Assembly: GCA_903921135.1 (NCBI GenBank) | Contig: CAIXOY010000245.1 | Span: 1 to 43,950 of the forward strand | Reading direction: 5' to 3' | Length of the DNA: 43,950 bases | DNA from: an uncultured Gammaproteobacteria bacterium | GTDB lineage: Bacteria; Pseudomonadota; Gammaproteobacteria; Pseudomonadales; UBA5518 | Part shown: positions 1 through 43,950 of the stretch, in pieces | How the letters are laid out: every line of letters starts with the position of its first letter | Numbering within the stretch: the stretch's first letter is position 1 | Notes under the pieces: generated by a model | Databases searched by the model: none | What the model was told of the DNA's origin: nothing | The model's input: the letters and a program-made list of their open reading frames with translations, nothing else | Translations under genes and position numbers: made by a program

Positions 1-1036
1 CAACCATGCCGGCTGCGGTCGCCGTGTTGGCCGTGGCGGGTGACTCGGCGGCCGGCCCTGCTGGCAGCCGCGTGACGAAGCGCAGCGCGCGCTCTTCGCT
101 GCGCACCCGATCGGCGTTGCGCAGTGCACCGCGCAGGCTGGCGTCCTCTTCCAGGCAGTGTGCCTCCGGCACGCGGGCGGCGAAGCGCGGCAGGCCGGCA
201 ACGCGCGCACCGAGCAGCAGGCTCGCGCCGCCACCTTCGCGCGCAAGGGCTTCCAGCAGGTCGGTGTAGATTGCCTGCGCCGCGTCCAGCATGTCCGCGG
301 CGCGCAGCGTCGCACGATGGCGATGATCCTGCTGGCGGATCTCGGCCTCCACGCTCTCCCGGGTTGCAAGCGCGTCCAGCCAGCCCGGAAGCCTGTCGTA
401 GAGCGCCTGCTCGCTTGCCGCGGCATGGAGCGGGTCGAAGCGGCACTGCTGTATGAAGGCCTCGGCCGCGCGACGTGCCCAACGGTCCTGCAGGGCGGTG
501 AGCCCCGTGCCGGGCAGGGTGCGCACGGCGCCGCGCGATAGCGTGCCTTGCTCGTGCTCGATGCGCGTGAGCACGGCCTGATGCAGTTGCAGCTCGAGAT
601 GTATCGCCGGCCCTGACAGGGGAACCGTAACGGCCGCTGCGAGTGCGCTGTCCACCAGCCCGCAGGCGCGGAACGGGCAGCGCTCGGCTATGCCCAGCAG
701 CAGCGCGAGTTGCTCGCGCGTGAAGCTGCCCGGCACGGCGAGCAGCAGTTCCGCCGGTTTGCCGCCCAGCTCGTGTACGTGCAGCAGATGCCGGTAGCCG
801 AGATCTGCGTGGTGGCGCGTGTGGGCCGGGGCGTGGTGCAGCGGTTCCGTGCCCAGCCGCTGCCAGAACTGGCTGAGCGTGCGGCGCGGATCGATGCGTG
901 CCGTGGACCGCGCCGCCTCGCCCATGACAGGCGCGTCTGCCGCCAGCAGCGCGAACGCAGGGCTGCGCGCGCGCACACCGTCCGCATCCCCCAGAAGCAG
1001 CGCTGCGTCGTTCAGTTCGAGTACCGCCAGGCTCAC
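1..1036 (-). CDS. Actin/Hsp70-fold (ASKHA-like) protein with degenerate nucleotide-binding loops; N-terminal 345 codons only, gene continues past the left edge
   Basis: Absent from the ORF track because it has no in-window stop. I translated the minus strand from GTG 1036-1034 (GTGA overlap with the upstream stop) and the frame stays open to position 2. MSLAVLELNDAALLLGD... and LLLAVPGSFTREQLALLLGIAERCPFRACGLVDSALAAA resemble the Hsp70/MreB 'VP..F...Q....A...AG....EP.AAA' segment. Confidence 0.6.
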   Translation of the reverse strand, partial: MSLAVLELNDAALLLGDADGVRARSPAFALLAADAPVMGEAARSTARIDPRRTLSQFWQRLGTEPLHHAPAHTRHHADLGYRHLLHVHELGGKPAELLLAVPGSFTREQLALLLGIAERCPFRACGLVDSALAAAVTVPLSGPAIHLELQLHQAVLTRIEHEQGTLSRGAVRTLPGTGLTALQDRWARRAAEAFIQQCRFDPLHAAASEQALYDRLPGWLDALATRESVEAEIRQQDHRHRATLRAADMLDAAQAIYTDLLEALAREGGGASLLLGARVAGLPRFAARVPEAHCLEEDASLRGALRNADRVRSEERALRFVTRLPAGPAAESPATANTATAAGMV

Positions 1037-1845
1037 GCGCGCATCTCCCGCGTTATCTTGAGGTGCGGCAGCAGCCGGTCCTCGCAGAAGGACTGCGCAT
1101 CCAGCGCCAGGCGCTCCTGCTGCAGCTGTATCTGGTGCATCAGGAACATGAGGATGATGCTGAGCAGCAGCGCGACCAGCGTGGAGTTGAAGGCCACGCC
1201 GAGCGCGTCCGTGACGCCGGCGATGTCGCCCTCCACCGCGCGGTAGGCCTCGCTCAGTGCCATGCCGATGCCGCGCACGGTGCCGATGAAGCCGATCGCC
1301 GGAATGGCCCAGGCGATGTAGCGGATCATCGAGAGCTCCGAGTCGAGACGCTCGCCCTCCGTCACGCAGGTCTCGCGTATCGCGCCCGAGGCATCCTGCA
1401 CGCCCTGCGTCACGGCGAAACGCTGCAGGCCGGCCACCAGCGCGCGCGGCAGCAGGCATTGCCGCGATTCGGGTGGCAGGGCCTGGATCGGGCGCAGGTA
1501 ATCGCGCGCGTCGTCGGGCAGGATGCTGGTGCCTGCGGGCACCTGCACCAGCGGCTCACGGAAGAGCGTGCGCTCGTGGCGCAGCTGCGCGCCCTTGAAG
1601 CCCATGATGGCGATGCACCAGAAGAACAGGATCACCTCGGACTCCTGCTCGTAGTCCTTGAGGATCACGAAAATGGACTGGGGCTGCGCCGTCGTGTCGC
1701 CGGCGGCGATGCGCTCGGCCTGCGCGCTCAGGTGTGCCTCCGCGCGCGGCCACACCACAGCCACCCAGACCGTGTGCACCACGATCAGCGAGAGCAGCAG
1801 CGCGAATATCTGGAACAGGAACTCGGAGGCAAGGAGACGTTTCAT
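1033..1845 (-). CDS. MotA/TolQ/ExbB proton-channel family protein (270 aa)
   Basis: N-terminal TM helix plus C-terminal TM pair. These carry the family-typical MIRYIAWAIPAIGFIGTVRGIGMALSEA and TDALGVAFNSTLVALLLSIILMFL segments. Stop overlaps the downstream GTG start. Confidence 0.85.
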   Translation of the reverse strand: MKRLLASEFLFQIFALLLSLIVVHTVWVAVVWPRAEAHLSAQAERIAAGDTTAQPQSIFVILKDYEQESEVILFFWCIAIMGFKGAQLRHERTLFREPLVQVPAGTSILPDDARDYLRPIQALPPESRQCLLPRALVAGLQRFAVTQGVQDASGAIRETCVTEGERLDSELSMIRYIAWAIPAIGFIGTVRGIGMALSEAYRAVEGDIAGVTDALGVAFNSTLVALLLSIILMFLMHQIQLQQERLALDAQSFCEDRLLPHLKITREMRA

Positions 1846-1884
1846 CGACGTGGCTCGTGTCCTGGTGGGTGGTTGGCCATGGGC

Positions 1885-2151
1885 TCAGATGTCGGAGGGA
1901 AACGACACCGAGAGGTCTTCGGAGATTTTCTCGGACGGGTTGAAGCGCTCATTGGCCTTGCGGGTGGCGGCGGCTTCGTCCGATGCGCTGCTGCCGTCCT
2001 TGTCGCCCCCGTCGGCTTTTTTTCCTGGAGCGCTTGACGCTTTTGCAGGAGACGCTGTTGCGGTGACCGGCGCCGGTGCTGGCGAGGGTTCTGCCGCGCG
2101 CAGTACTGCCGACATCGAGAGCATCAGCGCGACCCAGTGCAACCGCCTCAC
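1885..2151 (-). CDS. Small secreted or anchored Ala/Pro/Ser-rich protein (88 aa), no recognisable family
   Basis: GTG start at 2151 overlaps the TGA of the upstream gene (GTGA). Hydrophobic N-terminus WVALMLSMSAVLRA-AE looks like a signal peptide. The rest is low complexity, so coding status is less certain. Confidence 0.5.
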   Translation of the reverse strand: MRRLHWVALMLSMSAVLRAAEPSPAPAPVTATASPAKASSAPGKKADGGDKDGSSASDEAAATRKANERFNPSEKISEDLSVSFPSDI

Positions 2152-4235
2152 TTGAGATACCTCGCAATCCGGAATCCCACGTCAGCGCGGGCCTCCGAGC
2201 CGTAGTCCCGGAAGGCGAGCCGCAGTTCCGTGAGGCCGCCGTGGCGCCAGCTCGCACCGCGTATCACGTGGTACTCGCCGATGTCCGCGCCGAAGGGGTC
2301 GGTCTCGACGCCTGCGCCGGGCGGAGCCGCGTCGTAGATGTCGTGGACCCATTCTGCCGCATTGCCGCCGAGGTCGAACAGGCCGAGCCGGTTTGGCGCG
2401 AAGCTGCGCACGGGAGCGGATACGGGGAAGCCGTCGTCGTAGCCGGCAATGATCTCGCCGAGGATGGTCTCGCCGCTCTTGTCGGCGTAGTTGCCTGCCT
2501 TGGGCCCAGGCGGAAGTGCAGCGCCCCACGGGAAGCGCAGCAGGTTGCCGTCCGTAGTGAGCGTGGCGGCCCACGCCCATTCCGCCTCGGTGGGCAGGCG
2601 GTAGCCGGTGGCGGTTTGGTCGATGCCTGTGATGGCCTTGCCGGAGACACGGTAGAAGGGCTTCAGCTTCTCCCGCTCGCTCAGCCAGTTGCAGTAGAGC
2701 GCCGCATCCGTCCAGCCCAGGTTCGTGGCGGGCTGCGTGTCACCGTTCAGGCTTTTGCCCTTGAAGTTGCCCGAGGAATGCGCGGGACGGAACTGCCGGA
2801 ACTCCGCGTTGCTCACCTCCGTCACGCTGAGGTAGTAGGGCCGCGTGAGGCGTATTTCGCGCATGGCCTCGTTGGCGCGTCTGCCCGATTCGCGTCGCGA
2901 GGAGCCCATGCGGAAACTCCCCGGGCGCATCAGCGCGAGCTCCTGCCCGGCGGCCGTGCGCAGTTGCGTGCGCGTGGCGGCTTCTTCTTTTTGTGCGAGC
3001 GTCTTCAGCCTGAGGTTGAAGGCTTGCGGAAAGCCGGGGCGCGGCGTGACGCGCAGCGTCTCGTCCGCGTAGCCCTTGCGCCGCACGGTGAGCACCTGCT
3101 GCGCGGCGGGCAGGGAGAGGGTGGCGGTTCCTGTTGCAAGCTGGCGCTCGCCAGCGAAAATCCCCGCGTCTGCAGGCGACACGCTGAGCCGGATCTCCCC
3201 CGCGAGGGCGCGCAGCGAGAGCTTGATCTCCTGCTCGCCTGCCGTTGCGCTGAAGCGGCGCAGTGCTCGCTCGTGGCCTGCCTTGAAGGCGATCAGTTCG
3301 TGGGCTTTGCCCGATTCGAGCGCGATATCGAGGGGCGTTACGCCGCGGAACTGTCCGTCCAGCGTGATGCTGGCGCCGGCAGGCGTGCTCGAGATGCGCA
3401 ACTTCGCGTCGGCGCGCACCAGCGTCATGCGTGCGAGGCTGCGCTCTTCGCCGGCCTTTGCCTCGACGAACAGGGCCTCGTCGCGATGACCCGCAAGGCT
3501 CAGCTGCAATTGCCGCGGGCCTTGCATCAGTTCCAGCGTTACGGGCGTAGTGCCGATCGCTGCGCCATCCAGCGTGACCGTGGCGCCCGCGGGCTCGGTC
3601 TCGAGCCGGTAGCTTCCCCAGCCCGGCGCCAGTCGCAACTCCAGCGATTGCTGCTTGCCAAGGCCCTCCACCGTCAGGTCCTGCTCGAGCGGCAGGAAAC
3701 GGTCAGCCTCCACGCGCAGGCGGTGCAGCCCCGCAGGTATCTCGAGTTCACCTGCGTTGCTGTTGCCGATCGGGGTGCCGTCGACCAGTACACGCGCCTC
3801 CACCGGTTCCGTGCGCAGCGCGAGGAGTCCCGGCAGTTTCTCGAGCCGCAGCTGCAGCTCGTTGCTGCCGTTGTTGACGCTGAAGTCCTGCTCCAGCGAG
3901 TGGTAGCCGGGCGCGGTGGCGCGGACCTGATAGCTGCCCGTGCGCAGCAGCACGCTGCTGCCGAGCACGAGGTGCAGGCCGCCGTCGATATCGACGTGCG
4001 CCTCCGGAGGATCTGTTTGCACCCGCAGCGTTTGCGCGCTCAGCAGGAACCACGCGAAGAGCGCAATGGCGAGCAGCGCGGAGCCCACCATGATCTGGCG
4101 CTTGCCCGGGCGCCGTGCGGGCGTGGTGGCAGCGGCAGGATCCGGCGGGCTGTAGGCAAAGGGCGCGATGGGCGCATCGTGTGCGTCCTCGGCGGGTGAG
4201 CCGTTGCCGGTGGTCATCAGATTTTTTGCCCGCAT
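2148..4235 (-). CDS. TM-anchored periplasmic protein with several PEGA-like repeats and a C-terminal FGE-sulfatase (SUMF1/EgtB/PvdO) fold domain
   Basis: TM segment IMVGSALLAIALFAWFLLSA. Repeated beta-sandwich modules (V.VDG..iG.TP..l.l..G.H.l...), e.g. ARVLVDGTPIGNS...LEIPAGLHRLRVE and ATVTLDGAAIGTTPVTLELMQGPRQLQLS. C-terminal RPGSFRMGS...YYLSVTEVSNAEF...YRLPTEAEWAWAA...GNAAEWVHD...IRGASW motifs. An alternative ATG at 4217 gives an ATGA overlap with the upstream stop. Confidence 0.85.
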   Translation of the reverse strand: MRAKNLMTTGNGSPAEDAHDAPIAPFAYSPPDPAAATTPARRPGKRQIMVGSALLAIALFAWFLLSAQTLRVQTDPPEAHVDIDGGLHLVLGSSVLLRTGSYQVRATAPGYHSLEQDFSVNNGSNELQLRLEKLPGLLALRTEPVEARVLVDGTPIGNSNAGELEIPAGLHRLRVEADRFLPLEQDLTVEGLGKQQSLELRLAPGWGSYRLETEPAGATVTLDGAAIGTTPVTLELMQGPRQLQLSLAGHRDEALFVEAKAGEERSLARMTLVRADAKLRISSTPAGASITLDGQFRGVTPLDIALESGKAHELIAFKAGHERALRRFSATAGEQEIKLSLRALAGEIRLSVSPADAGIFAGERQLATGTATLSLPAAQQVLTVRRKGYADETLRVTPRPGFPQAFNLRLKTLAQKEEAATRTQLRTAAGQELALMRPGSFRMGSSRRESGRRANEAMREIRLTRPYYLSVTEVSNAEFRQFRPAHSSGNFKGKSLNGDTQPATNLGWTDAALYCNWLSEREKLKPFYRVSGKAITGIDQTATGYRLPTEAEWAWAATLTTDGNLLRFPWGAALPPGPKAGNYADKSGETILGEIIAGYDDGFPVSAPVRSFAPNRLGLFDLGGNAAEWVHDIYDAAPPGAGVETDPFGADIGEYHVIRGASWRHGGLTELRLAFRDYGSEARADVGFRIARYLK

Positions 4236-5764
4236 TGCACGACCACGGGCGCCGTTGCCTGCCCCGGGCGCAGCGAGAACTCCACGCGGACATCACGGAA
4301 GCCGTCCCGGCGCCCAACGGCAACGTAGTCGCCTGGCAGGAGCGAGAGTTCCTTCCCGGTGAAGTTCCCGAGGCTGCCGACGCGGAACACGATCACGTCG
4401 GTCTTGCCGTCGGAGCGCAGTTGCACGGGCAGCTCGGTGCGCATCGAGGCCAGGGTCTGCCGTGCCGCGGCGATCTGCCCCTTCAGTCGCGGCCCGGGTT
4501 CGGGTATCGCGGCAGCGGATGCTAGGAGCTTGTCGGCGGCTTTGCGGGCAGTGTCGTTGGCGAGTTTGCCGGGCTCCGCGGCGAGCCGCGCGAGCGCTTC
4601 GTCCAGCGCAAGCCGCGTGCGTGCCCGGTCGCCTCCGGTGCTGGCACTGCCGAGCGCCGGATCGACGGCCAGCGCGGACTCGTACTGTGCGAGGGCGCGT
4701 TTCCAGTCCTCGGCACGCTCAGCTTCCTCTGCCGCGCGCAGCAGCGTGCCGATGCGTTGCTGCCCCATCTGGAACTCGGCCTGCTGCAGACCCTCGCGCG
4801 CGGCGCTGCCACCGCCGAGCGGGATCGCCGCCTGGAATTCCTTGCGGGCGTCCTCGAGCCGCCCCGCAGCCAGAGCCGCGTAGCCCGCTGACATGCGTGC
4901 GGCGCTGCGCTCCCCCGTGATGCGCGCTTCCACCGCGGCCAGTGCCTGGCGCGCCGGCTCCCAGCCGTTGTCCAGCGTCAGCGCCTCCCGGTAGCTGGCG
5001 GCTGCCTGCTCGAATTGCCCTGCAGATTCCTGTGTCTTGCCCGACGCGAGGCGTGCGGCCAACTGATCGAGCTTGCGCGCGCGCTCCAGTCCCGCACTCG
5101 CACGTGCGTCAGCGGGCTCGATCGCTGCAGCCTCCGCGAAGGCTGCGAGCGCGGTGGCCTGATCGCCCGCCGCGAAGGCGGCATCACCGGCTGCGAGGCG
5201 TGCCTCGAGCCGTGCGGGGATGCCGTCGCGCAGTGCGCGCAGTGCGGTTTCTCCCTCGCGATAACGCGCTGTCGCATCCGTGAATCGCGATTCGCGATAG
5301 GCCGCGTCTCCTTGCTGTGCCAGCGCGATGGCGGCGTCGAAATCCGCTTTTGCCCAGGTGTCTGTCTTGCGCTCCTGAAGTTCGTATTGCAGGGAGAGGA
5401 GGGCGTCGAGGGCTGTCTTGGCGGCGGCGCGTTCGCGGTCGGACTGTGCCTGCTCCCACGGTGACTGGGCGGCCGAGGCGGCAGGCGCAGCGGCGGCCGC
5501 TGGCTTCGCAGCGGGGGGTGTTGCCGTAGGGCCGGGCGCGGTGCTGGCGGTAGTGGCGGCGGGTGCGCTGGCGGGCGGCGCGAGAAGATCGGGCAGCACG
5601 AAGAACACGCCCGCGGCCAGCAGCAGTAAGGCGCCTAGCACCGCGAACGCGCCGAGGGACGTGCTCCGCGCTTGCGCGGCCGGCAGTTGTGCTGCGGGTG
5701 CGCTGGCGGGCGGCGCCATATCGAGCGCTGCGGGCTGTATCCGGTCGAAATCGTGGTCTGACAT
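4217..5764 (-). CDS. TM-anchored Ala-rich TPR-like repeat protein with C-terminal beta-sandwich (PEGA-like) module
   Basis: Single TM (LGAFAVLGALLLLAAGVFFVL), then a Pro/Ala linker. Repeated helical hairpins follow (..A...Y.EA..LD......A...LA...). C-terminus VQLRSDGKTDVIVFRVGSLGNFTGKELSLLPGDYVAVGRRDGFRDVRVEFSL. Confidence 0.7.
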   Translation of the reverse strand: MSDHDFDRIQPAALDMAPPASAPAAQLPAAQARSTSLGAFAVLGALLLLAAGVFFVLPDLLAPPASAPAATTASTAPGPTATPPAAKPAAAAAPAASAAQSPWEQAQSDRERAAAKTALDALLSLQYELQERKTDTWAKADFDAAIALAQQGDAAYRESRFTDATARYREGETALRALRDGIPARLEARLAAGDAAFAAGDQATALAAFAEAAAIEPADARASAGLERARKLDQLAARLASGKTQESAGQFEQAAASYREALTLDNGWEPARQALAAVEARITGERSAARMSAGYAALAAGRLEDARKEFQAAIPLGGGSAAREGLQQAEFQMGQQRIGTLLRAAEEAERAEDWKRALAQYESALAVDPALGSASTGGDRARTRLALDEALARLAAEPGKLANDTARKAADKLLASAAAIPEPGPRLKGQIAAARQTLASMRTELPVQLRSDGKTDVIVFRVGSLGNFTGKELSLLPGDYVAVGRRDGFRDVRVEFSLRPGQATAPVVVQCGQKI

Positions 5765-5791
5765 GGAGGGGCTTCGAGCGCGGGATCCGGC

Positions 5792-6967
5792 TCAGATGCT
5801 ACCGGTCTCGGCTTCGTAGATGCCACGCAGGATTTCCCGCCATTGGCCGTACTGGTCCTGGACGCTTCCTGTCAGCGTGACGCTGCGATCCTCGAGTTCG
5901 ATCACCTGCGGTTCAATCTCTGCGCTCAAAGAGCCGCCGAGTTCTTTCAGGGTCTCGGCGTGCATCTTCGATTCGGCGCGCTTGTCGAAGCCGCTCTTCA
6001 CCATCGCGGCGCCACCGATGATGCCGACGGTACCTGCCGCGCGCGTCGCGGCGCTGTCTCCCGTCTGTGCCGCGATACCGGCCAGGATCGAGGCCACGCC
6101 GGCAATGGTGCGGCCTGTGGCCTGCGCGCGCAGTTCCCGGTAGGCGATGCTCTCGGAGTAGCTCTCCTTGCGCCAGTCCTGGTAGGGGCCGGACATCTGC
6201 TTCGAGAAGCCGGTGTAGTAGTCCTGCAGCGTGTCGACGAAGAGGTTGTCACGCTCGCGGATGCGGCGGATGCGTTCGAGCATCGGGTCGTTCTCGGCCG
6301 GGAGTCGCCGTACGCTCACGCGGCCCTTCTTGTCGATGTCGAGGAAGCCGCCGAAAGCCTTGGGCGCGAAGCTCTGGGCGAAGCGCAGTTCGCTGATGGT
6401 GCGCAGGCGCGTGGCCTCGGCTGCGGGCAACTTGGCGCGCGCCAGCGCGAGATCGTTGGCGATGCGGTTGTACACGTCCTGGAAGGGTTCGGGCACGCGC
6501 TTGCCCTCGTAGGAGTATTTGCTGGCGTAGCCCTCGTACTGCTTCGTGTACCAGGCAGCACCGGCAGCGTCCGAGACGCTGATCTCGAGCGAGAGTTTCT
6601 CGCCGGTGGACTCGAGGATCTTGCCCGCCACCACGATGTCGCTGATGCCCGTTTCCGTGGGTGCCACTCGCACTGCGCCCCAGTGGCCGCTTTTCTGCAG
6701 CGTGTCGGCGAGTGCCGTGGGCATGTAGCGCGCTTCGGCCTTGCGGATCTCGGGCGAGGTGAAAATCTCCTCCTCTGTGAGCTTTGCGGTGTTCGGGTCG
6801 AAGAGCCTCACGCCCACGTCGAGGAGCTGGTCCTCGGGCATGGAGGGATCTCCTGCTATGACGGGCGTCACCTCGGTGGTGCGCACCGTGCTGGAGGAGC
6901 AGCCACCTAGCAGCAGCGCCACCAGGGAAAGCAACGCCAGTCGGGCGCCGGTGCTGCGCAGGGACAT
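5792..6967 (-). CDS. Lipoprotein with C-terminal glycine-zipper segment (391 aa), unknown function
   Basis: Lipobox LLLGG-C at residues 19-23. C-terminal IAGVASILAGIAAQTG...GTVGIIGGAAMVKSG glycine zipper. ATG 6967-6965 overlaps the upstream TGA (ATGA). Confidence 0.7.
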   Translation of the reverse strand: MSLRSTGARLALLSLVALLLGGCSSSTVRTTEVTPVIAGDPSMPEDQLLDVGVRLFDPNTAKLTEEEIFTSPEIRKAEARYMPTALADTLQKSGHWGAVRVAPTETGISDIVVAGKILESTGEKLSLEISVSDAAGAAWYTKQYEGYASKYSYEGKRVPEPFQDVYNRIANDLALARAKLPAAEATRLRTISELRFAQSFAPKAFGGFLDIDKKGRVSVRRLPAENDPMLERIRRIRERDNLFVDTLQDYYTGFSKQMSGPYQDWRKESYSESIAYRELRAQATGRTIAGVASILAGIAAQTGDSAATRAAGTVGIIGGAAMVKSGFDKRAESKMHAETLKELGGSLSAEIEPQVIELEDRSVTLTGSVQDQYGQWREILRGIYEAETGSI

Positions 6968-8118
6968 CAGGACTTCCTCTTTGCCGAATTCACGTACTTG
7001 CGGTACTCGTCCCAGAGCTTGTCGCGCAGCTCGGGGTCTTTTTCCTTCATCGCGGCCTCGCGGATCTGGCGCGCCACCACGTCATCGTCGCTGCCGTCGG
7101 GGATGTCCGGCGGGGGCGTGTTGGTGGCCGCGGCATGGGTATAGTCTCCCTTGCGGCCTTTGCCGCCGCCGATAGTCGACATGCCAGAGCCGCTGGAGGC
7201 ATCGTTTTCGGTGGGCGCGCCACCGCCTTCCCCGCCTTGCTGCGGCGCCGGGCCCTCGCGCACGCTGCCGTAGCTGCCCTCGGAGCTTTCTTCTCCGCCC
7301 GCGGCCTCCGGGTCCAGCATGCCAGCGCTCTCTGCCTGCGAGGCGCCGCTTCCGGTGTCTTCGGCCTTGGCCTGCACACGGTCGCGCTCGCCGAGCATCG
7401 CACCGTCAAACCGTCCCAGCGAGGCATTGAGTTCGGCGTTCAATCGTTCGGCCTCGCTGCCACCCGCTTCGTTGCCGCTGCCGCCGCCGTTCACGGCCTG
7501 CTCGATGTCTTCCGGGCTGCCGGGCTCCCCGCCGCCGGCCTGCCCGGCCTCGCCTTGCGCTGCAGCTGATGCACTCGCGCTGCCCTGACTGTCATCCAGA
7601 CTGGGCTCGGCGGACTCGCGTTTCATCGCTTCCACGGCGTCTTCGAGCACCGCTTCCTCGCTGGCCGCGGCAGAGGCTTCGGCGGCTGCCGCGGCGGCCT
7701 CAGCCTGGGCTTTTTTCTTCTCGCTGTCTTCCAGCATCACCTCGTCGCTGGGTGTTCCCTCGCCGCTGTCTCCGGGTTCACCGCCCTGCTCCCACGGCGG
7801 GCGACGCTCGGCCGACGCCGCACCTGAACTCGCCTGTTGTTCGCTCTTGCTGCCGGGGCTTCCCGGACTGCCGGGCATGGACGGCATGGACGGAGAGCCC
7901 GCGCTGGGGGAGCTGCTGGCGGGTGAAGAGGGGCTGCTGCGTGAACTGCTGCTGGAGGAGGAGCTGCTGGACGACGAGGAGCTGCTCGAGGGCATCGAGC
8001 TGCTGCTCGTGGGCATCTGGGCCGACGGGGGCTGACTGCTGCTGGAGGTGGTCTTGCAGCCGCCCATCAGCGCAGCCAGGACGACGGGCAGAAGCAGCCG
8101 CGGATGCAATGCGTTCAC
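6967..8118 (-). CDS. Ser-rich, acidic, largely disordered lipoprotein (383 aa) with conserved-looking charged C-terminal helix
   Basis: Lipobox ALMGG-C. A 16-residue poly-Ser run, then long Glu/Ala/Gly/Ser low complexity. Ordered-looking tail DIPDGSDDDVVARQIREAAMKEKDPELRDKLWDEYRKYV. GTG 8118-8116 overlaps the upstream TGA. Confidence 0.7.
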   Translation of the reverse strand: MNALHPRLLLPVVLAALMGGCKTTSSSSQPPSAQMPTSSSSMPSSSSSSSSSSSSSSSSRSSPSSPASSSPSAGSPSMPSMPGSPGSPGSKSEQQASSGAASAERRPPWEQGGEPGDSGEGTPSDEVMLEDSEKKKAQAEAAAAAAEASAAASEEAVLEDAVEAMKRESAEPSLDDSQGSASASAAAQGEAGQAGGGEPGSPEDIEQAVNGGGSGNEAGGSEAERLNAELNASLGRFDGAMLGERDRVQAKAEDTGSGASQAESAGMLDPEAAGGEESSEGSYGSVREGPAPQQGGEGGGAPTENDASSGSGMSTIGGGKGRKGDYTHAAATNTPPPDIPDGSDDDVVARQIREAAMKEKDPELRDKLWDEYRKYVNSAKRKS

Positions 8119-9521
8119 AGCGAGTACCTGTACGTGTAGGTGATGTCAGGGGTGGGCACCGGTATGCCGGACTCGAAGCGTGGCCGAAAGCGCGTGGCGC
8201 GCAGGCGCTTCCGGAGTTTGTCTGCCTGCAGTGCGGCCGATTTCTGCTCGGGTGTCTCGGGGGGCGCGGCGGCTGGCGTGGCCGTTGCGCTGCTCTCTGC
8301 TGGCGCAGCGGCATCTGCCGGGTCTGCAGTCGGTTCTGGCGTCTTCGCCGCGGGTGGGGCGGGCGCTTGCGGCTCCACGATCCGGATGTCCTCCACGAGG
8401 CCGCGCTCGTTGACGGCGAAAGTGACGGTGATGTTTCCCTGTGCCGCGGATGTGCCAAGCCCGGCCTCCGCCAGCGCAGCCAGCCCTTCGGGCAGGACCG
8501 GTAATGCTATCGGATGGCCGAAGATCTGGTTGACCGCGGCGTTGGAGGTGTCGGCCGCCGCTTGGGTCCACGCCTCCTTGTAGAGTTCGAGCGCCGTCTG
8601 GCGGCGGTTGAACAACTGGTGCCAGTCGCCGAGTTCCGCCGCAGCCTGGCCGCGCAGCAAAGCGCTCGCGGCCGGGTCTTGCCGGCGCAACTCCACGACG
8701 CGCTCCAGCGCCGCGCGTCCGGCGGTGAAACCCGTGATGGCATAGGCGGGGCCCGCCTGTTGCTGTGCATTCGAAGGGCCCGCGGAGAACGAGACGCCAC
8801 CACCGCCAGTGGGCACGTAGGAGGCGAGGTAGTAATCGACGATCGCTTTCTCGCGCAGAGCCTCGGGCAGGCGCGAGTCGCTGCCCGGCGGCTTGGCCTG
8901 GAGGATCCCGAGCGAGGATTCGTAGAGGTTGCGCGCGGCCTCGAGGTGGTTGATGGGATCCTCGCCGATGTCCCCGAGGTAGGCGCCCAGATGCCAGGCG
9001 GAGAGCCGTTGCAGCGCGGGCAGCATGCGCTCGTCGCTTTCCCCGTAATTCCGGCGGTGGATCTGGAACATCTGCTGGTAGCTGGTGCCCACGCCGTCCC
9101 ATTCGCCGAGCGCGGAGTAGCTCTCGATCAGCCGTTCCAGGATGGGCAGGTCGGAGGTGCTGTACAGGCCCTCGTTCACGCGTGTGATGTGCGCCGCACG
9201 GGAGAGGGCTTCTGCGGCTTCAGCATGGCGTCCTGCTGCCTGGTATGCGGAGCCGAGCCCGAGCAGTTGCTCCGACAGGGCGGCGTCGTAGGCCCCTCCG
9301 TGTGCCTCGAGCGCCTGTACCGCGTCGAGGTATCGCTGCTGTTCGGGGGTCGGAGGCAGTGTGGGCTCTTTTGCCTCGGCGTCGGCGGTTTCCGCGGGCG
9401 TATCGGCGGCGTTCGCCGGTGCCGGTGCCGTTGGCGCGGAAGCATCGGTGCTGGCGCCATGTGCCGCCACGGCCAACGCCAGAAGGGCGCCTCCCAGGAA
9501 GACGGGTAATGCCTTGGTCAC
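8115..9521 (-). CDS. Secreted TPR-like protein with TonB_C-like C-terminal domain (468 aa)
   Basis: The track ORF (to 10124) is trimmed to GTG 9521, which has a GGGAGG Shine-Dalgarno 5 nt upstream and starts a signal-like VTKALPVFLGGALLALAVAAHG-AS. The upstream 201 codons are antisense to a good SnoaL gene. C-terminus ITVTFAVNERGLVEDIRIVE ... LRKRLRATRFRPRFESGIPVPTPDITYTYRY resembles the TonB C-terminal fold, with a Pro/Ala-rich insertion. Confidence 0.7.
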   Translation of the reverse strand: MTKALPVFLGGALLALAVAAHGASTDASAPTAPAPANAADTPAETADAEAKEPTLPPTPEQQRYLDAVQALEAHGGAYDAALSEQLLGLGSAYQAAGRHAEAAEALSRAAHITRVNEGLYSTSDLPILERLIESYSALGEWDGVGTSYQQMFQIHRRNYGESDERMLPALQRLSAWHLGAYLGDIGEDPINHLEAARNLYESSLGILQAKPPGSDSRLPEALREKAIVDYYLASYVPTGGGGVSFSAGPSNAQQQAGPAYAITGFTAGRAALERVVELRRQDPAASALLRGQAAAELGDWHQLFNRRQTALELYKEAWTQAAADTSNAAVNQIFGHPIALPVLPEGLAALAEAGLGTSAAQGNITVTFAVNERGLVEDIRIVEPQAPAPPAAKTPEPTADPADAAAPAESSATATPAAAPPETPEQKSAALQADKLRKRLRATRFRPRFESGIPVPTPDITYTYRYSL

Positions 9522-9726
9522 TCGGGCCTCCCTAGATGATTGCAGGGCCTTGGACTGCGGGTCGCGCAGCGGTTCCCGCGTGGTTCTTGTGCGCAGCCGC
9601 CAGTGCCGCAGTGCGATCCATTCTGCCTGCTCGCTGCTGGGCGGGGAAGGCGCTGGCCGGCCGTTGGCCAAGCCCGTGCGCTCCCGACTATAGTGCGCTA
9701 CCTCGCGGGCGCTGGAGTGGATCTCA

Positions 9727-10145
9727 TGAGCAATGAAAGCCGGAACAAGGCGCTCGTCGAGCGATTCTTCGCCGCCATGAACGCAGGCGATTCCGCCGCC
9801 ATCGTCAATGCCTACGCCGAGGACGGCGCAGTCTGGACCTCTGGCCGCACGCTCATCTCCGGCACCTTCTCGAAGGCGCAGATCCGCGAGGCCAGCGGCC
9901 GCATTTTCGAGGCATTCCCGAAGGGCATCAGCTTCCGCATCCTCGCCATGACGGCCGAGGGCGAGCGCGTGGCGGTGGAGGCTGAATCGCAGGGCGAGCA
10001 CCTCTCGGGCAAGCTCTACACCAACCAGTACCACTTCCTGTTCGAATTCCGTGACGGCCTCGTGGTGTGCCTGAAGGAATACATGGACACCGAGCGAGTC
10101 ACCGACATTCTCTGCAGCGGGCACCGTCCGCCGGCCGTCGACTGA
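9727..10145 (+). CDS. SnoaL-like / NTF2-fold protein (139 aa)
   Basis: MSNESRNKALVERFFAAMNAGDSAAIVNAYAEDGAVW... is the typical SnoaL_2 N-terminus. GGAG lies 9 nt upstream of ATG 9727. The track ORF start at 9540 was trimmed. Confidence 0.8.
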
Positions 10146-10201
10146 GTTTTTACCGCGCCCGCGTGGCGCATCCTGTCAAACAACCCAGAGGGCAAAGAGC
10201 G

Positions 10202-11104
10202 ATGGCGAAGTTCCAGATAGCAGTTGGCATGTTCGGCCTCCACGACGTGTTCGGCGGTGATGCCCGGGGGTATCTCACGGCGGCCGAGCTTGCCGACGCG
10301 GCAGGCATCGACCAGGTCAACTTCACCGACCACGTGGTGATGGGCGAGAACACCGACCGCTACCCCTACGGCCCTTTCCCCTTGCCGCCCATCGCGCCCT
10401 GGTACGAGCCGCTCACCATGCTGACGGCCGTGGCCGCGCGCACGCGGCAGGTTCGTCTCGCCACCGGCGTGCTGATCTCGCCGCTGCGACCGGCGGTGCT
10501 GCTCGCCAAGACCTTGGCCACCCTGGACAGCCTCGCCCCCGGGCGTATCGAGCTCGGCATCGGCACCGGCTGGCAGCGCGAGGAGTACGAGGCATCCGGC
10601 CTCGATTTCGACCTGCGCTGGACCATGCTCGACGACGGCGTACGTGCCATGCAGCTGCTCTGGCGTGAGGCGCCGGCGAGCTTCAGTTCGAAGACGGTCA
10701 ATTTCTCGAGGATCTACAGCACGCCTTTCCCTGCGGCGAAGACCATTCCGCTCTGGTACGGCGTGCAGCCCTCCGAGCGTCAGGCGCAGCGCATCGCCGA
10801 ACTAGGCGTGGGCTGGATCCCGATCTCCACCAGTGCCGATTACATCCGTGACGGTGTGAGCGTGATCCGGCGCGCGTTCGAAAAGGCCGGACGTGACCCG
10901 GGCACGCTTCAGGTGCGCGCGCACGTGCCCATGAACTGGGATGCCAACGGCCGCTGCAGCCTGCAGGAGTCGATCGACGCGATTCCCGCTCTGCTGGAGG
11001 CGGGCGTCACGGTGATGGAGTTCGAGCACCATCCCTATATCCGCTCGCCCGAGGATCTCGAGCCCTTCTACGCGCGCCTGGTCGAGGTGCGGGACGCATC
11101 CTGA
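10202..11104 (+). CDS. LLM-class (luciferase-like) flavin/F420-dependent oxidoreductase (300 aa)
   Basis: MAKFQIAVGMFG..., RLATGVLISPLRPAVLLAKTLATLDSLAPGRIELGIGTGW are luciferase-like monooxygenase hallmarks. Start trimmed to ATG 10202. Confidence 0.85.
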   Translation: MAKFQIAVGMFGLHDVFGGDARGYLTAAELADAAGIDQVNFTDHVVMGENTDRYPYGPFPLPPIAPWYEPLTMLTAVAARTRQVRLATGVLISPLRPAVLLAKTLATLDSLAPGRIELGIGTGWQREEYEASGLDFDLRWTMLDDGVRAMQLLWREAPASFSSKTVNFSRIYSTPFPAAKTIPLWYGVQPSERQAQRIAELGVGWIPISTSADYIRDGVSVIRRAFEKAGRDPGTLQVRAHVPMNWDANGRCSLQESIDAIPALLEAGVTVMEFEHHPYIRSPEDLEPFYARLVEVRDAS

Positions 11105-11126
11105 TCCCGGCCGCGCGCCTGTCGGC

Positions 11127-12032
11127 ATGACCGTGCTGGATCCGGCGGCAGCGCGCCAGCGGCGCGCCTACGCCTATGCCTGGCTCACCGTGTGTTGCTG
11201 GGCCACGGTCTCGACGGCGTTCAAGTTCGCGCTCGCGGAACTGCACTACGCGCAATTGTTGCTGGTCTGCAACGCCGTGGCGGTGCTGGTGCTGGGCAGC
11301 CTGCTCGCAGCGGGAGGGCGGCTGGGAGATGTCCTGCGACTGTCGCGAAGCGGGCACCTGCGCGCCCTTGGCCTCGGCCTGATGAACCCGGTCGGCTATT
11401 ACCTGCTGCTCTTTCAAGCCTACGACATCCTTCCCGCGCAGGTGGCGCAGCCCGTGAATTACACCTGGGCCATTGCCTTGTCGGCGCTGGCGGTGCCCTT
11501 GCTCGGGCAGCGCGTGGGCGTGGCCGAGGTCGTTGCAGCGGTGATTGCCTACGCGGGTGTGGTCGTGATCTCGTTGGGCTCGGCGCACGCGGGCACGGTG
11601 CGGTGGGACGGTGTGGTTATCGCGCTCGTCTCCACGCTGGTCTGGGCCCTTTACTGGATCGCCAACAGTCGCGCGACGGGAGATCCCCTGTTGCGGCTGT
11701 TTCTGGGGTTTTGCTATGCCTTGCCCGCCAGCGTGCTCGCCTGTGGCCTGCTCTCGGACTTCGACATGCCGCTCGGCCGAGGCCTGCTGGGGGCTTTGTG
11801 GTCAGGCGTTTTCGAGATGGGGCTGAGTTTCGTCTTCTGGCAGCGGGCTCTGGCGCTCTCGGCGAACGCGGCGCGCGTGAGCAACGTTGTATTCGCGACG
11901 CCCTTTCTCGCGCTGCTGCCTATTGCTGTGGTGCTGGGCGAACCGATCGCGCCCAGCACCTTGCCGGGTCTGTGCCTGATCCTCGGCGGCCTCGCTGTTC
12001 AGCAGCGCTTCGCGCGTTCTGCTCGCACCTGA
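11127..12032 (+). CDS. DMT-superfamily (EamA-like) permease (301 aa)
   Basis: About 10 hydrophobic helices in two EamA-like halves. WATVSTAFKFAL N-terminal motif. Confidence 0.85.
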   Translation: MTVLDPAAARQRRAYAYAWLTVCCWATVSTAFKFALAELHYAQLLLVCNAVAVLVLGSLLAAGGRLGDVLRLSRSGHLRALGLGLMNPVGYYLLLFQAYDILPAQVAQPVNYTWAIALSALAVPLLGQRVGVAEVVAAVIAYAGVVVISLGSAHAGTVRWDGVVIALVSTLVWALYWIANSRATGDPLLRLFLGFCYALPASVLACGLLSDFDMPLGRGLLGALWSGVFEMGLSFVFWQRALALSANAARVSNVVFATPFLALLPIAVVLGEPIAPSTLPGLCLILGGLAVQQRFARSART

Positions 12033-12033
12033 A

Positions 12034-13212
12034 TCAGCGGCGGCTGTAGGCCGCCATCCCCAAGCCGAACTGTGCGACCAGATCTCGCATCACCTCGGCC
12101 ACGCCACCGCCGAAGGTATTGATCTGGCACTTGCGGTAGTGCTCTTCCAGATCTCCGGCCAACGCTGCGCCCGGGCTGCCGCGACGATAGCCGCCAGCCA
12201 TGCCCGTCACCTCGAGCATCAGCTTGTCGACGGCGATGAGGCACTCGGTGCTGTAGGCCTTCATCGCCGAGGCGAAGGCGGGGTCCGGCTCGCCGCTGTC
12301 GAGTTGCCAGGCCATTCGCCAGTTCATCAGGCGCATGGCTTCGAGCCGCGTGTAGACCTCGGCAAGCGCCGACTGCGCCCAGGGTTGGTCCACCACGCGT
12401 TTGCCGCCCACCACTGTTTCCTGTGCCCACTTCAGGGTGCGCGCGAGGAGCCCCCAGCCTTGCACACCGATGGCCGCGAGACCCACGCGCTCGTGGTTGA
12501 GCTGGGAGGTGATGAGTTTCCAGCCGCTGTTCAGTCCGCCTGCGATCATCGATGCGGGCACACGCACGTTGTCGTAGTAGCTCGCGTTGCTGCGCACGCC
12601 ACCGACGGTGCGGATGGGCGTGAAGCTGAAGCCCGGGAGCGTGGCATCGACCATGAAAATGCTGATGCCCTTGTGCGGCGGTTTCACCTCCTGATCGGTG
12701 CGGGCCGCGAGCCAGACGTAGTCAGCGGCTTCAGCGCTGCTCGTCCAGATCTTGTTGCCGTTGATCACGTAGTGATCGCCGTCGAGCACCGCGCTGGTTT
12801 TCAGCGAGGCGAGGTCGGTGCCGGCGCCCGGCTCGGTGTAACCGATAGCAAAGTGCAATTCGCCGGCGGCGATTTTGGGTAGAAAAAAGTTCTTGTGCTC
12901 GTCGGAGCCGAGTGCGATCAGGCAGGGCGCCACCGTGCTGATCGTCACGAAGGGCAGGGGAACCTCGGCGAGTTGCGCTTCCTCGAAGAACACGAGCTGC
13001 TCGGAGCTGGGGCGGCCCTGACCGCCGTACTCCTTCGGCCAGCCGAGCGCGAGCCAGCCGTCCTTGCCCAACTGGCGGATGACCTGCTTGTAGGTCGCGC
13101 CGCCCTCGTTGCCGCGGGTAGCTTCGCGGATGTCGGGAGTCATCAGTTCGGAGAAGTAGGCGCGCAATTCGCGGCGCAGTGCCTTCTGGGAATCGGTGTG
13201 GTCGACGTGCAT
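12034..13212 (-). CDS. Acyl-CoA dehydrogenase family protein (392 aa)
   Basis: MHVDHTDSQKALRRELRAYFSELM..., FAIGYTEPGAGTDLASLKTSAV, INGNKIWTSSAEAADYVWL. The track ORF (to 13626) is trimmed to ATG 13212; its upstream part is antisense to the tetR gene. Confidence 0.9.
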   Translation of the reverse strand: MHVDHTDSQKALRRELRAYFSELMTPDIREATRGNEGGATYKQVIRQLGKDGWLALGWPKEYGGQGRPSSEQLVFFEEAQLAEVPLPFVTISTVAPCLIALGSDEHKNFFLPKIAAGELHFAIGYTEPGAGTDLASLKTSAVLDGDHYVINGNKIWTSSAEAADYVWLAARTDQEVKPPHKGISIFMVDATLPGFSFTPIRTVGGVRSNASYYDNVRVPASMIAGGLNSGWKLITSQLNHERVGLAAIGVQGWGLLARTLKWAQETVVGGKRVVDQPWAQSALAEVYTRLEAMRLMNWRMAWQLDSGEPDPAFASAMKAYSTECLIAVDKLMLEVTGMAGGYRRGSPGAALAGDLEEHYRKCQINTFGGGVAEVMRDLVAQFGLGMAAYSRR

Positions 13213-13245
13213 GGTGTGCGCTCCCGTGGTCGGTCCGCACATCAT

Positions 13246-13269
13246 ATTGAAATTGGATTCAAATTCAAT
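13246..13269. promoter_or_regulatory. Imperfect palindrome; candidate TetR operator in the divergent ACAD/tetR intergenic region
   Basis: ATTGAAATTGGATTCAAATTCAAT is AT-rich in an otherwise GC-rich window. It sits between divergent starts 13212 (-) and 13282 (+). The outer arms ATTGAA / TTCAAT are inverted. Confidence 0.35.
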
Positions 13270-13281
13270 AAGAATGCATTC

Positions 13282-14049
13282 ATGTTGGACGCTACGCTCA
13301 AGACACGGGCTTCCTCGCCCCCGCGTCGCCCGGCCAAGCCCGGGCGCGGTGAGCCTGCGAAGCACAGCCCGCGCGGCGAAGCGGCCCGGGCGCGCCTGAA
13401 GGAGGCGACCGGCAGGGTGCTGGAGCGGGTCGGTTACCGCCAGATGCGTGTCGCGGACGTGACGCGTGAGGCTGGTGTGGCCACGGGGCTGTTCCATCAC
13501 TACTTTCCGGACCTGAAGACCGCGACGATCGAAGTGCTGCGGGATTTCATGACCCGCTTCGAGGACCTCGAGTCCATCGAACGGGGTGTGGTGAAGGGGG
13601 ACTGGTTCGGGCGCAGCCTCGCGCACAACCGCTTGGTGGTGCAGAGCTTTGCGCGCAACCCGGGCATCATGCGTTGCATGGTGCAGGTCGGTGACGAGGA
13701 GCCCGAGTTCGGCGAGATCTGGCGCGCCAGCTATTACCGGCGCCTCGAGTTACTGGTGAGGGCCATGCCGAGGCTGTTCCCCTCGGCCGGTTTTGGCGAC
13801 GGCGAAGCGCGTTTGGTCACGCGGATTCTCGCGGGCATCGGCGAGCACGTGCTGGCCGAGTACTACATCCTCAAGGTCCCGGCGCTGCGCGAACTGGAGC
13901 TTGACGAGGATCAGATGGCGGAATGGGTGACGGTGATGTTCCATCGCGCCCTGTTCCTGGAGAACCCGCCCGCGGCGCGACTGCGCCACGCGGCGAAACT
14001 GGCCGGGATGCGGCGTCCGAGACGCGACGCCCTCGAGGCCGAGACCTGA
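13282..14049 (+). CDS. TetR/AcrR-family transcriptional regulator (255 aa)
   Basis: HTH region GYRQMRVADVTREAGVATGLFHHYFPDLKT. Start trimmed to ATG 13282. Confidence 0.85.
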   Translation: MLDATLKTRASSPPRRPAKPGRGEPAKHSPRGEAARARLKEATGRVLERVGYRQMRVADVTREAGVATGLFHHYFPDLKTATIEVLRDFMTRFEDLESIERGVVKGDWFGRSLAHNRLVVQSFARNPGIMRCMVQVGDEEPEFGEIWRASYYRRLELLVRAMPRLFPSAGFGDGEARLVTRILAGIGEHVLAEYYILKVPALRELELDEDQMAEWVTVMFHRALFLENPPAARLRHAAKLAGMRRPRRDALEAET

Positions 14050-14074
14050 TACAGACACCGGAGGACGGTTGGTC

Positions 14075-15034
14075 GTGAGCGACATCGACGAGCAGCTTCA
14101 GCAGTTTCTTGGCAGGCCTTGCGGCCCTTACAAGAGTTGGGACCCGGTCAATCAGGCCATGATCCGTCACTGGTGCGAGGCCATGGGGGACAGCAATCCC
14201 GTGTACACGGATCCTGCCTTCGCGGCAGCGTCCGTGCACGGCGGCATCGTGGCACCCCCGACGATGATGCAGGCATGGACGATGCGTGGCGTCACCTCGG
14301 AGTGGGCGACCGGATCGGACACGCGAGAGCCCTTCGAGGTGTTCCAGTTCCTCGAGCAGCACGGCTATCCCGCCGTCGTCGCGGTCAACTGCGAGCAAAC
14401 CTATTACCGCTATCTGCGGCCGGGCGATCTGATCCACCACACCTCGCGCATCGAGGCCGTGTCGCCGCAGAAGACCACCGCGCTCGGCGTGGGCTACTTC
14501 GTGACGGAGCTCGAGGAGTACTGGGACCAGAACGGCGAGAAGGTCGGCGACATGCGCTTCCGGCTGTTCAAGTACCGCGCGCACGAGAGGCCCGCAGAGC
14601 CCGCCGCCGCAGCCCCGGGCAAACCCCCGAAAATCGGCCGCTTCCGCGCCGTCGAAAATCACGACACGAAGTTTTTCTGGGAAGGCATCCGTGCCGGCAA
14701 GTTGCTCATCCAGCGCTGCAAGGCTTGCGGCGCATTGCGTCATCCGCCGGGGCCGATGTGCCCGTCCTGCCAGTCGCTCGAGTGGGACACGCTGGAGAGC
14801 AGCGGCCGCGGCATCGTCTACAGCTTCGTCGTGATGCACCACCCGCCGATCCCGCCGTTTGACTACCCCAACACCGTGCTGCTCGTAGAGCTCGAGGAAG
14901 GCACCCGGCTCGTGACCCAGTTGGCCGACGGAAAGCCCGGCGATGTGGAGGTCGGAACGCCGGTGGAGGTGGTCTTCCGTGAAGTCGAGGAAGGCTACAC
15001 CCTGCCACTCTTCCGTGTTCGCAAGGAGTCCTGA
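14075..15034 (+). CDS. MaoC-like (hot-dog) hydratase subunit fused to a DUF35 Zn-ribbon/OB-fold domain (ChsH2-like)
   Basis: N-terminal half has NQAMIRHWCEAMGDSNPVYTD. C-terminal half has FWEGIRAGKLLIQRCKACGALRHPPGPMCPSCQS...GIVYSFVV (DUF35 rubredoxin-like ribbon plus OB). GGAGGA lies 10 nt upstream of GTG 14075; the track start TTG 14069 is too close to it. Confidence 0.85.
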   Translation: MSDIDEQLQQFLGRPCGPYKSWDPVNQAMIRHWCEAMGDSNPVYTDPAFAAASVHGGIVAPPTMMQAWTMRGVTSEWATGSDTREPFEVFQFLEQHGYPAVVAVNCEQTYYRYLRPGDLIHHTSRIEAVSPQKTTALGVGYFVTELEEYWDQNGEKVGDMRFRLFKYRAHERPAEPAAAAPGKPPKIGRFRAVENHDTKFFWEGIRAGKLLIQRCKACGALRHPPGPMCPSCQSLEWDTLESSGRGIVYSFVVMHHPPIPPFDYPNTVLLVELEEGTRLVTQLADGKPGDVEVGTPVEVVFREVEEGYTLPLFRVRKES

Positions 15035-15035
15035 G

Positions 15036-16169
15036 ATGGAGTTTTCGATTTCGGAAGAAGTGCGTGCGGTTCAGGAACTGGCGGCGAAGATTTTCTCCGA
15101 ACAGGTCGATGACGCGGCCCTGAAGCGGTTCGATCGTGGCGAGATCCGCTGGCACGAAGGCGTGTGGTCCCTGCTCGGGGAGTCCGGGCTGCTGGGTGTT
15201 GCGCTGCCGGAAGAGTTCGGCGGCAGTGGCATGGGCCTCGCAGGCTTGTTCGCGGTACTCGAGGAGCAGGGCCGGCACGTCACGGCGCTACCGCTGGTCG
15301 CTGCGGCGCTGGGGGCGCTGCCGCTTGCGCGCTTCGGATCGGCCGCTCAACAGTCCGAATGGCTGGCGAAAGCGGCCTCGGGGGAGGCTCTGGTGGCAGG
15401 TCCGTTGCCTACCTCTGCCGTGGAACACGAGCCGCGGGAAATCCCCGCGCTTTCGGGTTCGGCCGATGCATTCGTGCTCACCGGTGCGCTGGAGGCGGTG
15501 CCTTACGGGGCGGATGCCGATGCGTTGCTGGTGCCGGCGCGGGATGACAGCGGCGTATTGAGCGTGTTTGTCGTGGCACGCAATGCTGCCGGGGTTCAGG
15601 TCGAGCGCGAGCGGGGCACCAACTACGAACCCTTCGACCGCATCTTTTTCAACGGCGTTACGCTGAGCCCGGCCGACCGCCTGGGTGCCGCCGGGGACGG
15701 GGCATGCATCCTCGAGTGGCTTGCCGACCGCGCTGCGACCGCATACGGATTCATCCAGTTGGGCGTGCTTGCCGATGCGGTGCGGCGCACGGCGCAGCAC
15801 ACGGTCGAGCGCAAGCAGTTCGGTAAACCGTTGGCGGGATTCCAGGCCGTCGCGCACCGCGCAGCGGATTGCTACATCGACATCGAGGCCCTGCGCTCCA
15901 CATTGTGGCAGGCAGCCTGGCGCCTCGACCAGAACCTGCCTGCGGGCAACGCCGTGGCCTCTGCGGCCTGGTGGAGCAGTGAGGCTGGGCACCGGGTGAG
16001 TCACGCCTGCCAGCACCTCCATGGTGGCACTGGTGCAGACGTCGATTACCCGATACACCGCTACTACCTGTGGGCACAGCAGGCACGTCTGTGCCTTGGT
16101 GGCAGCGAACGCATTCTGGCCGGCTTCGGTCGTCAGCTGGCAGGGCAATCCATCGAGGTCGGACTATGA
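15036..16169 (+). CDS. Acyl-CoA dehydrogenase family protein (377 aa), probable second subunit of a heteromeric ACAD
   Basis: MEFSISEEVRAVQELAAKIF..., ERKQFGKPLAGFQAVAHRAADCYIDIEA. ATG lies 1 nt after the upstream stop. Stop overlaps the next start (ATGA). Confidence 0.85.
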   Translation: MEFSISEEVRAVQELAAKIFSEQVDDAALKRFDRGEIRWHEGVWSLLGESGLLGVALPEEFGGSGMGLAGLFAVLEEQGRHVTALPLVAAALGALPLARFGSAAQQSEWLAKAASGEALVAGPLPTSAVEHEPREIPALSGSADAFVLTGALEAVPYGADADALLVPARDDSGVLSVFVVARNAAGVQVERERGTNYEPFDRIFFNGVTLSPADRLGAAGDGACILEWLADRAATAYGFIQLGVLADAVRRTAQHTVERKQFGKPLAGFQAVAHRAADCYIDIEALRSTLWQAAWRLDQNLPAGNAVASAAWWSSEAGHRVSHACQHLHGGTGADVDYPIHRYYLWAQQARLCLGGSERILAGFGRQLAGQSIEVGL

Positions 16170-16597
16170 GCAACCACGACATCAAGGCTCGGCGTTTTGC
16201 GGATCTGAATATCGGTGACGAGATCCCGCCACTGGGTATCGACATCACGACGCGCCTCATCGTCGCCACGGCGATCGCGAGCCGCGACTACCAGAATGTC
16301 CACCACGACAAGCCGGGCGCGCAGGCGCTGGGCTCGCCGGACATCTTCATGAACATCCTCACCACCAACGGGCTGGTCGGGCGTTACATCACCGACTGGG
16401 CCGGCCCGGAGGCCTTGCTCCGCTCGGTGAAAATCAAGCTCGGCGTGCCCAACTACCCGGGCGATCGCATGGAACTCCGAGGGCGTGTCACGGCGCTGCG
16501 CGAAGAGGGCAGTGACCGTCTCGTGGACATCGATGTGGCCGGCAAGAACGGTCTTGGCTTCCACGTCACGGGCACCGTGACCGTGGCTCTGGCCTGA
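16166..16597 (+). CDS. MaoC-like hot-dog hydratase subunit (143 aa, ChsH1-like)
   Basis: ASRDYQNVHHDKPGAQALGSPDIFMNILTTNGLVGRYITDW is a MaoC dehydratase motif region. Confidence 0.85.
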   Translation: MSNHDIKARRFADLNIGDEIPPLGIDITTRLIVATAIASRDYQNVHHDKPGAQALGSPDIFMNILTTNGLVGRYITDWAGPEALLRSVKIKLGVPNYPGDRMELRGRVTALREEGSDRLVDIDVAGKNGLGFHVTGTVTVALA

Positions 16598-16613
16598 GCG
16601 ACAGGAGAGACGC

Positions 16614-17798
16614 ATGAGCGGCAACAGTTTTCTGGGCGGGCGCACTGCGATCGCCGGTATCGGGGCTACCGAGTTCTCCAAGAACTCGGGGCGCAGTGAA
16701 ATCCAGTTGGGGGTCGAGGCCATCAGTGCCGCGCTCGCGGATGCGGGCCTTGGCATCGATGAAGTCGATGGCATGGCCACCTACACCATGGACAACAACC
16801 CCGAGATCGAGCTCTACCGGCTCCTGGGCGGCAAGGAGCTGAAGTTCTTCTCCCGCACCCACTACGGCGGAGGTGCGGCATGCGGGCCAGTCCTCCACGC
16901 GGCGATGGCTGTGGCGACGGGCGTTTGCAAGGCGGTGGTGGTGTACCGGGCGATGAACGAGCGCTCGGGCTTCCGTTTCGGCCAGGGCGGTCTGATCACT
17001 CAGGATCCCAACTCCTTCGAGACGGTGCATTTCGGGTGGTACATGCCGTTCGGGCTCTCGACGCCCGCCTCTTGGGTGGCGATGTGTGCTCGCCGGTATC
17101 TTCATGCCTACGGTGCGAGCACCGACGATTTCGGCCGGGTGTCGGTGTCTACCCGGGACTTTGCCGCGACCAACCCGGCAGCGTTCTTCTACCAGAAGCC
17201 CATCACGCTCGACGATCACCGCAACTCGCGCTGGATCGCAGAGCCACTGCGTCTGCTTGATTGCTGCCAGGAGAGCGATGGCGCGGTTGCCCTGGTCATT
17301 ACCTCGACAGACCGTGCCCGTGATCTGCGCCAGAAGCCAGTAGTGATACGCGGTGCTGCCCAGGGCGCGGCTGGTGATTTCCAGATGATGACGGGCTTCT
17401 ACAAGCCGGATCTCACCGGCATACCCGAGATGGGGCTGGTTGCGCGGCAGCTCTATTCCATGGCCGGTGTTGGCCCGGCAGACATCCAGACTGCGGTGCT
17501 GTACGACCACTTCACCCCATTCGTCCTGCCCCAACTCGAGGAGTTCGGTTTCTGCGGTCGCGGCGAGGCGAAGGACTTCATTCGGGATGGCCATATCGCC
17601 CGTGGAGGTCGTTTGCCGGTCAACACGCATGGCGGGCAGATCGGTGAGGCGTATATCCATGGCCTGAACGGCGTTGCCGAGGGCGCGCGGCAAGTCCGAG
17701 GGTCGGCAGTGAACCAGGTCGCCGGCGTGGAGCACGCTCTGGTCACGGCTGGAACCGGTGTTCCCACCAGTGGCCTCATCCTCGGGGTCGATCAGTAA
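16614..17798 (+). CDS. Thiolase-fold lipid-transfer protein (SCP-x/Ltp2-like, probable retro-aldolase or thiolase; 394 aa)
   Basis: TAIAGIGATEFSKNSGRSEIQLGVEAISAALADAGL..., NTHGGQIGEAYIHGLNGVAEGARQVRG are typical of DUF35-associated thiolase-like proteins. GGAGAG lies upstream of the ATG. Confidence 0.85.
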   Translation: MSGNSFLGGRTAIAGIGATEFSKNSGRSEIQLGVEAISAALADAGLGIDEVDGMATYTMDNNPEIELYRLLGGKELKFFSRTHYGGGAACGPVLHAAMAVATGVCKAVVVYRAMNERSGFRFGQGGLITQDPNSFETVHFGWYMPFGLSTPASWVAMCARRYLHAYGASTDDFGRVSVSTRDFAATNPAAFFYQKPITLDDHRNSRWIAEPLRLLDCCQESDGAVALVITSTDRARDLRQKPVVIRGAAQGAAGDFQMMTGFYKPDLTGIPEMGLVARQLYSMAGVGPADIQTAVLYDHFTPFVLPQLEEFGFCGRGEAKDFIRDGHIARGGRLPVNTHGGQIGEAYIHGLNGVAEGARQVRGSAVNQVAGVEHALVTAGTGVPTSGLILGVDQ

Positions 17799-17852
17799 CG
17801 GTCTGTGCCGTGCGCCTGGTGCAGCGCAGCCGTGAATTTGCCGCCAACGCAG

Positions 17853-17890
17853 AGGGCCCCCGCGATCCGATAGGGGCCCTTTGCTAGTAT
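17853..17890 (+). terminator. Candidate intrinsic terminator after the catabolic operon
   Basis: Perfect 8-bp stem AGGGCCCC (17853-17860) / GGGGCCCT (17873-17880), followed by a moderately T-rich TTGCTAGTATT. Confidence 0.45.
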
Positions 17891-17927
17891 TGCGAGCAAG
17901 TCCCACTCCCTGCCGTGACGCTTTTTC

Positions 17928-18854
17928 ATGCGACTGCCCAATTTTGTCTCCCTGCTTGTGCTGCTTGGCCTTTCGGTTCCGGTTTCGGCGCTGACGTTGA
18001 ACCTGCCTCCCCCCGGAGAAGACGTTGTCGGTGAGAGCTACACCGTCAAAATCCAGCGCTATGAAGACACACTCAACCGCTATGCGGAGGTGTATGGCGT
18101 TGGCTTCAGGGAGTTGCTGTCCGCCAATCCGGGGATCAACCCCTGGGTCCCGGGCGAAGGACGCGAGGTTCTGATTCCCACCGAGTACATTCTCCCCCCG
18201 GGTGAGCGCAAAGGCATCGTCATCAACCTCGCAGAGATGCGGATGTTCTACTACCCGGAGGGCAGCAACACGGTTGTCACCTTCCCCATCGGCATCGGTC
18301 GTGAGGGCTGGCAGACGCCACTTGTCAGTACCACCGTGACCAAGATCGTCAAAGACCCCACATGGACGCCGCCTGCTTCGATCAGGGCGGAGCACGCCGC
18401 GATGGGCGACCCCCTTCCCGCGTCTGTACCCCCGGGGCCGGATAATCCCCTTGGCCCGTGGGCTCTCAGGCTGGCCGCACCAGGGTACCTCATTCATGGC
18501 AGCAACAAGGAACTGGGCGTTGGCATGCGTGTCAGTCACGGTTGCATGCGGATGTACAACAACAATGTCGCCGAGCTTGCCGCTATGGTGCCTGTCGGCA
18601 CCCCTGTGAGGATCGTCAATACGCCAGTGAAAGTTGGCTGGAAGGGCGGATCAATGTACGTGGAGGTCCACGAGGCCCTCGAAGAGCAGAGATCGATCCA
18701 CGTCTCGGAGGAAGTTGTGGCTGACGCGATTCACATCGCCAACCGCATCGCACCCGCACCGATCCAGATCGACTGGGTTCAGGCCAAGTCTGCGGCCGTG
18801 AAGCGCTCCGGACTTCCCATAAAGGTGTCCGGCGATCAGATCGCGACACGCTGA
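17928..18854 (+). CDS. L,D-transpeptidase (YkuD/ErfK family) with N-terminal LysM-like segment
   Basis: Signal peptide. YTVKIQRYEDTLNRYAEVYGVGFRELLSANPGI (LysM-like). Catalytic LIHGSNKELGVGMRVSHGCMRM motif. Confidence 0.9.
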   Translation: MRLPNFVSLLVLLGLSVPVSALTLNLPPPGEDVVGESYTVKIQRYEDTLNRYAEVYGVGFRELLSANPGINPWVPGEGREVLIPTEYILPPGERKGIVINLAEMRMFYYPEGSNTVVTFPIGIGREGWQTPLVSTTVTKIVKDPTWTPPASIRAEHAAMGDPLPASVPPGPDNPLGPWALRLAAPGYLIHGSNKELGVGMRVSHGCMRMYNNNVAELAAMVPVGTPVRIVNTPVKVGWKGGSMYVEVHEALEEQRSIHVSEEVVADAIHIANRIAPAPIQIDWVQAKSAAVKRSGLPIKVSGDQIATR

Positions 18855-18901
18855 CCTTCCGCGAGCGCCCGCAGACGTCTACAGCACCTAAACGACAGGC
18901 A

Positions 18902-18932
18902 TAAAAAAACGCCCACCCTTGCGGGGTGGGCG
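18902..18932. terminator. Bidirectional intrinsic terminator between convergent ldt and lpp-like genes (strong on the minus strand)
   Basis: AAAAAAA-CGCCCACCC-TTGC-GGGGTGGGCG. Read on the minus strand, the hairpin is followed by a T7 run. Confidence 0.65.
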
Positions 18933-18975
18933 TTTCATGTGTCTCGTCAGAGGTCGGCTTGACCGACCAGACGAA

Positions 18976-19242
18976 TCACTTGCGGCAGCACTTCTCAGCC
19001 ATGCGGCTGACAGCTTCTACTGCGTCGTTGGCAGCTTTCTGGGCTTCTGCAGCTGCGGAAGCAGCCGAGTCAGCCGTCGACTGCGCGCGGTTGGCAGCGG
19101 CGAGTGCATCGTTGGCGGTCTTCTCGACGGTGCCGACGCGAGCGTCGAGAGCGTCGAGACGAGCGTTGCTGTTGCAGCCGCTCAGCAGGGTTACGGCCAG
19201 AGCAGCGGAAAGAAGGGCGGCCTTCTTGGACATGGTGCGCAT
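18976..19242 (-). CDS. lpp: Braun/OprI-type major outer-membrane lipoprotein (88 aa precursor)
   Basis: Lipobox LLSG-C. Ala-rich heptad coiled coil. C-terminal ...RMAEKCCRK ends in Arg-Lys as in Lpp (YRK) and OprI (SRK). GAGGAG lies 6 nt upstream of ATG 19242. Confidence 0.85.
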   Translation of the reverse strand: MRTMSKKAALLSAALAVTLLSGCNSNARLDALDARVGTVEKTANDALAAANRAQSTADSAASAAAEAQKAANDAVEAVSRMAEKCCRK

Positions 19243-19686
19243 CGTTGTCTCCTCAGATCAGTCATGCGGACGGGACAAAACAGCCCGAATTTTGGCACAT
19301 CCCGCCCATGAGTCAATCAATCGGCGCAACGGATTTCGTGGCATATGCACTAATTCCCGTGAGCAAGGGCGAGTGCGGTCGGTATCCACTCTGACTTCCG
19401 ACTCCCGCTTCACCCCCGCGTGGGGTGATTGCTGCGCTCCTGTCTCGTTGCCCATGCTGAGCAATTTTCAGAATTCCGACCCGAATGGGTCAATTCCGCG
19501 CGTGGTCATAGCCGCCGGACACCAAAGAACCCATGCGGAGATGCCAAGCATCGGAGACCATTTCCGTGATGCCGGGCCTGCGTGCGGCTTTCCCACGGAT
19601 CGGGAACGCAAGCAGGTTCGGCATCACTGAGATCTTCGGAGAGCGGTCCTTGCCGGGTCACGCTCGTTTACGTAGAACTCATTGAA

Positions 19687-19718
19687 CGCCCCTTGCGCAA
19701 GCCAGGGGCGTTTTTTTT
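19687..19718 (+). terminator. Orphan plus-strand intrinsic terminator
   Basis: CGCCCCT (19687-19693) / AGGGGCG (19704-19710) stem followed by T8 (19711-19718). No plus-strand CDS lies upstream of it. Confidence 0.65.
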
Positions 19719-19721
19719 GAT

Positions 19722-19808
19722 TGGTGCGGGTGGTCGGAATCGAACCGACACTCTGTCACCAGAACTGGATTTTGAGTCCAGCGCGTCTACCAGTTCCGCC
19801 ACACCCGC
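19722..19808 (-). tRNA. tRNA-Leu (anticodon CAA), 87 nt with long variable arm and encoded CCA
   Basis: The reverse complement reads GCGGGTGTGGCGGAACTGGTAGACGCGCTGGACTCAAAATCCAGTTCTGGTGACAGAGTGTCGGTTCGATTCCGACCACCCGCACCA. Acceptor stem GCGGGTG/CACCCGC, anticodon loop CTCAAAA, T-arm GTCGG-TTCGATT-CCGAC. Closely resembles E. coli leuX. Confidence 0.92.
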
Positions 19809-19841
19809 CGGTCAGCAGCTTCCCTCGGCTGAGGGTGCCGC

Positions 19842-19876
19842 ATTATAGCCACCATGCTCCGGGCAACAAGCGCGAT
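19842..19876 (-). promoter_or_regulatory. Candidate sigma70 promoter for tRNA-Leu
   Basis: The minus strand reads TTGTTG-N16-TATAAT. The -10 element ends about 33 nt upstream of the mature tRNA 5' end. Confidence 0.45.
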
Positions 19877-19934
19877 TGCCAGACAAGAGCCTCGCCTATA
19901 GGATCCCGCCCCCTGTCGAGGCTGCATTTGCCGC

Positions 19935-22162
<2,228 letters not shown>

Positions 22163-22181
22163 ACACCCGGGAGGGTTAGCA

Positions 22182-22709
22182 ATGATCTACTCGCTGGAGG
22201 GACGCTCCCCCGCGCTCGCGAAGGGGTGTTTCGTGGCACCGAATGCTGCTGTCATCGGGGACGTCGTGCTGGGCGAGAACGCGAGCGTGTGGTTTTCGGT
22301 CACCGTCCGGGCCGACAAGGAGCGTATCGAGATCGGTGCCGGCAGCAATGTGCAGGACGGCGCCGTGCTGCACGCCGATCCGGGGTTTCCCTTGCTCATC
22401 GGTCCGCGGGTGACCGTCGGGCATCTGGCCATGCTGCACGGTTGCACGGTAGGAGAGGGCAGCCTTATCGGCATCAATGCGGTGGCGCTGAACGGTGCAG
22501 TCATCGGTGCCGGCTGCCTCATCGCTGCCAATGCACTGGTGACCGAGGGCATGCAGGTGCCCGACGGAGCGGTGGTGATGGGATCTCCCGGCAAGGTGGT
22601 GCGTACCATGGAGCCGGAGCGACGCAGGCAACTCGAGGCCAACGCCGCGGTGTATACAGACAACGCCCGTCGCTTCCGTGCCGGGCTCATCCCTCTGGAG
22701 CAGCCCTGA
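22182..22709 (+). CDS. Gamma-class carbonic anhydrase / left-handed beta-helix (YrdA/PaaY-like) protein
   Basis: [29 protein letters not shown]...[16 protein letters not shown]...[14 protein letters not shown] hexapeptide repeats with the His triad pattern. Start trimmed to ATG 22182. Confidence 0.85.
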
Positions 22710-22710
22710 G

Positions 22711-22896
22711 ATGTCCGCCGTCACCTCACCTTGCGTCAATATCTGCGCGCTGGACGAGCAGGACATATGCGTGGGCTGTTACCGCAGCGCCGCCGAGATC
22801 ACGGCATGGACCAGCCTTGGCGAGGAGGGAAAGAGAGAGGTCGTGCGCCGTGCCGAGAAACGCTACCGGGAGGCTTGGAGCACCCCCTCGTCCTGA
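22711..22896 (+). CDS. DUF1289-type small Cys-rich protein (61 aa)
   Basis: SPCVNICALDEQDICVGCYRSAAEITAW is the characteristic CxxC-containing motif. ATG lies 1 nt after the upstream stop. Confidence 0.7.
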   Translation: MSAVTSPCVNICALDEQDICVGCYRSAAEITAWTSLGEEGKREVVRRAEKRYREAWSTPSS

Positions 22897-22902
22897 TTAC
22901 GT

Positions 22903-24168
22903 TCAGTCTGCCGTCCCGTGTCTGCGAGCACGCGCGCGGGAAATCATCCGCCCGCGCAGCTGCACGATTTCCAGTTCGTATTCGCCGATACGGATGCCTA
23001 CATTGGCTTCCGGGATCGTCTGCAGGTGCTCGAGCATGAGTCCGTTAAGCGTCCGCGCGCCTTCGCTGGGGAGATCCCATTGCAGGAACCGGTTGATGTC
23101 CCGGATCGAGGCGCCGGCGTCGATCAGGAAGCTGCCATCGCTCTCCCGGACGATTTCCGAGTTCTCGTCGTCAATCCCGGAAGTGAACTCGCCTACGATT
23201 TCCTCGAGGATGTCCTCGAGCGTCACGAGACCAAGGACACTTCCGTACTCGTCCACCACTATGCCGAATCTGCGCTTCAGCTTCTGGAAGTTCAGCAATT
23301 GCAGGTTCAGCGCAGTTCCTTCGGGGATGTAGTAGGGCTCGTCAGCGGCGCGCTGGATGGCTTCCCGGTCGATGCTGCCGTCAGGTTGCAGGAACTGCCC
23401 CAGCGTACGCAGGTGCAGGACGCCCGAGATGTTCGAGATGTCTTCCCGGTACACCGCCACCCGCGAGTGGGGCGAGCCCTGCAAACGGGCGAGCAATGCG
23501 GCATCGTCGTCGTCCAGATCGATGCCCCAGATTTCCTGGCGCGGCACCATGATGTCGTCCACGGTGACCTCTTCCAGGTCGAGTATGTTCAGCAACATCC
23601 GCTTGTGGCGCGGCGGGATCATCGGCCCCGATTCGTTCACCACGGTGCGGAGTTCTTCGGAACTGAGCGCGTCCTCGGGGCGGCGGTCCGTATCCACACC
23701 CAACCCGCGCAGCAGCGCGTTGGATATCGAGCTCATGAGCCACACGGCCGGCCCCAGCAGCTTCATCAGGAAATTCAGCACGTAAGCGGCCGGAAAAGCG
23801 ATGCGCTCAGGGTGAAGGGCAGCCAGTGTTTTCGGTGTGATTTCAGAGAACACGAGGATCACCACCGTCAGTACGGCCGTGGCAATAGCGATCCCCGCAT
23901 CACCGAAAAGCCGGATGGCGATGACCGTGCCCAGCGCGGATGCCAGGATGTTCACCGCGTTGTTGCCGATCAGGATCAGGCCTAACAGGCGATCCGGCCT
24001 GTCGAGCAGTTTGAGCGCGAGCTTCGCGCCGCGATTGCGCTTGCGCAGGTGCTTCAGGCGGTACCGGTTGAGGGACATCAGCCCGGTTTCGGAGCCCGAA
24101 AAAAAGGCCGACATGAGGAGGCAGGCCACGAGGATGCCGAGCTGCATTTCCAGCGAAGAATCGTTCAA
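22903..24168 (-). CDS. CNNM/HlyC/CorC-family transporter (DUF21 + CBS pair + CorC_HlyC)
   Basis: FFSGSETGLMSLNRYRL (DUF21). CBS-pair region VDDIMVPRQEI...; C-terminal ...LEHLQTIPE...GEYELEIVQ. Confidence 0.9.
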   Translation of the reverse strand: MNDSSLEMQLGILVACLLMSAFFSGSETGLMSLNRYRLKHLRKRNRGAKLALKLLDRPDRLLGLILIGNNAVNILASALGTVIAIRLFGDAGIAIATAVLTVVILVFSEITPKTLAALHPERIAFPAAYVLNFLMKLLGPAVWLMSSISNALLRGLGVDTDRRPEDALSSEELRTVVNESGPMIPPRHKRMLLNILDLEEVTVDDIMVPRQEIWGIDLDDDDAALLARLQGSPHSRVAVYREDISNISGVLHLRTLGQFLQPDGSIDREAIQRAADEPYYIPEGTALNLQLLNFQKLKRRFGIVVDEYGSVLGLVTLEDILEEIVGEFTSGIDDENSEIVRESDGSFLIDAGASIRDINRFLQWDLPSEGARTLNGLMLEHLQTIPEANVGIRIGEYELEIVQLRGRMISRARARRHGTAD

Positions 24169-24237
24169 GCGCGCGAAGGCCTGGGGGAGGAGTCCGGATG
24201 GTGCCGGTATTGACGTCGGGTCGCAAGAACCACGGGC

Positions 24238-25095
24238 TCAATAGACGCGGTGCAGCAACACCTGGATGACGAACTTGCTGCCGAAGTACGCGAGTATGAG
24301 CAGCCCAAAACCCGACAGCGTCCATTTGATGGCGGTGGTGCCCCGCCATCCGAGGCGATGACGGCCCCACAGCAGCGTGCCGAACACCATCCAGGCCAGG
24401 ATGGAGAGGATCGTCTTGTGCGCGAGGTGTTGGGCGAAGATGTCTTCAAGGAAGACTGCGCCGGTCGAGATCGCCAGTCCCAGCAACACCTCCCCGGTCC
24501 AGATCAGCCGGAACAAGAGGCTTTCCATGGTGGCGAGTGAGGGCATCAGATCGACCACACCCCCGAGGCGCCGGTGCTTGAGCCTGCTGATCAGCAGGCC
24601 GAGGGCTGCGGCTTGCAGCGCCGCGATGCTGAGAATGCTGTAGGCCAGGATCGACAGCAGGATATGCGTTGCCAGGCCCCACCCGAAGGCAGTACGCGGT
24701 GTGCCCGGCGTGCTCAGGAACAGCGATGTCAGCAGCGCCACCACGGTGATCGGGTAGAGCACCAGCAGGAGGTTTTCCATCGGCATCCTGAAGCTCGCCG
24801 CCCAGGCGAGAAGCGCGATCGCCCAGAGGAACAGCGACGCCGCGTTGAACAGGCCCAAGTCGAGCCCTGATGCAGTGAAGACGTGCGGAGCAAGGCTCGC
24901 GATGTGCAGGACCAGAGCGGGAGCCGCCAAGCCCATGGACAGTCGCAACATCCGGGAGCGCCTTGCGCTCTCGTGAAGCCCTATCAGTTGGGTCGCGAGA
25001 CTGGCGAGGTAAAAGAGGCAGGCCGCCAGGCCGGGGATGAGGCTCATCATGTGAGTGGGATGCCGAGAACGGCGCGTGACGGCCGATGCCTGCAT
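24238..25095 (-). CDS. Cytochrome c assembly (CcsA/YpjD-like) inner-membrane protein
   Basis: Polytopic membrane protein placed between the CorC-family gene and divergent ffh, as in many gammaproteobacteria. An alternative start at ATG 25050 (MMSLIPG...) is equally plausible. Confidence 0.75.
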   Translation of the reverse strand: MQASAVTRRSRHPTHMMSLIPGLAACLFYLASLATQLIGLHESARRSRMLRLSMGLAAPALVLHIASLAPHVFTASGLDLGLFNAASLFLWAIALLAWAASFRMPMENLLLVLYPITVVALLTSLFLSTPGTPRTAFGWGLATHILLSILAYSILSIAALQAAALGLLISRLKHRRLGGVVDLMPSLATMESLLFRLIWTGEVLLGLAISTGAVFLEDIFAQHLAHKTILSILAWMVFGTLLWGRHRLGWRGTTAIKWTLSGFGLLILAYFGSKFVIQVLLHRVY

Positions 25096-25228
25096 TCTAG
25101 CCCCGGCTTGTCGCAGCCGTCACCCCGTGCCGGTGCAGCTGCTGCCGGTTCGCTGCCGTGGCGGGTATACTCGGCCGCGTTCAACTTCCGGCCCGTTGAA
25201 GGGGCCGGACCCAGCACGGAATCCCCGC

Positions 25229-26602
25229 ATGTTCGACCAGCTGACGGAAAGGCTCTCCGATACCCTGCGCCGCGTCGCCGGCAAGGCGACGCTGAGCGAC
25301 GACAACATCCAGGAAACGCTTCGCGAGGTGCGTCAGGCCCTGCTCGAGGCCGACGTGGCGCTGCCGGTCGTCAAGGATTTCATCGAGCAGGTGCGCCAGC
25401 GCGCCATCGGGCAGGAGGTGATGAAGAGCCTGAGCCCGGGCCAGGCCTTCCTTAAGATTGTTCATGAGCGCCTAGTGGCAGCGATGGGGGATGCCAACGA
25501 GGGGCTTGACCTCGCTGCGCAGACGCCCGCGGTCATCCTGATGGCCGGCCTCCAGGGCAGCGGCAAGACCACCAGCGCTGCCAAGCTCGCGCGGATGCTG
25601 AAAGACCGGGGGCGCAAGGCCCTGCTGGTCAGCGCCGACGTCTATCGCCCGGCAGCCATACGCCAGTTGGAAACGCTGGCGGAGTCGATCGGCGTAGGCT
25701 TCCTCCCCAGCAGCGAGACGCAGCGTCCCATCGATATCGCGCGTGAGGCACTGCAGGCAGCACGCGTCAAATTTGCCGATGTGCTTATCGTCGATACCGC
25801 CGGTCGCCTCGCCATCGATCAGGAGATGATGGCGGAGATCCGTGAGTTGCACGGCTTCCTGAACCCCGTTGAAACGCTCTTCGTCGTCGATGCCATGAGC
25901 GGGCAGGACGCGGCCCAGACCGCCCGGGCCTTCAACGAGGCCATCCCGCTGACGGGCGTCATCCTCTCGAAGGCCGATGCCGACTCGCGCGGTGGCGCGG
26001 CGCTCTCGGTGCGTGCCGTCACGGGCAAACCCATCAAGTTCCTGGGCGTGGGCGAGAAGACCGACGCTCTCGAGCCTTTCCACCCGGACCGCGTGGCTTC
26101 GCGGATTCTGGGGATGGGCGACATCCTCTCGCTGATCGAAGAAGCCGAGCGCAAACTCGACCGCGACAAGGCCGAGAAGCTGGCCAAAAAGATCCGCAAG
26201 GGCGGCAAGGGCTTCGATCTCGAGGATTTCCGCGACCAGCTCCAGCAGATGCGTAGCATGGGCGGCATATCCGCGATGCTGGACAAATTGCCGGGCATGG
26301 GTGGCCTTGCGCAGGCCGCTCAGGCTCGCGTCGACACGAAGATGTTCGTGCGCATGGAGGCCATCATCAACTCGATGACGCCCAGAGAACGACGCGATCC
26401 CGACATGCTGAACGGTTCCCGCAAGCGCCGTATCACCGAGGGCTCGGGCACTAGCATCCAGGACCTCAACCGCCTGCTGAAGCAGTTCAAGCAGATGCAG
26501 AAGATGATGAAGAAGATGGGCAACAAGGGCGCGATGCAGAACATGATGCGCGGCCTTGGCGGCATGATGCCCCCGGGAGCGGGCTTTCCTCCGAGGCGGT
26601 GA
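25229..26602 (+). CDS. ffh: Signal recognition particle protein
   Basis: MFDQLTERLSDTLRRVAGKATLSDDNIQETLREVRQALLEADVALPVV, GLQGSGKTTSAAKLA, DTAGRL, Met-rich C-terminal M domain. Start trimmed to ATG 25229. Confidence 0.95.
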   Translation: MFDQLTERLSDTLRRVAGKATLSDDNIQETLREVRQALLEADVALPVVKDFIEQVRQRAIGQEVMKSLSPGQAFLKIVHERLVAAMGDANEGLDLAAQTPAVILMAGLQGSGKTTSAAKLARMLKDRGRKALLVSADVYRPAAIRQLETLAESIGVGFLPSSETQRPIDIAREALQAARVKFADVLIVDTAGRLAIDQEMMAEIRELHGFLNPVETLFVVDAMSGQDAAQTARAFNEAIPLTGVILSKADADSRGGAALSVRAVTGKPIKFLGVGEKTDALEPFHPDRVASRILGMGDILSLIEEAERKLDRDKAEKLAKKIRKGGKGFDLEDFRDQLQQMRSMGGISAMLDKLPGMGGLAQAAQARVDTKMFVRMEAIINSMTPRERRDPDMLNGSRKRRITEGSGTSIQDLNRLLKQFKQMQKMMKKMGNKGAMQNMMRGLGGMMPPGAGFPPRR

Positions 26603-26743
26603 AAATTCCACAAGCAGAGCGAGGTTGAGGGTTCCGGGCGCAAACCCTTTCCCGTACAATCCCGCGCCTTTGCAGGCCCGGCCGGACTGCGCCGGGATGT
26701 GCCCGGAGACGAGTCGGGCCGCTCTACCTCAGGACCTCCAGGC

Positions 26744-27001
26744 ATGCTGACGATCAGACTCTCCCGGGTTGGCGCGAAAAAGCGTCCGTTCTACCAGCTC
26801 ACGGTAACCGACAGCCGCAGCGCCCGTGATGGCCGCTTCATCGAGCGCGTCGGTTTCTTCAACCCCATCGCGTCCGGCAAGGAAGAGCGCATGCGCCTTG
26901 ACCTCGCCCGCATCGATTACTGGGTAGGCCACGGCGCCCAGCTCTCTGATCGGGTCGCCAAACTCGTCAGCGACAGCCGCAAGGCGCCCGTCGCGGCCTG
27001 A
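26744..27001 (+). CDS. rpsP: 30S ribosomal protein S16
   Basis: [41 protein letters not shown]. Confidence 0.95.
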
Positions 27002-27006
27002 GCAGG

Positions 27007-27567
27007 GTGGTGGCAGCCGTGCGAAAGCCGGCCGCAGCAGGCAAAAACGTCATCCTGGGCCGCGTGAGCGGTGTCTTCGGGGTGAAAGGCTGGGTCAAGG
27101 TGTGGTCGTTCACTGACCCGCCCGACCGTCTGCTCGACCACAAGCTCTGGTCACTGAATGTGCCGGGGCAGGGGTGGCAGAACGTAGAGATAGACGCGGG
27201 GCAGCGCCATGACAAAGGTCTGGTGGTGCATCTGGCAGGGTGCGATGACCGTGATCTCGCCCGACGGTTTGTTCAGGCCGAGATCGCAGTGCCGGAAGCC
27301 GAGTTGCCGAGGCTCCCCGAGGGGGAGTTCTACTGGCACCAGCTGGAGGGGCTGAAGGTGTTTGCGGCTACGGAGCCGCAGGCGCTGCTGCTCGGAGAGG
27401 TGTCGCATCTCCTCGAGACAGGGGCAAACGATGTTCTGGTGGTGCAGCCCTGCGAGGGCAGCATCGATGACAGGGAGCGGATGCTCCCGTGGGTGGACGG
27501 CAAGGTCATTCTGGGTGTGGACCTGTCCGTCGGCGAGATCAGGGTCGATTGGGATCCCTCGTTCTGA
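27007..27567 (+). CDS. rimM: Ribosome maturation factor RimM
   Basis: [24 protein letters not shown] and [14 protein letters not shown] motifs. Lies between rpsP and trmD. Confidence 0.9.
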
Positions 27568-28301
27568 TGCCGGTTGGGGAGGAAGCGTTGCGTTTCGGGG
27601 TTGTCACGCTATTCCCTGAGATGTTTGACGCCCTCATCGACTTCGGCGTGACGGGGCGGGCCATCCGCGAGGGCATCGTTGAAGTGGGGTTCTGGAATCC
27701 GCGTGATCACGCGCAGGACCGGCACCGCTCGGTAGACGACAGGCCCTACGGGGGCGGCCCGGGGATGGTGATGAGTGCGCCCCCTCTGGTGGCCGCCATA
27801 CGCGAGGCAAAAGCCTCTGTCGGCTCCGGTGCGAAGGTGCTGTACCTGTCGCCGCAGGGCCCGAGGCTGACGCAGGCCAAGGCTGAAGTGCTGGCTGCGG
27901 CAGGTTCGTTGGTGCTGGTTGCCGGGCGCTACGAAGGCATCGACGAGCGGGTGATAGAGGCGGTGGTCGACGAAGAGATTTCGATCGGAGACTACGTGCT
28001 CAGTGGCGGGGAACTGCCCGCGATGGTGCTGATGGACGCGGTGATCCGCCTGTTGCCCGGTGCGCTGGGCCACGGCGAATCGGCGGCGCAGGATTCCTTC
28101 TCTGAAGGGCTTCTGGATTGCCCCCACTACACGCGGCCTGAAGTGTTCGAGGGTCGTGCCGTGCCGGAGGTCCTCTTGTCGGGGGATCATGAAAAGATCC
28201 GGCGGTGGCGCCTGGAACAGTCCCGCCACCGCACGGCGGAGCGTCGTCCGGACCTGATACCGGGCCAGACAGGCCAGACAGGCCAGACAGGCCAGAATTG
28301 A
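27567..28301 (+). CDS. trmD: tRNA (guanine37-N1)-methyltransferase
   Basis: [57 protein letters not shown] 27567 overlaps the rimM TGA by 1 nt (CTGATG). Unusual GQT-repeat tail. Confidence 0.95.
28263..28296 (+). repeat. 9-bp tandem repeat GGCCAGACA x3.8 inside the trmD 3' end
   Basis: Units at 28263-71, 28272-80 and 28281-89, with a partial unit at 28290-96. They encode [12 protein letters not shown]-stop. Confidence 0.9.
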
Positions 28302-28386
28302 AGCGAAGGTTGCGGCAGTTGCCGCGTACGTGATCAACGCCACCGCGGGCATGCAGGCCCGCGGGACGTAACGAGGAGGAAAGCAC

Positions 28387-28752
28387 ATGCAGAACGGTAT
28401 CATCGCCCAGCTCGAGTCGGAGCAGATGGGCAAGACTGTCCCGGACTTCGCGCCGGGCGACACGGTGGTTGTGGATGTGCGCGTGGTCGAAGGCGACCGT
28501 GAGCGTCTTCAGGCCTTCGAAGGCGTCGTCATCGGCAAGCGCAACCGCGGCCTGAATTCCGCGTTCACCGTGCGGAAGATCTCCCACGGCGTGGGCGTGG
28601 AGCGTACCTTCCAGACCTACAGCGCCACCGTGGCCAACATTCTGGTCAAGCGTCGCGGCGATGTGCGCCAGGCGAAGCTTTACTACCTCCGCGAGCTGAG
28701 CGGCAAGGCTGCCCGCATCAAGGAGAAGCTTGCCAAGCAGTCGGCCGGCTGA
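28387..28752 (+). CDS. rplS: 50S ribosomal protein L19
   Basis: [55 protein letters not shown] lies upstream. Confidence 0.95.
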
Positions 28753-28771
28753 TCGGCTGGCGAGGCAGGAG

Positions 28772-28806
28772 AAAAGGGTGGCCTCGTGCCACCCTTTTCG
28801 TTTTTC
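28772..28806 (+). terminator. Intrinsic terminator of the rpsP-rimM-trmD-rplS operon
   Basis: AAAAGGGTGGC-CTCGT-GCCACCCTTTT followed by CGTTTTT. Confidence 0.7.
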
Positions 28807-28812
28807 CGCACG

Positions 28813-29712
28813 ATGAACGCAGAGTCAGCCATCGACGATGTCGAGGCCTTTCTGGACGCCGCATGGCTCGAGAAGGGGCTGAGCGCCAACACCCTTTCTG
28901 CCTATCGCAGCGACCTCGGGTCCTTTGCTCGCTGGTGTTCCGGCAGGGGTCTGCAGCCTGTGGGCTGCGGGCGCGCAGAACTCCTCGACTTCCTCGCCGA
29001 GGGCCTGCGTACCGGCCGATCTGCCCGAAGCGCTGCGCGCATGCTCTCTTGCCTGCGCAGTTTCTATCGCCACCAGTTACGTACCGGTCGGATTTCCGCC
29101 GATCCGACCCTGCAGGTCGACAGTCCGCGGTTGGGTCGTCCGCTGCCCAAAAGCCTGGCGGAGGGGGACGTGGATGCCCTGCTGCGCGCACCCGATACCG
29201 CCACCCCCCTCGGGCTTCGCGACCGGGCGATGATCGAACTTCTGTACGCCTGTGGTCTTCGTGTCAGCGAACTGGTGAATCTCGAGATCGGCGCACTGAA
29301 TCTATCGCAGGGCGTGGTGCGGGTGATGGGCAAGGGTTCGCGCGAGAGGCTGGTGCCCGTGGGCGATGAAGCGGTCTCGTGGCTGTCGTCTTATCTGCGG
29401 GAAGCCCGCCCGCGGCTGGTAGCCGACGGCGCCAGCTCGGCGCTGTTTCCCGGGCGGGATGGGGCGCCGCTCACGCGTCAGGCTTTCTGGCACCGCCTCA
29501 AACGCCACGCACTGGAGGCGGGTATACACAAGCCCCTGTCACCCCACACGTTGCGTCATGCCTTTGCCACGCACCTGCTGAACCATGGGGCAGATCTCAG
29601 GGTGGTACAGATGCTCCTCGGGCACAGTGATCTCTCGACCACCCAGATCTACACCCACGTTGCGCGCGAGCGACTCAAGCAGCTCCACGCTGCGCATCAT
29701 CCGCGCGGCTGA
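28813..29712 (+). CDS. xerD: Site-specific tyrosine recombinase XerD
   Basis: FLDAAWLEKGLSANTLSAYRSDL, RDRAMIELLYACGLRVSELV, HTLRHAFATHLLNHGADLRVVQMLLGHSDLSTTQIYTHV. Start trimmed to ATG 28813 because the track start lies inside the rplS terminator. Confidence 0.9.
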   Translation: MNAESAIDDVEAFLDAAWLEKGLSANTLSAYRSDLGSFARWCSGRGLQPVGCGRAELLDFLAEGLRTGRSARSAARMLSCLRSFYRHQLRTGRISADPTLQVDSPRLGRPLPKSLAEGDVDALLRAPDTATPLGLRDRAMIELLYACGLRVSELVNLEIGALNLSQGVVRVMGKGSRERLVPVGDEAVSWLSSYLREARPRLVADGASSALFPGRDGAPLTRQAFWHRLKRHALEAGIHKPLSPHTLRHAFATHLLNHGADLRVVQMLLGHSDLSTTQIYTHVARERLKQLHAAHHPRG

Positions 29713-29778
29713 GCCGAAGCACAGGCATAATCCGTATTCCCCTTTCCCTGACGCACGCCACACAGAGAGGCCTACGCC

Positions 29779-30525
29779 ATGAAGTCCCCCGCAACACTGA
29801 TGTGCCGCGTGCTCCTGATGCTGGCCTGCGCAGTCCCGGTCCTTCCGGTGGCCGCGGCAGATGATCCCGTTGCCGTCGCGTTGCTCGCAAAGCTGAAGGC
29901 CGCGCGCGCTGACCTCGAGTTCTCGATGCCGCGACAGAGCGCGATGCCCGGTCTCTACGAGGTGAGCGTCAAGTCCGGCCCCACCCTGTACGTGACTGCG
30001 GACGGCGGATTCTTCGTTGCGGGCGATCTCTTCGCGGTTGGCCCTGGCGGCTTCACGAACCTTGCCGAGCAAAAGCGCGACGCCGACCGCCGGGATGCGC
30101 TGGCCAGCCTGAGCCCCGCCGAGATGATCGTCTTCTCCCCGCCGAACCCGAAAGCGACCGTCACGGTTTTCACCGACATCGACTGCGGTTACTGCCGCAA
30201 GCTCCACCAGGAAGTCCCGCAACTGAACGCCATGGGCATCGCAGTGCACTACCTTGCCTTTCCGCGCGCGGGCCCTGGATCACCCTCGTTCCGCAAGATC
30301 GCCACCGCGTGGTGCGCGCCTGATCGTGGGGCTGCGCTCACCCGCCTCAAAAACGGAGAGGACGTTCCCGACAATGTGTGCCCGGGTAACCCGGTCGCCG
30401 CGCAGTACGCGCTGGGCGAACGCCTGGGCGTCACGGGAACGCCGGCGCTGGTCCTGGAAGACGGCACGCTCATACCCGGCTACCAGCCGGCCGCCGAACT
30501 TGCGCGACTGCTGGGCGTGAACTGA
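29779..30525 (+). CDS. dsbC: Periplasmic thiol:disulfide interchange protein DsbC
   Basis: Signal peptide, N-terminal dimerisation domain, and VFTDIDCGYCRKLH active site (CGYC). Confidence 0.85.
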   Translation: MKSPATLMCRVLLMLACAVPVLPVAAADDPVAVALLAKLKAARADLEFSMPRQSAMPGLYEVSVKSGPTLYVTADGGFFVAGDLFAVGPGGFTNLAEQKRDADRRDALASLSPAEMIVFSPPNPKATVTVFTDIDCGYCRKLHQEVPQLNAMGIAVHYLAFPRAGPGSPSFRKIATAWCAPDRGAALTRLKNGEDVPDNVCPGNPVAAQYALGERLGVTGTPALVLEDGTLIPGYQPAAELARLLGVN

Positions 30526-30561
30526 GAATCCCGCGCCTTGCACGATCCGGGGGGAAATGAC

Positions 30562-31869
30562 GTGGTTCCGATCAGAGTAGGCATCTGCGGTTTCGGTACG
30601 GTGGGTTCCGGGACCTTCCGCGTGCTCGAGCGCAACCGCGCCGATATCGCCGCGCGTGTGGGTCGGGACGTGATCGTCACCCACATCGGCGCGCGCCGCG
30701 ACAACCCGCGCTGCAGCACGGGCGACACCCGCGTCAGCCGTGACCTCTTCGAGGTCGTGCGTGATCCCGACGTCGATATCGTGGTCGAACTGATCGGCGG
30801 CTGCGACACGGCGCGGCAACTCGTCCTCGAGGCCATCGCAGCAGGCAAGCATGTCATCACCGCCAACAAGGCGCTGATCGCCCAGCACGGCAATGAGATC
30901 TTCGCGGCGGCGAGCGCGCGTGGCGTCTCTGTGGCTTTCGAGGCTGCGGTGGGCGGTGGCATCCCGATCATCAAGGCCATTCGCGAGGGCCTCGCAGCCA
31001 ACCACATCGAGTGGGTCGCGGGCATCATCAACGGCACAGGCAACTACATCCTCTCGGAGATGCGCGAGCGTGGGCGCAGCTTTGCAGCGGCGCTCGCCGA
31101 GGCGCAGGCGCTCGGTTATGCCGAGGCAGATCCCACCTTCGATGTCGAGGGCATCGATGCGGCGCACAAGCTGGCGATCCTCGCCTCACTCGCCTTCGGG
31201 ATCCCGCTGCAATTCGAGCGCATCTACTGCGAGGGCATCTCGGGTCTCTCCAGCGAGGACATCCGTTACGCCGAGGAACTCGGCTACCGCATCAAGCATC
31301 TGGGTATTTGCCGCCGCACGGCGAGCGGCATCGAGTTGCGCGTGCATCCCACGCTGATCCCCGACGACCGCCTCATCGCCAACGTGAACGGCGTGATGAA
31401 CGCGATCCTTGTGCAAGGCGATGCCGTCGGGCCCACCCTGTATTACGGGCCGGGTGCCGGTTCCGAGCCCACGGCCTCTTCCGTGGTGGCCGACATCGTC
31501 GATGTCGCGCGCACGCTCACCGCCGATCCGGAGCACCGCGTGCCGCATCTCGCGTTCCAGGCTGACCGCCTGTCCTCCGAGCCCGTTCTGCCCATCGAGT
31601 CTGTGCGCACCAGCTACTACCTGCGCGTCACAGTGCTCGACCAGCCGGGAGTGCTCTGGCGCATCGCCCAGATCCTGAGCGATGCGGGCATCAGCATCGA
31701 GGCGCTGATCCAGAAAGAGGCGCCCGAAGACCAGGACACCGCCACCATGATCCTGCTGACCAGCGTGACGGAGGAGCGGAGCATGAACGAGGCCATCCGC
31801 GCCATCGAGGCGCAGGATGCCACCCGCGGCCCGGTGCGCCGGATCCGCATGGAAAAACTCGACGGCTGA
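30562..31869 (+). CDS. hom: Homoserine dehydrogenase
   Basis: IRVGICGFGTVGSG, VITANKALIA, C-terminal ACT domain (YYLRVTVLDQPGVLWRIAQILSDAGISI). GTG 30562 is preferred (GGGGGGA lies 8 nt upstream). The track start is TTG 30538. Confidence 0.9.
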   Translation: MVPIRVGICGFGTVGSGTFRVLERNRADIAARVGRDVIVTHIGARRDNPRCSTGDTRVSRDLFEVVRDPDVDIVVELIGGCDTARQLVLEAIAAGKHVITANKALIAQHGNEIFAAASARGVSVAFEAAVGGGIPIIKAIREGLAANHIEWVAGIINGTGNYILSEMRERGRSFAAALAEAQALGYAEADPTFDVEGIDAAHKLAILASLAFGIPLQFERIYCEGISGLSSEDIRYAEELGYRIKHLGICRRTASGIELRVHPTLIPDDRLIANVNGVMNAILVQGDAVGPTLYYGPGAGSEPTASSVVADIVDVARTLTADPEHRVPHLAFQADRLSSEPVLPIESVRTSYYLRVTVLDQPGVLWRIAQILSDAGISIEALIQKEAPEDQDTATMILLTSVTEERSMNEAIRAIEAQDATRGPVRRIRMEKLDG

Positions 31870-31881
31870 GGGGAGATCCTC

Positions 31882-33279
31882 GTGGAATACATCAGCACCC
31901 GCGGCGGTTCGCCCGCGCTCGGTTTCGAGGACGTACTGCTCACCGGCCTGGCGCCCGACGGGGGGCTGTATCTGCCCCGCGAATTGCCCCGCTTCGATGC
32001 CGCGACGCTCGAGCGCTGGGCCGGGCTCGGCTATGCCGATCTCGCTGCCGAGGTGATGCAGCCGTTCGTGGAAGGTTTCCTCGCCCCCGGGGAACTGCGC
32101 ACGATCTGCCAGGATACCTACCGTGATTTCCGCCACCCCGCGGTCGCGCCGCTGGTGCAACTCGGGCCGAACGAATGGGTGCTGGAGTTGTTCCACGGCC
32201 CCACGCTCGCCTTCAAGGATTTCGCGCTTCAGTTGCTCGGCAGGCTGCTCGAGCGCTCGCTCGAGCGCCGCGGCGAGCGCGCTGTGATACTGGGTGCCAC
32301 CTCGGGAGACACGGGCTCGGCCGCCATCGAGGGCTGCCGTCGCTCCTCGCGGGTGGACATCTTCATCATGCATCCGCACGGGCGCGTCTCGGAGGTGCAG
32401 CGCCGCCAGATGACCACTGTCATCGGGCCGAACATCCACAACATCGCCGTTGACGGTGACTTCGACGATTGTCAGGAACTGGTGAAGGCGAGTTTCGCCG
32501 ATCAGTCCTTCCTGCCGCCGGGCCTGCGTCTGGTGGCGGTGAACTCCATCAACTGGGCACGGATCATGGCCCAGATCGTCTACTACGTGGCGGCCGCGCT
32601 CGCGCTCGGTGCGCCGCGCCGGGCCGTGGGTTTCTCCGTGCCCACGGGCAACTTCGGCGATATCTACGCGGGCTATCTGGCCCGGCGCATGGGGCTTCCG
32701 GTGTCGCAACTGGTGATTGCCACCAACGCCAACGACATCCTCCACCGCTTCCTGCAGGGCGAGGGCTATGCCCGCGGTGCGCTGCTGCAGACGCTTGCGC
32801 CCAGCATGGACATCGTGGTCTCCAGCAACTTCGAGCGCGCGCTCTTCGATTTCCATGACGGAGATGCCGCGGCCATGGCGAGCCTCCTGTCGCGCTTCCG
32901 CAACGGCGCGGTGCAGGTGCCCGTTGCGGTGCTGGAGCGCGCCCGGGCAGAGTTCTCGAGCGCCGTAGTCGATGACGAGAGCACCTGCGCGACCATTGCC
33001 GAGGTCTTTGCAGAATCGGGCTATCTCCTCGATCCGCACACGGCGATCGGCGTGCGTGCCGCGCGTGAGTGCCGTCGTGATCCGGCAACGCCTCTGGTCA
33101 CGCTGGGTACTGCGCACCCAGCGAAGTTTCCGGATGCCATCCAGCACGCCAGCGTGCCGGTGGCGCCGCAGTTGCCGCACTACATGTCCGATTTGATGCA
33201 ACGGCCAGAGCGTTGCGAGCGCTTGCCGCGTGATCTTGCGCTGCTGGCCGCTTTCGTGCGCGAGCGGGTGAGGGCATAG
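31882..33279 (+). CDS. thrC: Threonine synthase
   Basis: MEYISTRGG...GLAPDGGLYLP, FHGPTLAFKDFALQ (PLP lysine), GATSGDTGSAA. Confidence 0.95.
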   Translation: MEYISTRGGSPALGFEDVLLTGLAPDGGLYLPRELPRFDAATLERWAGLGYADLAAEVMQPFVEGFLAPGELRTICQDTYRDFRHPAVAPLVQLGPNEWVLELFHGPTLAFKDFALQLLGRLLERSLERRGERAVILGATSGDTGSAAIEGCRRSSRVDIFIMHPHGRVSEVQRRQMTTVIGPNIHNIAVDGDFDDCQELVKASFADQSFLPPGLRLVAVNSINWARIMAQIVYYVAAALALGAPRRAVGFSVPTGNFGDIYAGYLARRMGLPVSQLVIATNANDILHRFLQGEGYARGALLQTLAPSMDIVVSSNFERALFDFHDGDAAAMASLLSRFRNGAVQVPVAVLERARAEFSSAVVDDESTCATIAEVFAESGYLLDPHTAIGVRAARECRRDPATPLVTLGTAHPAKFPDAIQHASVPVAPQLPHYMSDLMQRPERCERLPRDLALLAAFVRERVRA

Positions 33280-35007
33280 GTGGCGCTGCCGAGGCTGCAG
33301 CGACGAGCGCAAGCTGCGGCTGCCACATCGCTTGATCTTCTTGCCCGCTTGCTCGCGGCGCGCGGCGTTGATCCTTCCCGGGGTCTGAAGCTCCAGAGCG
33401 GCGATCTCATTCCACCGATCAGCATGCGAGGCCTTCCCGAGGCCACGGCGCGGCTGGCCGATGCCATGGAGGCACGCGAGCACATCCTCGTGGTCGGCGA
33501 TTACGACGCCGATGGCGCCACCAGCACCGCGCTGCTGCTGTTGGGGCTGCGGACGATGGGGTTTGCCGGCGCCGATTTCCTGGTGCCCAACCGTTTCGAG
33601 TACGGCTACGGGCTTACGCCCGAGATCGTGCGCGTTGCCGCGGTGCGCGAGCCACGGCCCACCTTGCTGATTACGGTGGACAACGGCATCAGCAGCGCGG
33701 ATGGCGTAGAGGTGGCAGCGGAACTCGGCATGGATGTGCTGGTCACGGACCACCACCTGCCGGGTGAGCAGATCCCTGCCGCCTGCGCCATCCTCAACCC
33801 CAACCAGCCCGGCTGCACGTTTCCCAGCAAATGCCTTGCGGGTGTGGGTGTGGTGTTTTACCTCCTGTGCGGTTTGCGTGCGGAATTGCGCCAGCGCGAC
33901 TGGTTCGTCTCGCGCGGCGTCGCGGAGCCGCGGCTTGCCGAACTGCTTGATCTGGTCGCGTTGGGCACGGTGGCCGACGTCGTACCGCTCGATGCCAACA
34001 ACCGCATCCTCGTGCATCAGGGCCTGCTGCAGTTGCGCAAGGGGCGCGGGCGCCCCGGCGTGCGTGCGCTGCTGCAGGCGGCGGGGCGTCAGACCGCGCG
34101 CGTCACCAGCGCCGACCTCGGTTTCTATGCAGGCCCGCGGCTCAATGCGGCCGGCCGTCTGCAGGATATGTCCCTCGGTATCCGCTGCCTGATGGAGGAG
34201 GATCCGCTCAAGGCCCGTGACATGGCAGCGGAACTCGATGCGCTCAACCGCCAGCGCCGTTCTATCGAGGACGATATGCAGCGCGAGGCGCTGGACCTGC
34301 TGGATGCGGAAACTGTCGTTGATGATCCGCGCTGGGGGCTGTCTCTCTATCGGCCCGAGTGGCATCAGGGCGTGGTGGGCCTGGTCGCCTCGCGCCTCAA
34401 GGAACGCCTGCACCGCCCGGTGTTCGCCTTCGCGCCTGCCGCAGACGGCGAATTGAAGGGTTCCGGCCGCTCCATCCGCGGCCTGCACATGCGCGATGTG
34501 CTGGCTTCCATCCATGCGAGGGATCCGCAACTCATTACCCGTTTCGGGGGCCATGCCATGGCTGCGGGTTTGTCGTTGCCCGAAGCCCATTTCCCGCGCT
34601 TTGCAGAGGCCTTCGACGACGAGGTGCGGCGCGTACTCGATCCTGCAGCCCTGGAAGGCGTGCTGGAGACCGACGGCGAGTTGCCGCCAGCGGAATTCAC
34701 GCTGCCCAACGCGCAACTGCTGCGCGAGGCGGCACCCTGGGGCCAGCACTTCCCCGAACCGCTGTTCGACGGTGTTTTCCGTCTCCACGAACAGCGCATC
34801 GTGGGAGAGAAGCATCTGCGCATCGGCATTTCCCCGCTTGCCGATCCCGCGCTCGTCCTCGGGGGCATCGCCTTCAACATCGATACCGCCGTCTGGCCCG
34901 ATCCTGCGGTGCAGCGCGTGCACCTCGCCTATCGACTCGATGTGAACGAGTACCGCGGCAAGAGCACGGTGCAATTGCTGGTGGTCCGGATGGAGCGCGC
35001 GGACTGA
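33280..35007 (+). CDS. recJ: Single-stranded-DNA-specific exonuclease RecJ
   Basis: ILVVGDYDADGATSTALL, LITVDNGISS, VLVTDHH (DHH motifs), GGHAMAAG (DHHA1). GTG start lies immediately after the thrC stop. Confidence 0.95.
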   Translation: MALPRLQRRAQAAAATSLDLLARLLAARGVDPSRGLKLQSGDLIPPISMRGLPEATARLADAMEAREHILVVGDYDADGATSTALLLLGLRTMGFAGADFLVPNRFEYGYGLTPEIVRVAAVREPRPTLLITVDNGISSADGVEVAAELGMDVLVTDHHLPGEQIPAACAILNPNQPGCTFPSKCLAGVGVVFYLLCGLRAELRQRDWFVSRGVAEPRLAELLDLVALGTVADVVPLDANNRILVHQGLLQLRKGRGRPGVRALLQAAGRQTARVTSADLGFYAGPRLNAAGRLQDMSLGIRCLMEEDPLKARDMAAELDALNRQRRSIEDDMQREALDLLDAETVVDDPRWGLSLYRPEWHQGVVGLVASRLKERLHRPVFAFAPAADGELKGSGRSIRGLHMRDVLASIHARDPQLITRFGGHAMAAGLSLPEAHFPRFAEAFDDEVRRVLDPAALEGVLETDGELPPAEFTLPNAQLLREAAPWGQHFPEPLFDGVFRLHEQRIVGEKHLRIGISPLADPALVLGGIAFNIDTAVWPDPAVQRVHLAYRLDVNEYRGKSTVQLLVVRMERAD

Positions 35008-35093
35008 GGCGGGCACCGTTGTCCGCGGCAGCATTTTGGTGGCCCCTCGGTTAAACTCGGCTCCCTATTTCCGACGCCACCAGCACCCCCCGC

Positions 35094-36189
35094 ATGGAAA
35101 CCAATCCGCTCCAGAACCAGCTGAACGATCTGCGGTCCCGCACCGCCGATCTCAGGGGGTATCTTTGACTACGCCACCAAGAAAGACCGCCTGAAGGAAG
35201 TCGAGCTCGAGCTGAGCGAACCCAGCGTCTGGGAAAAGCCCGAGCGCGCACAGGAACTCGGCCGCGAGCGAGCCGCCCTCGAACTGGTCGTGAACACCAT
35301 CGAGAATCTCGACAGCGGTCTCGCCGACGCGGGCGACCTGCTCGAACTGATCGAGATGGAAGACGACACGGCGGCCTTCGAGTCCTTGTGCAGCGACGTG
35401 AACGGCTTGCAGCGGCAGGTCGAGAACCTCGAGTTCCGGCGCATGTTCTCGGGCGAGCATGACGGCGCCCACGCATTTCTCGATGTCCAGGCGGGCTCCG
35501 GTGGCACCGAGGCGCAGGACTGGGGCGAGATGCTCCTGCGGATGTATCTGCGCTGGGGCGAGGCCCACGGATTCGATTGCGAACTGGTCGAGTGCAGCGC
35601 CGGCGAGGTCGCGGGCATCAAGAGCGCGACCATACATTTCCGGGGCGACAACGCTTTCGGCTGGCTGCGCACCGAGACCGGCGTGCATCGTCTGGTGCGC
35701 AAGAGCCCCTTCGACAGCGGCAACCGGCGCCATACGTCCTTCGCCTCGGTGTTCGTGTCTCCCGAACTGGACGACACCATCCAGATCGACATAAACCCCG
35801 CCGACCTGCGCGTCGACACCTACCGCGCGAGCGGCGCTGGCGGACAGCACGTGAACCGTACCGATTCGGCCATCCGCATCACGCACATGCCGAGTGGCAT
35901 CGTGGTGCAGTGCCAGTCGCAGCGCTCCCAGCACCAGAACCGCGATTTCGCGATGAAGCAGTTGCGCGCCAAGCTCTACGAGCAGGAGATGCAGAAGCGC
36001 AGCGCAGCGCTGCAGGCGCTGGAAGACAGCAAATCCGACATCGGCTGGGGCAGCCAGATCCGGTCCTACGTGCTCGACCAGTCGCGCATCAAGGACCTTC
36101 GCACCGGGGTCGAGACCAGCGACACGCAGCGTGTGCTGGACGGCGACCTCGACCGATTCATCGAGGCCTCGCTGAAGGCCGGCCTCTGA
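35094..36189 (+). CDS. prfB: Peptide chain release factor 2, made by programmed +1 frameshift: join(35094..35165,35167..36189)
   Basis: Frame 0 reads [24 protein letters not shown] then in-frame TGA at 35166. The +1 frame continues [23 protein letters not shown]...SPF...[16 protein letters not shown] (SPF and GGQ motifs). Confidence 0.95.
35154..35169 (+). promoter_or_regulatory. RF2 autoregulatory +1 frameshift site
   Basis: AGGGGG TAT CTT TGA C: an internal Shine-Dalgarno-like AGGGGG, slippery CTT, then TGA followed by C. This matches the canonical element. Confidence 0.9.
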
Positions 36190-36211
36190 CACCTGCCGGA
36201 GCAGCACGCGC

Positions 36212-37705
<1,494 letters not shown>

Positions 37706-37734
37706 GCATTCGCGCGGGAAGGGGAACAGGTTCC

Positions 37735-38244
37735 ATGCGCACCATGTCTCTCGTGCTTGTCCTCTGTCTTGCCTGCATGGGAGTCGCCGCGCAGTCGGCT
37801 GTGCCCGCCGCGCCGGCCAAGGCCCCTGCCGATGAGCCCCTGCCCGAGGACTTCGACTCCCTGCTCCGAACGGGCTGGTGGGCGCTTCGCGCAGGCGATG
37901 CGGAGCGCGCCATGCTCGCCTACGAGCGCGTACTGGCTCGCGCTGATGATGCGCGCATGCAGGTGCGGGCACTGATCGTGATCGCGATGGCACGACTTAC
38001 GCCTTCCTCTGCGGCACATGATGTCGATGCCGCGGCGCTCGCGATGGAGGAACTCGACCGCCGGGTGAAGCTCTACGGGCTGGAACAGGAGTTTTTCGGC
38101 GAGCTGGAGTTGCTGCGACTGGTGGCCGCACAGGATCGCGAGTTGAAAACCCTGCGCGGCAGCCGGCGTTCGCTGGAGCGCGAGATCCGGCAGCGCGACG
38201 AGGTGATCCGTCAGTTGCGCGCGCTCAGCGTGGAGCAGCAGTAG
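37735..38244 (+). CDS. Hypothetical secreted protein with C-terminal coiled coil (169 aa)
   Basis: Signal-like MSLVLVLCLACMGVAAQS. No family recognised. The 3' end overlaps the convergent kinase gene by 20 nt. Confidence 0.5.
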   Translation: MRTMSLVLVLCLACMGVAAQSAVPAAPAKAPADEPLPEDFDSLLRTGWWALRAGDAERAMLAYERVLARADDARMQVRALIVIAMARLTPSSAAHDVDAAALAMEELDRRVKLYGLEQEFFGELELLRLVAAQDRELKTLRGSRRSLEREIRQRDEVIRQLRALSVEQQ

Positions 38245-40540
38245 GGCCTTCGCGTCTTGCAGTGCGCGCGAGCACCTCGCCCGTGCTGCCCTCGGTGAAT
38301 ACCAGGCGGTCGAGTTGCGCTTCCAGCACGGCCCGTGCGTCGCTTTCCTGTGCGTTGCCTTCCATGACGTAGACGGGCGTTTGCCGCAGCGCGTCCGAGC
38401 GCCCCAGCCCCTCGGCAATCAGGTGCACATCCTCGCCGGGCAGCGCGAGCGAGAGCAGGATCATGTCCGGTGGGCTCTGCCGCGCGATGGCCAGTGCCTC
38501 GCCCGGTTGCTCGGTGCTGCTTACGTACCATCCCTGCCGTTCCAGCCCTTCGACCAGCTCCGCACGCGCCGGAGAGGCGCTCTCGATCAGCAGCACATGG
38601 CCGCTGCGGTCGGCGGGCGCGAGGCGCTGCAGGGCCTGGGCCAGACGCTGCCGGTTGACGGGTTTCTCCAGCACTTCCGCGGCACCCTGCTCGATACCTG
38701 CCACGCGCGCATCGAGCATGGACTGCAACACAACGGGGATATGTCGGGTCTCGGGGTTGTCTTTCAGCACCGAGAGCACGGTCCAGCCGTCCACCTCCGG
38801 CATGACCAGATCGAGCACGATCATGTCCGGTTGTTGTTCCTTCGCCATGCGCAGGCCCTCGTTGCCGGAGGCGGCTTCCAGCACGGTACAGCCCTCCTGC
38901 TCCAGTGCGCGCGCCGTGAGTGCGCGGGCATCCGCGTCGTCGTCGATCACGAGCACGCGTTGTACACCGACGCCTTCCTGCGCCTCGGCCGCGGATTGCG
39001 TCCCGGTAACAGTGGTCTCGGCGGCGATGGCATCCACCGGCAGTTCCACGAAGAAGCAACTCCCGAGCCCCGGTTCGCTCTCTACGCCGATACTGCCTCC
39101 GAGCAGGGTGCAGAACTCCCGGCACAGCGAGAGCCCCAGCCCTGTGCCGCCATACTTCTTGGTGGTGGAGGAGTCTGCCTGCACGAAGGGTTCGAACACG
39201 GCCTCACACTGTTCCGCCGTCATGCCGATGCCGGTATCCCGGACATCGAAGCGCAGCCACTGCGTTCCCTCGTGTCCGAAGATCTTCGCCTCCACCCGTA
39301 TGCTGCCGTTCTCGGTGAACTTGCAGGCATTGCTCAGCAGGTTGGCGAAGATCTGGCGGAAGCGGATCTCGTCGGTGTGGATCGGCACCTCCGGGAGCGC
39401 GGATTCCACGCTGATGCGGTTGCGGTTGCGCGCGGCGAGTGCGTGCAGCGTTTCCGCGAGTTCCCGCAGTACCGCCAGTGCGTCGAAGCGCTCGCGGTGC
39501 AGCGTCATCTTGCCGGTCTCGATCTTGGCGAGGTCGAGCACATTGTTGATCAGCGACAGCAGGTGCCGCCCCGCGGTCAGGATGCGTTGCATGTCGCCCG
39601 TGAGGCTTGTGGCCCGGAGTTCCGGTTCGTCCTCCGCCATCTCCACCAGCATCTCGCTGTAGCCGATGATCGCGTTCAGCGGCGTGCGCAGCTCATGGCT
39701 CATGTTGGCAAGGAAGCCGCTTTTCGCGGCGTTCGCACGGTCTGCCTGCTCACGCGCGGTGTTGACCTCGTGCACGGCGTCTCTCAGCCGCCCCGCCATG
39801 TCGTTGAAGGCCGCTGCGAGTTGCCCGAACTCGTCGTCGGCCAGCACGGGTATGCGGTACTCCAGATCGCCGCGGCCGATGCGTACGGTGCCGCGACGCA
39901 AACGGAACAGCGATTCGTTCGTGTGCCGCATCAGCAGGAAACCCAGCATCGCAGTGAGGGCGATCGAGGCAAGGAAAACGGCCGTCACGACGCGGCCCGT
40001 GATCCTGCCTGTCTGCTCCACCGCGCCGCTTTCCTCGCGCGAGACCTCGGTGACGGCGGTGTCAAAAGCCTCCAGTGCAAGCGCCGCTCCGGCGTGACGC
40101 TCCTTCAGTTGATCGGCCGACAGTGCTGGCTTGCGTCCGGAGCGCAATTCGTCCAGCAGGTGGTTCCAGTCCCCGAACAGCGCGTCGGTGGCGGCTTGCA
40201 GCGTGACGTGAGCGGGGCGCGACACATCGGTGGTGTTCCGGCTCATGCGGGTGACCAGGCTTCCCATTGCCGTGATCTCCGCCCGGGCCCGGTCCGCTTC
40301 GGCCTCCGATGCGCCCTGGCCCGCGGATTCGCGCAGCGTAAGCAGCACCAGCAGCTGCTTGTGCAGCGTATCCATGCGCTGCCGCAGTTCGCCGGCGTTG
40401 ACCTGCCCACGTACCGAATCGCTCACGGCATCCAGGGATTCGCGGATCGCATGGTTGCCTATCGCGAAGGTGACGACGTTCACCGCGAACAGCGCAAGCA
40501 CACCGAAGATCGATATCGTGAGGCGCCTTGCGAGCGTCAC
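38225..40540 (-). CDS. Hybrid sensor histidine kinase: 2 TM + helical periplasmic sensor, HAMP, HisKA, HATPase_c, receiver, degenerate second receiver
   Basis: H-box NMSHELRTPLNAIIGYSEML. N/G boxes FANLLSNACKF, DTGIGM, GGTGLGL. REC1 VLVIDDDADAR...DMIVLDLVMPEVDG...EKP. REC2-like VLLIESASPAR...DMILLSLALPGED. GTGA overlap with the upstream gene. Confidence 0.9.
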   Translation of the reverse strand: MTLARRLTISIFGVLALFAVNVVTFAIGNHAIRESLDAVSDSVRGQVNAGELRQRMDTLHKQLLVLLTLRESAGQGASEAEADRARAEITAMGSLVTRMSRNTTDVSRPAHVTLQAATDALFGDWNHLLDELRSGRKPALSADQLKERHAGAALALEAFDTAVTEVSREESGAVEQTGRITGRVVTAVFLASIALTAMLGFLLMRHTNESLFRLRRGTVRIGRGDLEYRIPVLADDEFGQLAAAFNDMAGRLRDAVHEVNTAREQADRANAAKSGFLANMSHELRTPLNAIIGYSEMLVEMAEDEPELRATSLTGDMQRILTAGRHLLSLINNVLDLAKIETGKMTLHRERFDALAVLRELAETLHALAARNRNRISVESALPEVPIHTDEIRFRQIFANLLSNACKFTENGSIRVEAKIFGHEGTQWLRFDVRDTGIGMTAEQCEAVFEPFVQADSSTTKKYGGTGLGLSLCREFCTLLGGSIGVESEPGLGSCFFVELPVDAIAAETTVTGTQSAAEAQEGVGVQRVLVIDDDADARALTARALEQEGCTVLEAASGNEGLRMAKEQQPDMIVLDLVMPEVDGWTVLSVLKDNPETRHIPVVLQSMLDARVAGIEQGAAEVLEKPVNRQRLAQALQRLAPADRSGHVLLIESASPARAELVEGLERQGWYVSSTEQPGEALAIARQSPPDMILLSLALPGEDVHLIAEGLGRSDALRQTPVYVMEGNAQESDARAVLEAQLDRLVFTEGSTGEVLARTARREGPTAAPR

Positions 40541-40911
40541 GCCGGTGCGCCTCCCGTGAGTGCGGCGATACGTTCGAGCAGGCGCGGGAAATCGAGGGGT
40601 TTGGTTTCGTAGTCGTCGCAGCCTGCTTCCAGCGCGCGGATACGATCGTCGGACATCGCGTGCGCGGTGAGCGCGATGATGCGGATGCCGGCGCCAGCGG
40701 GGGATGCACGGATTTCGCGCGCCGCGTGCCAGCCGTCCTTCAGGGGCAGGTTCATGTCCATCAGCACGAGATCGGGCCGCTCCGAGAGCGCCATGCTCAC
40801 CGCCTGCTCGCCGTCCTCGGCCAACAGCACCTCGAAACCGCGCCGCGCGAGCCGCCGCGAGAGCATGTCGCGGTTCATCTCGTTGTCTTCCACCAGCAGG
40901 ATGCGCGTCAT
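40537..40911 (-). CDS. Single-domain (CheY-like) response regulator (124 aa)
   Basis: ILLVEDNEMNRDML...DLVLMDMNLPLKDG...ALTAHAM...GCDDYETKP. ATGA overlap upstream and GTGA overlap downstream. Confidence 0.9.
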   Translation of the reverse strand: MTRILLVEDNEMNRDMLSRRLARRGFEVLLAEDGEQAVSMALSERPDLVLMDMNLPLKDGWHAAREIRASPAGAGIRIIALTAHAMSDDRIRALEAGCDDYETKPLDFPRLLERIAALTGGAPA

Positions 40912-42434
40912 GATGCTTTGGGTGCCGCGGCGTCTGTGTGCATGCCTGTGATCGTGAAGATGGTCACCTCGCCCGCCATGCCCTTGGGTTGCGCGGTGAA
41001 CTGCCGGCCGGTTTCCACCGCTTCGCCCACTTCCTCGATGGTGCTCGCGGCAGCGAGGATCTCGCCTGCGGCAGTGAAGGCCTCGATGCGCGCCGTCAGG
41101 TTCACCGTGTGGCCCACCACCCCGTACTTGCTGCGTCGCTCCGATCCGATGTTCCCTGCCACCACCTTGCCCGTGTTCAGCCCGATGCCGATGCCGATCT
41201 CGGGCAGGCCGAGCGCGCGGTTGCGGTCGTTGATGCCGGCTACAGCCTCCTGCATGTCCCGCGCGCAGGCGATGGCGCGCAGCGCATCGTCATCGCGGGC
41301 CACGGGCGCGCCGAATATCGCGAGGATCGCGTCCCCGATGAATTCGTCCACCGTGCCGTTATGGGCCATGATGATCGAGGACATGGCGCCCAGATAGTTG
41401 TTCAGCAACTGCACCACCTGCTCGGGTTCGTGGTTCTCGCAGATCCAGCTGAAGTTGCGGATGTCGGCCATCAGGATGGTGACCGTGCAAGCCGAGCCGC
41501 CAAGGCGCAGTCCCTGCGGGGATTCCAGCAGTGCATCGACGATCTCGTCCGAGAGGTAACGGCCGAAGGTGTTGCGGATGAAACGCTGGTTGCGCTCGAG
41601 TTCGCGGCGGTAGGCCTCTTCCCGGTCGTGCCAGCGCTTGCGCTCGAGCCCCGCGGCGAGCCGCGCCTGCAACAGCGTGGGGTTGAAGGGCTTGTTCAGG
41701 TAGTCCTCGGCGCCGGCCTCGATGCAGCGGATCACGCCCGAGGTCTCACTGATACCCGAGATGACGATGACGGGAACGGCCCTCAGTGCGGCGTCTGCCT
41801 TCAGGATGGCCAGCAGTTCGAGGCCGCTCATGCCCGGCATCACAAGGTCGAGGAAGACCAGGTCCACCTTTTCCCGGCGCAGGATGTCGAGGCCCTCGTC
41901 GCCGGAGGCGGCGGACAGCACGCGGTGCCCCTGCCGCGCGAGATGGCGGCCGAGCAACTCGCGGCTCTGCTCGCTGTCATCGATCACCAGCAGCGTGCCG
42001 GGCGCGGCCTGCGGTAATTGCCGTTGCGCGATCGTGCTCCCCGCCAGGGGCTCCCTGCCGCCCTCTAGAGCGGCGCGTGCGCTTTCGCGCAGTTCGGCCA
42101 GCGCGGTGACCAGCACCGGTGGCAACTGCTGACCCTCTTCCTCGAGGATGAGTTCGACGTAACCCGAGATCGAGCCCATGTGATTGCGCAGGTCGTGACC
42201 GAGCCGGGCCGGCTCGGCATCAGGGGCATGACGCGCGAGACAGTCCGCTGCGCGCGCGGCTGCGAGACTGCATTTCTCGAGGTCGGGCAGGATGGCCGTG
42301 GCGCGGAGGTCCTCGGCGAGCGCGATCGTGTCAGCGACCTGGCGCTCGATCGCCAGGATGGCGCCGGGATCGGTGGCGGCCTGGCCGGTCGGGTTGAGGG
42401 GCACGCCCGGGGTCCATGGGGGGAGGTTGGTCAT
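40908..42434 (-). CDS. Receiver-domain class III nucleotidyl cyclase with N-terminal H-box (HisKA-like, no ATPase) domain
   Basis: LGHDLRNHMGSISGYVELI (H80). REC LLVIDDSEQSR...DLVFLDLVMPGMSG...NKP. Cyclase VTILMADIRNFS, GTVDEFIGDAILAIFGAP, KYGVVGHTVNLTARIE. Confidence 0.9.
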   Translation of the reverse strand: MTNLPPWTPGVPLNPTGQAATDPGAILAIERQVADTIALAEDLRATAILPDLEKCSLAAARAADCLARHAPDAEPARLGHDLRNHMGSISGYVELILEEEGQQLPPVLVTALAELRESARAALEGGREPLAGSTIAQRQLPQAAPGTLLVIDDSEQSRELLGRHLARQGHRVLSAASGDEGLDILRREKVDLVFLDLVMPGMSGLELLAILKADAALRAVPVIVISGISETSGVIRCIEAGAEDYLNKPFNPTLLQARLAAGLERKRWHDREEAYRRELERNQRFIRNTFGRYLSDEIVDALLESPQGLRLGGSACTVTILMADIRNFSWICENHEPEQVVQLLNNYLGAMSSIIMAHNGTVDEFIGDAILAIFGAPVARDDDALRAIACARDMQEAVAGINDRNRALGLPEIGIGIGLNTGKVVAGNIGSERRSKYGVVGHTVNLTARIEAFTAAGEILAAASTIEEVGEAVETGRQFTAQPKGMAGEVTIFTITGMHTDAAAPKAS

Positions 42435-42508
42435 TTATACCCGCAACGGCCCCGTGCGGGAACCCGCGACACCGGGGCTGACGCGTATGCAGGGAGCGGC
42501 CGAAGCTT

Positions 42509-42526
42509 GTGATATAGTCCCGCCGC
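42509..42526 (+). promoter_or_regulatory. 18-bp element GTGATATAGTCCCGCCGC (copy 1), extended -10-like (TGnTATAGT), upstream of the crp-like gene
   Basis: Lies 50 nt upstream of ATG 42576. An identical copy lies at 43276-43293. Confidence 0.4.
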
Positions 42527-42575
42527 ATCGCAACCCGACTCCTTGAGCGGCCAGCCGCATGGAGGACAAATACGC

Positions 42576-43226
42576 ATGTCGATGCTGTCCAAGGTAGAAA
42601 TCTTCGCAGGCCTGGGCGCTGACGAACTCTCCGAACTCGAGGGTTCCTGCGTCGCGCGCAATTACCCCCGCAACACCGTCGTGATCAACGAGAACGACTT
42701 CGCGGACTCGCTTTACGTCATCGAGAGCGGCAGGGTGAAGGTGTATTGCAGCGACAAGAACGGCAAGGAATACATCATGAACACCCTCGGGCCGGGGGAT
42801 TATTTCGGCGAGCTCGCACTGCTCGACGACGACCGCCGCTCGGCCTCGGTGCGCACCCTCGAGAAGTGTTCCTTCACGATCATCTTCAAGGACGAGTTCA
42901 ATGGCGTGATGTCGCGCCACCCGAACATGGCCCAGACCCTGATCCGCAATCTGACGCGCCGGGTGCGCAAGCTCACCGAGAACGTCAAGAGTCTTGCCCT
43001 GCAGGATGTCTACGGCCGCGTGACCAAGGTGCTGATGAGCCTCGCAGAACCCCGCGGAGAGAAGCTCTACATCGAGGAGCGTCTTACCCAGCAGGATATC
43101 GCCGACCGCGTGGGTGCCTCGCGCGAGATGGTTGCCCGCATCCTGAAGGACCTCGCCATCGGCGACTACATTGCCTTCGAGGGAAAGAACATCATCATCA
43201 ACGGCAAGCTGCCCACCAGCTACTGA
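42576..43226 (+). CDS. Crp/Fnr-family cyclic-nucleotide-binding transcriptional regulator (216 aa)
   Basis: cNMP-binding GDYFGELALLDDDRRSASVRT. C-terminal HTH LTQQDIADRVGASREMVARILKDL. GGAGG lies 10 nt upstream of ATG 42576. Confidence 0.9.
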   Translation: MSMLSKVEIFAGLGADELSELEGSCVARNYPRNTVVINENDFADSLYVIESGRVKVYCSDKNGKEYIMNTLGPGDYFGELALLDDDRRSASVRTLEKCSFTIIFKDEFNGVMSRHPNMAQTLIRNLTRRVRKLTENVKSLALQDVYGRVTKVLMSLAEPRGEKLYIEERLTQQDIADRVGASREMVARILKDLAIGDYIAFEGKNIIINGKLPTSY

Positions 43227-43275
43227 GTCGCGCCACTTTTCACGGCGCGGCGCCTGCCGGAAGGGCGAAGGCGTG

Positions 43276-43293
43276 GTGATATAGTCCCGCCGC
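43276..43293 (+). promoter_or_regulatory. 18-bp element GTGATATAGTCCCGCCGC (copy 2)
   Basis: Exact duplicate of 42509-42526. Lies 45 nt upstream of a 47-codon ORF. Confidence 0.35.
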
Positions 43294-43337
43294 GCCGGCA
43301 TCCCGCCCGCGCGTTCCCGGTGGTTCCAGCAGTACCC

Positions 43338-43481
43338 ATGCCTTCCCGAAAGATGGTGTCTTTCCGGCTTCCCGGCGCGCTCCGTGGTGAGCCCTTCAGC
43401 CCGGCCGAGCGTTTGATGCTGGGGGTATCCGCGCTGGCGCTGGCCGGAGCACTTGTGGCCTTGCTCCGCGTCTTCGCCTGA
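43338..43481 (+). CDS. Speculative small ORF (47 aa) with C-terminal hydrophobic helix
   Basis: MPSRKMVSFRLPGALRGEPFSPAERLMLGVSALALAGALVALLRVFA-stop, read by hand (below the track cutoff). No clear Shine-Dalgarno sequence. Supported only by the duplicated promoter-like element. Confidence 0.2.
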   Translation: MPSRKMVSFRLPGALRGEPFSPAERLMLGVSALALAGALVALLRVFA

Positions 43482-43485
43482 GCCC

Positions 43486-43950
43486 TCAGTCGGAGCTTCC
43501 GAAGATCTCGATCAGGTCTTCGACCAGCTTGTCGAGTTCCATCGACATCAACACGAAATCCCCGTCCAGCCGGGCCAGTTCCGCAGCATCGTCCTCGCCT
43601 TCGTAGCCCGCGTCGCGCTCGCGCACGTCGAGATATTTGATGGCGCTTGCGGACAGGTCCTCGGCCAGCACGAACTGCAGTCGGTCGCTCCACTGCAAAC
43701 CGTGGCTCGCGACGGTCTTGCCCGCTTCGAGGTGGTTGCGCACCTCCGCGGTGGCAAGCTCCTGCGCTCGCGCGCGGATCACATTGGCCTGATGCAGCGG
43801 GTCGCGCAGGTCGCAGTGCTGGCCGAGCGTGAAACGTGGAGGCAGACGCGTCCCCGCCAGCCAGTCGGTCATTTTCTCGACAGGGCTGCGTGCAGGCACC
43901 AGCGGTTTCACGGCGAGCGCGCCCAGCGTTTCGCGCAGCAGGTTCAGCAG
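43486..43950 (-). CDS. C-terminal part of an unidentified protein with acidic tail; frame open to the right edge
   Basis: The track ORF 43486..43911 continues upstream in frame (LLNLLRETLGALAV-KPLVPARS...) to position 43950. No family recognised by eye. Confidence 0.5.
   Translation of the reverse strand: MLNLLRETLGALAVKPLVPARSPVEKMTDWLAGTRLPPRFTLGQHCDLRDPLHQANVIRARAQELATAEVRNHLEAGKTVASHGLQWSDRLQFVLAEDLSASAIKYLDVRERDAGYEGEDDAAELARLDGDFVLMSMELDKLVEDLIEIFGSSD

Follow-up and report, generated by a model that had tools for sequence, protein, structure and literature searches.

Positions 1-9521 of the window, the 43,950-nt stretch of a contig from an uncultured gammaproteobacterium that was analysed here, carry eight tightly packed ORFs, all on the minus strand (g1-g8, Table 1). 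A check of the sequence found all eight ORFs as the initial annotation had described them, along with the five start/stop overlaps reported there. These overlaps fall on five of the seven junctions of g1-g8, three of them being 4-nt GTGA overlaps (8115-8118, 2148-2151 and 1033-1036) and two being 1-nt TGATG overlaps (6965-6969 and 4215-4219). The last of these takes ATG 4217 as the g5 start, which is the codon chosen by gene callers on identical contigs and gives a product of 689 aa; the alternative, ATG 4235, would produce a 19-nt overlap with g4. The g3/g4 and g6/g7 gaps measure 27 bp and 39 bp, respectively, and neither contains a terminator-like site, such sites occurring over the whole region at about chance expectation. 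The upstream neighbour of g1 is a divergently oriented SnoaL gene. Between the two, in 9522-9725, no g1 promoter was identified, and the single sigma-70-like match lies at 9665-9694 on the plus strand.

Table 1. Coordinates of the operon genes and the adjoining intergenic region
Feature	Positions	Strand	Description
g1	8115-9521	-	GTG start, GGGAGG Shine-Dalgarno sequence ahead
g2	6967-8118	-	Lipoprotein
g3	5792-6967	-	Lipoprotein
g4	4217-5764	-	Inner-membrane-anchored, TPR
g5	2148-4217	-	Inner-membrane-anchored, PEGA + FGE-sulfatase fold
g6	1885-2151	-	Small secreted protein, 88 aa
g7	1033-1845	-	MotA/TolQ/ExbB-family channel subunit
g8	1-1036	-	First 345 of ~456 residues; contig end cuts gene
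Divergent intergenic region g1 / SnoaL-like gene	9522-9725	.	Presumed operon promoter region

Extent and conservation of the operon

Judged from related sequences, the full unit is 11 genes, or 12 in most relatives, and the contig holds the first eight; the "eight-gene" operon of the initial annotation was an artefact of the contig end. Beyond g8, close and distant relatives alike encode two paralogues (g9 and g10) and a third lipoprotein (g11), with a further lipoprotein, g12, where present. The genes g9, g10 and g11 lie off the contig and are described here from relatives, including L008, which has 95.4% nucleotide identity to the contig over a 1764-bp overlap, and L006, whose MotA protein is 90% identical to g7.

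Gene-neighbourhood conservation, which had been suggested as a check, proved extensive: g1-g11 keep the same order and strand in essentially all of the ~80 species-level genomes fetched. Because start/stop overlaps are by themselves frequent in operons, this synteny is stronger evidence than the overlaps. The core g4-g10 is retained even at the divergent loci L088-L091, and the MotA subfamily of g7 is present in at least 600 genomes. The carriers include many marine and freshwater gammaproteobacteria, for example Microbulbifer, Porticoccus and Halieaceae, and whole families have inherited the operon as one fixed block. The flanks consist of housekeeping chromosomal genes, the same set being found in related genomes. 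The operon encodes neither an outer-membrane beta-barrel nor an obvious substrate, and no defence-system matches were found in its context.

Components of the operon

The domain calls made in the initial annotation were all borne out, among them those for g1 (TPR and TonB_C-like), g2 and g3 (lipoproteins), g5 (PEGA and FGE-sulfatase), g7 (MotA/TolQ/ExbB) and g8 (actin/Hsp70 fold), that for g1 at the family level. The product of g1 is a secreted TPR protein with a signal peptide that looks cleavable and a C-terminal TonB_C domain, which in the contig copy is split by a Pro/Ala-rich insert. Profile searches with this copy gave TPR_12 at E=6e-6 and tonB_Cterm at E=0.007, below threshold, while 24 and 17 of 25 orthologues matched TPR_12 and TonB_C, respectively (best TonB_C E=4e-9). 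No membrane anchor or SHLS-type helix could be found in the g1 sequence, and the protein is therefore not directly pullable by a motor.

Both lipoproteins have a lipobox, LMGGC in g2 and LLGGC in g3. The g2 protein, which has no Pfam match, is disordered, first rich in Ser and then in acidic residues, and carries a conserved segment of ~40 aa at its C-terminus. This segment is the only part detected by tblastn (62-86% identity, ~65 loci) and lies directly upstream of g3 in every one of these loci. The homologues of g3 number more than 3600, none of them named or matched by Pfam. The protein begins with an alpha/beta domain, continues as a long helical hairpin tipped by a Gly zipper and ends in a small beta unit; Foldseek searches with the AF2 model (pLDDT 76) gave weak matches, for the N-terminal domain to TolB (4r40_A, E=4e-3 over 126 columns; TolB-N-like) and for the hairpin to alpha-pore-forming-toxin hairpins (E ~0.2).

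In g4, a Pro/Ala linker connects a TM segment predicted from hydropathy at residues ~36-58 to a periplasmic TPR array (TPR_2 E=5e-7 on the contig; TPR in 24/26 orthologues), and the C-terminus is a PEGA-like beta-sandwich. The g5 protein has a TM segment at residues ~42-62 and four or five beta-sandwich domains of the PEGA type (E=3e-43, 4 stretches), and its C-terminal part has an FGE-sulfatase fold (E=2e-36), which is C-type-lectin-like. None of 72 orthologues has a Cys in the last 70 aa. Lacking the FGE catalytic Cys pair, the FGE-like domain of g5 is therefore probably a non-catalytic, putative binding head and not an enzyme. The small ORF between g5 and g7 was aligned from ~70 loci. It is a real gene, g6, and encodes a signal peptide, then a spacer that varies and an acidic, near-invariant C-terminus, FxPSEEISEDLSVSFP(V/S)DI-COOH.

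The cytoplasmic g8 protein has no Pfam match. Its AF2 model (pLDDT 93) adopts an Hsp70-NBD fold, matched by Foldseek to Hsp70 NBDs at E ~1e-14 to 1e-17 and TM ~0.65-0.70, with phosphate loops that are non-canonical and glycine-free. Relatives, among them a full-length protein 95% identical to g8 (P0121), indicate that the C-terminal part missing from the contig is an FHA-like beta-sandwich. In the clade of the contig this domain is degenerate, without clear phosphothreonine-binding residues; PF00498 FHA is found in distant g8 homologues. In the distant variants L089 and L091, where the g4 homologues are 35-37% identical, the cytoplasmic N-terminus of g4 is a Ser/Thr kinase (Pkinase E=4e-25). 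The g4 kinase coincides with a canonical g8 FHA domain at both of these loci, which are the two examined.

Proposed motor core and machine

The presumed pentameric A subunit, g7, belongs to the MotA_ExbB family (E=5e-13). Its channel-lining threonines are T189 (GFIGTVRG), found at 82/87 loci, and T222 (AFNST), found at 87/87. No ExbD, TolR or MotB gene is present at any locus examined. The initial annotation had proposed looking past the left edge for an ExbD/TolR-like gene, and what stands there in relatives is the g9/g10 pair. Each of these proteins has an R-rich N-terminus, a TM helix with the motif S-F-L-D-(V/I)-x-x-C-G-F-G-A, a coiled coil of ~110 residues (residues ~38-150 match dimeric coiled coils) and a vWA domain (VWA_2 in 31/32). 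The TM Asp is present in all correctly framed copies, and the MIDAS DxSxSM is intact in 76/76 and 75/75 copies of g9 and g10, respectively. In 61 of 77 loci, the g9 and g10 reading frames meet in a start/stop overlap.

A computational study predicted 5:2 motors in which the product of a TolQ-like gene is combined with a pair of vWA proteins of this kind (PMC12204202, 2025); its AF3-based models contain a TolQ-like pentamer and paired vWA transpore helices, with a Thr ring coordinating the Asp. Against ExbD, TolR and MotB, no match of the g9/g10 TM helices reached statistical significance, so we assign g9 and g10 as putative TolR/ExbD-like B subunits for g7 from their position, the likeness of their motif and the AF3 models of that study. 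Together, g7, g9 and g10 match the predicted motor feature for feature: a TolQ/MotA-like gene without tolR/exbD/motB, its tight linkage to two heterologous vWA proteins, TM-tethered and with the helix Asp conserved, a Thr ring kept in the pentamer, and occurrence in Proteobacteria. The likeness to that study, whose seed is from Idiomarina, is one of features.

We consider it fairly probable, at about 65%, that the operon encodes a PMF-driven, whole-envelope-spanning machine of the Ton/Tol/Mot "5:2 motor" kind. Sequence features and synteny suggest that a g7 pentamer would encircle the N-terminal TM helices of a g9/g10 heterodimer, and that protons passing through the Thr-lined channel onto the helix Asp would make dimer and pentamer rotate against each other. 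The coiled coil (~16 nm) and vWA head may replace the peptidoglycan-binding domain of TolR, positioning the heads near the cell wall and outer membrane. There, they could engage the PEGA-stalked FGE-like head of g5, the TPR proteins g4 and g1, the acidic C-terminal peptide of g6, and the outer-membrane lipoproteins g2, g3, g11 and, where present, g12. The g8 protein would probably act as a regulator or clutch, docking either to the motor or to the g4 tail, and in the variants with a g4 kinase and canonical g8 FHA domain this docking would probably be phospho-dependent. As for the output, our guess is that it is most likely mechanical work on contacts with outer-membrane lipoproteins or with the cell wall, that is, Tol-Pal-like envelope maintenance or remodelling.

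Comparison with known systems and alternative readings

Tests of membership did not place the operon in Ton, Tol-Pal, the flagellar stator, Zorya, T9SS or Glt/Nfs, in agreement with the layout mismatch noted initially for the first four. With Tol-Pal (TolQ-TolR-TolA-TolB-Pal-CpoB) it would share a PMF-driven MotA-family channel whose partner helix bears an Asp, a stalk crossing the periplasm and, besides outer-membrane lipoproteins and a TPR protein (CpoB in Tol-Pal), a domain of the TonB_C/TolA-III type; g3 adds its weakly TolB-N-like domain. However, g7 reaches 25.7 bits with the TolQ model, whose cut-off is 221, g9/g10 bear a coiled coil and vWA in place of the TolR periplasmic domain, and the TonB_C protein is secreted, not motor-anchored. 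The operon also lacks a beta-propeller TolB and an OmpA-like Pal, and adds PEGA/FGE-like and Hsp70-like parts. The GldLM (PorLM) motor and GldK/PorK-GldN ring of T9SS/gliding combine, as proposed here for the operon, an inner-membrane 5:2 motor and a long periplasm-spanning B-subunit dimer with an FGE-sulfatase-fold partner, and GldK/PorK is the best NCBIfam match of g5. That match reaches only 92 bits against a cut-off of 350, though, and g5 is no outer-membrane lipoprotein, its anchor being in the inner membrane by way of PEGA repeats. Homologues of GldL, GldM, GldN and SprA are absent, the A subunit being of the MotA_ExbB and not the GldL family.

Another reading, which we regard as unlikely, is a trans-envelope signalling device in place of a force generator. 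The g5 and g9/g10 heads would sense a periplasmic or outer-membrane cue, a kinase/FHA relay would carry it inward and the MotA-like channel would serve as a PMF or ion sensor, the model being the threonine-phosphorylation pathway of type VI secretion (PpkA, PppA, Fha1, TagR and TagQ). In that pathway PpkA is a kinase-TM-vWA protein, TagQ is a lipoprotein and the co-receptor TagR has an FGE-like fold. PpkA phosphorylates Fha1, and TagR interacts with the C-terminal domain of PpkA (PMC3224232). The operon shares this domain vocabulary: a periplasmic vWA on an inner-membrane protein and a possible co-receptor for it, a cytoplasmic FHA protein, an outer-membrane lipoprotein and, in L089 and L091 only, a Ser/Thr kinase fused to g4 alongside a canonical g8 FHA. 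However, the kinase is absent from the clade of the contig, from most of the 80 loci and from the locus gene lists, and the FHA-like domain of that clade is degenerate. The precomputed Pfam gene lists for L005-L007 and L088-L091 contain no phosphatase and no linked transcription factor or other output domain, and there are no T6SS genes in the operon. The vWA domains sit on motor subunits, and the strictly kept channel Thr, TM Asp and long coiled-coil stalk better suit a working motor.

More doubtful still is a surface-motility or adhesion machine like Myxococcus Agl-Glt, in which the motor would drive a TPR/TonB_C relay in the periplasm and adhesin-like vWA heads would serve for traction or attachment. 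The initial annotation had named Agl-Glt/Nfs as the nearest analogue, and the themes are indeed shared: a TolQ-like motor, FHA near the motor (in Agl-Glt, with docking to the pentamer of the motor as a prediction), TonB_C, periplasmic TPR and a vWA protein, there an adhesin (PMC11761067); gliding is also a speculation offered for vWA transducers in PMC12204202. Orthology did not follow, since no Glt/Nfs components were detected and NCBIfam gave a weak TraC TPR match alone. The vWA domains, being part of motor B subunits, have their tether in the inner membrane and are not surface-exposed, whereas that of Agl-Glt is on an outer-membrane adhesin; FHA is on the Hsp70-like g8 and not on a TonB-like transducer; outer-membrane barrels and counterparts of MglA, AglZ and GltI are missing, and the hosts listed above are mostly planktonic or polysaccharide-degrading. 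That g1 contacts TonB-dependent transporters encoded elsewhere, with the motor pulling as in Ton, is very improbable: the TonB_C orthologues and the MotA/ExbB family of the motor would fit such an uptake energiser, but g1 is an unanchored signal-peptide protein, ExbD is absent and the same seven gene lists hold no TonB-dependent receptor. We give hardly any credence to a Zorya-like anti-phage defence or other conflict system built on the channel, despite weak ZorA matches on the MotA domain (E=6.5e-5) and the occurrence of vWA, FHA and FGE-like domains in conflict systems (PMC7159879). PADLOC detected no further component, nucleases and other effectors are missing from the operon, signal peptides or lipoboxes mark most of its products as envelope proteins, and the constant housekeeping flanks and family-wide inheritance as a block also speak against it.

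The initial observation is thus confirmed and its interpretation partly supported, the envelope-spanning 5:2 machine remaining our preferred reading. The system had been put forward as a candidate undescribed one, which does not hold for its motor core, already predicted in PMC12204202, but does for the function and the other components as far as that study goes: it makes no mention of the TPR-TonB_C protein, of the lipoproteins, three or four in number, of the TM-TPR protein and its form fused to a kinase, of the PEGA/FGE-like protein, of the small acidic-tail peptide or of the Hsp70-NBD/FHA protein. The finding is therefore a candidate machine, present in many gammaproteobacteria, that joins a published motor-core prediction to eight or nine further parts.

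Extent and conservation of the operon

From position 9521 down past the left end, the window carries eight consecutive minus-strand ORFs (g1 to g8), as the initial annotation had described. The four start-stop overlaps it listed are present in the DNA, and a fifth, which it had made conditional on the start codon of g5, is supported by the gene callers, which choose that codon on identical contigs (see table). No terminator-like site was found by a terminator scan in the two gaps, g3/g4 (27 bp) and g6/g7 (39 bp), and Rfam and tRNA scans gave no match inside the operon. The first gene, g1, starts with a GTG preceded by a GGGAGG Shine-Dalgarno sequence, and since the SnoaL-like gene upstream runs divergently, the operon begins here. 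Its GC content (0.68-0.70 over window positions 1-10000) is slightly above that of the rest of the window (0.61-0.67; 0.61-0.65 at positions 16000-30000).

The window cuts g8 at residue 345 of ~456, and identical contigs in public collections all stop at about the same point. The continuation could be read in relatives, of which the closest (L008) has 95.4% nucleotide identity to the window over a 1764-bp overlap, and two others (L006 and Porticoccaceae LTM1) encode g7 MotA proteins 90% and 60% identical to that of the window. In all three, g8 is followed by g9 (~362 aa), g10 (~332 aa) and the lipoprotein gene g11 (~218 aa). A further lipoprotein, g12 (~221 aa), usually comes after g11 (38 of 51 full-length loci) and is absent from the window's own clade; an M48 (BepA-like) peptidase gene often comes after g12 (18/51), being absent in the clade nearest the window. 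The g11-g12 pair lies upstream of the operon, on the other strand, in some loci. The description as an eight-gene operon therefore holds for the window itself, whereas the full unit has 11-12 genes, the rest lying off the window.

Coordinates of features in the window and in related operon loci
Sequence	Feature	Position
Window	Eight minus-strand ORFs, g1-g8	1-9521
Window	GTG start of g1	9521
Window	GTGA overlaps	8115-8118, 2148-2151, 1033-1036
Window	TGATG one-base overlap, g2/g3	6965-6969
Window	TGATG one-base overlap, g4/g5	4215-4219
Window	ATG start of g5	4217
Window	g6	1885-2151
Window	Lipid-degradation cluster	12034-17798
Window	YkuD-type L,D-transpeptidase gene	17928-18854
Window	tRNA-Leu(CAA)	19722-19808
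Window	Histidine kinase and response regulator-cyclase	38225-42434
L007	g12	15011-15676
L007	M48 peptidase	15808-17157
L089	g4 homologue	4238-6385
L089	g8 homologue	10001-11374
L091	g4 homologue	4410-6638
L091	g8 homologue	10001-11383

The g7 subfamily occurs in at least 600 species-representative genomes. Related loci were located with a g7 alignment and fetched from 80 of these, the hosts including Microbulbifer, Exilibacterium, Halioxenophilus, Porticoccus, Halieaceae, Litorirhabdus, Azotimanducaceae and many Pseudomonadales MAGs. A tblastn search with the 11 proteins showed order and strand to be unchanged in essentially all loci whose flanks were long enough, which bears out the proposal that the genes are conserved as a block. 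The operon flanks are also kept in relatives, and horizontal transfer, which the raised GC content might suggest, is therefore not favoured. Divergent loci, one of them labelled Acidobacteria, retain a core of g4-g5-g6-g7-g8-g9-g10. Three of the MAG records, L009 (CAMAXE010000004.1), L057 and L059, are labelled "Klebsiella pneumoniae" and "uncultured Enterobacteriaceae". These labels are probably wrong, because a GC content of ~68% and a MotA 90% identical to that of the window fit gammaproteobacteria of the Pseudomonadales type.

The remainder of the window is ordinary chromosome, with acyl-CoA dehydrogenases, queA, tgt, ffh, trmD, xerD, dsbC, hom, thrC, recJ, lysS and two-component genes. 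One cluster, encoding acyl-CoA dehydrogenases, a ChsH2-like hydratase (FAS1_DH region, zinc ribbon and OB fold), a thiolase-like protein and a TetR regulator, resembles genes for steroid or branched-lipid side-chain degradation, and the L,D-transpeptidase and tRNA genes lie between it and queA-tgt. Further on, a hybrid histidine kinase (HAMP-HisKA-HATPase-two receivers) adjoins a response regulator that carries a fused adenylate/guanylate cyclase domain.

The channel, its probable partners and the other components

The assignment of g7 to the MotA/TolQ/ExbB channels is borne out by a MotA_ExbB match (PF01618, E=4.7e-13; 49 bits, cut-off 22.9). A profile of the family found nothing in the PDB at E<=0.01. 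Two residues, T189 and T222, are invariant in 25 aligned sequences and correspond to the Thr pair lining the TolQ/ExbB channel; across loci, the motifs AFNST (87/87) and GFIGTVRG (82/87) are kept. The initial annotation had advised looking past the left edge for an ExbD/TolR-like partner, and there, in the relatives, are g9 and g10. These are paralogues, each with an Arg-rich N-terminus and a single TM helix that bears the motif S-F-L-D-(V/I)-x-x-C-G-F-G-A, whose Asp is present in all copies read in the correct frame. The helix is joined by ~110 residues similar to dimeric coiled coils and by a von Willebrand A (vWA) domain (VWA_2 in 31 of 32 g9/g10 proteins), with the MIDAS motif DxSxS(M) intact in 76/76 and 75/75 copies, respectively.

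The g9/g10 helix resembles those of ExbD/TolR (PFIDVMLVLLIIF and PLLDVLLVLLLIF). The likeness is not significant in profile searches because the segment is so short: a profile of the helix matched no ExbD, TolR or MotB in the PDB, giving only a spurious match to NDUFB4, and Pfam found no ExbD among the 32 proteins. Any homology of the helix to TolR/ExbD is thus putative. ExbD, TolR and MotB genes are absent from every locus examined, and from this, together with the Thr residues of the g7 channel and the Asp helices, we infer that g9 and g10 are the partner (B) subunits of the g7 motor. The general features of a 5:2 motor can accordingly be found here: a MotA_ExbB A subunit, Thr-lined last two TM helices and, in the relatives, an adjacent single-TM B subunit with an Asp.

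The cytoplasmic protein g8 was modelled with AF2 on a full-length relative 95% identical to it (pLDDT 93). In the model, the first ~330 residues adopt the fold of the Hsp70 nucleotide-binding domain (NBD), with Foldseek E-values of 1e-14 to 1e-17 and TM-scores of 0.65-0.70 against NBD-only chains, which agrees with the actin/Hsp70 fold originally predicted. By sequence, g8 has no Pfam match, HSP70 included, and the full-length protein has none in the PDB. The last ~95 residues form an FHA-like beta-sandwich rather than a substrate-binding domain, and distant homologues match the FHA model PF00498. The other features of an Hsp70 chaperone, namely the Gly-rich phosphate-1, phosphate-2 and adenosine motifs and the substrate-binding domain, are missing. 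The nucleotide loops are conserved and glycine-free (E-L-N-D-A, H-L-D-L-Q-L-H-Q and LLSxRxAxLP), their Hsp70 counterparts being DLGTT, DLGGGT and GGxxR-P. Because its loops lack glycine, g8 is probably not a canonical ATPase; the near-invariance of the loop residues N9, D10, H146, D148, H152 and T157 hints at a conserved non-ATPase ligand or metal site. The family comprises 1268 clusters (50% identity, E<1e-30), none of them annotated, in a set of 1.84 billion representatives.

In two divergent loci examined, L089 and L091, the g4 homologue (35-37% identical) has an N-terminal Ser/Thr kinase domain and g8 has a canonical, Pfam-detectable FHA domain. In exactly these two loci the kinase on g4 and the canonical FHA domain on g8 coincide, so that g4 and g8 may be linked by a phospho-relay that is optional.

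The initial domain calls for the envelope proteins held. Single N-terminal TM segments anchor both g4 and g5, as predicted; g4 is a TPR protein (TPR_2, E=5e-7; TPR in 24 of 26 orthologues), and g5 has the proposed PEGA repeats (four copies, E=3e-43) and FGE-sulfatase domain (E=2e-36). The catalytic Cys pair of FGE lies near the C-terminus of the domain, as in human SUMF1, and g5 lacks it, since no Cys occurs in the last 70 residues of any orthologue (0/72). The FGE-like domain is thus more likely a binding module than an enzyme. For g1, with a signal peptide and no membrane anchor, the TPR plus TonB_C-like call is borne out at the family level (TPR_12 in 24 and TonB_C in 17 of 25 orthologues, best E=4e-9); the window copy has only sub-threshold matches (TPR_12 26.7 bits, tonB_Cterm E=0.007) since its C-terminal domain is interrupted by a Pro/Ala-rich insert.

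Lipoboxes in g2 (LMGGC) and g3 (LLGGC) uphold the two lipoprotein calls. Only the C-terminal ~40 residues of g2 are conserved enough for detection by tblastn. The g3 model (pLDDT 76) has three parts: an alpha/beta domain with weak similarity to the TolB N-terminus (E=4e-3), a 120-residue helical hairpin, at whose tip the reported glycine zipper is predicted to lie, and a small beta unit. Profiles of g3 and g11 had no meaningful match in the PDB. The 88-aa secreted peptide, g6, is a real gene, with a signal peptide, a hypervariable middle spacer and a near-invariant C-terminus across ~70 loci. Its acidic 19-residue end, FxPSEEISEDLSVSFP(V/S)DI, is the operon's most conserved short motif and could serve as a ligand for a MIDAS site or a TonB_C beta-strand.

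Comparison with described systems

The initial annotation had called the system undescribed. This no longer fully applies, since a 2025 study predicted the motor core, using structure prediction and gene neighbourhoods to define a family of TolQ-like genes in Proteobacteria and Verrucomicrobia (PMC12204202, Mol Biol Evol). The family lacks tolR/exbD, and its members lie in close linkage to vWA proteins that are TM-tethered and come in heterologous pairs. The "transpore helix" of these vWA proteins bears a conserved Asp and is modelled within the pentamer beside a Thr ring; 5:2 AF3 models of these motors were reported, the function is unknown and no phenotypes were given. With no tolR, exbD or motB, a vWA pair and a helix Asp, g7, g9 and g10 fit this description, the comparison being with the features described for the family, whose seed is from Idiomarina. 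The prediction came without partners or a target hypothesis, and the paper does not mention the remaining operon components. The system is described in no other paper that we found in the searchable literature, including the conflict-systems paper PMC7159879, and none of the 11-12 proteins has a curated NCBIfam family name, generic domains aside. We place the operon among trans-envelope systems of the 5:2-motor type; most of its parts are, as far as the searchable literature shows, first reported here. The original interpretation as a proton-driven envelope machine was largely right, if incomplete in gene number and in the partner subunits beyond the window.

Its separation from the Ton, Tol-Pal and Zorya systems also stands. 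The ExbB model gives g7 18.6 bits against a cut-off of 135, there is no ExbD in g9 or g10, and TonB combines an N-terminal anchor, a Pro-rich linker and TonB_C, whereas g1 has TonB_C but a signal peptide and no anchor. Similarly, the TolQ model gives 25.7 bits against 221. Among the Pfam-scanned window genes and the gene lists of inspected loci, there was no WD40/TolB propeller or OmpA domain, so that a beta-propeller TolB and an OmpA-like Pal are lacking and only the weak TolB-N-like match of g3 is left. PADLOC, run on nine components, returned weak coiled-coil and ZorA matches, the latter (E=6.5e-5) confined to the MotA domain, with no component of the ZorB/C/D/E type. The type IX secretion motor was also rejected: the best curated match of g5 is GldK/PorK, at 92 bits against a cut-off of 350 (GldJ, 43 against 458), GldL, GldM and GldN had no matches, and g5 is TM-anchored without a lipobox, unlike the GldK/PorK lipoprotein. 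The Agl-Glt/Nfs machines have domain architectures unlike those of the operon, and NCBIfam, whose profiles here are general and none Glt-specific, gave no Glt, Nfs or Agl match.

Proposed mechanism and its significance

Taken together, the sequences show a MotA-family channel that keeps its functional residues, and two Asp-helix partners whose coiled-coil stalks carry vWA heads with competent metal sites. These are accompanied by a fixed set of further partners in the cytoplasm, inner membrane and periplasm and among the lipoproteins. A 5:2 motor would turn or pull the g9/g10 coiled coil, and a stalk of ~16 nm would place the vWA heads near the wall and the outer membrane, and the PEGA stalk of g5 would raise its FGE-like head to a comparable level. 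This head is one candidate load, others being the acidic g6 peptide and acidic g2, both suggested by the binding of carboxylates by MIDAS sites, as well as g1 and the lipoproteins g3, g11 and g12. By analogy with GltG, whose FHA domain is predicted to dock on AglR (PMC11761067), the probable docking site of g8 is the motor or the g4 tail, and the contact would be phospho-regulated where the kinase is present. Our best guess for the output is Tol-Pal-like mechanical upkeep of outer-membrane and wall contacts.

Some alternatives have to be weighed. The operon might serve signalling, along the lines of the PpkA/Fha1/TagR pathway of the T6SS. An FGE-like fold would be a shared feature if TagR has one, which no paper found in the searchable literature states. 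Most loci lack the kinase, and we regard this reading as unlikely. A gliding or adhesion machine is more doubtful still, as no Glt orthologues were found. Against a Ton-like energiser of uptake, no transporter occurs in the inspected loci and g1 has no membrane anchor, making this very improbable. Least probable of all is a defence system, given the absence of effectors, the housekeeping context and vertical inheritance.

The boldest reading, to which we give a probability of roughly 0.45, is that the operon encodes a complete trans-envelope machine of a so far uncharacterised class, its 11-12 parts all dedicated to it. Integrin-like vWA heads on the rotor/stator B subunits would grip a dedicated set of lipoproteins of the outer membrane, along with an FGE-like receptor and the acidic peptide that is secreted, and work on them mechanically, under a cytoplasmic pseudo-Hsp70/FHA gate that would be phospho-regulated in kinase-bearing variants.

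Few processes are known by which the proton energy of the inner membrane reaches the outer membrane, which is otherwise unenergised. They are Ton, Tol-Pal, flagellar stators, T9SS/gliding, Agl-Glt and Zorya, and every one opened a field. The operon would add a variant whose motor carries integrin-type adhesion heads on a rigid stalk of its own plug subunits, along with a full and strictly syntenic list of parts that extends from cytoplasmic proteins to lipoproteins of the outer membrane. The FGE-like head, the TonB_C/TPR protein, the acidic-tail peptide, the lipoproteins, the Hsp70-fold/FHA protein and the optional kinase offer partners for binding and genetic tests, and cultured hosts exist in Microbulbifer, Halioxenophilus and Exilibacterium. 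If the boldest reading is true, the operon would reveal a new process of envelope maintenance or of the surface that differs from Ton, Tol-Pal, T9SS and gliding and is present in hundreds of abundant aquatic gammaproteobacterial species and in some other phyla.

Follow-up and report, generated by a model that had tools for sequence, protein, structure and literature searches.

The window, that is, the whole stretch of 43,950 nucleotides analyzed here, carries on its minus strand a gene (40908..42434) whose open reading frame translates into a class III nucleotide cyclase of 508 aa. The gammaproteobacterial lineage given in the initial annotation of this DNA was borne out. The locus is surrounded by the housekeeping genes prfB, lysS, rdgC, thrC and hom, which are found in the same order in relatives. 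Downstream from the cyclase gene, on the same strand, lie genes for a stand-alone receiver and a hybrid sensor histidine kinase. On the other side, a gene encoding a Crp-like regulator is oriented divergently.

Domain organization of the cyclase protein

Pfam searches and an AF2 model (mean pLDDT 85.9) gave the domain order of the cyclase protein as HisKA-like N-terminal domain, receiver, linker and class III cyclase. The protein is cytoplasmic, shares an operon with the kinase, and its regulatory part consists of the receiver and the HisKA-like domain. Pfam matches were obtained for Response_reg (PF00072, E=2e-27, 95.8 bits) and for Guanylate_cyc (PF00211, E=4e-24), the latter over residues 317-470, scoring 85.7 bits (cut-off 21.9).

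The N-terminal domain (residues 23-124; 42063..42368, minus strand) is a four-helix domain with an H-box-like motif, HDLRN, in which His80 is encoded by CAC at 42197-42195. His80 and Asn84 of this motif are invariant across the cyclase family. The HisKA profile matches the protein weakly, below threshold (17.7 bits, E=0.004, cut-off 26.9), and matches 59 of 74 family members at E<=0.01, with a best value of 4e-7. Pfam detected no ATPase domain alongside the HisKA-like domain in the cyclase protein. Four confident helices were obtained for this domain in the full-length AF2 model, and the domain modelled alone reached a pLDDT of 84; a PDB fold search with the model, comparing Hpt-like with DHp-like folds, returned generic four-helix bundles only (E>0.09).

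The receiver domain assigned to PF00072 covers residues 147-261 (41652..41996, minus strand), and its phospho-acceptor is Asp196 (codon 41849-41847). Residues D152, D153, D196, S226 and K248 correspond to D12, D13, D57, T87 and K109 of CheY, and this DDDSK set is invariant in the cyclase family. A long helix and a conserved linker (residues 262-312; 41499..41651, minus strand), with the motif FIRNTFGRYLSDEIVDALLE, join the receiver to the cyclase. The model places helices of this region at residues 252-290 and 296-304. From residue 286 onward, the linker aligns with the Cya2 linker kept in the chimera 6FHT, and it is nearly invariant across the family. The class III catalytic domain follows at residues 313-498 (40941..41498, minus strand), supported by a gap-free alignment to Cya2 (2W01) and by Foldseek. 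The span 40908-41492 singled out in the initial annotation thus represents residues 315-508, i.e., the catalytic domain.

Operon and intergenic region

The gene of the stand-alone receiver (124 aa; 40537..40911, minus strand) has its start overlapping the cyclase stop by four bases (ATGA), and its E-D-D-T-K residues are intact. The start of the hybrid sensor histidine kinase gene (771 aa; 38225..40540, minus strand), recognized by Pfam, overlaps in turn the stop of the receiver gene by four bases (GTGA). Translation of the cyclase gene is thus coupled to that of the receiver gene and the kinase gene. The kinase comprises two transmembrane segments, HAMP, HisKA and HATPase_c domains and two receivers; REC1 has a functional set of residues (D-D-D-K), and REC2 is degenerate (E-S-S-E-T). 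Across 80 genomic loci of the cyclase, the stand-alone receiver gene was found downstream from the cyclase gene in 68 and the hybrid kinase gene was present in 66. The cyclase-REC-kinase gene order is kept in 66-68 of the 80 loci, bacteria outside the gammaproteobacteria included.

The cyclase operon is separated from the divergent Crp-like gene by the intergenic region 42435..42575, which we inspected by reading the sequence. No sigma-70-like promoter passed our scan of positions 37600-43950, this region included, and terminator-like sites were not more frequent in 37600-43950 than in shuffled sequences. Visual inspection showed one sequence similar to an extended -10 element for the Crp-like gene, TGATATAGT at about 42510-42518. 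A TGTGA-N6-TCACA site matching at 9/10 positions or better was absent from the intergenic region between cyclase and Crp-like genes, both in the window and in 57 related loci. The best matches reached just 6-8/10, giving no sign of autoregulation through a canonical CAP site.

Active site and purine-specificity residues

The initial annotation had proposed Glu364 and Gly438 as the two residues that select the purine. Both assignments are correct: Glu364 is encoded by GAA at 41345-41343, within HNGTVDEFIGDAI, and Gly438 by GGG at 41123-41121, within SKYGVVGHTVNLTARIE. The motifs reported around them are also present in the translation (ILMADIRNFS from residue 320, FIGDAI from 365 and TVNLTAR from 443). 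A phmmer search aligned residues 310-498 with Cya2 of Synechocystis PCC 6803 (2W01) over 189 residues without a gap, at 48% identity (E=1e-56). Using the native numbering of Cya2 (PMC6005667), residues D448, R450, E488, D492, G562, N569, R573 and K608 correspond to D324, R326, E364, D368, G438, N445, R449 and K484 of the window cyclase, and all eight are identical. Glu364 and Gly438 therefore fall on Glu488 and Gly562, the purine-selecting positions of Cya2, and the tripeptide K436-Y437-G438 falls on K560-Y561-G562. The metal-binding Asp residues and the Asn/Arg pair are intact, as had been claimed, and so is the phosphate-binding Lys; these residues and Arg326 are likewise conserved in relatives. 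The active site of a class III cyclase is thus complete in the sequence, which predicts an active enzyme.

Aligning the protein with reference adenylate cyclases as well as with Cya2 gave the same two specificity positions. In the phmmer search, CyaB (3R5G) and CyaC (1WC0) carry Lys and Thr at these columns, and the engineered E-to-K chimera of Cya2 (6FHT) carries Lys at the first. Cya2 scored 195 bits, CyaB 105 and CyaC 93. The predicted structure gave the same picture: Foldseek returned 2W01 as the best structural match (TM 0.90, rmsd about 2 A, E=3e-22), with 47-48% identity for Cya2 versus 31-32% for CyaC and CyaB. The Glu-Gly pair and the GTP preference attributed to Cya2 are confirmed by the literature, in which Cya2 is experimentally GTP-specific through this pair (PMC6005667). 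The window cyclase joins this already known Cya2-type group, and from its two specificity residues and this homology we infer a preference for GTP.

Conservation of the cyclase family

All 80 genomic relatives have Glu at the first specificity position, together with Gly (74) or Ala (6) at the second. Glu with Gly or Ala is also found in the 120 best database homologues, so the pair has not arisen here by chance. In an exhaustive search of 1.84 billion proteins, the 152 closest catalytic domains included 144 with Glu accompanied by Gly, Ala, Ser or Thr and only one with Lys. The catalytic domain hence belongs to a large clade whose members nearly all combine Glu with a small residue. Since Cya2-like Glu/Gly domains are abundant in sequence databases, the catalytic domain itself is not rare. 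Among the domains associated with the 66 nearest catalytic domains, REC was the commonest partner (34) and CHASE2 was rare (2).

The Crp-like regulator and its pairing with the cyclase

The divergent gene (42576..43226, plus strand) encodes a protein of 216 aa with a cNMP-binding domain and a Crp-type helix-turn-helix, and this 216-aa gene call is common to relatives. Pfam identified cNMP_binding (PF00027, E=1e-26, 92.8 bits) and HTH_Crp_2 (PF13545, E=2e-10, 40.8 bits), confirming the Crp-like neighbor of the initial annotation as a cNMP-binding regulator of the Crp family. Residues G78, E79, R88, S89, R183, E184 and R188 correspond to G71, E72, R82, S83, R180, E181 and R185 of CAP; the ribose-phosphate contacts of CAP are thus retained, as are its residues for reading DNA. 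At the positions of Thr127-Ser128 of E. coli CRP, the alignment places Leu133-Thr134. These Thr-Ser adenine contacts are absent. The protein scored 134 bits against the CRP equivalog model NF008732, below its cut-off of 266 bits. A T127L substitution is reported to make E. coli CRP responsive to cGMP. No sequence signature of cGMP selectivity is common to CgrA, Clr and XC_0249, and Leu-Thr is no established cGMP signature, because it differs from the residues of CgrA (TS), of Clr (TT) and of the cGMP domain of XC_0249 (NE).

The pairing of the two genes proved to be conserved across genomes. Of the 80 genomic cyclase loci, 57 have the Crp-like gene next to the cyclase gene in divergent orientation, with cyclase identities down to about 45%, and the Crp-like product always shows the signature GERS/LT/RER in these loci. 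A search from the Crp side found the cyclase adjacent in 34 of 35 close relatives (those with enough flanking DNA). Among 138 related Crp-like sequences, the Gly-Glu and Arg-Ser ribose-phosphate contacts to the cyclic nucleotide are invariant and the Leu-Thr motif is invariant in all but a few. The adjacency is not obligatory, since the three closest GTDB relatives (L001, L002 and L007) have no adjacent Crp-like gene and one locus (L084) has a close Crp-like gene without a cyclase. In eleven more distant Crp-like loci, another class III cyclase, of the CHASE2 type, occupies the same divergent position, indicating that the pairing of this Crp-like clade with a cyclase recurs.

Proposed circuit and alternative explanations

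We favor, with a probability of about 0.65, a reading of these sequences in which the locus encodes a phosphorelay-controlled, GTP-preferring cyclase of the Cya2 type, whose cGMP would be read by the Crp-like factor. The membrane kinase would sense a periplasmic signal and start a phosphorelay. The operon encodes no separate Hpt protein, so the relay may run through His80 in the N-terminal domain of the cyclase itself, and it would end on Asp196. The long helix, together with the conserved linker, would then carry the phosphorylation signal to the catalytic domain, a dimer that would convert GTP to 3',5'-cGMP. Once bound to cGMP, the divergently encoded Crp-like protein would in turn act on TGTGA-type sites elsewhere in the genome to alter transcription.

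It is conceivable, if unlikely, that the cyclase makes cGMP and that the Crp-like neighbor is not its receptor. The two genes would then lie together through a gene order inherited near lysS/rdgC, and the regulator would bind another ligand, or none in the manner of a CRP* protein. More distant members of the Crp-like clade (L121-L123) are indeed located directly beside lysS without a cyclase, no cyclase was seen within about 4 kb at eleven of these more distant loci, and the exceptions L001, L002, L007 and L084 show that the two genes are separable. A pairing by mere inheritance fits poorly with the divergent arrangement kept in 57 loci down to about 45% cyclase identity and in 34 of 35 relatives seen from the Crp side, and with the eleven distant loci in which a CHASE2-type cyclase is the partner. 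As for the ligand, E. coli CRP becomes a ligand-independent CRP* protein when its TS motif receives hydrophobic substitutions (PMC11253593, PMC2743635), and the shared intergenic region has no CRP site. The Gly-Glu and Arg-Ser contacts, invariant in the 138 sequences, argue instead for a bound cyclic nucleotide.

We consider it improbable that the enzyme is an adenylate cyclase, or a cyclase without strong purine preference, and that its neighbor is an ordinary cAMP receptor. Public databases label the two proteins "class 3 adenylate cyclase" and "cyclic AMP-dependent transcriptional regulator", which are generic names. Two-residue rules are imperfect predictors for bacterial class III cyclases. 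However, the Lys that would contact adenine N1 is replaced by Glu in each of the 80 genomic relatives, the structurally characterized adenylate cyclases reach about half the score of Cya2, and the nearest characterized enzyme is the GTP-specific Cya2 itself, for which a Glu-to-Lys change was needed to obtain an adenylate cyclase (6FHT). On the receptor side, the Crp-like protein retains a generic cassette for binding the cNMP phosphate and CAP-like residues for reading DNA, which would suit cAMP as well, but it lacks Thr127, the contact of CAP with adenine N6, and its score of 134 bits falls below the 266-bit cut-off for CRP.

A Pycsar-like anti-phage system, in which a cCMP or cUMP cyclase adjoins a cNMP-binding effector, is very improbable and was rejected, since the PADLOC matches of PycC models to the catalytic domain (best 80.7 bits, against 195 bits for Cya2) and of effector models to the neighbor's cNMP-binding domain (43 bits) reflect shared folds only, the neighbor's output is a DNA-binding helix-turn-helix and not a TIR or membrane effector, the surroundings are syntenic housekeeping genes with no defense island, and the cyclase would be under phosphorelay control.

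Under the favored reading, the Cya2-type cyclase of the locus has an obvious input, the phosphorelay, and a candidate output, the Crp-like factor. Dozens of genomes in an ecologically abundant family of coastal bacteria keep the arrangement, and cultured strains carry the locus, so that it is directly testable. Cultured carriers include Congregibacter variabilis IMCC43200, Pseudohalioglobus lutimaris HF004, Chromatocurvus halotolerans DSM 23344 and Haliea sp. E17, and NZ_CP136864.1 is one of the complete genomes with the locus. More tentatively, and here we are rather doubtful, the locus could belong to a clade-wide cGMP circuit of marine Halieaceae (OM60/NOR5) and related gammaproteobacteria. 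Such a circuit would be driven by a phosphorelay and read by a previously unrecognized class of CRP-family receptors with Leu-Thr in place of Thr-Ser. The same receptor clade is also paired with CHASE2 cyclases, which carry an undescribed Asp/Arg specificity pair. Our literature search found no link between Halieaceae, Congregibacter or OM60 and cGMP or guanylate cyclase. If true, a circuit of this kind would widen the repertoire of bacterial signaling by cyclic nucleotides other than cAMP, and many "cAMP" annotations would be wrong. As 144 of the 152 domains nearest to the catalytic domain carry a guanylate-type pair, a large group of proteins probably bears the labels "adenylate cyclase" and "cAMP-dependent regulator" in error. 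Should the GTP prediction fail, the enzyme would be a counter-example to the specificity-residue rule at 48% identity to Cya2.

Comparison with known systems

Beyond Cya2, the Gcy/CgrA system and XC_0250/XC_0249, our search of the literature found no further bacterial cGMP systems. Cya2 is the best match to the window cyclase by both sequence and structure. The two enzymes share the Glu-Gly pair, the KYG tripeptide, the two metal-binding Asp residues, the Asn/Arg pair, the phosphate-binding Lys, Arg326 (Arg450 in Cya2) and the upstream linker. They differ in their sensory parts: Cya2 sits in the membrane and senses through an extracellular CHASE2 domain, which is absent from the window cyclase. 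In addition, Cya2 has no known cGMP receptor (PMC10187061), nor does its type of enzyme, whereas the window locus encodes a candidate receptor next door. The class IIIb enzymes CyaB of Pseudomonas aeruginosa and CyaC of Spirulina have the same fold, dimeric active-site layout and catalytic Asp, Asn and Arg residues; unlike the window cyclase, they carry the Lys/Thr pair, and they are 31-32% identical to it with about half the score of Cya2.

The only experimentally described cGMP pathway in gammaproteobacteria is XC_0250/XC_0249 of Xanthomonas campestris (PMC3770947). As in the window, a class III cyclase gene adjoins a gene for an effector with a cNMP domain. Nevertheless, the catalytic residues of XC_0250 are non-canonical, its partner domain contains TPRs (PMC3770947), and XC_0249 is a cGMP-binding diguanylate cyclase, with c-di-GMP synthesis rather than DNA binding as its output. 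XC_0249 reads cGMP through an Asn-Glu pair of the C-helix, where the window Crp-like protein has Leu-Thr. The R. centenum and Xanthomonas cyclases form a divergent group with replaced transition-state Asn and Arg: XC_0250 carries Leu157 and Ala161, and Leu157 is also found in the R. centenum enzyme (PMC3770947). Compared by the residues given in that study, the window cyclase keeps Asn445 and Arg449 together with Glu/Gly, and the GcyA/XC_0250 type, which has Ala at the specificity position, does not.

Only two cGMP-activated CRP proteins, both alphaproteobacterial, were listed in a 2023 review (PMC10187061). Clr of Sinorhizobium meliloti (7PZA/7PZB) has Thr141 at the position of Thr134 of the window protein, which is that of CAP Ser128, and makes the same ribose-phosphate contacts. 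In Clr, this Thr forms a bond across the dimer to the N2 amine of cGMP (PMC10127613). [quoted passage not shown] It is also distant from the window Crp-like protein (E=1e-21), to which both M. tuberculosis CRP and E. coli CAP are better matches.

In the alphaproteobacterial module of Rhodospirillum centenum, which comprises GcyA, GcyB, GcyC and CgrA, guanylate cyclase genes adjoin the gene of a cGMP-responsive factor of the CRP family (PMC10187061). The initial annotation had drawn a parallel with this system. The parallel stands for the gene arrangement, which resembles that of gcyB-gcyC-cgrA (PMC10187061), and fails for the catalytic type, which is Cya2-like instead. A conserved adjacency of the cyclase with the CRP-family gene, a feature of this type of module, was found here as well (57 of 80 loci, and 34 of 35 from the Crp side). 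The R. centenum genes form a co-oriented operon with a perfect CAP site, whereas the cyclase and Crp-like genes of the window are divergent and have no such site. CgrA has a TS motif and RT, in contrast to LT and RS in the window protein. What the two systems would have in common is their logic, in which a cyclase supplies cGMP to a CRP-like factor that controls transcription, with the product and the receptor being predicted ones at the window locus.

Active-site residues and conservation of the cyclase

The cyclase is encoded by an intact ORF of 508 aa (40908-42434, - strand), in which Pfam detected a receiver domain (residues 149-259, E=2e-27), a class III cyclase domain (residues 317-470, E=4e-24) and a weak HisKA match (residues 78-120). 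For 40908-41492, a span covering the catalytic domain, the initial annotation had proposed a possible guanylate cyclase with a Glu/Gly pair at the substrate-specifying positions. Both codons were read as claimed in the translation: Glu364 (GAA, 41345-41343, - strand) lies inside HNGTVDEFIGDAI and Gly438 (GGG, 41123-41121, - strand) inside SKYGVVGHTVNLTARIE. The metal-binding and Asn/Arg motifs quoted with them are also present, beginning at residues 320, 365 and 443.

A phmmer search of all PDB sequences returned as its top two matches the domain of Cya2, the guanylate cyclase of Synechocystis PCC 6803 (2W01, E=1e-56), and a phytochrome-Cya2 chimera (6FHT). The alignment with 2W01 was gap-free over 189 residues (48% identity), and the native Cya2 numbering (PMC6005667) was transferred through it. 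All eight active-site residues that a review lists for Cya2 (D448, R450, E488, D492, G562, N569, R573 and K608; PMC6005667) are shared by the window protein (D324, R326, E364, D368, G438, N445, R449 and K484), as is the Lys-Tyr preceding the specificity Gly. According to that review, Cya2 strongly prefers GTP, and its Glu-Gly pair distinguishes it from the Lys-Asp/Thr of adenylate cyclases and the Glu-Cys/Ser of mammalian guanylate cyclases (PMC6005667). In the same phmmer search, Lys and Thr occupy the two specificity columns in the adenylate cyclases CyaB and CyaC; the engineered 6FHT has Lys. An AlphaFold2 model of the window protein (74 homologues, mean pLDDT 85.9) gave Cya2 as its best Foldseek match in the PDB (TM 0.90, rmsd about 2 Å, 47-48% identity); the adenylate cyclases retrieved were 31-32% identical. 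The gap-free Cya2 alignment, the adenylate cyclase columns and the Foldseek match therefore confirm Glu364 and Gly438 as the specificity positions, and the resemblance to Cya2 proposed in the initial annotation holds at both (E364 = E488, G438 = G562).

All 120 best homologues from a search of 5.8 billion protein clusters carry Glu together with Gly or Ala. In a scan covering one genome per species, Glu was present in 80/80 loci, with Gly as its partner in 74 and Ala in 6. When 1.84 billion cluster representatives were scanned exhaustively with HMMER, 7,977 proteins were retrieved at E<=1e-30; in the best 150 of these, 144 of 152 domains have Glu with Gly, Ala, Ser or Thr, and one has Lys. These counts place the window enzyme inside a large clade that is almost uniformly guanylate-type, a membership supporting the predicted preference for GTP, to which we assign a probability of about 75%. 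Cya2-like domains are numerous, and a catalytic domain of this type is common, not exceptional. Among the 66 nearest representatives, the receiver is the commonest partner domain (34), followed by GAF (14), and CHASE2, the Cya2 architecture, is rare (2). In the nearest species-level genome the cyclase is just 69% identical. Names in public records are “class 3 adenylate cyclase”, “response regulator” and “cyclic AMP-dependent transcriptional regulator”.

Domain organization and operon structure

The model comprises five parts: a four-helix N-terminal domain (residues 23-124), a disordered link, the receiver (147-261), helices (one long, 252-290, and one short, 296-304) and the cyclase fold. 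The phosphorylation residues of the receiver are complete (D152, D153, D196, S226 and K248). Ahead of the catalytic domain, the segment FIRNTFGRYLSDEIVDALLE is near-invariant across the family and aligns with the Cya2 linker kept in 6FHT; through it, the regulatory signal probably reaches the dimeric active site. The HisKA-like N-terminal domain (42063-42368, - strand), which Pfam HisKA matches in 59 of 74 family members, contains an H-box-like HDLRN whose His80 (codon 42197-42195, - strand) and Asn84 are invariant in the family. A fold search with this domain returned generic helical bundles only, and the cyclase protein contains no ATPase domain. The N-terminal domain could serve in phosphotransfer, as a phosphatase site or merely for dimerisation.

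The cyclase stop overlaps (ATGA) the start of a gene for a 124-aa stand-alone receiver (40537-40911, - strand), whose own stop overlaps (GTGA) the start of the gene for a 771-aa hybrid histidine kinase (38225-40540, - strand). The same three-gene order was counted in 66-68 of the 80 loci, some of them from deltaproteobacteria and other lineages outside the gammaproteobacteria. The kinase has two membrane segments enclosing about 150 residues without family match; HAMP, HisKA and HATPase_c come next, and then two receivers, the first functional (D-D-D-K) and the second degenerate (kinase residues about 649-771; 38225-38620, - strand). Since the latter reads E-S-S-E-T at CheY D12/D13/D57/T87/K109, it is a pseudo-receiver. 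To reach a terminal receiver, hybrid kinases usually depend on a His-containing intermediate, and the cyclase operon has no gene for an Hpt protein; for these reasons, His80 of the cyclase might provide the histidine transfer step from the hybrid kinase. Control of the cyclase by receiver phosphorylation is likely.

Running towards the kinase gene is a 169-aa ORF (37735-38244, + strand), and the two overlap by 20 bases at their 3' ends (38225-38244). The ORF has a hydrophobic, signal-peptide-like N-terminus, lacks Pfam matches and is kept at the same position in two related loci (L007 and L081).

Gene neighbourhood across genomes

The Crp-like gene (216 aa; 42576-43226, + strand; start common to relatives) is divergent from the cyclase. 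The two adjoin in this orientation in 57 of the 80 scanned loci, essentially all those of Halieaceae/Cellvibrionales type, and every Crp-like protein of these pairs is 65-74% identical to that of the window and carries the signature GERS/LT/RER. When metagenome contigs were searched from the Crp side, 35 close Crp-like relatives had sufficient DNA upstream, and a receiver-cyclase adjoined 34 of them. The cyclase operon stands without the Crp-like gene in the cyclase's three nearest relatives from GTDB (L001, L002 and L007), and locus L084 has a 92% identical Crp-like gene beside rdgC, without the cyclase. That a few lineages separate the two genes, or have no operon between lysS and rdgC, suggests an older neighbourhood of lysS, the Crp-like gene and rdgC that either gained the operon by insertion or lost it.

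A relative whose cyclase is 89% identical shares the gene order of the window (rdgC, Crp-like, cyclase, receiver, kinase, 169-aa ORF, lysS, prfB, recJ); the locus therefore belongs to the core chromosome. Housekeeping genes around it in the window are ffh, rimM, rplS, dsbC, hom, thrC, prfB and lysS, and the GC content of the window is 66%. In loci L121-L123, lysS directly adjoins the Crp-like gene. The prfB gene (35290-36189, + strand) has the classic programmed +1 frameshift site of release factor 2: its short upstream frame (35096-35169) starts at ATG 35096 and ends in CTT TGA C (35163-35169), preceded by AGGGGG, with the main ORF in the +1 frame. A tRNA-Leu (anticodon CAA; 19722-19808, - strand) is the single Rfam/ARAGORN match within the window. 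Unrelated to the cyclase locus, a 695-aa protein (2148-4235, - strand) carries three PEGA domains as well as one of formylglycine-generating-enzyme (sulfatase-modifying factor) type; its gene adjoins one of the MotA/ExbB family.

Members of the Leu-Thr Crp-like clade that are more distant, at 43-62% identity, lie divergently beside another cyclase, of CHASE2-membrane-class III architecture and about 745 aa. It lies on the - strand at L124:1957-4323, L127:2037-4265, L143:1790-4027, L151:2142-4409 and L160:2406-4673, with further examples in L125, L126, L128, L134, L140 and L161. These CHASE2 cyclases keep the metal-binding Asp, the Asn, Arg and Lys, and align Asp (S-D-[IV]-[IV]-G-D) and Arg (Y-E-Y-R-A-V-G-D) at the specificity columns. 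To our knowledge, no characterised cyclase has an Asp/Arg pair.

Putative ligand of the Crp-like protein

The Crp-like protein contains a cNMP-binding domain (E=1e-26) and a Crp-type helix-turn-helix (Pfam). It is 33% identical to E. coli CRP, keeps the ribose-phosphate contacts (G71, E72, R82, S83) and DNA contacts (R180, E181, R185) of the latter, and scores 134 bits against the NCBI CRP model, under the 266-bit cut-off. Leu133-Thr134 replace CRP Thr127-Ser128, which contact adenine N6 (PMC10187061). Known cGMP responders differ at this motif, with TS, and RT for RS, in CgrA of R. centenum (PMC10187061), TT in Clr of Sinorhizobium meliloti (PMC10127613) and NE in XC_0249 of Xanthomonas campestris (PMC3770947), so that the ligand cannot be read from the sequence. 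Loss of the Thr127 hydroxyl leaves one cAMP contact fewer, which fits a cGMP ligand without proving it. The Clr counterpart of Thr134, likewise a Thr, reaches across the dimer to bond the N2 amine of syn-cGMP (PMC10127613), an equivalence that is compatible with cGMP, again without proof.

Reduced dependence on ligand is a live alternative, because hydrophobic substitutions at this same motif make E. coli CRP ligand-independent (PMC2743635, PMC11253593); however, the phosphate-binding residues of the Crp-like proteins are invariant, which favours a bound nucleotide. We lean slightly towards the Crp-like protein being the cGMP receptor of the cyclase. No CAP-type site was found in the cyclase/Crp-like shared intergenic region of any locus examined. 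The entire scheme, in which a phosphorelay would control a guanylate cyclase that signals to a Crp-like cGMP receptor, appears reasonably probable.

Comparison with known cGMP systems

The guanylate cyclase interpretation of the initial annotation is supported as a prediction. The only gammaproteobacterial cGMP pathway described is that of the X. campestris guanylate cyclase XC_0250 and its effector XC_0249 (PMC3770947), and our literature search found no Halieaceae-cGMP connection. What makes the locus valuable is that its input, enzyme and putative receptor form a clean and conserved set, open to experiment, for cGMP signalling in bacteria of an abundant marine clade.

By its catalytic domain, the window enzyme is a member of the Cya2-type subgroup; as reported by the review, the authors of the Cya2 structure raised the possibility, from a sequence alignment, that Cya2 stands for a subgroup of bacterial guanylate cyclases (PMC6005667). 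The R. centenum and Xanthomonas cyclases, in which the Asn/Arg pair is replaced (PMC3770947), are of another type. The window enzyme keeps this pair. The analogy drawn with R. centenum stands for the module, a cyclase beside a CRP-family gene (PMC10187061) whose receptor role is here predicted. The two modules differ in catalytic lineage, in receptor motif, in the orientation of the genes and in input, and the circuit around the cyclase would represent a variant of the cyclase-plus-CRP theme.
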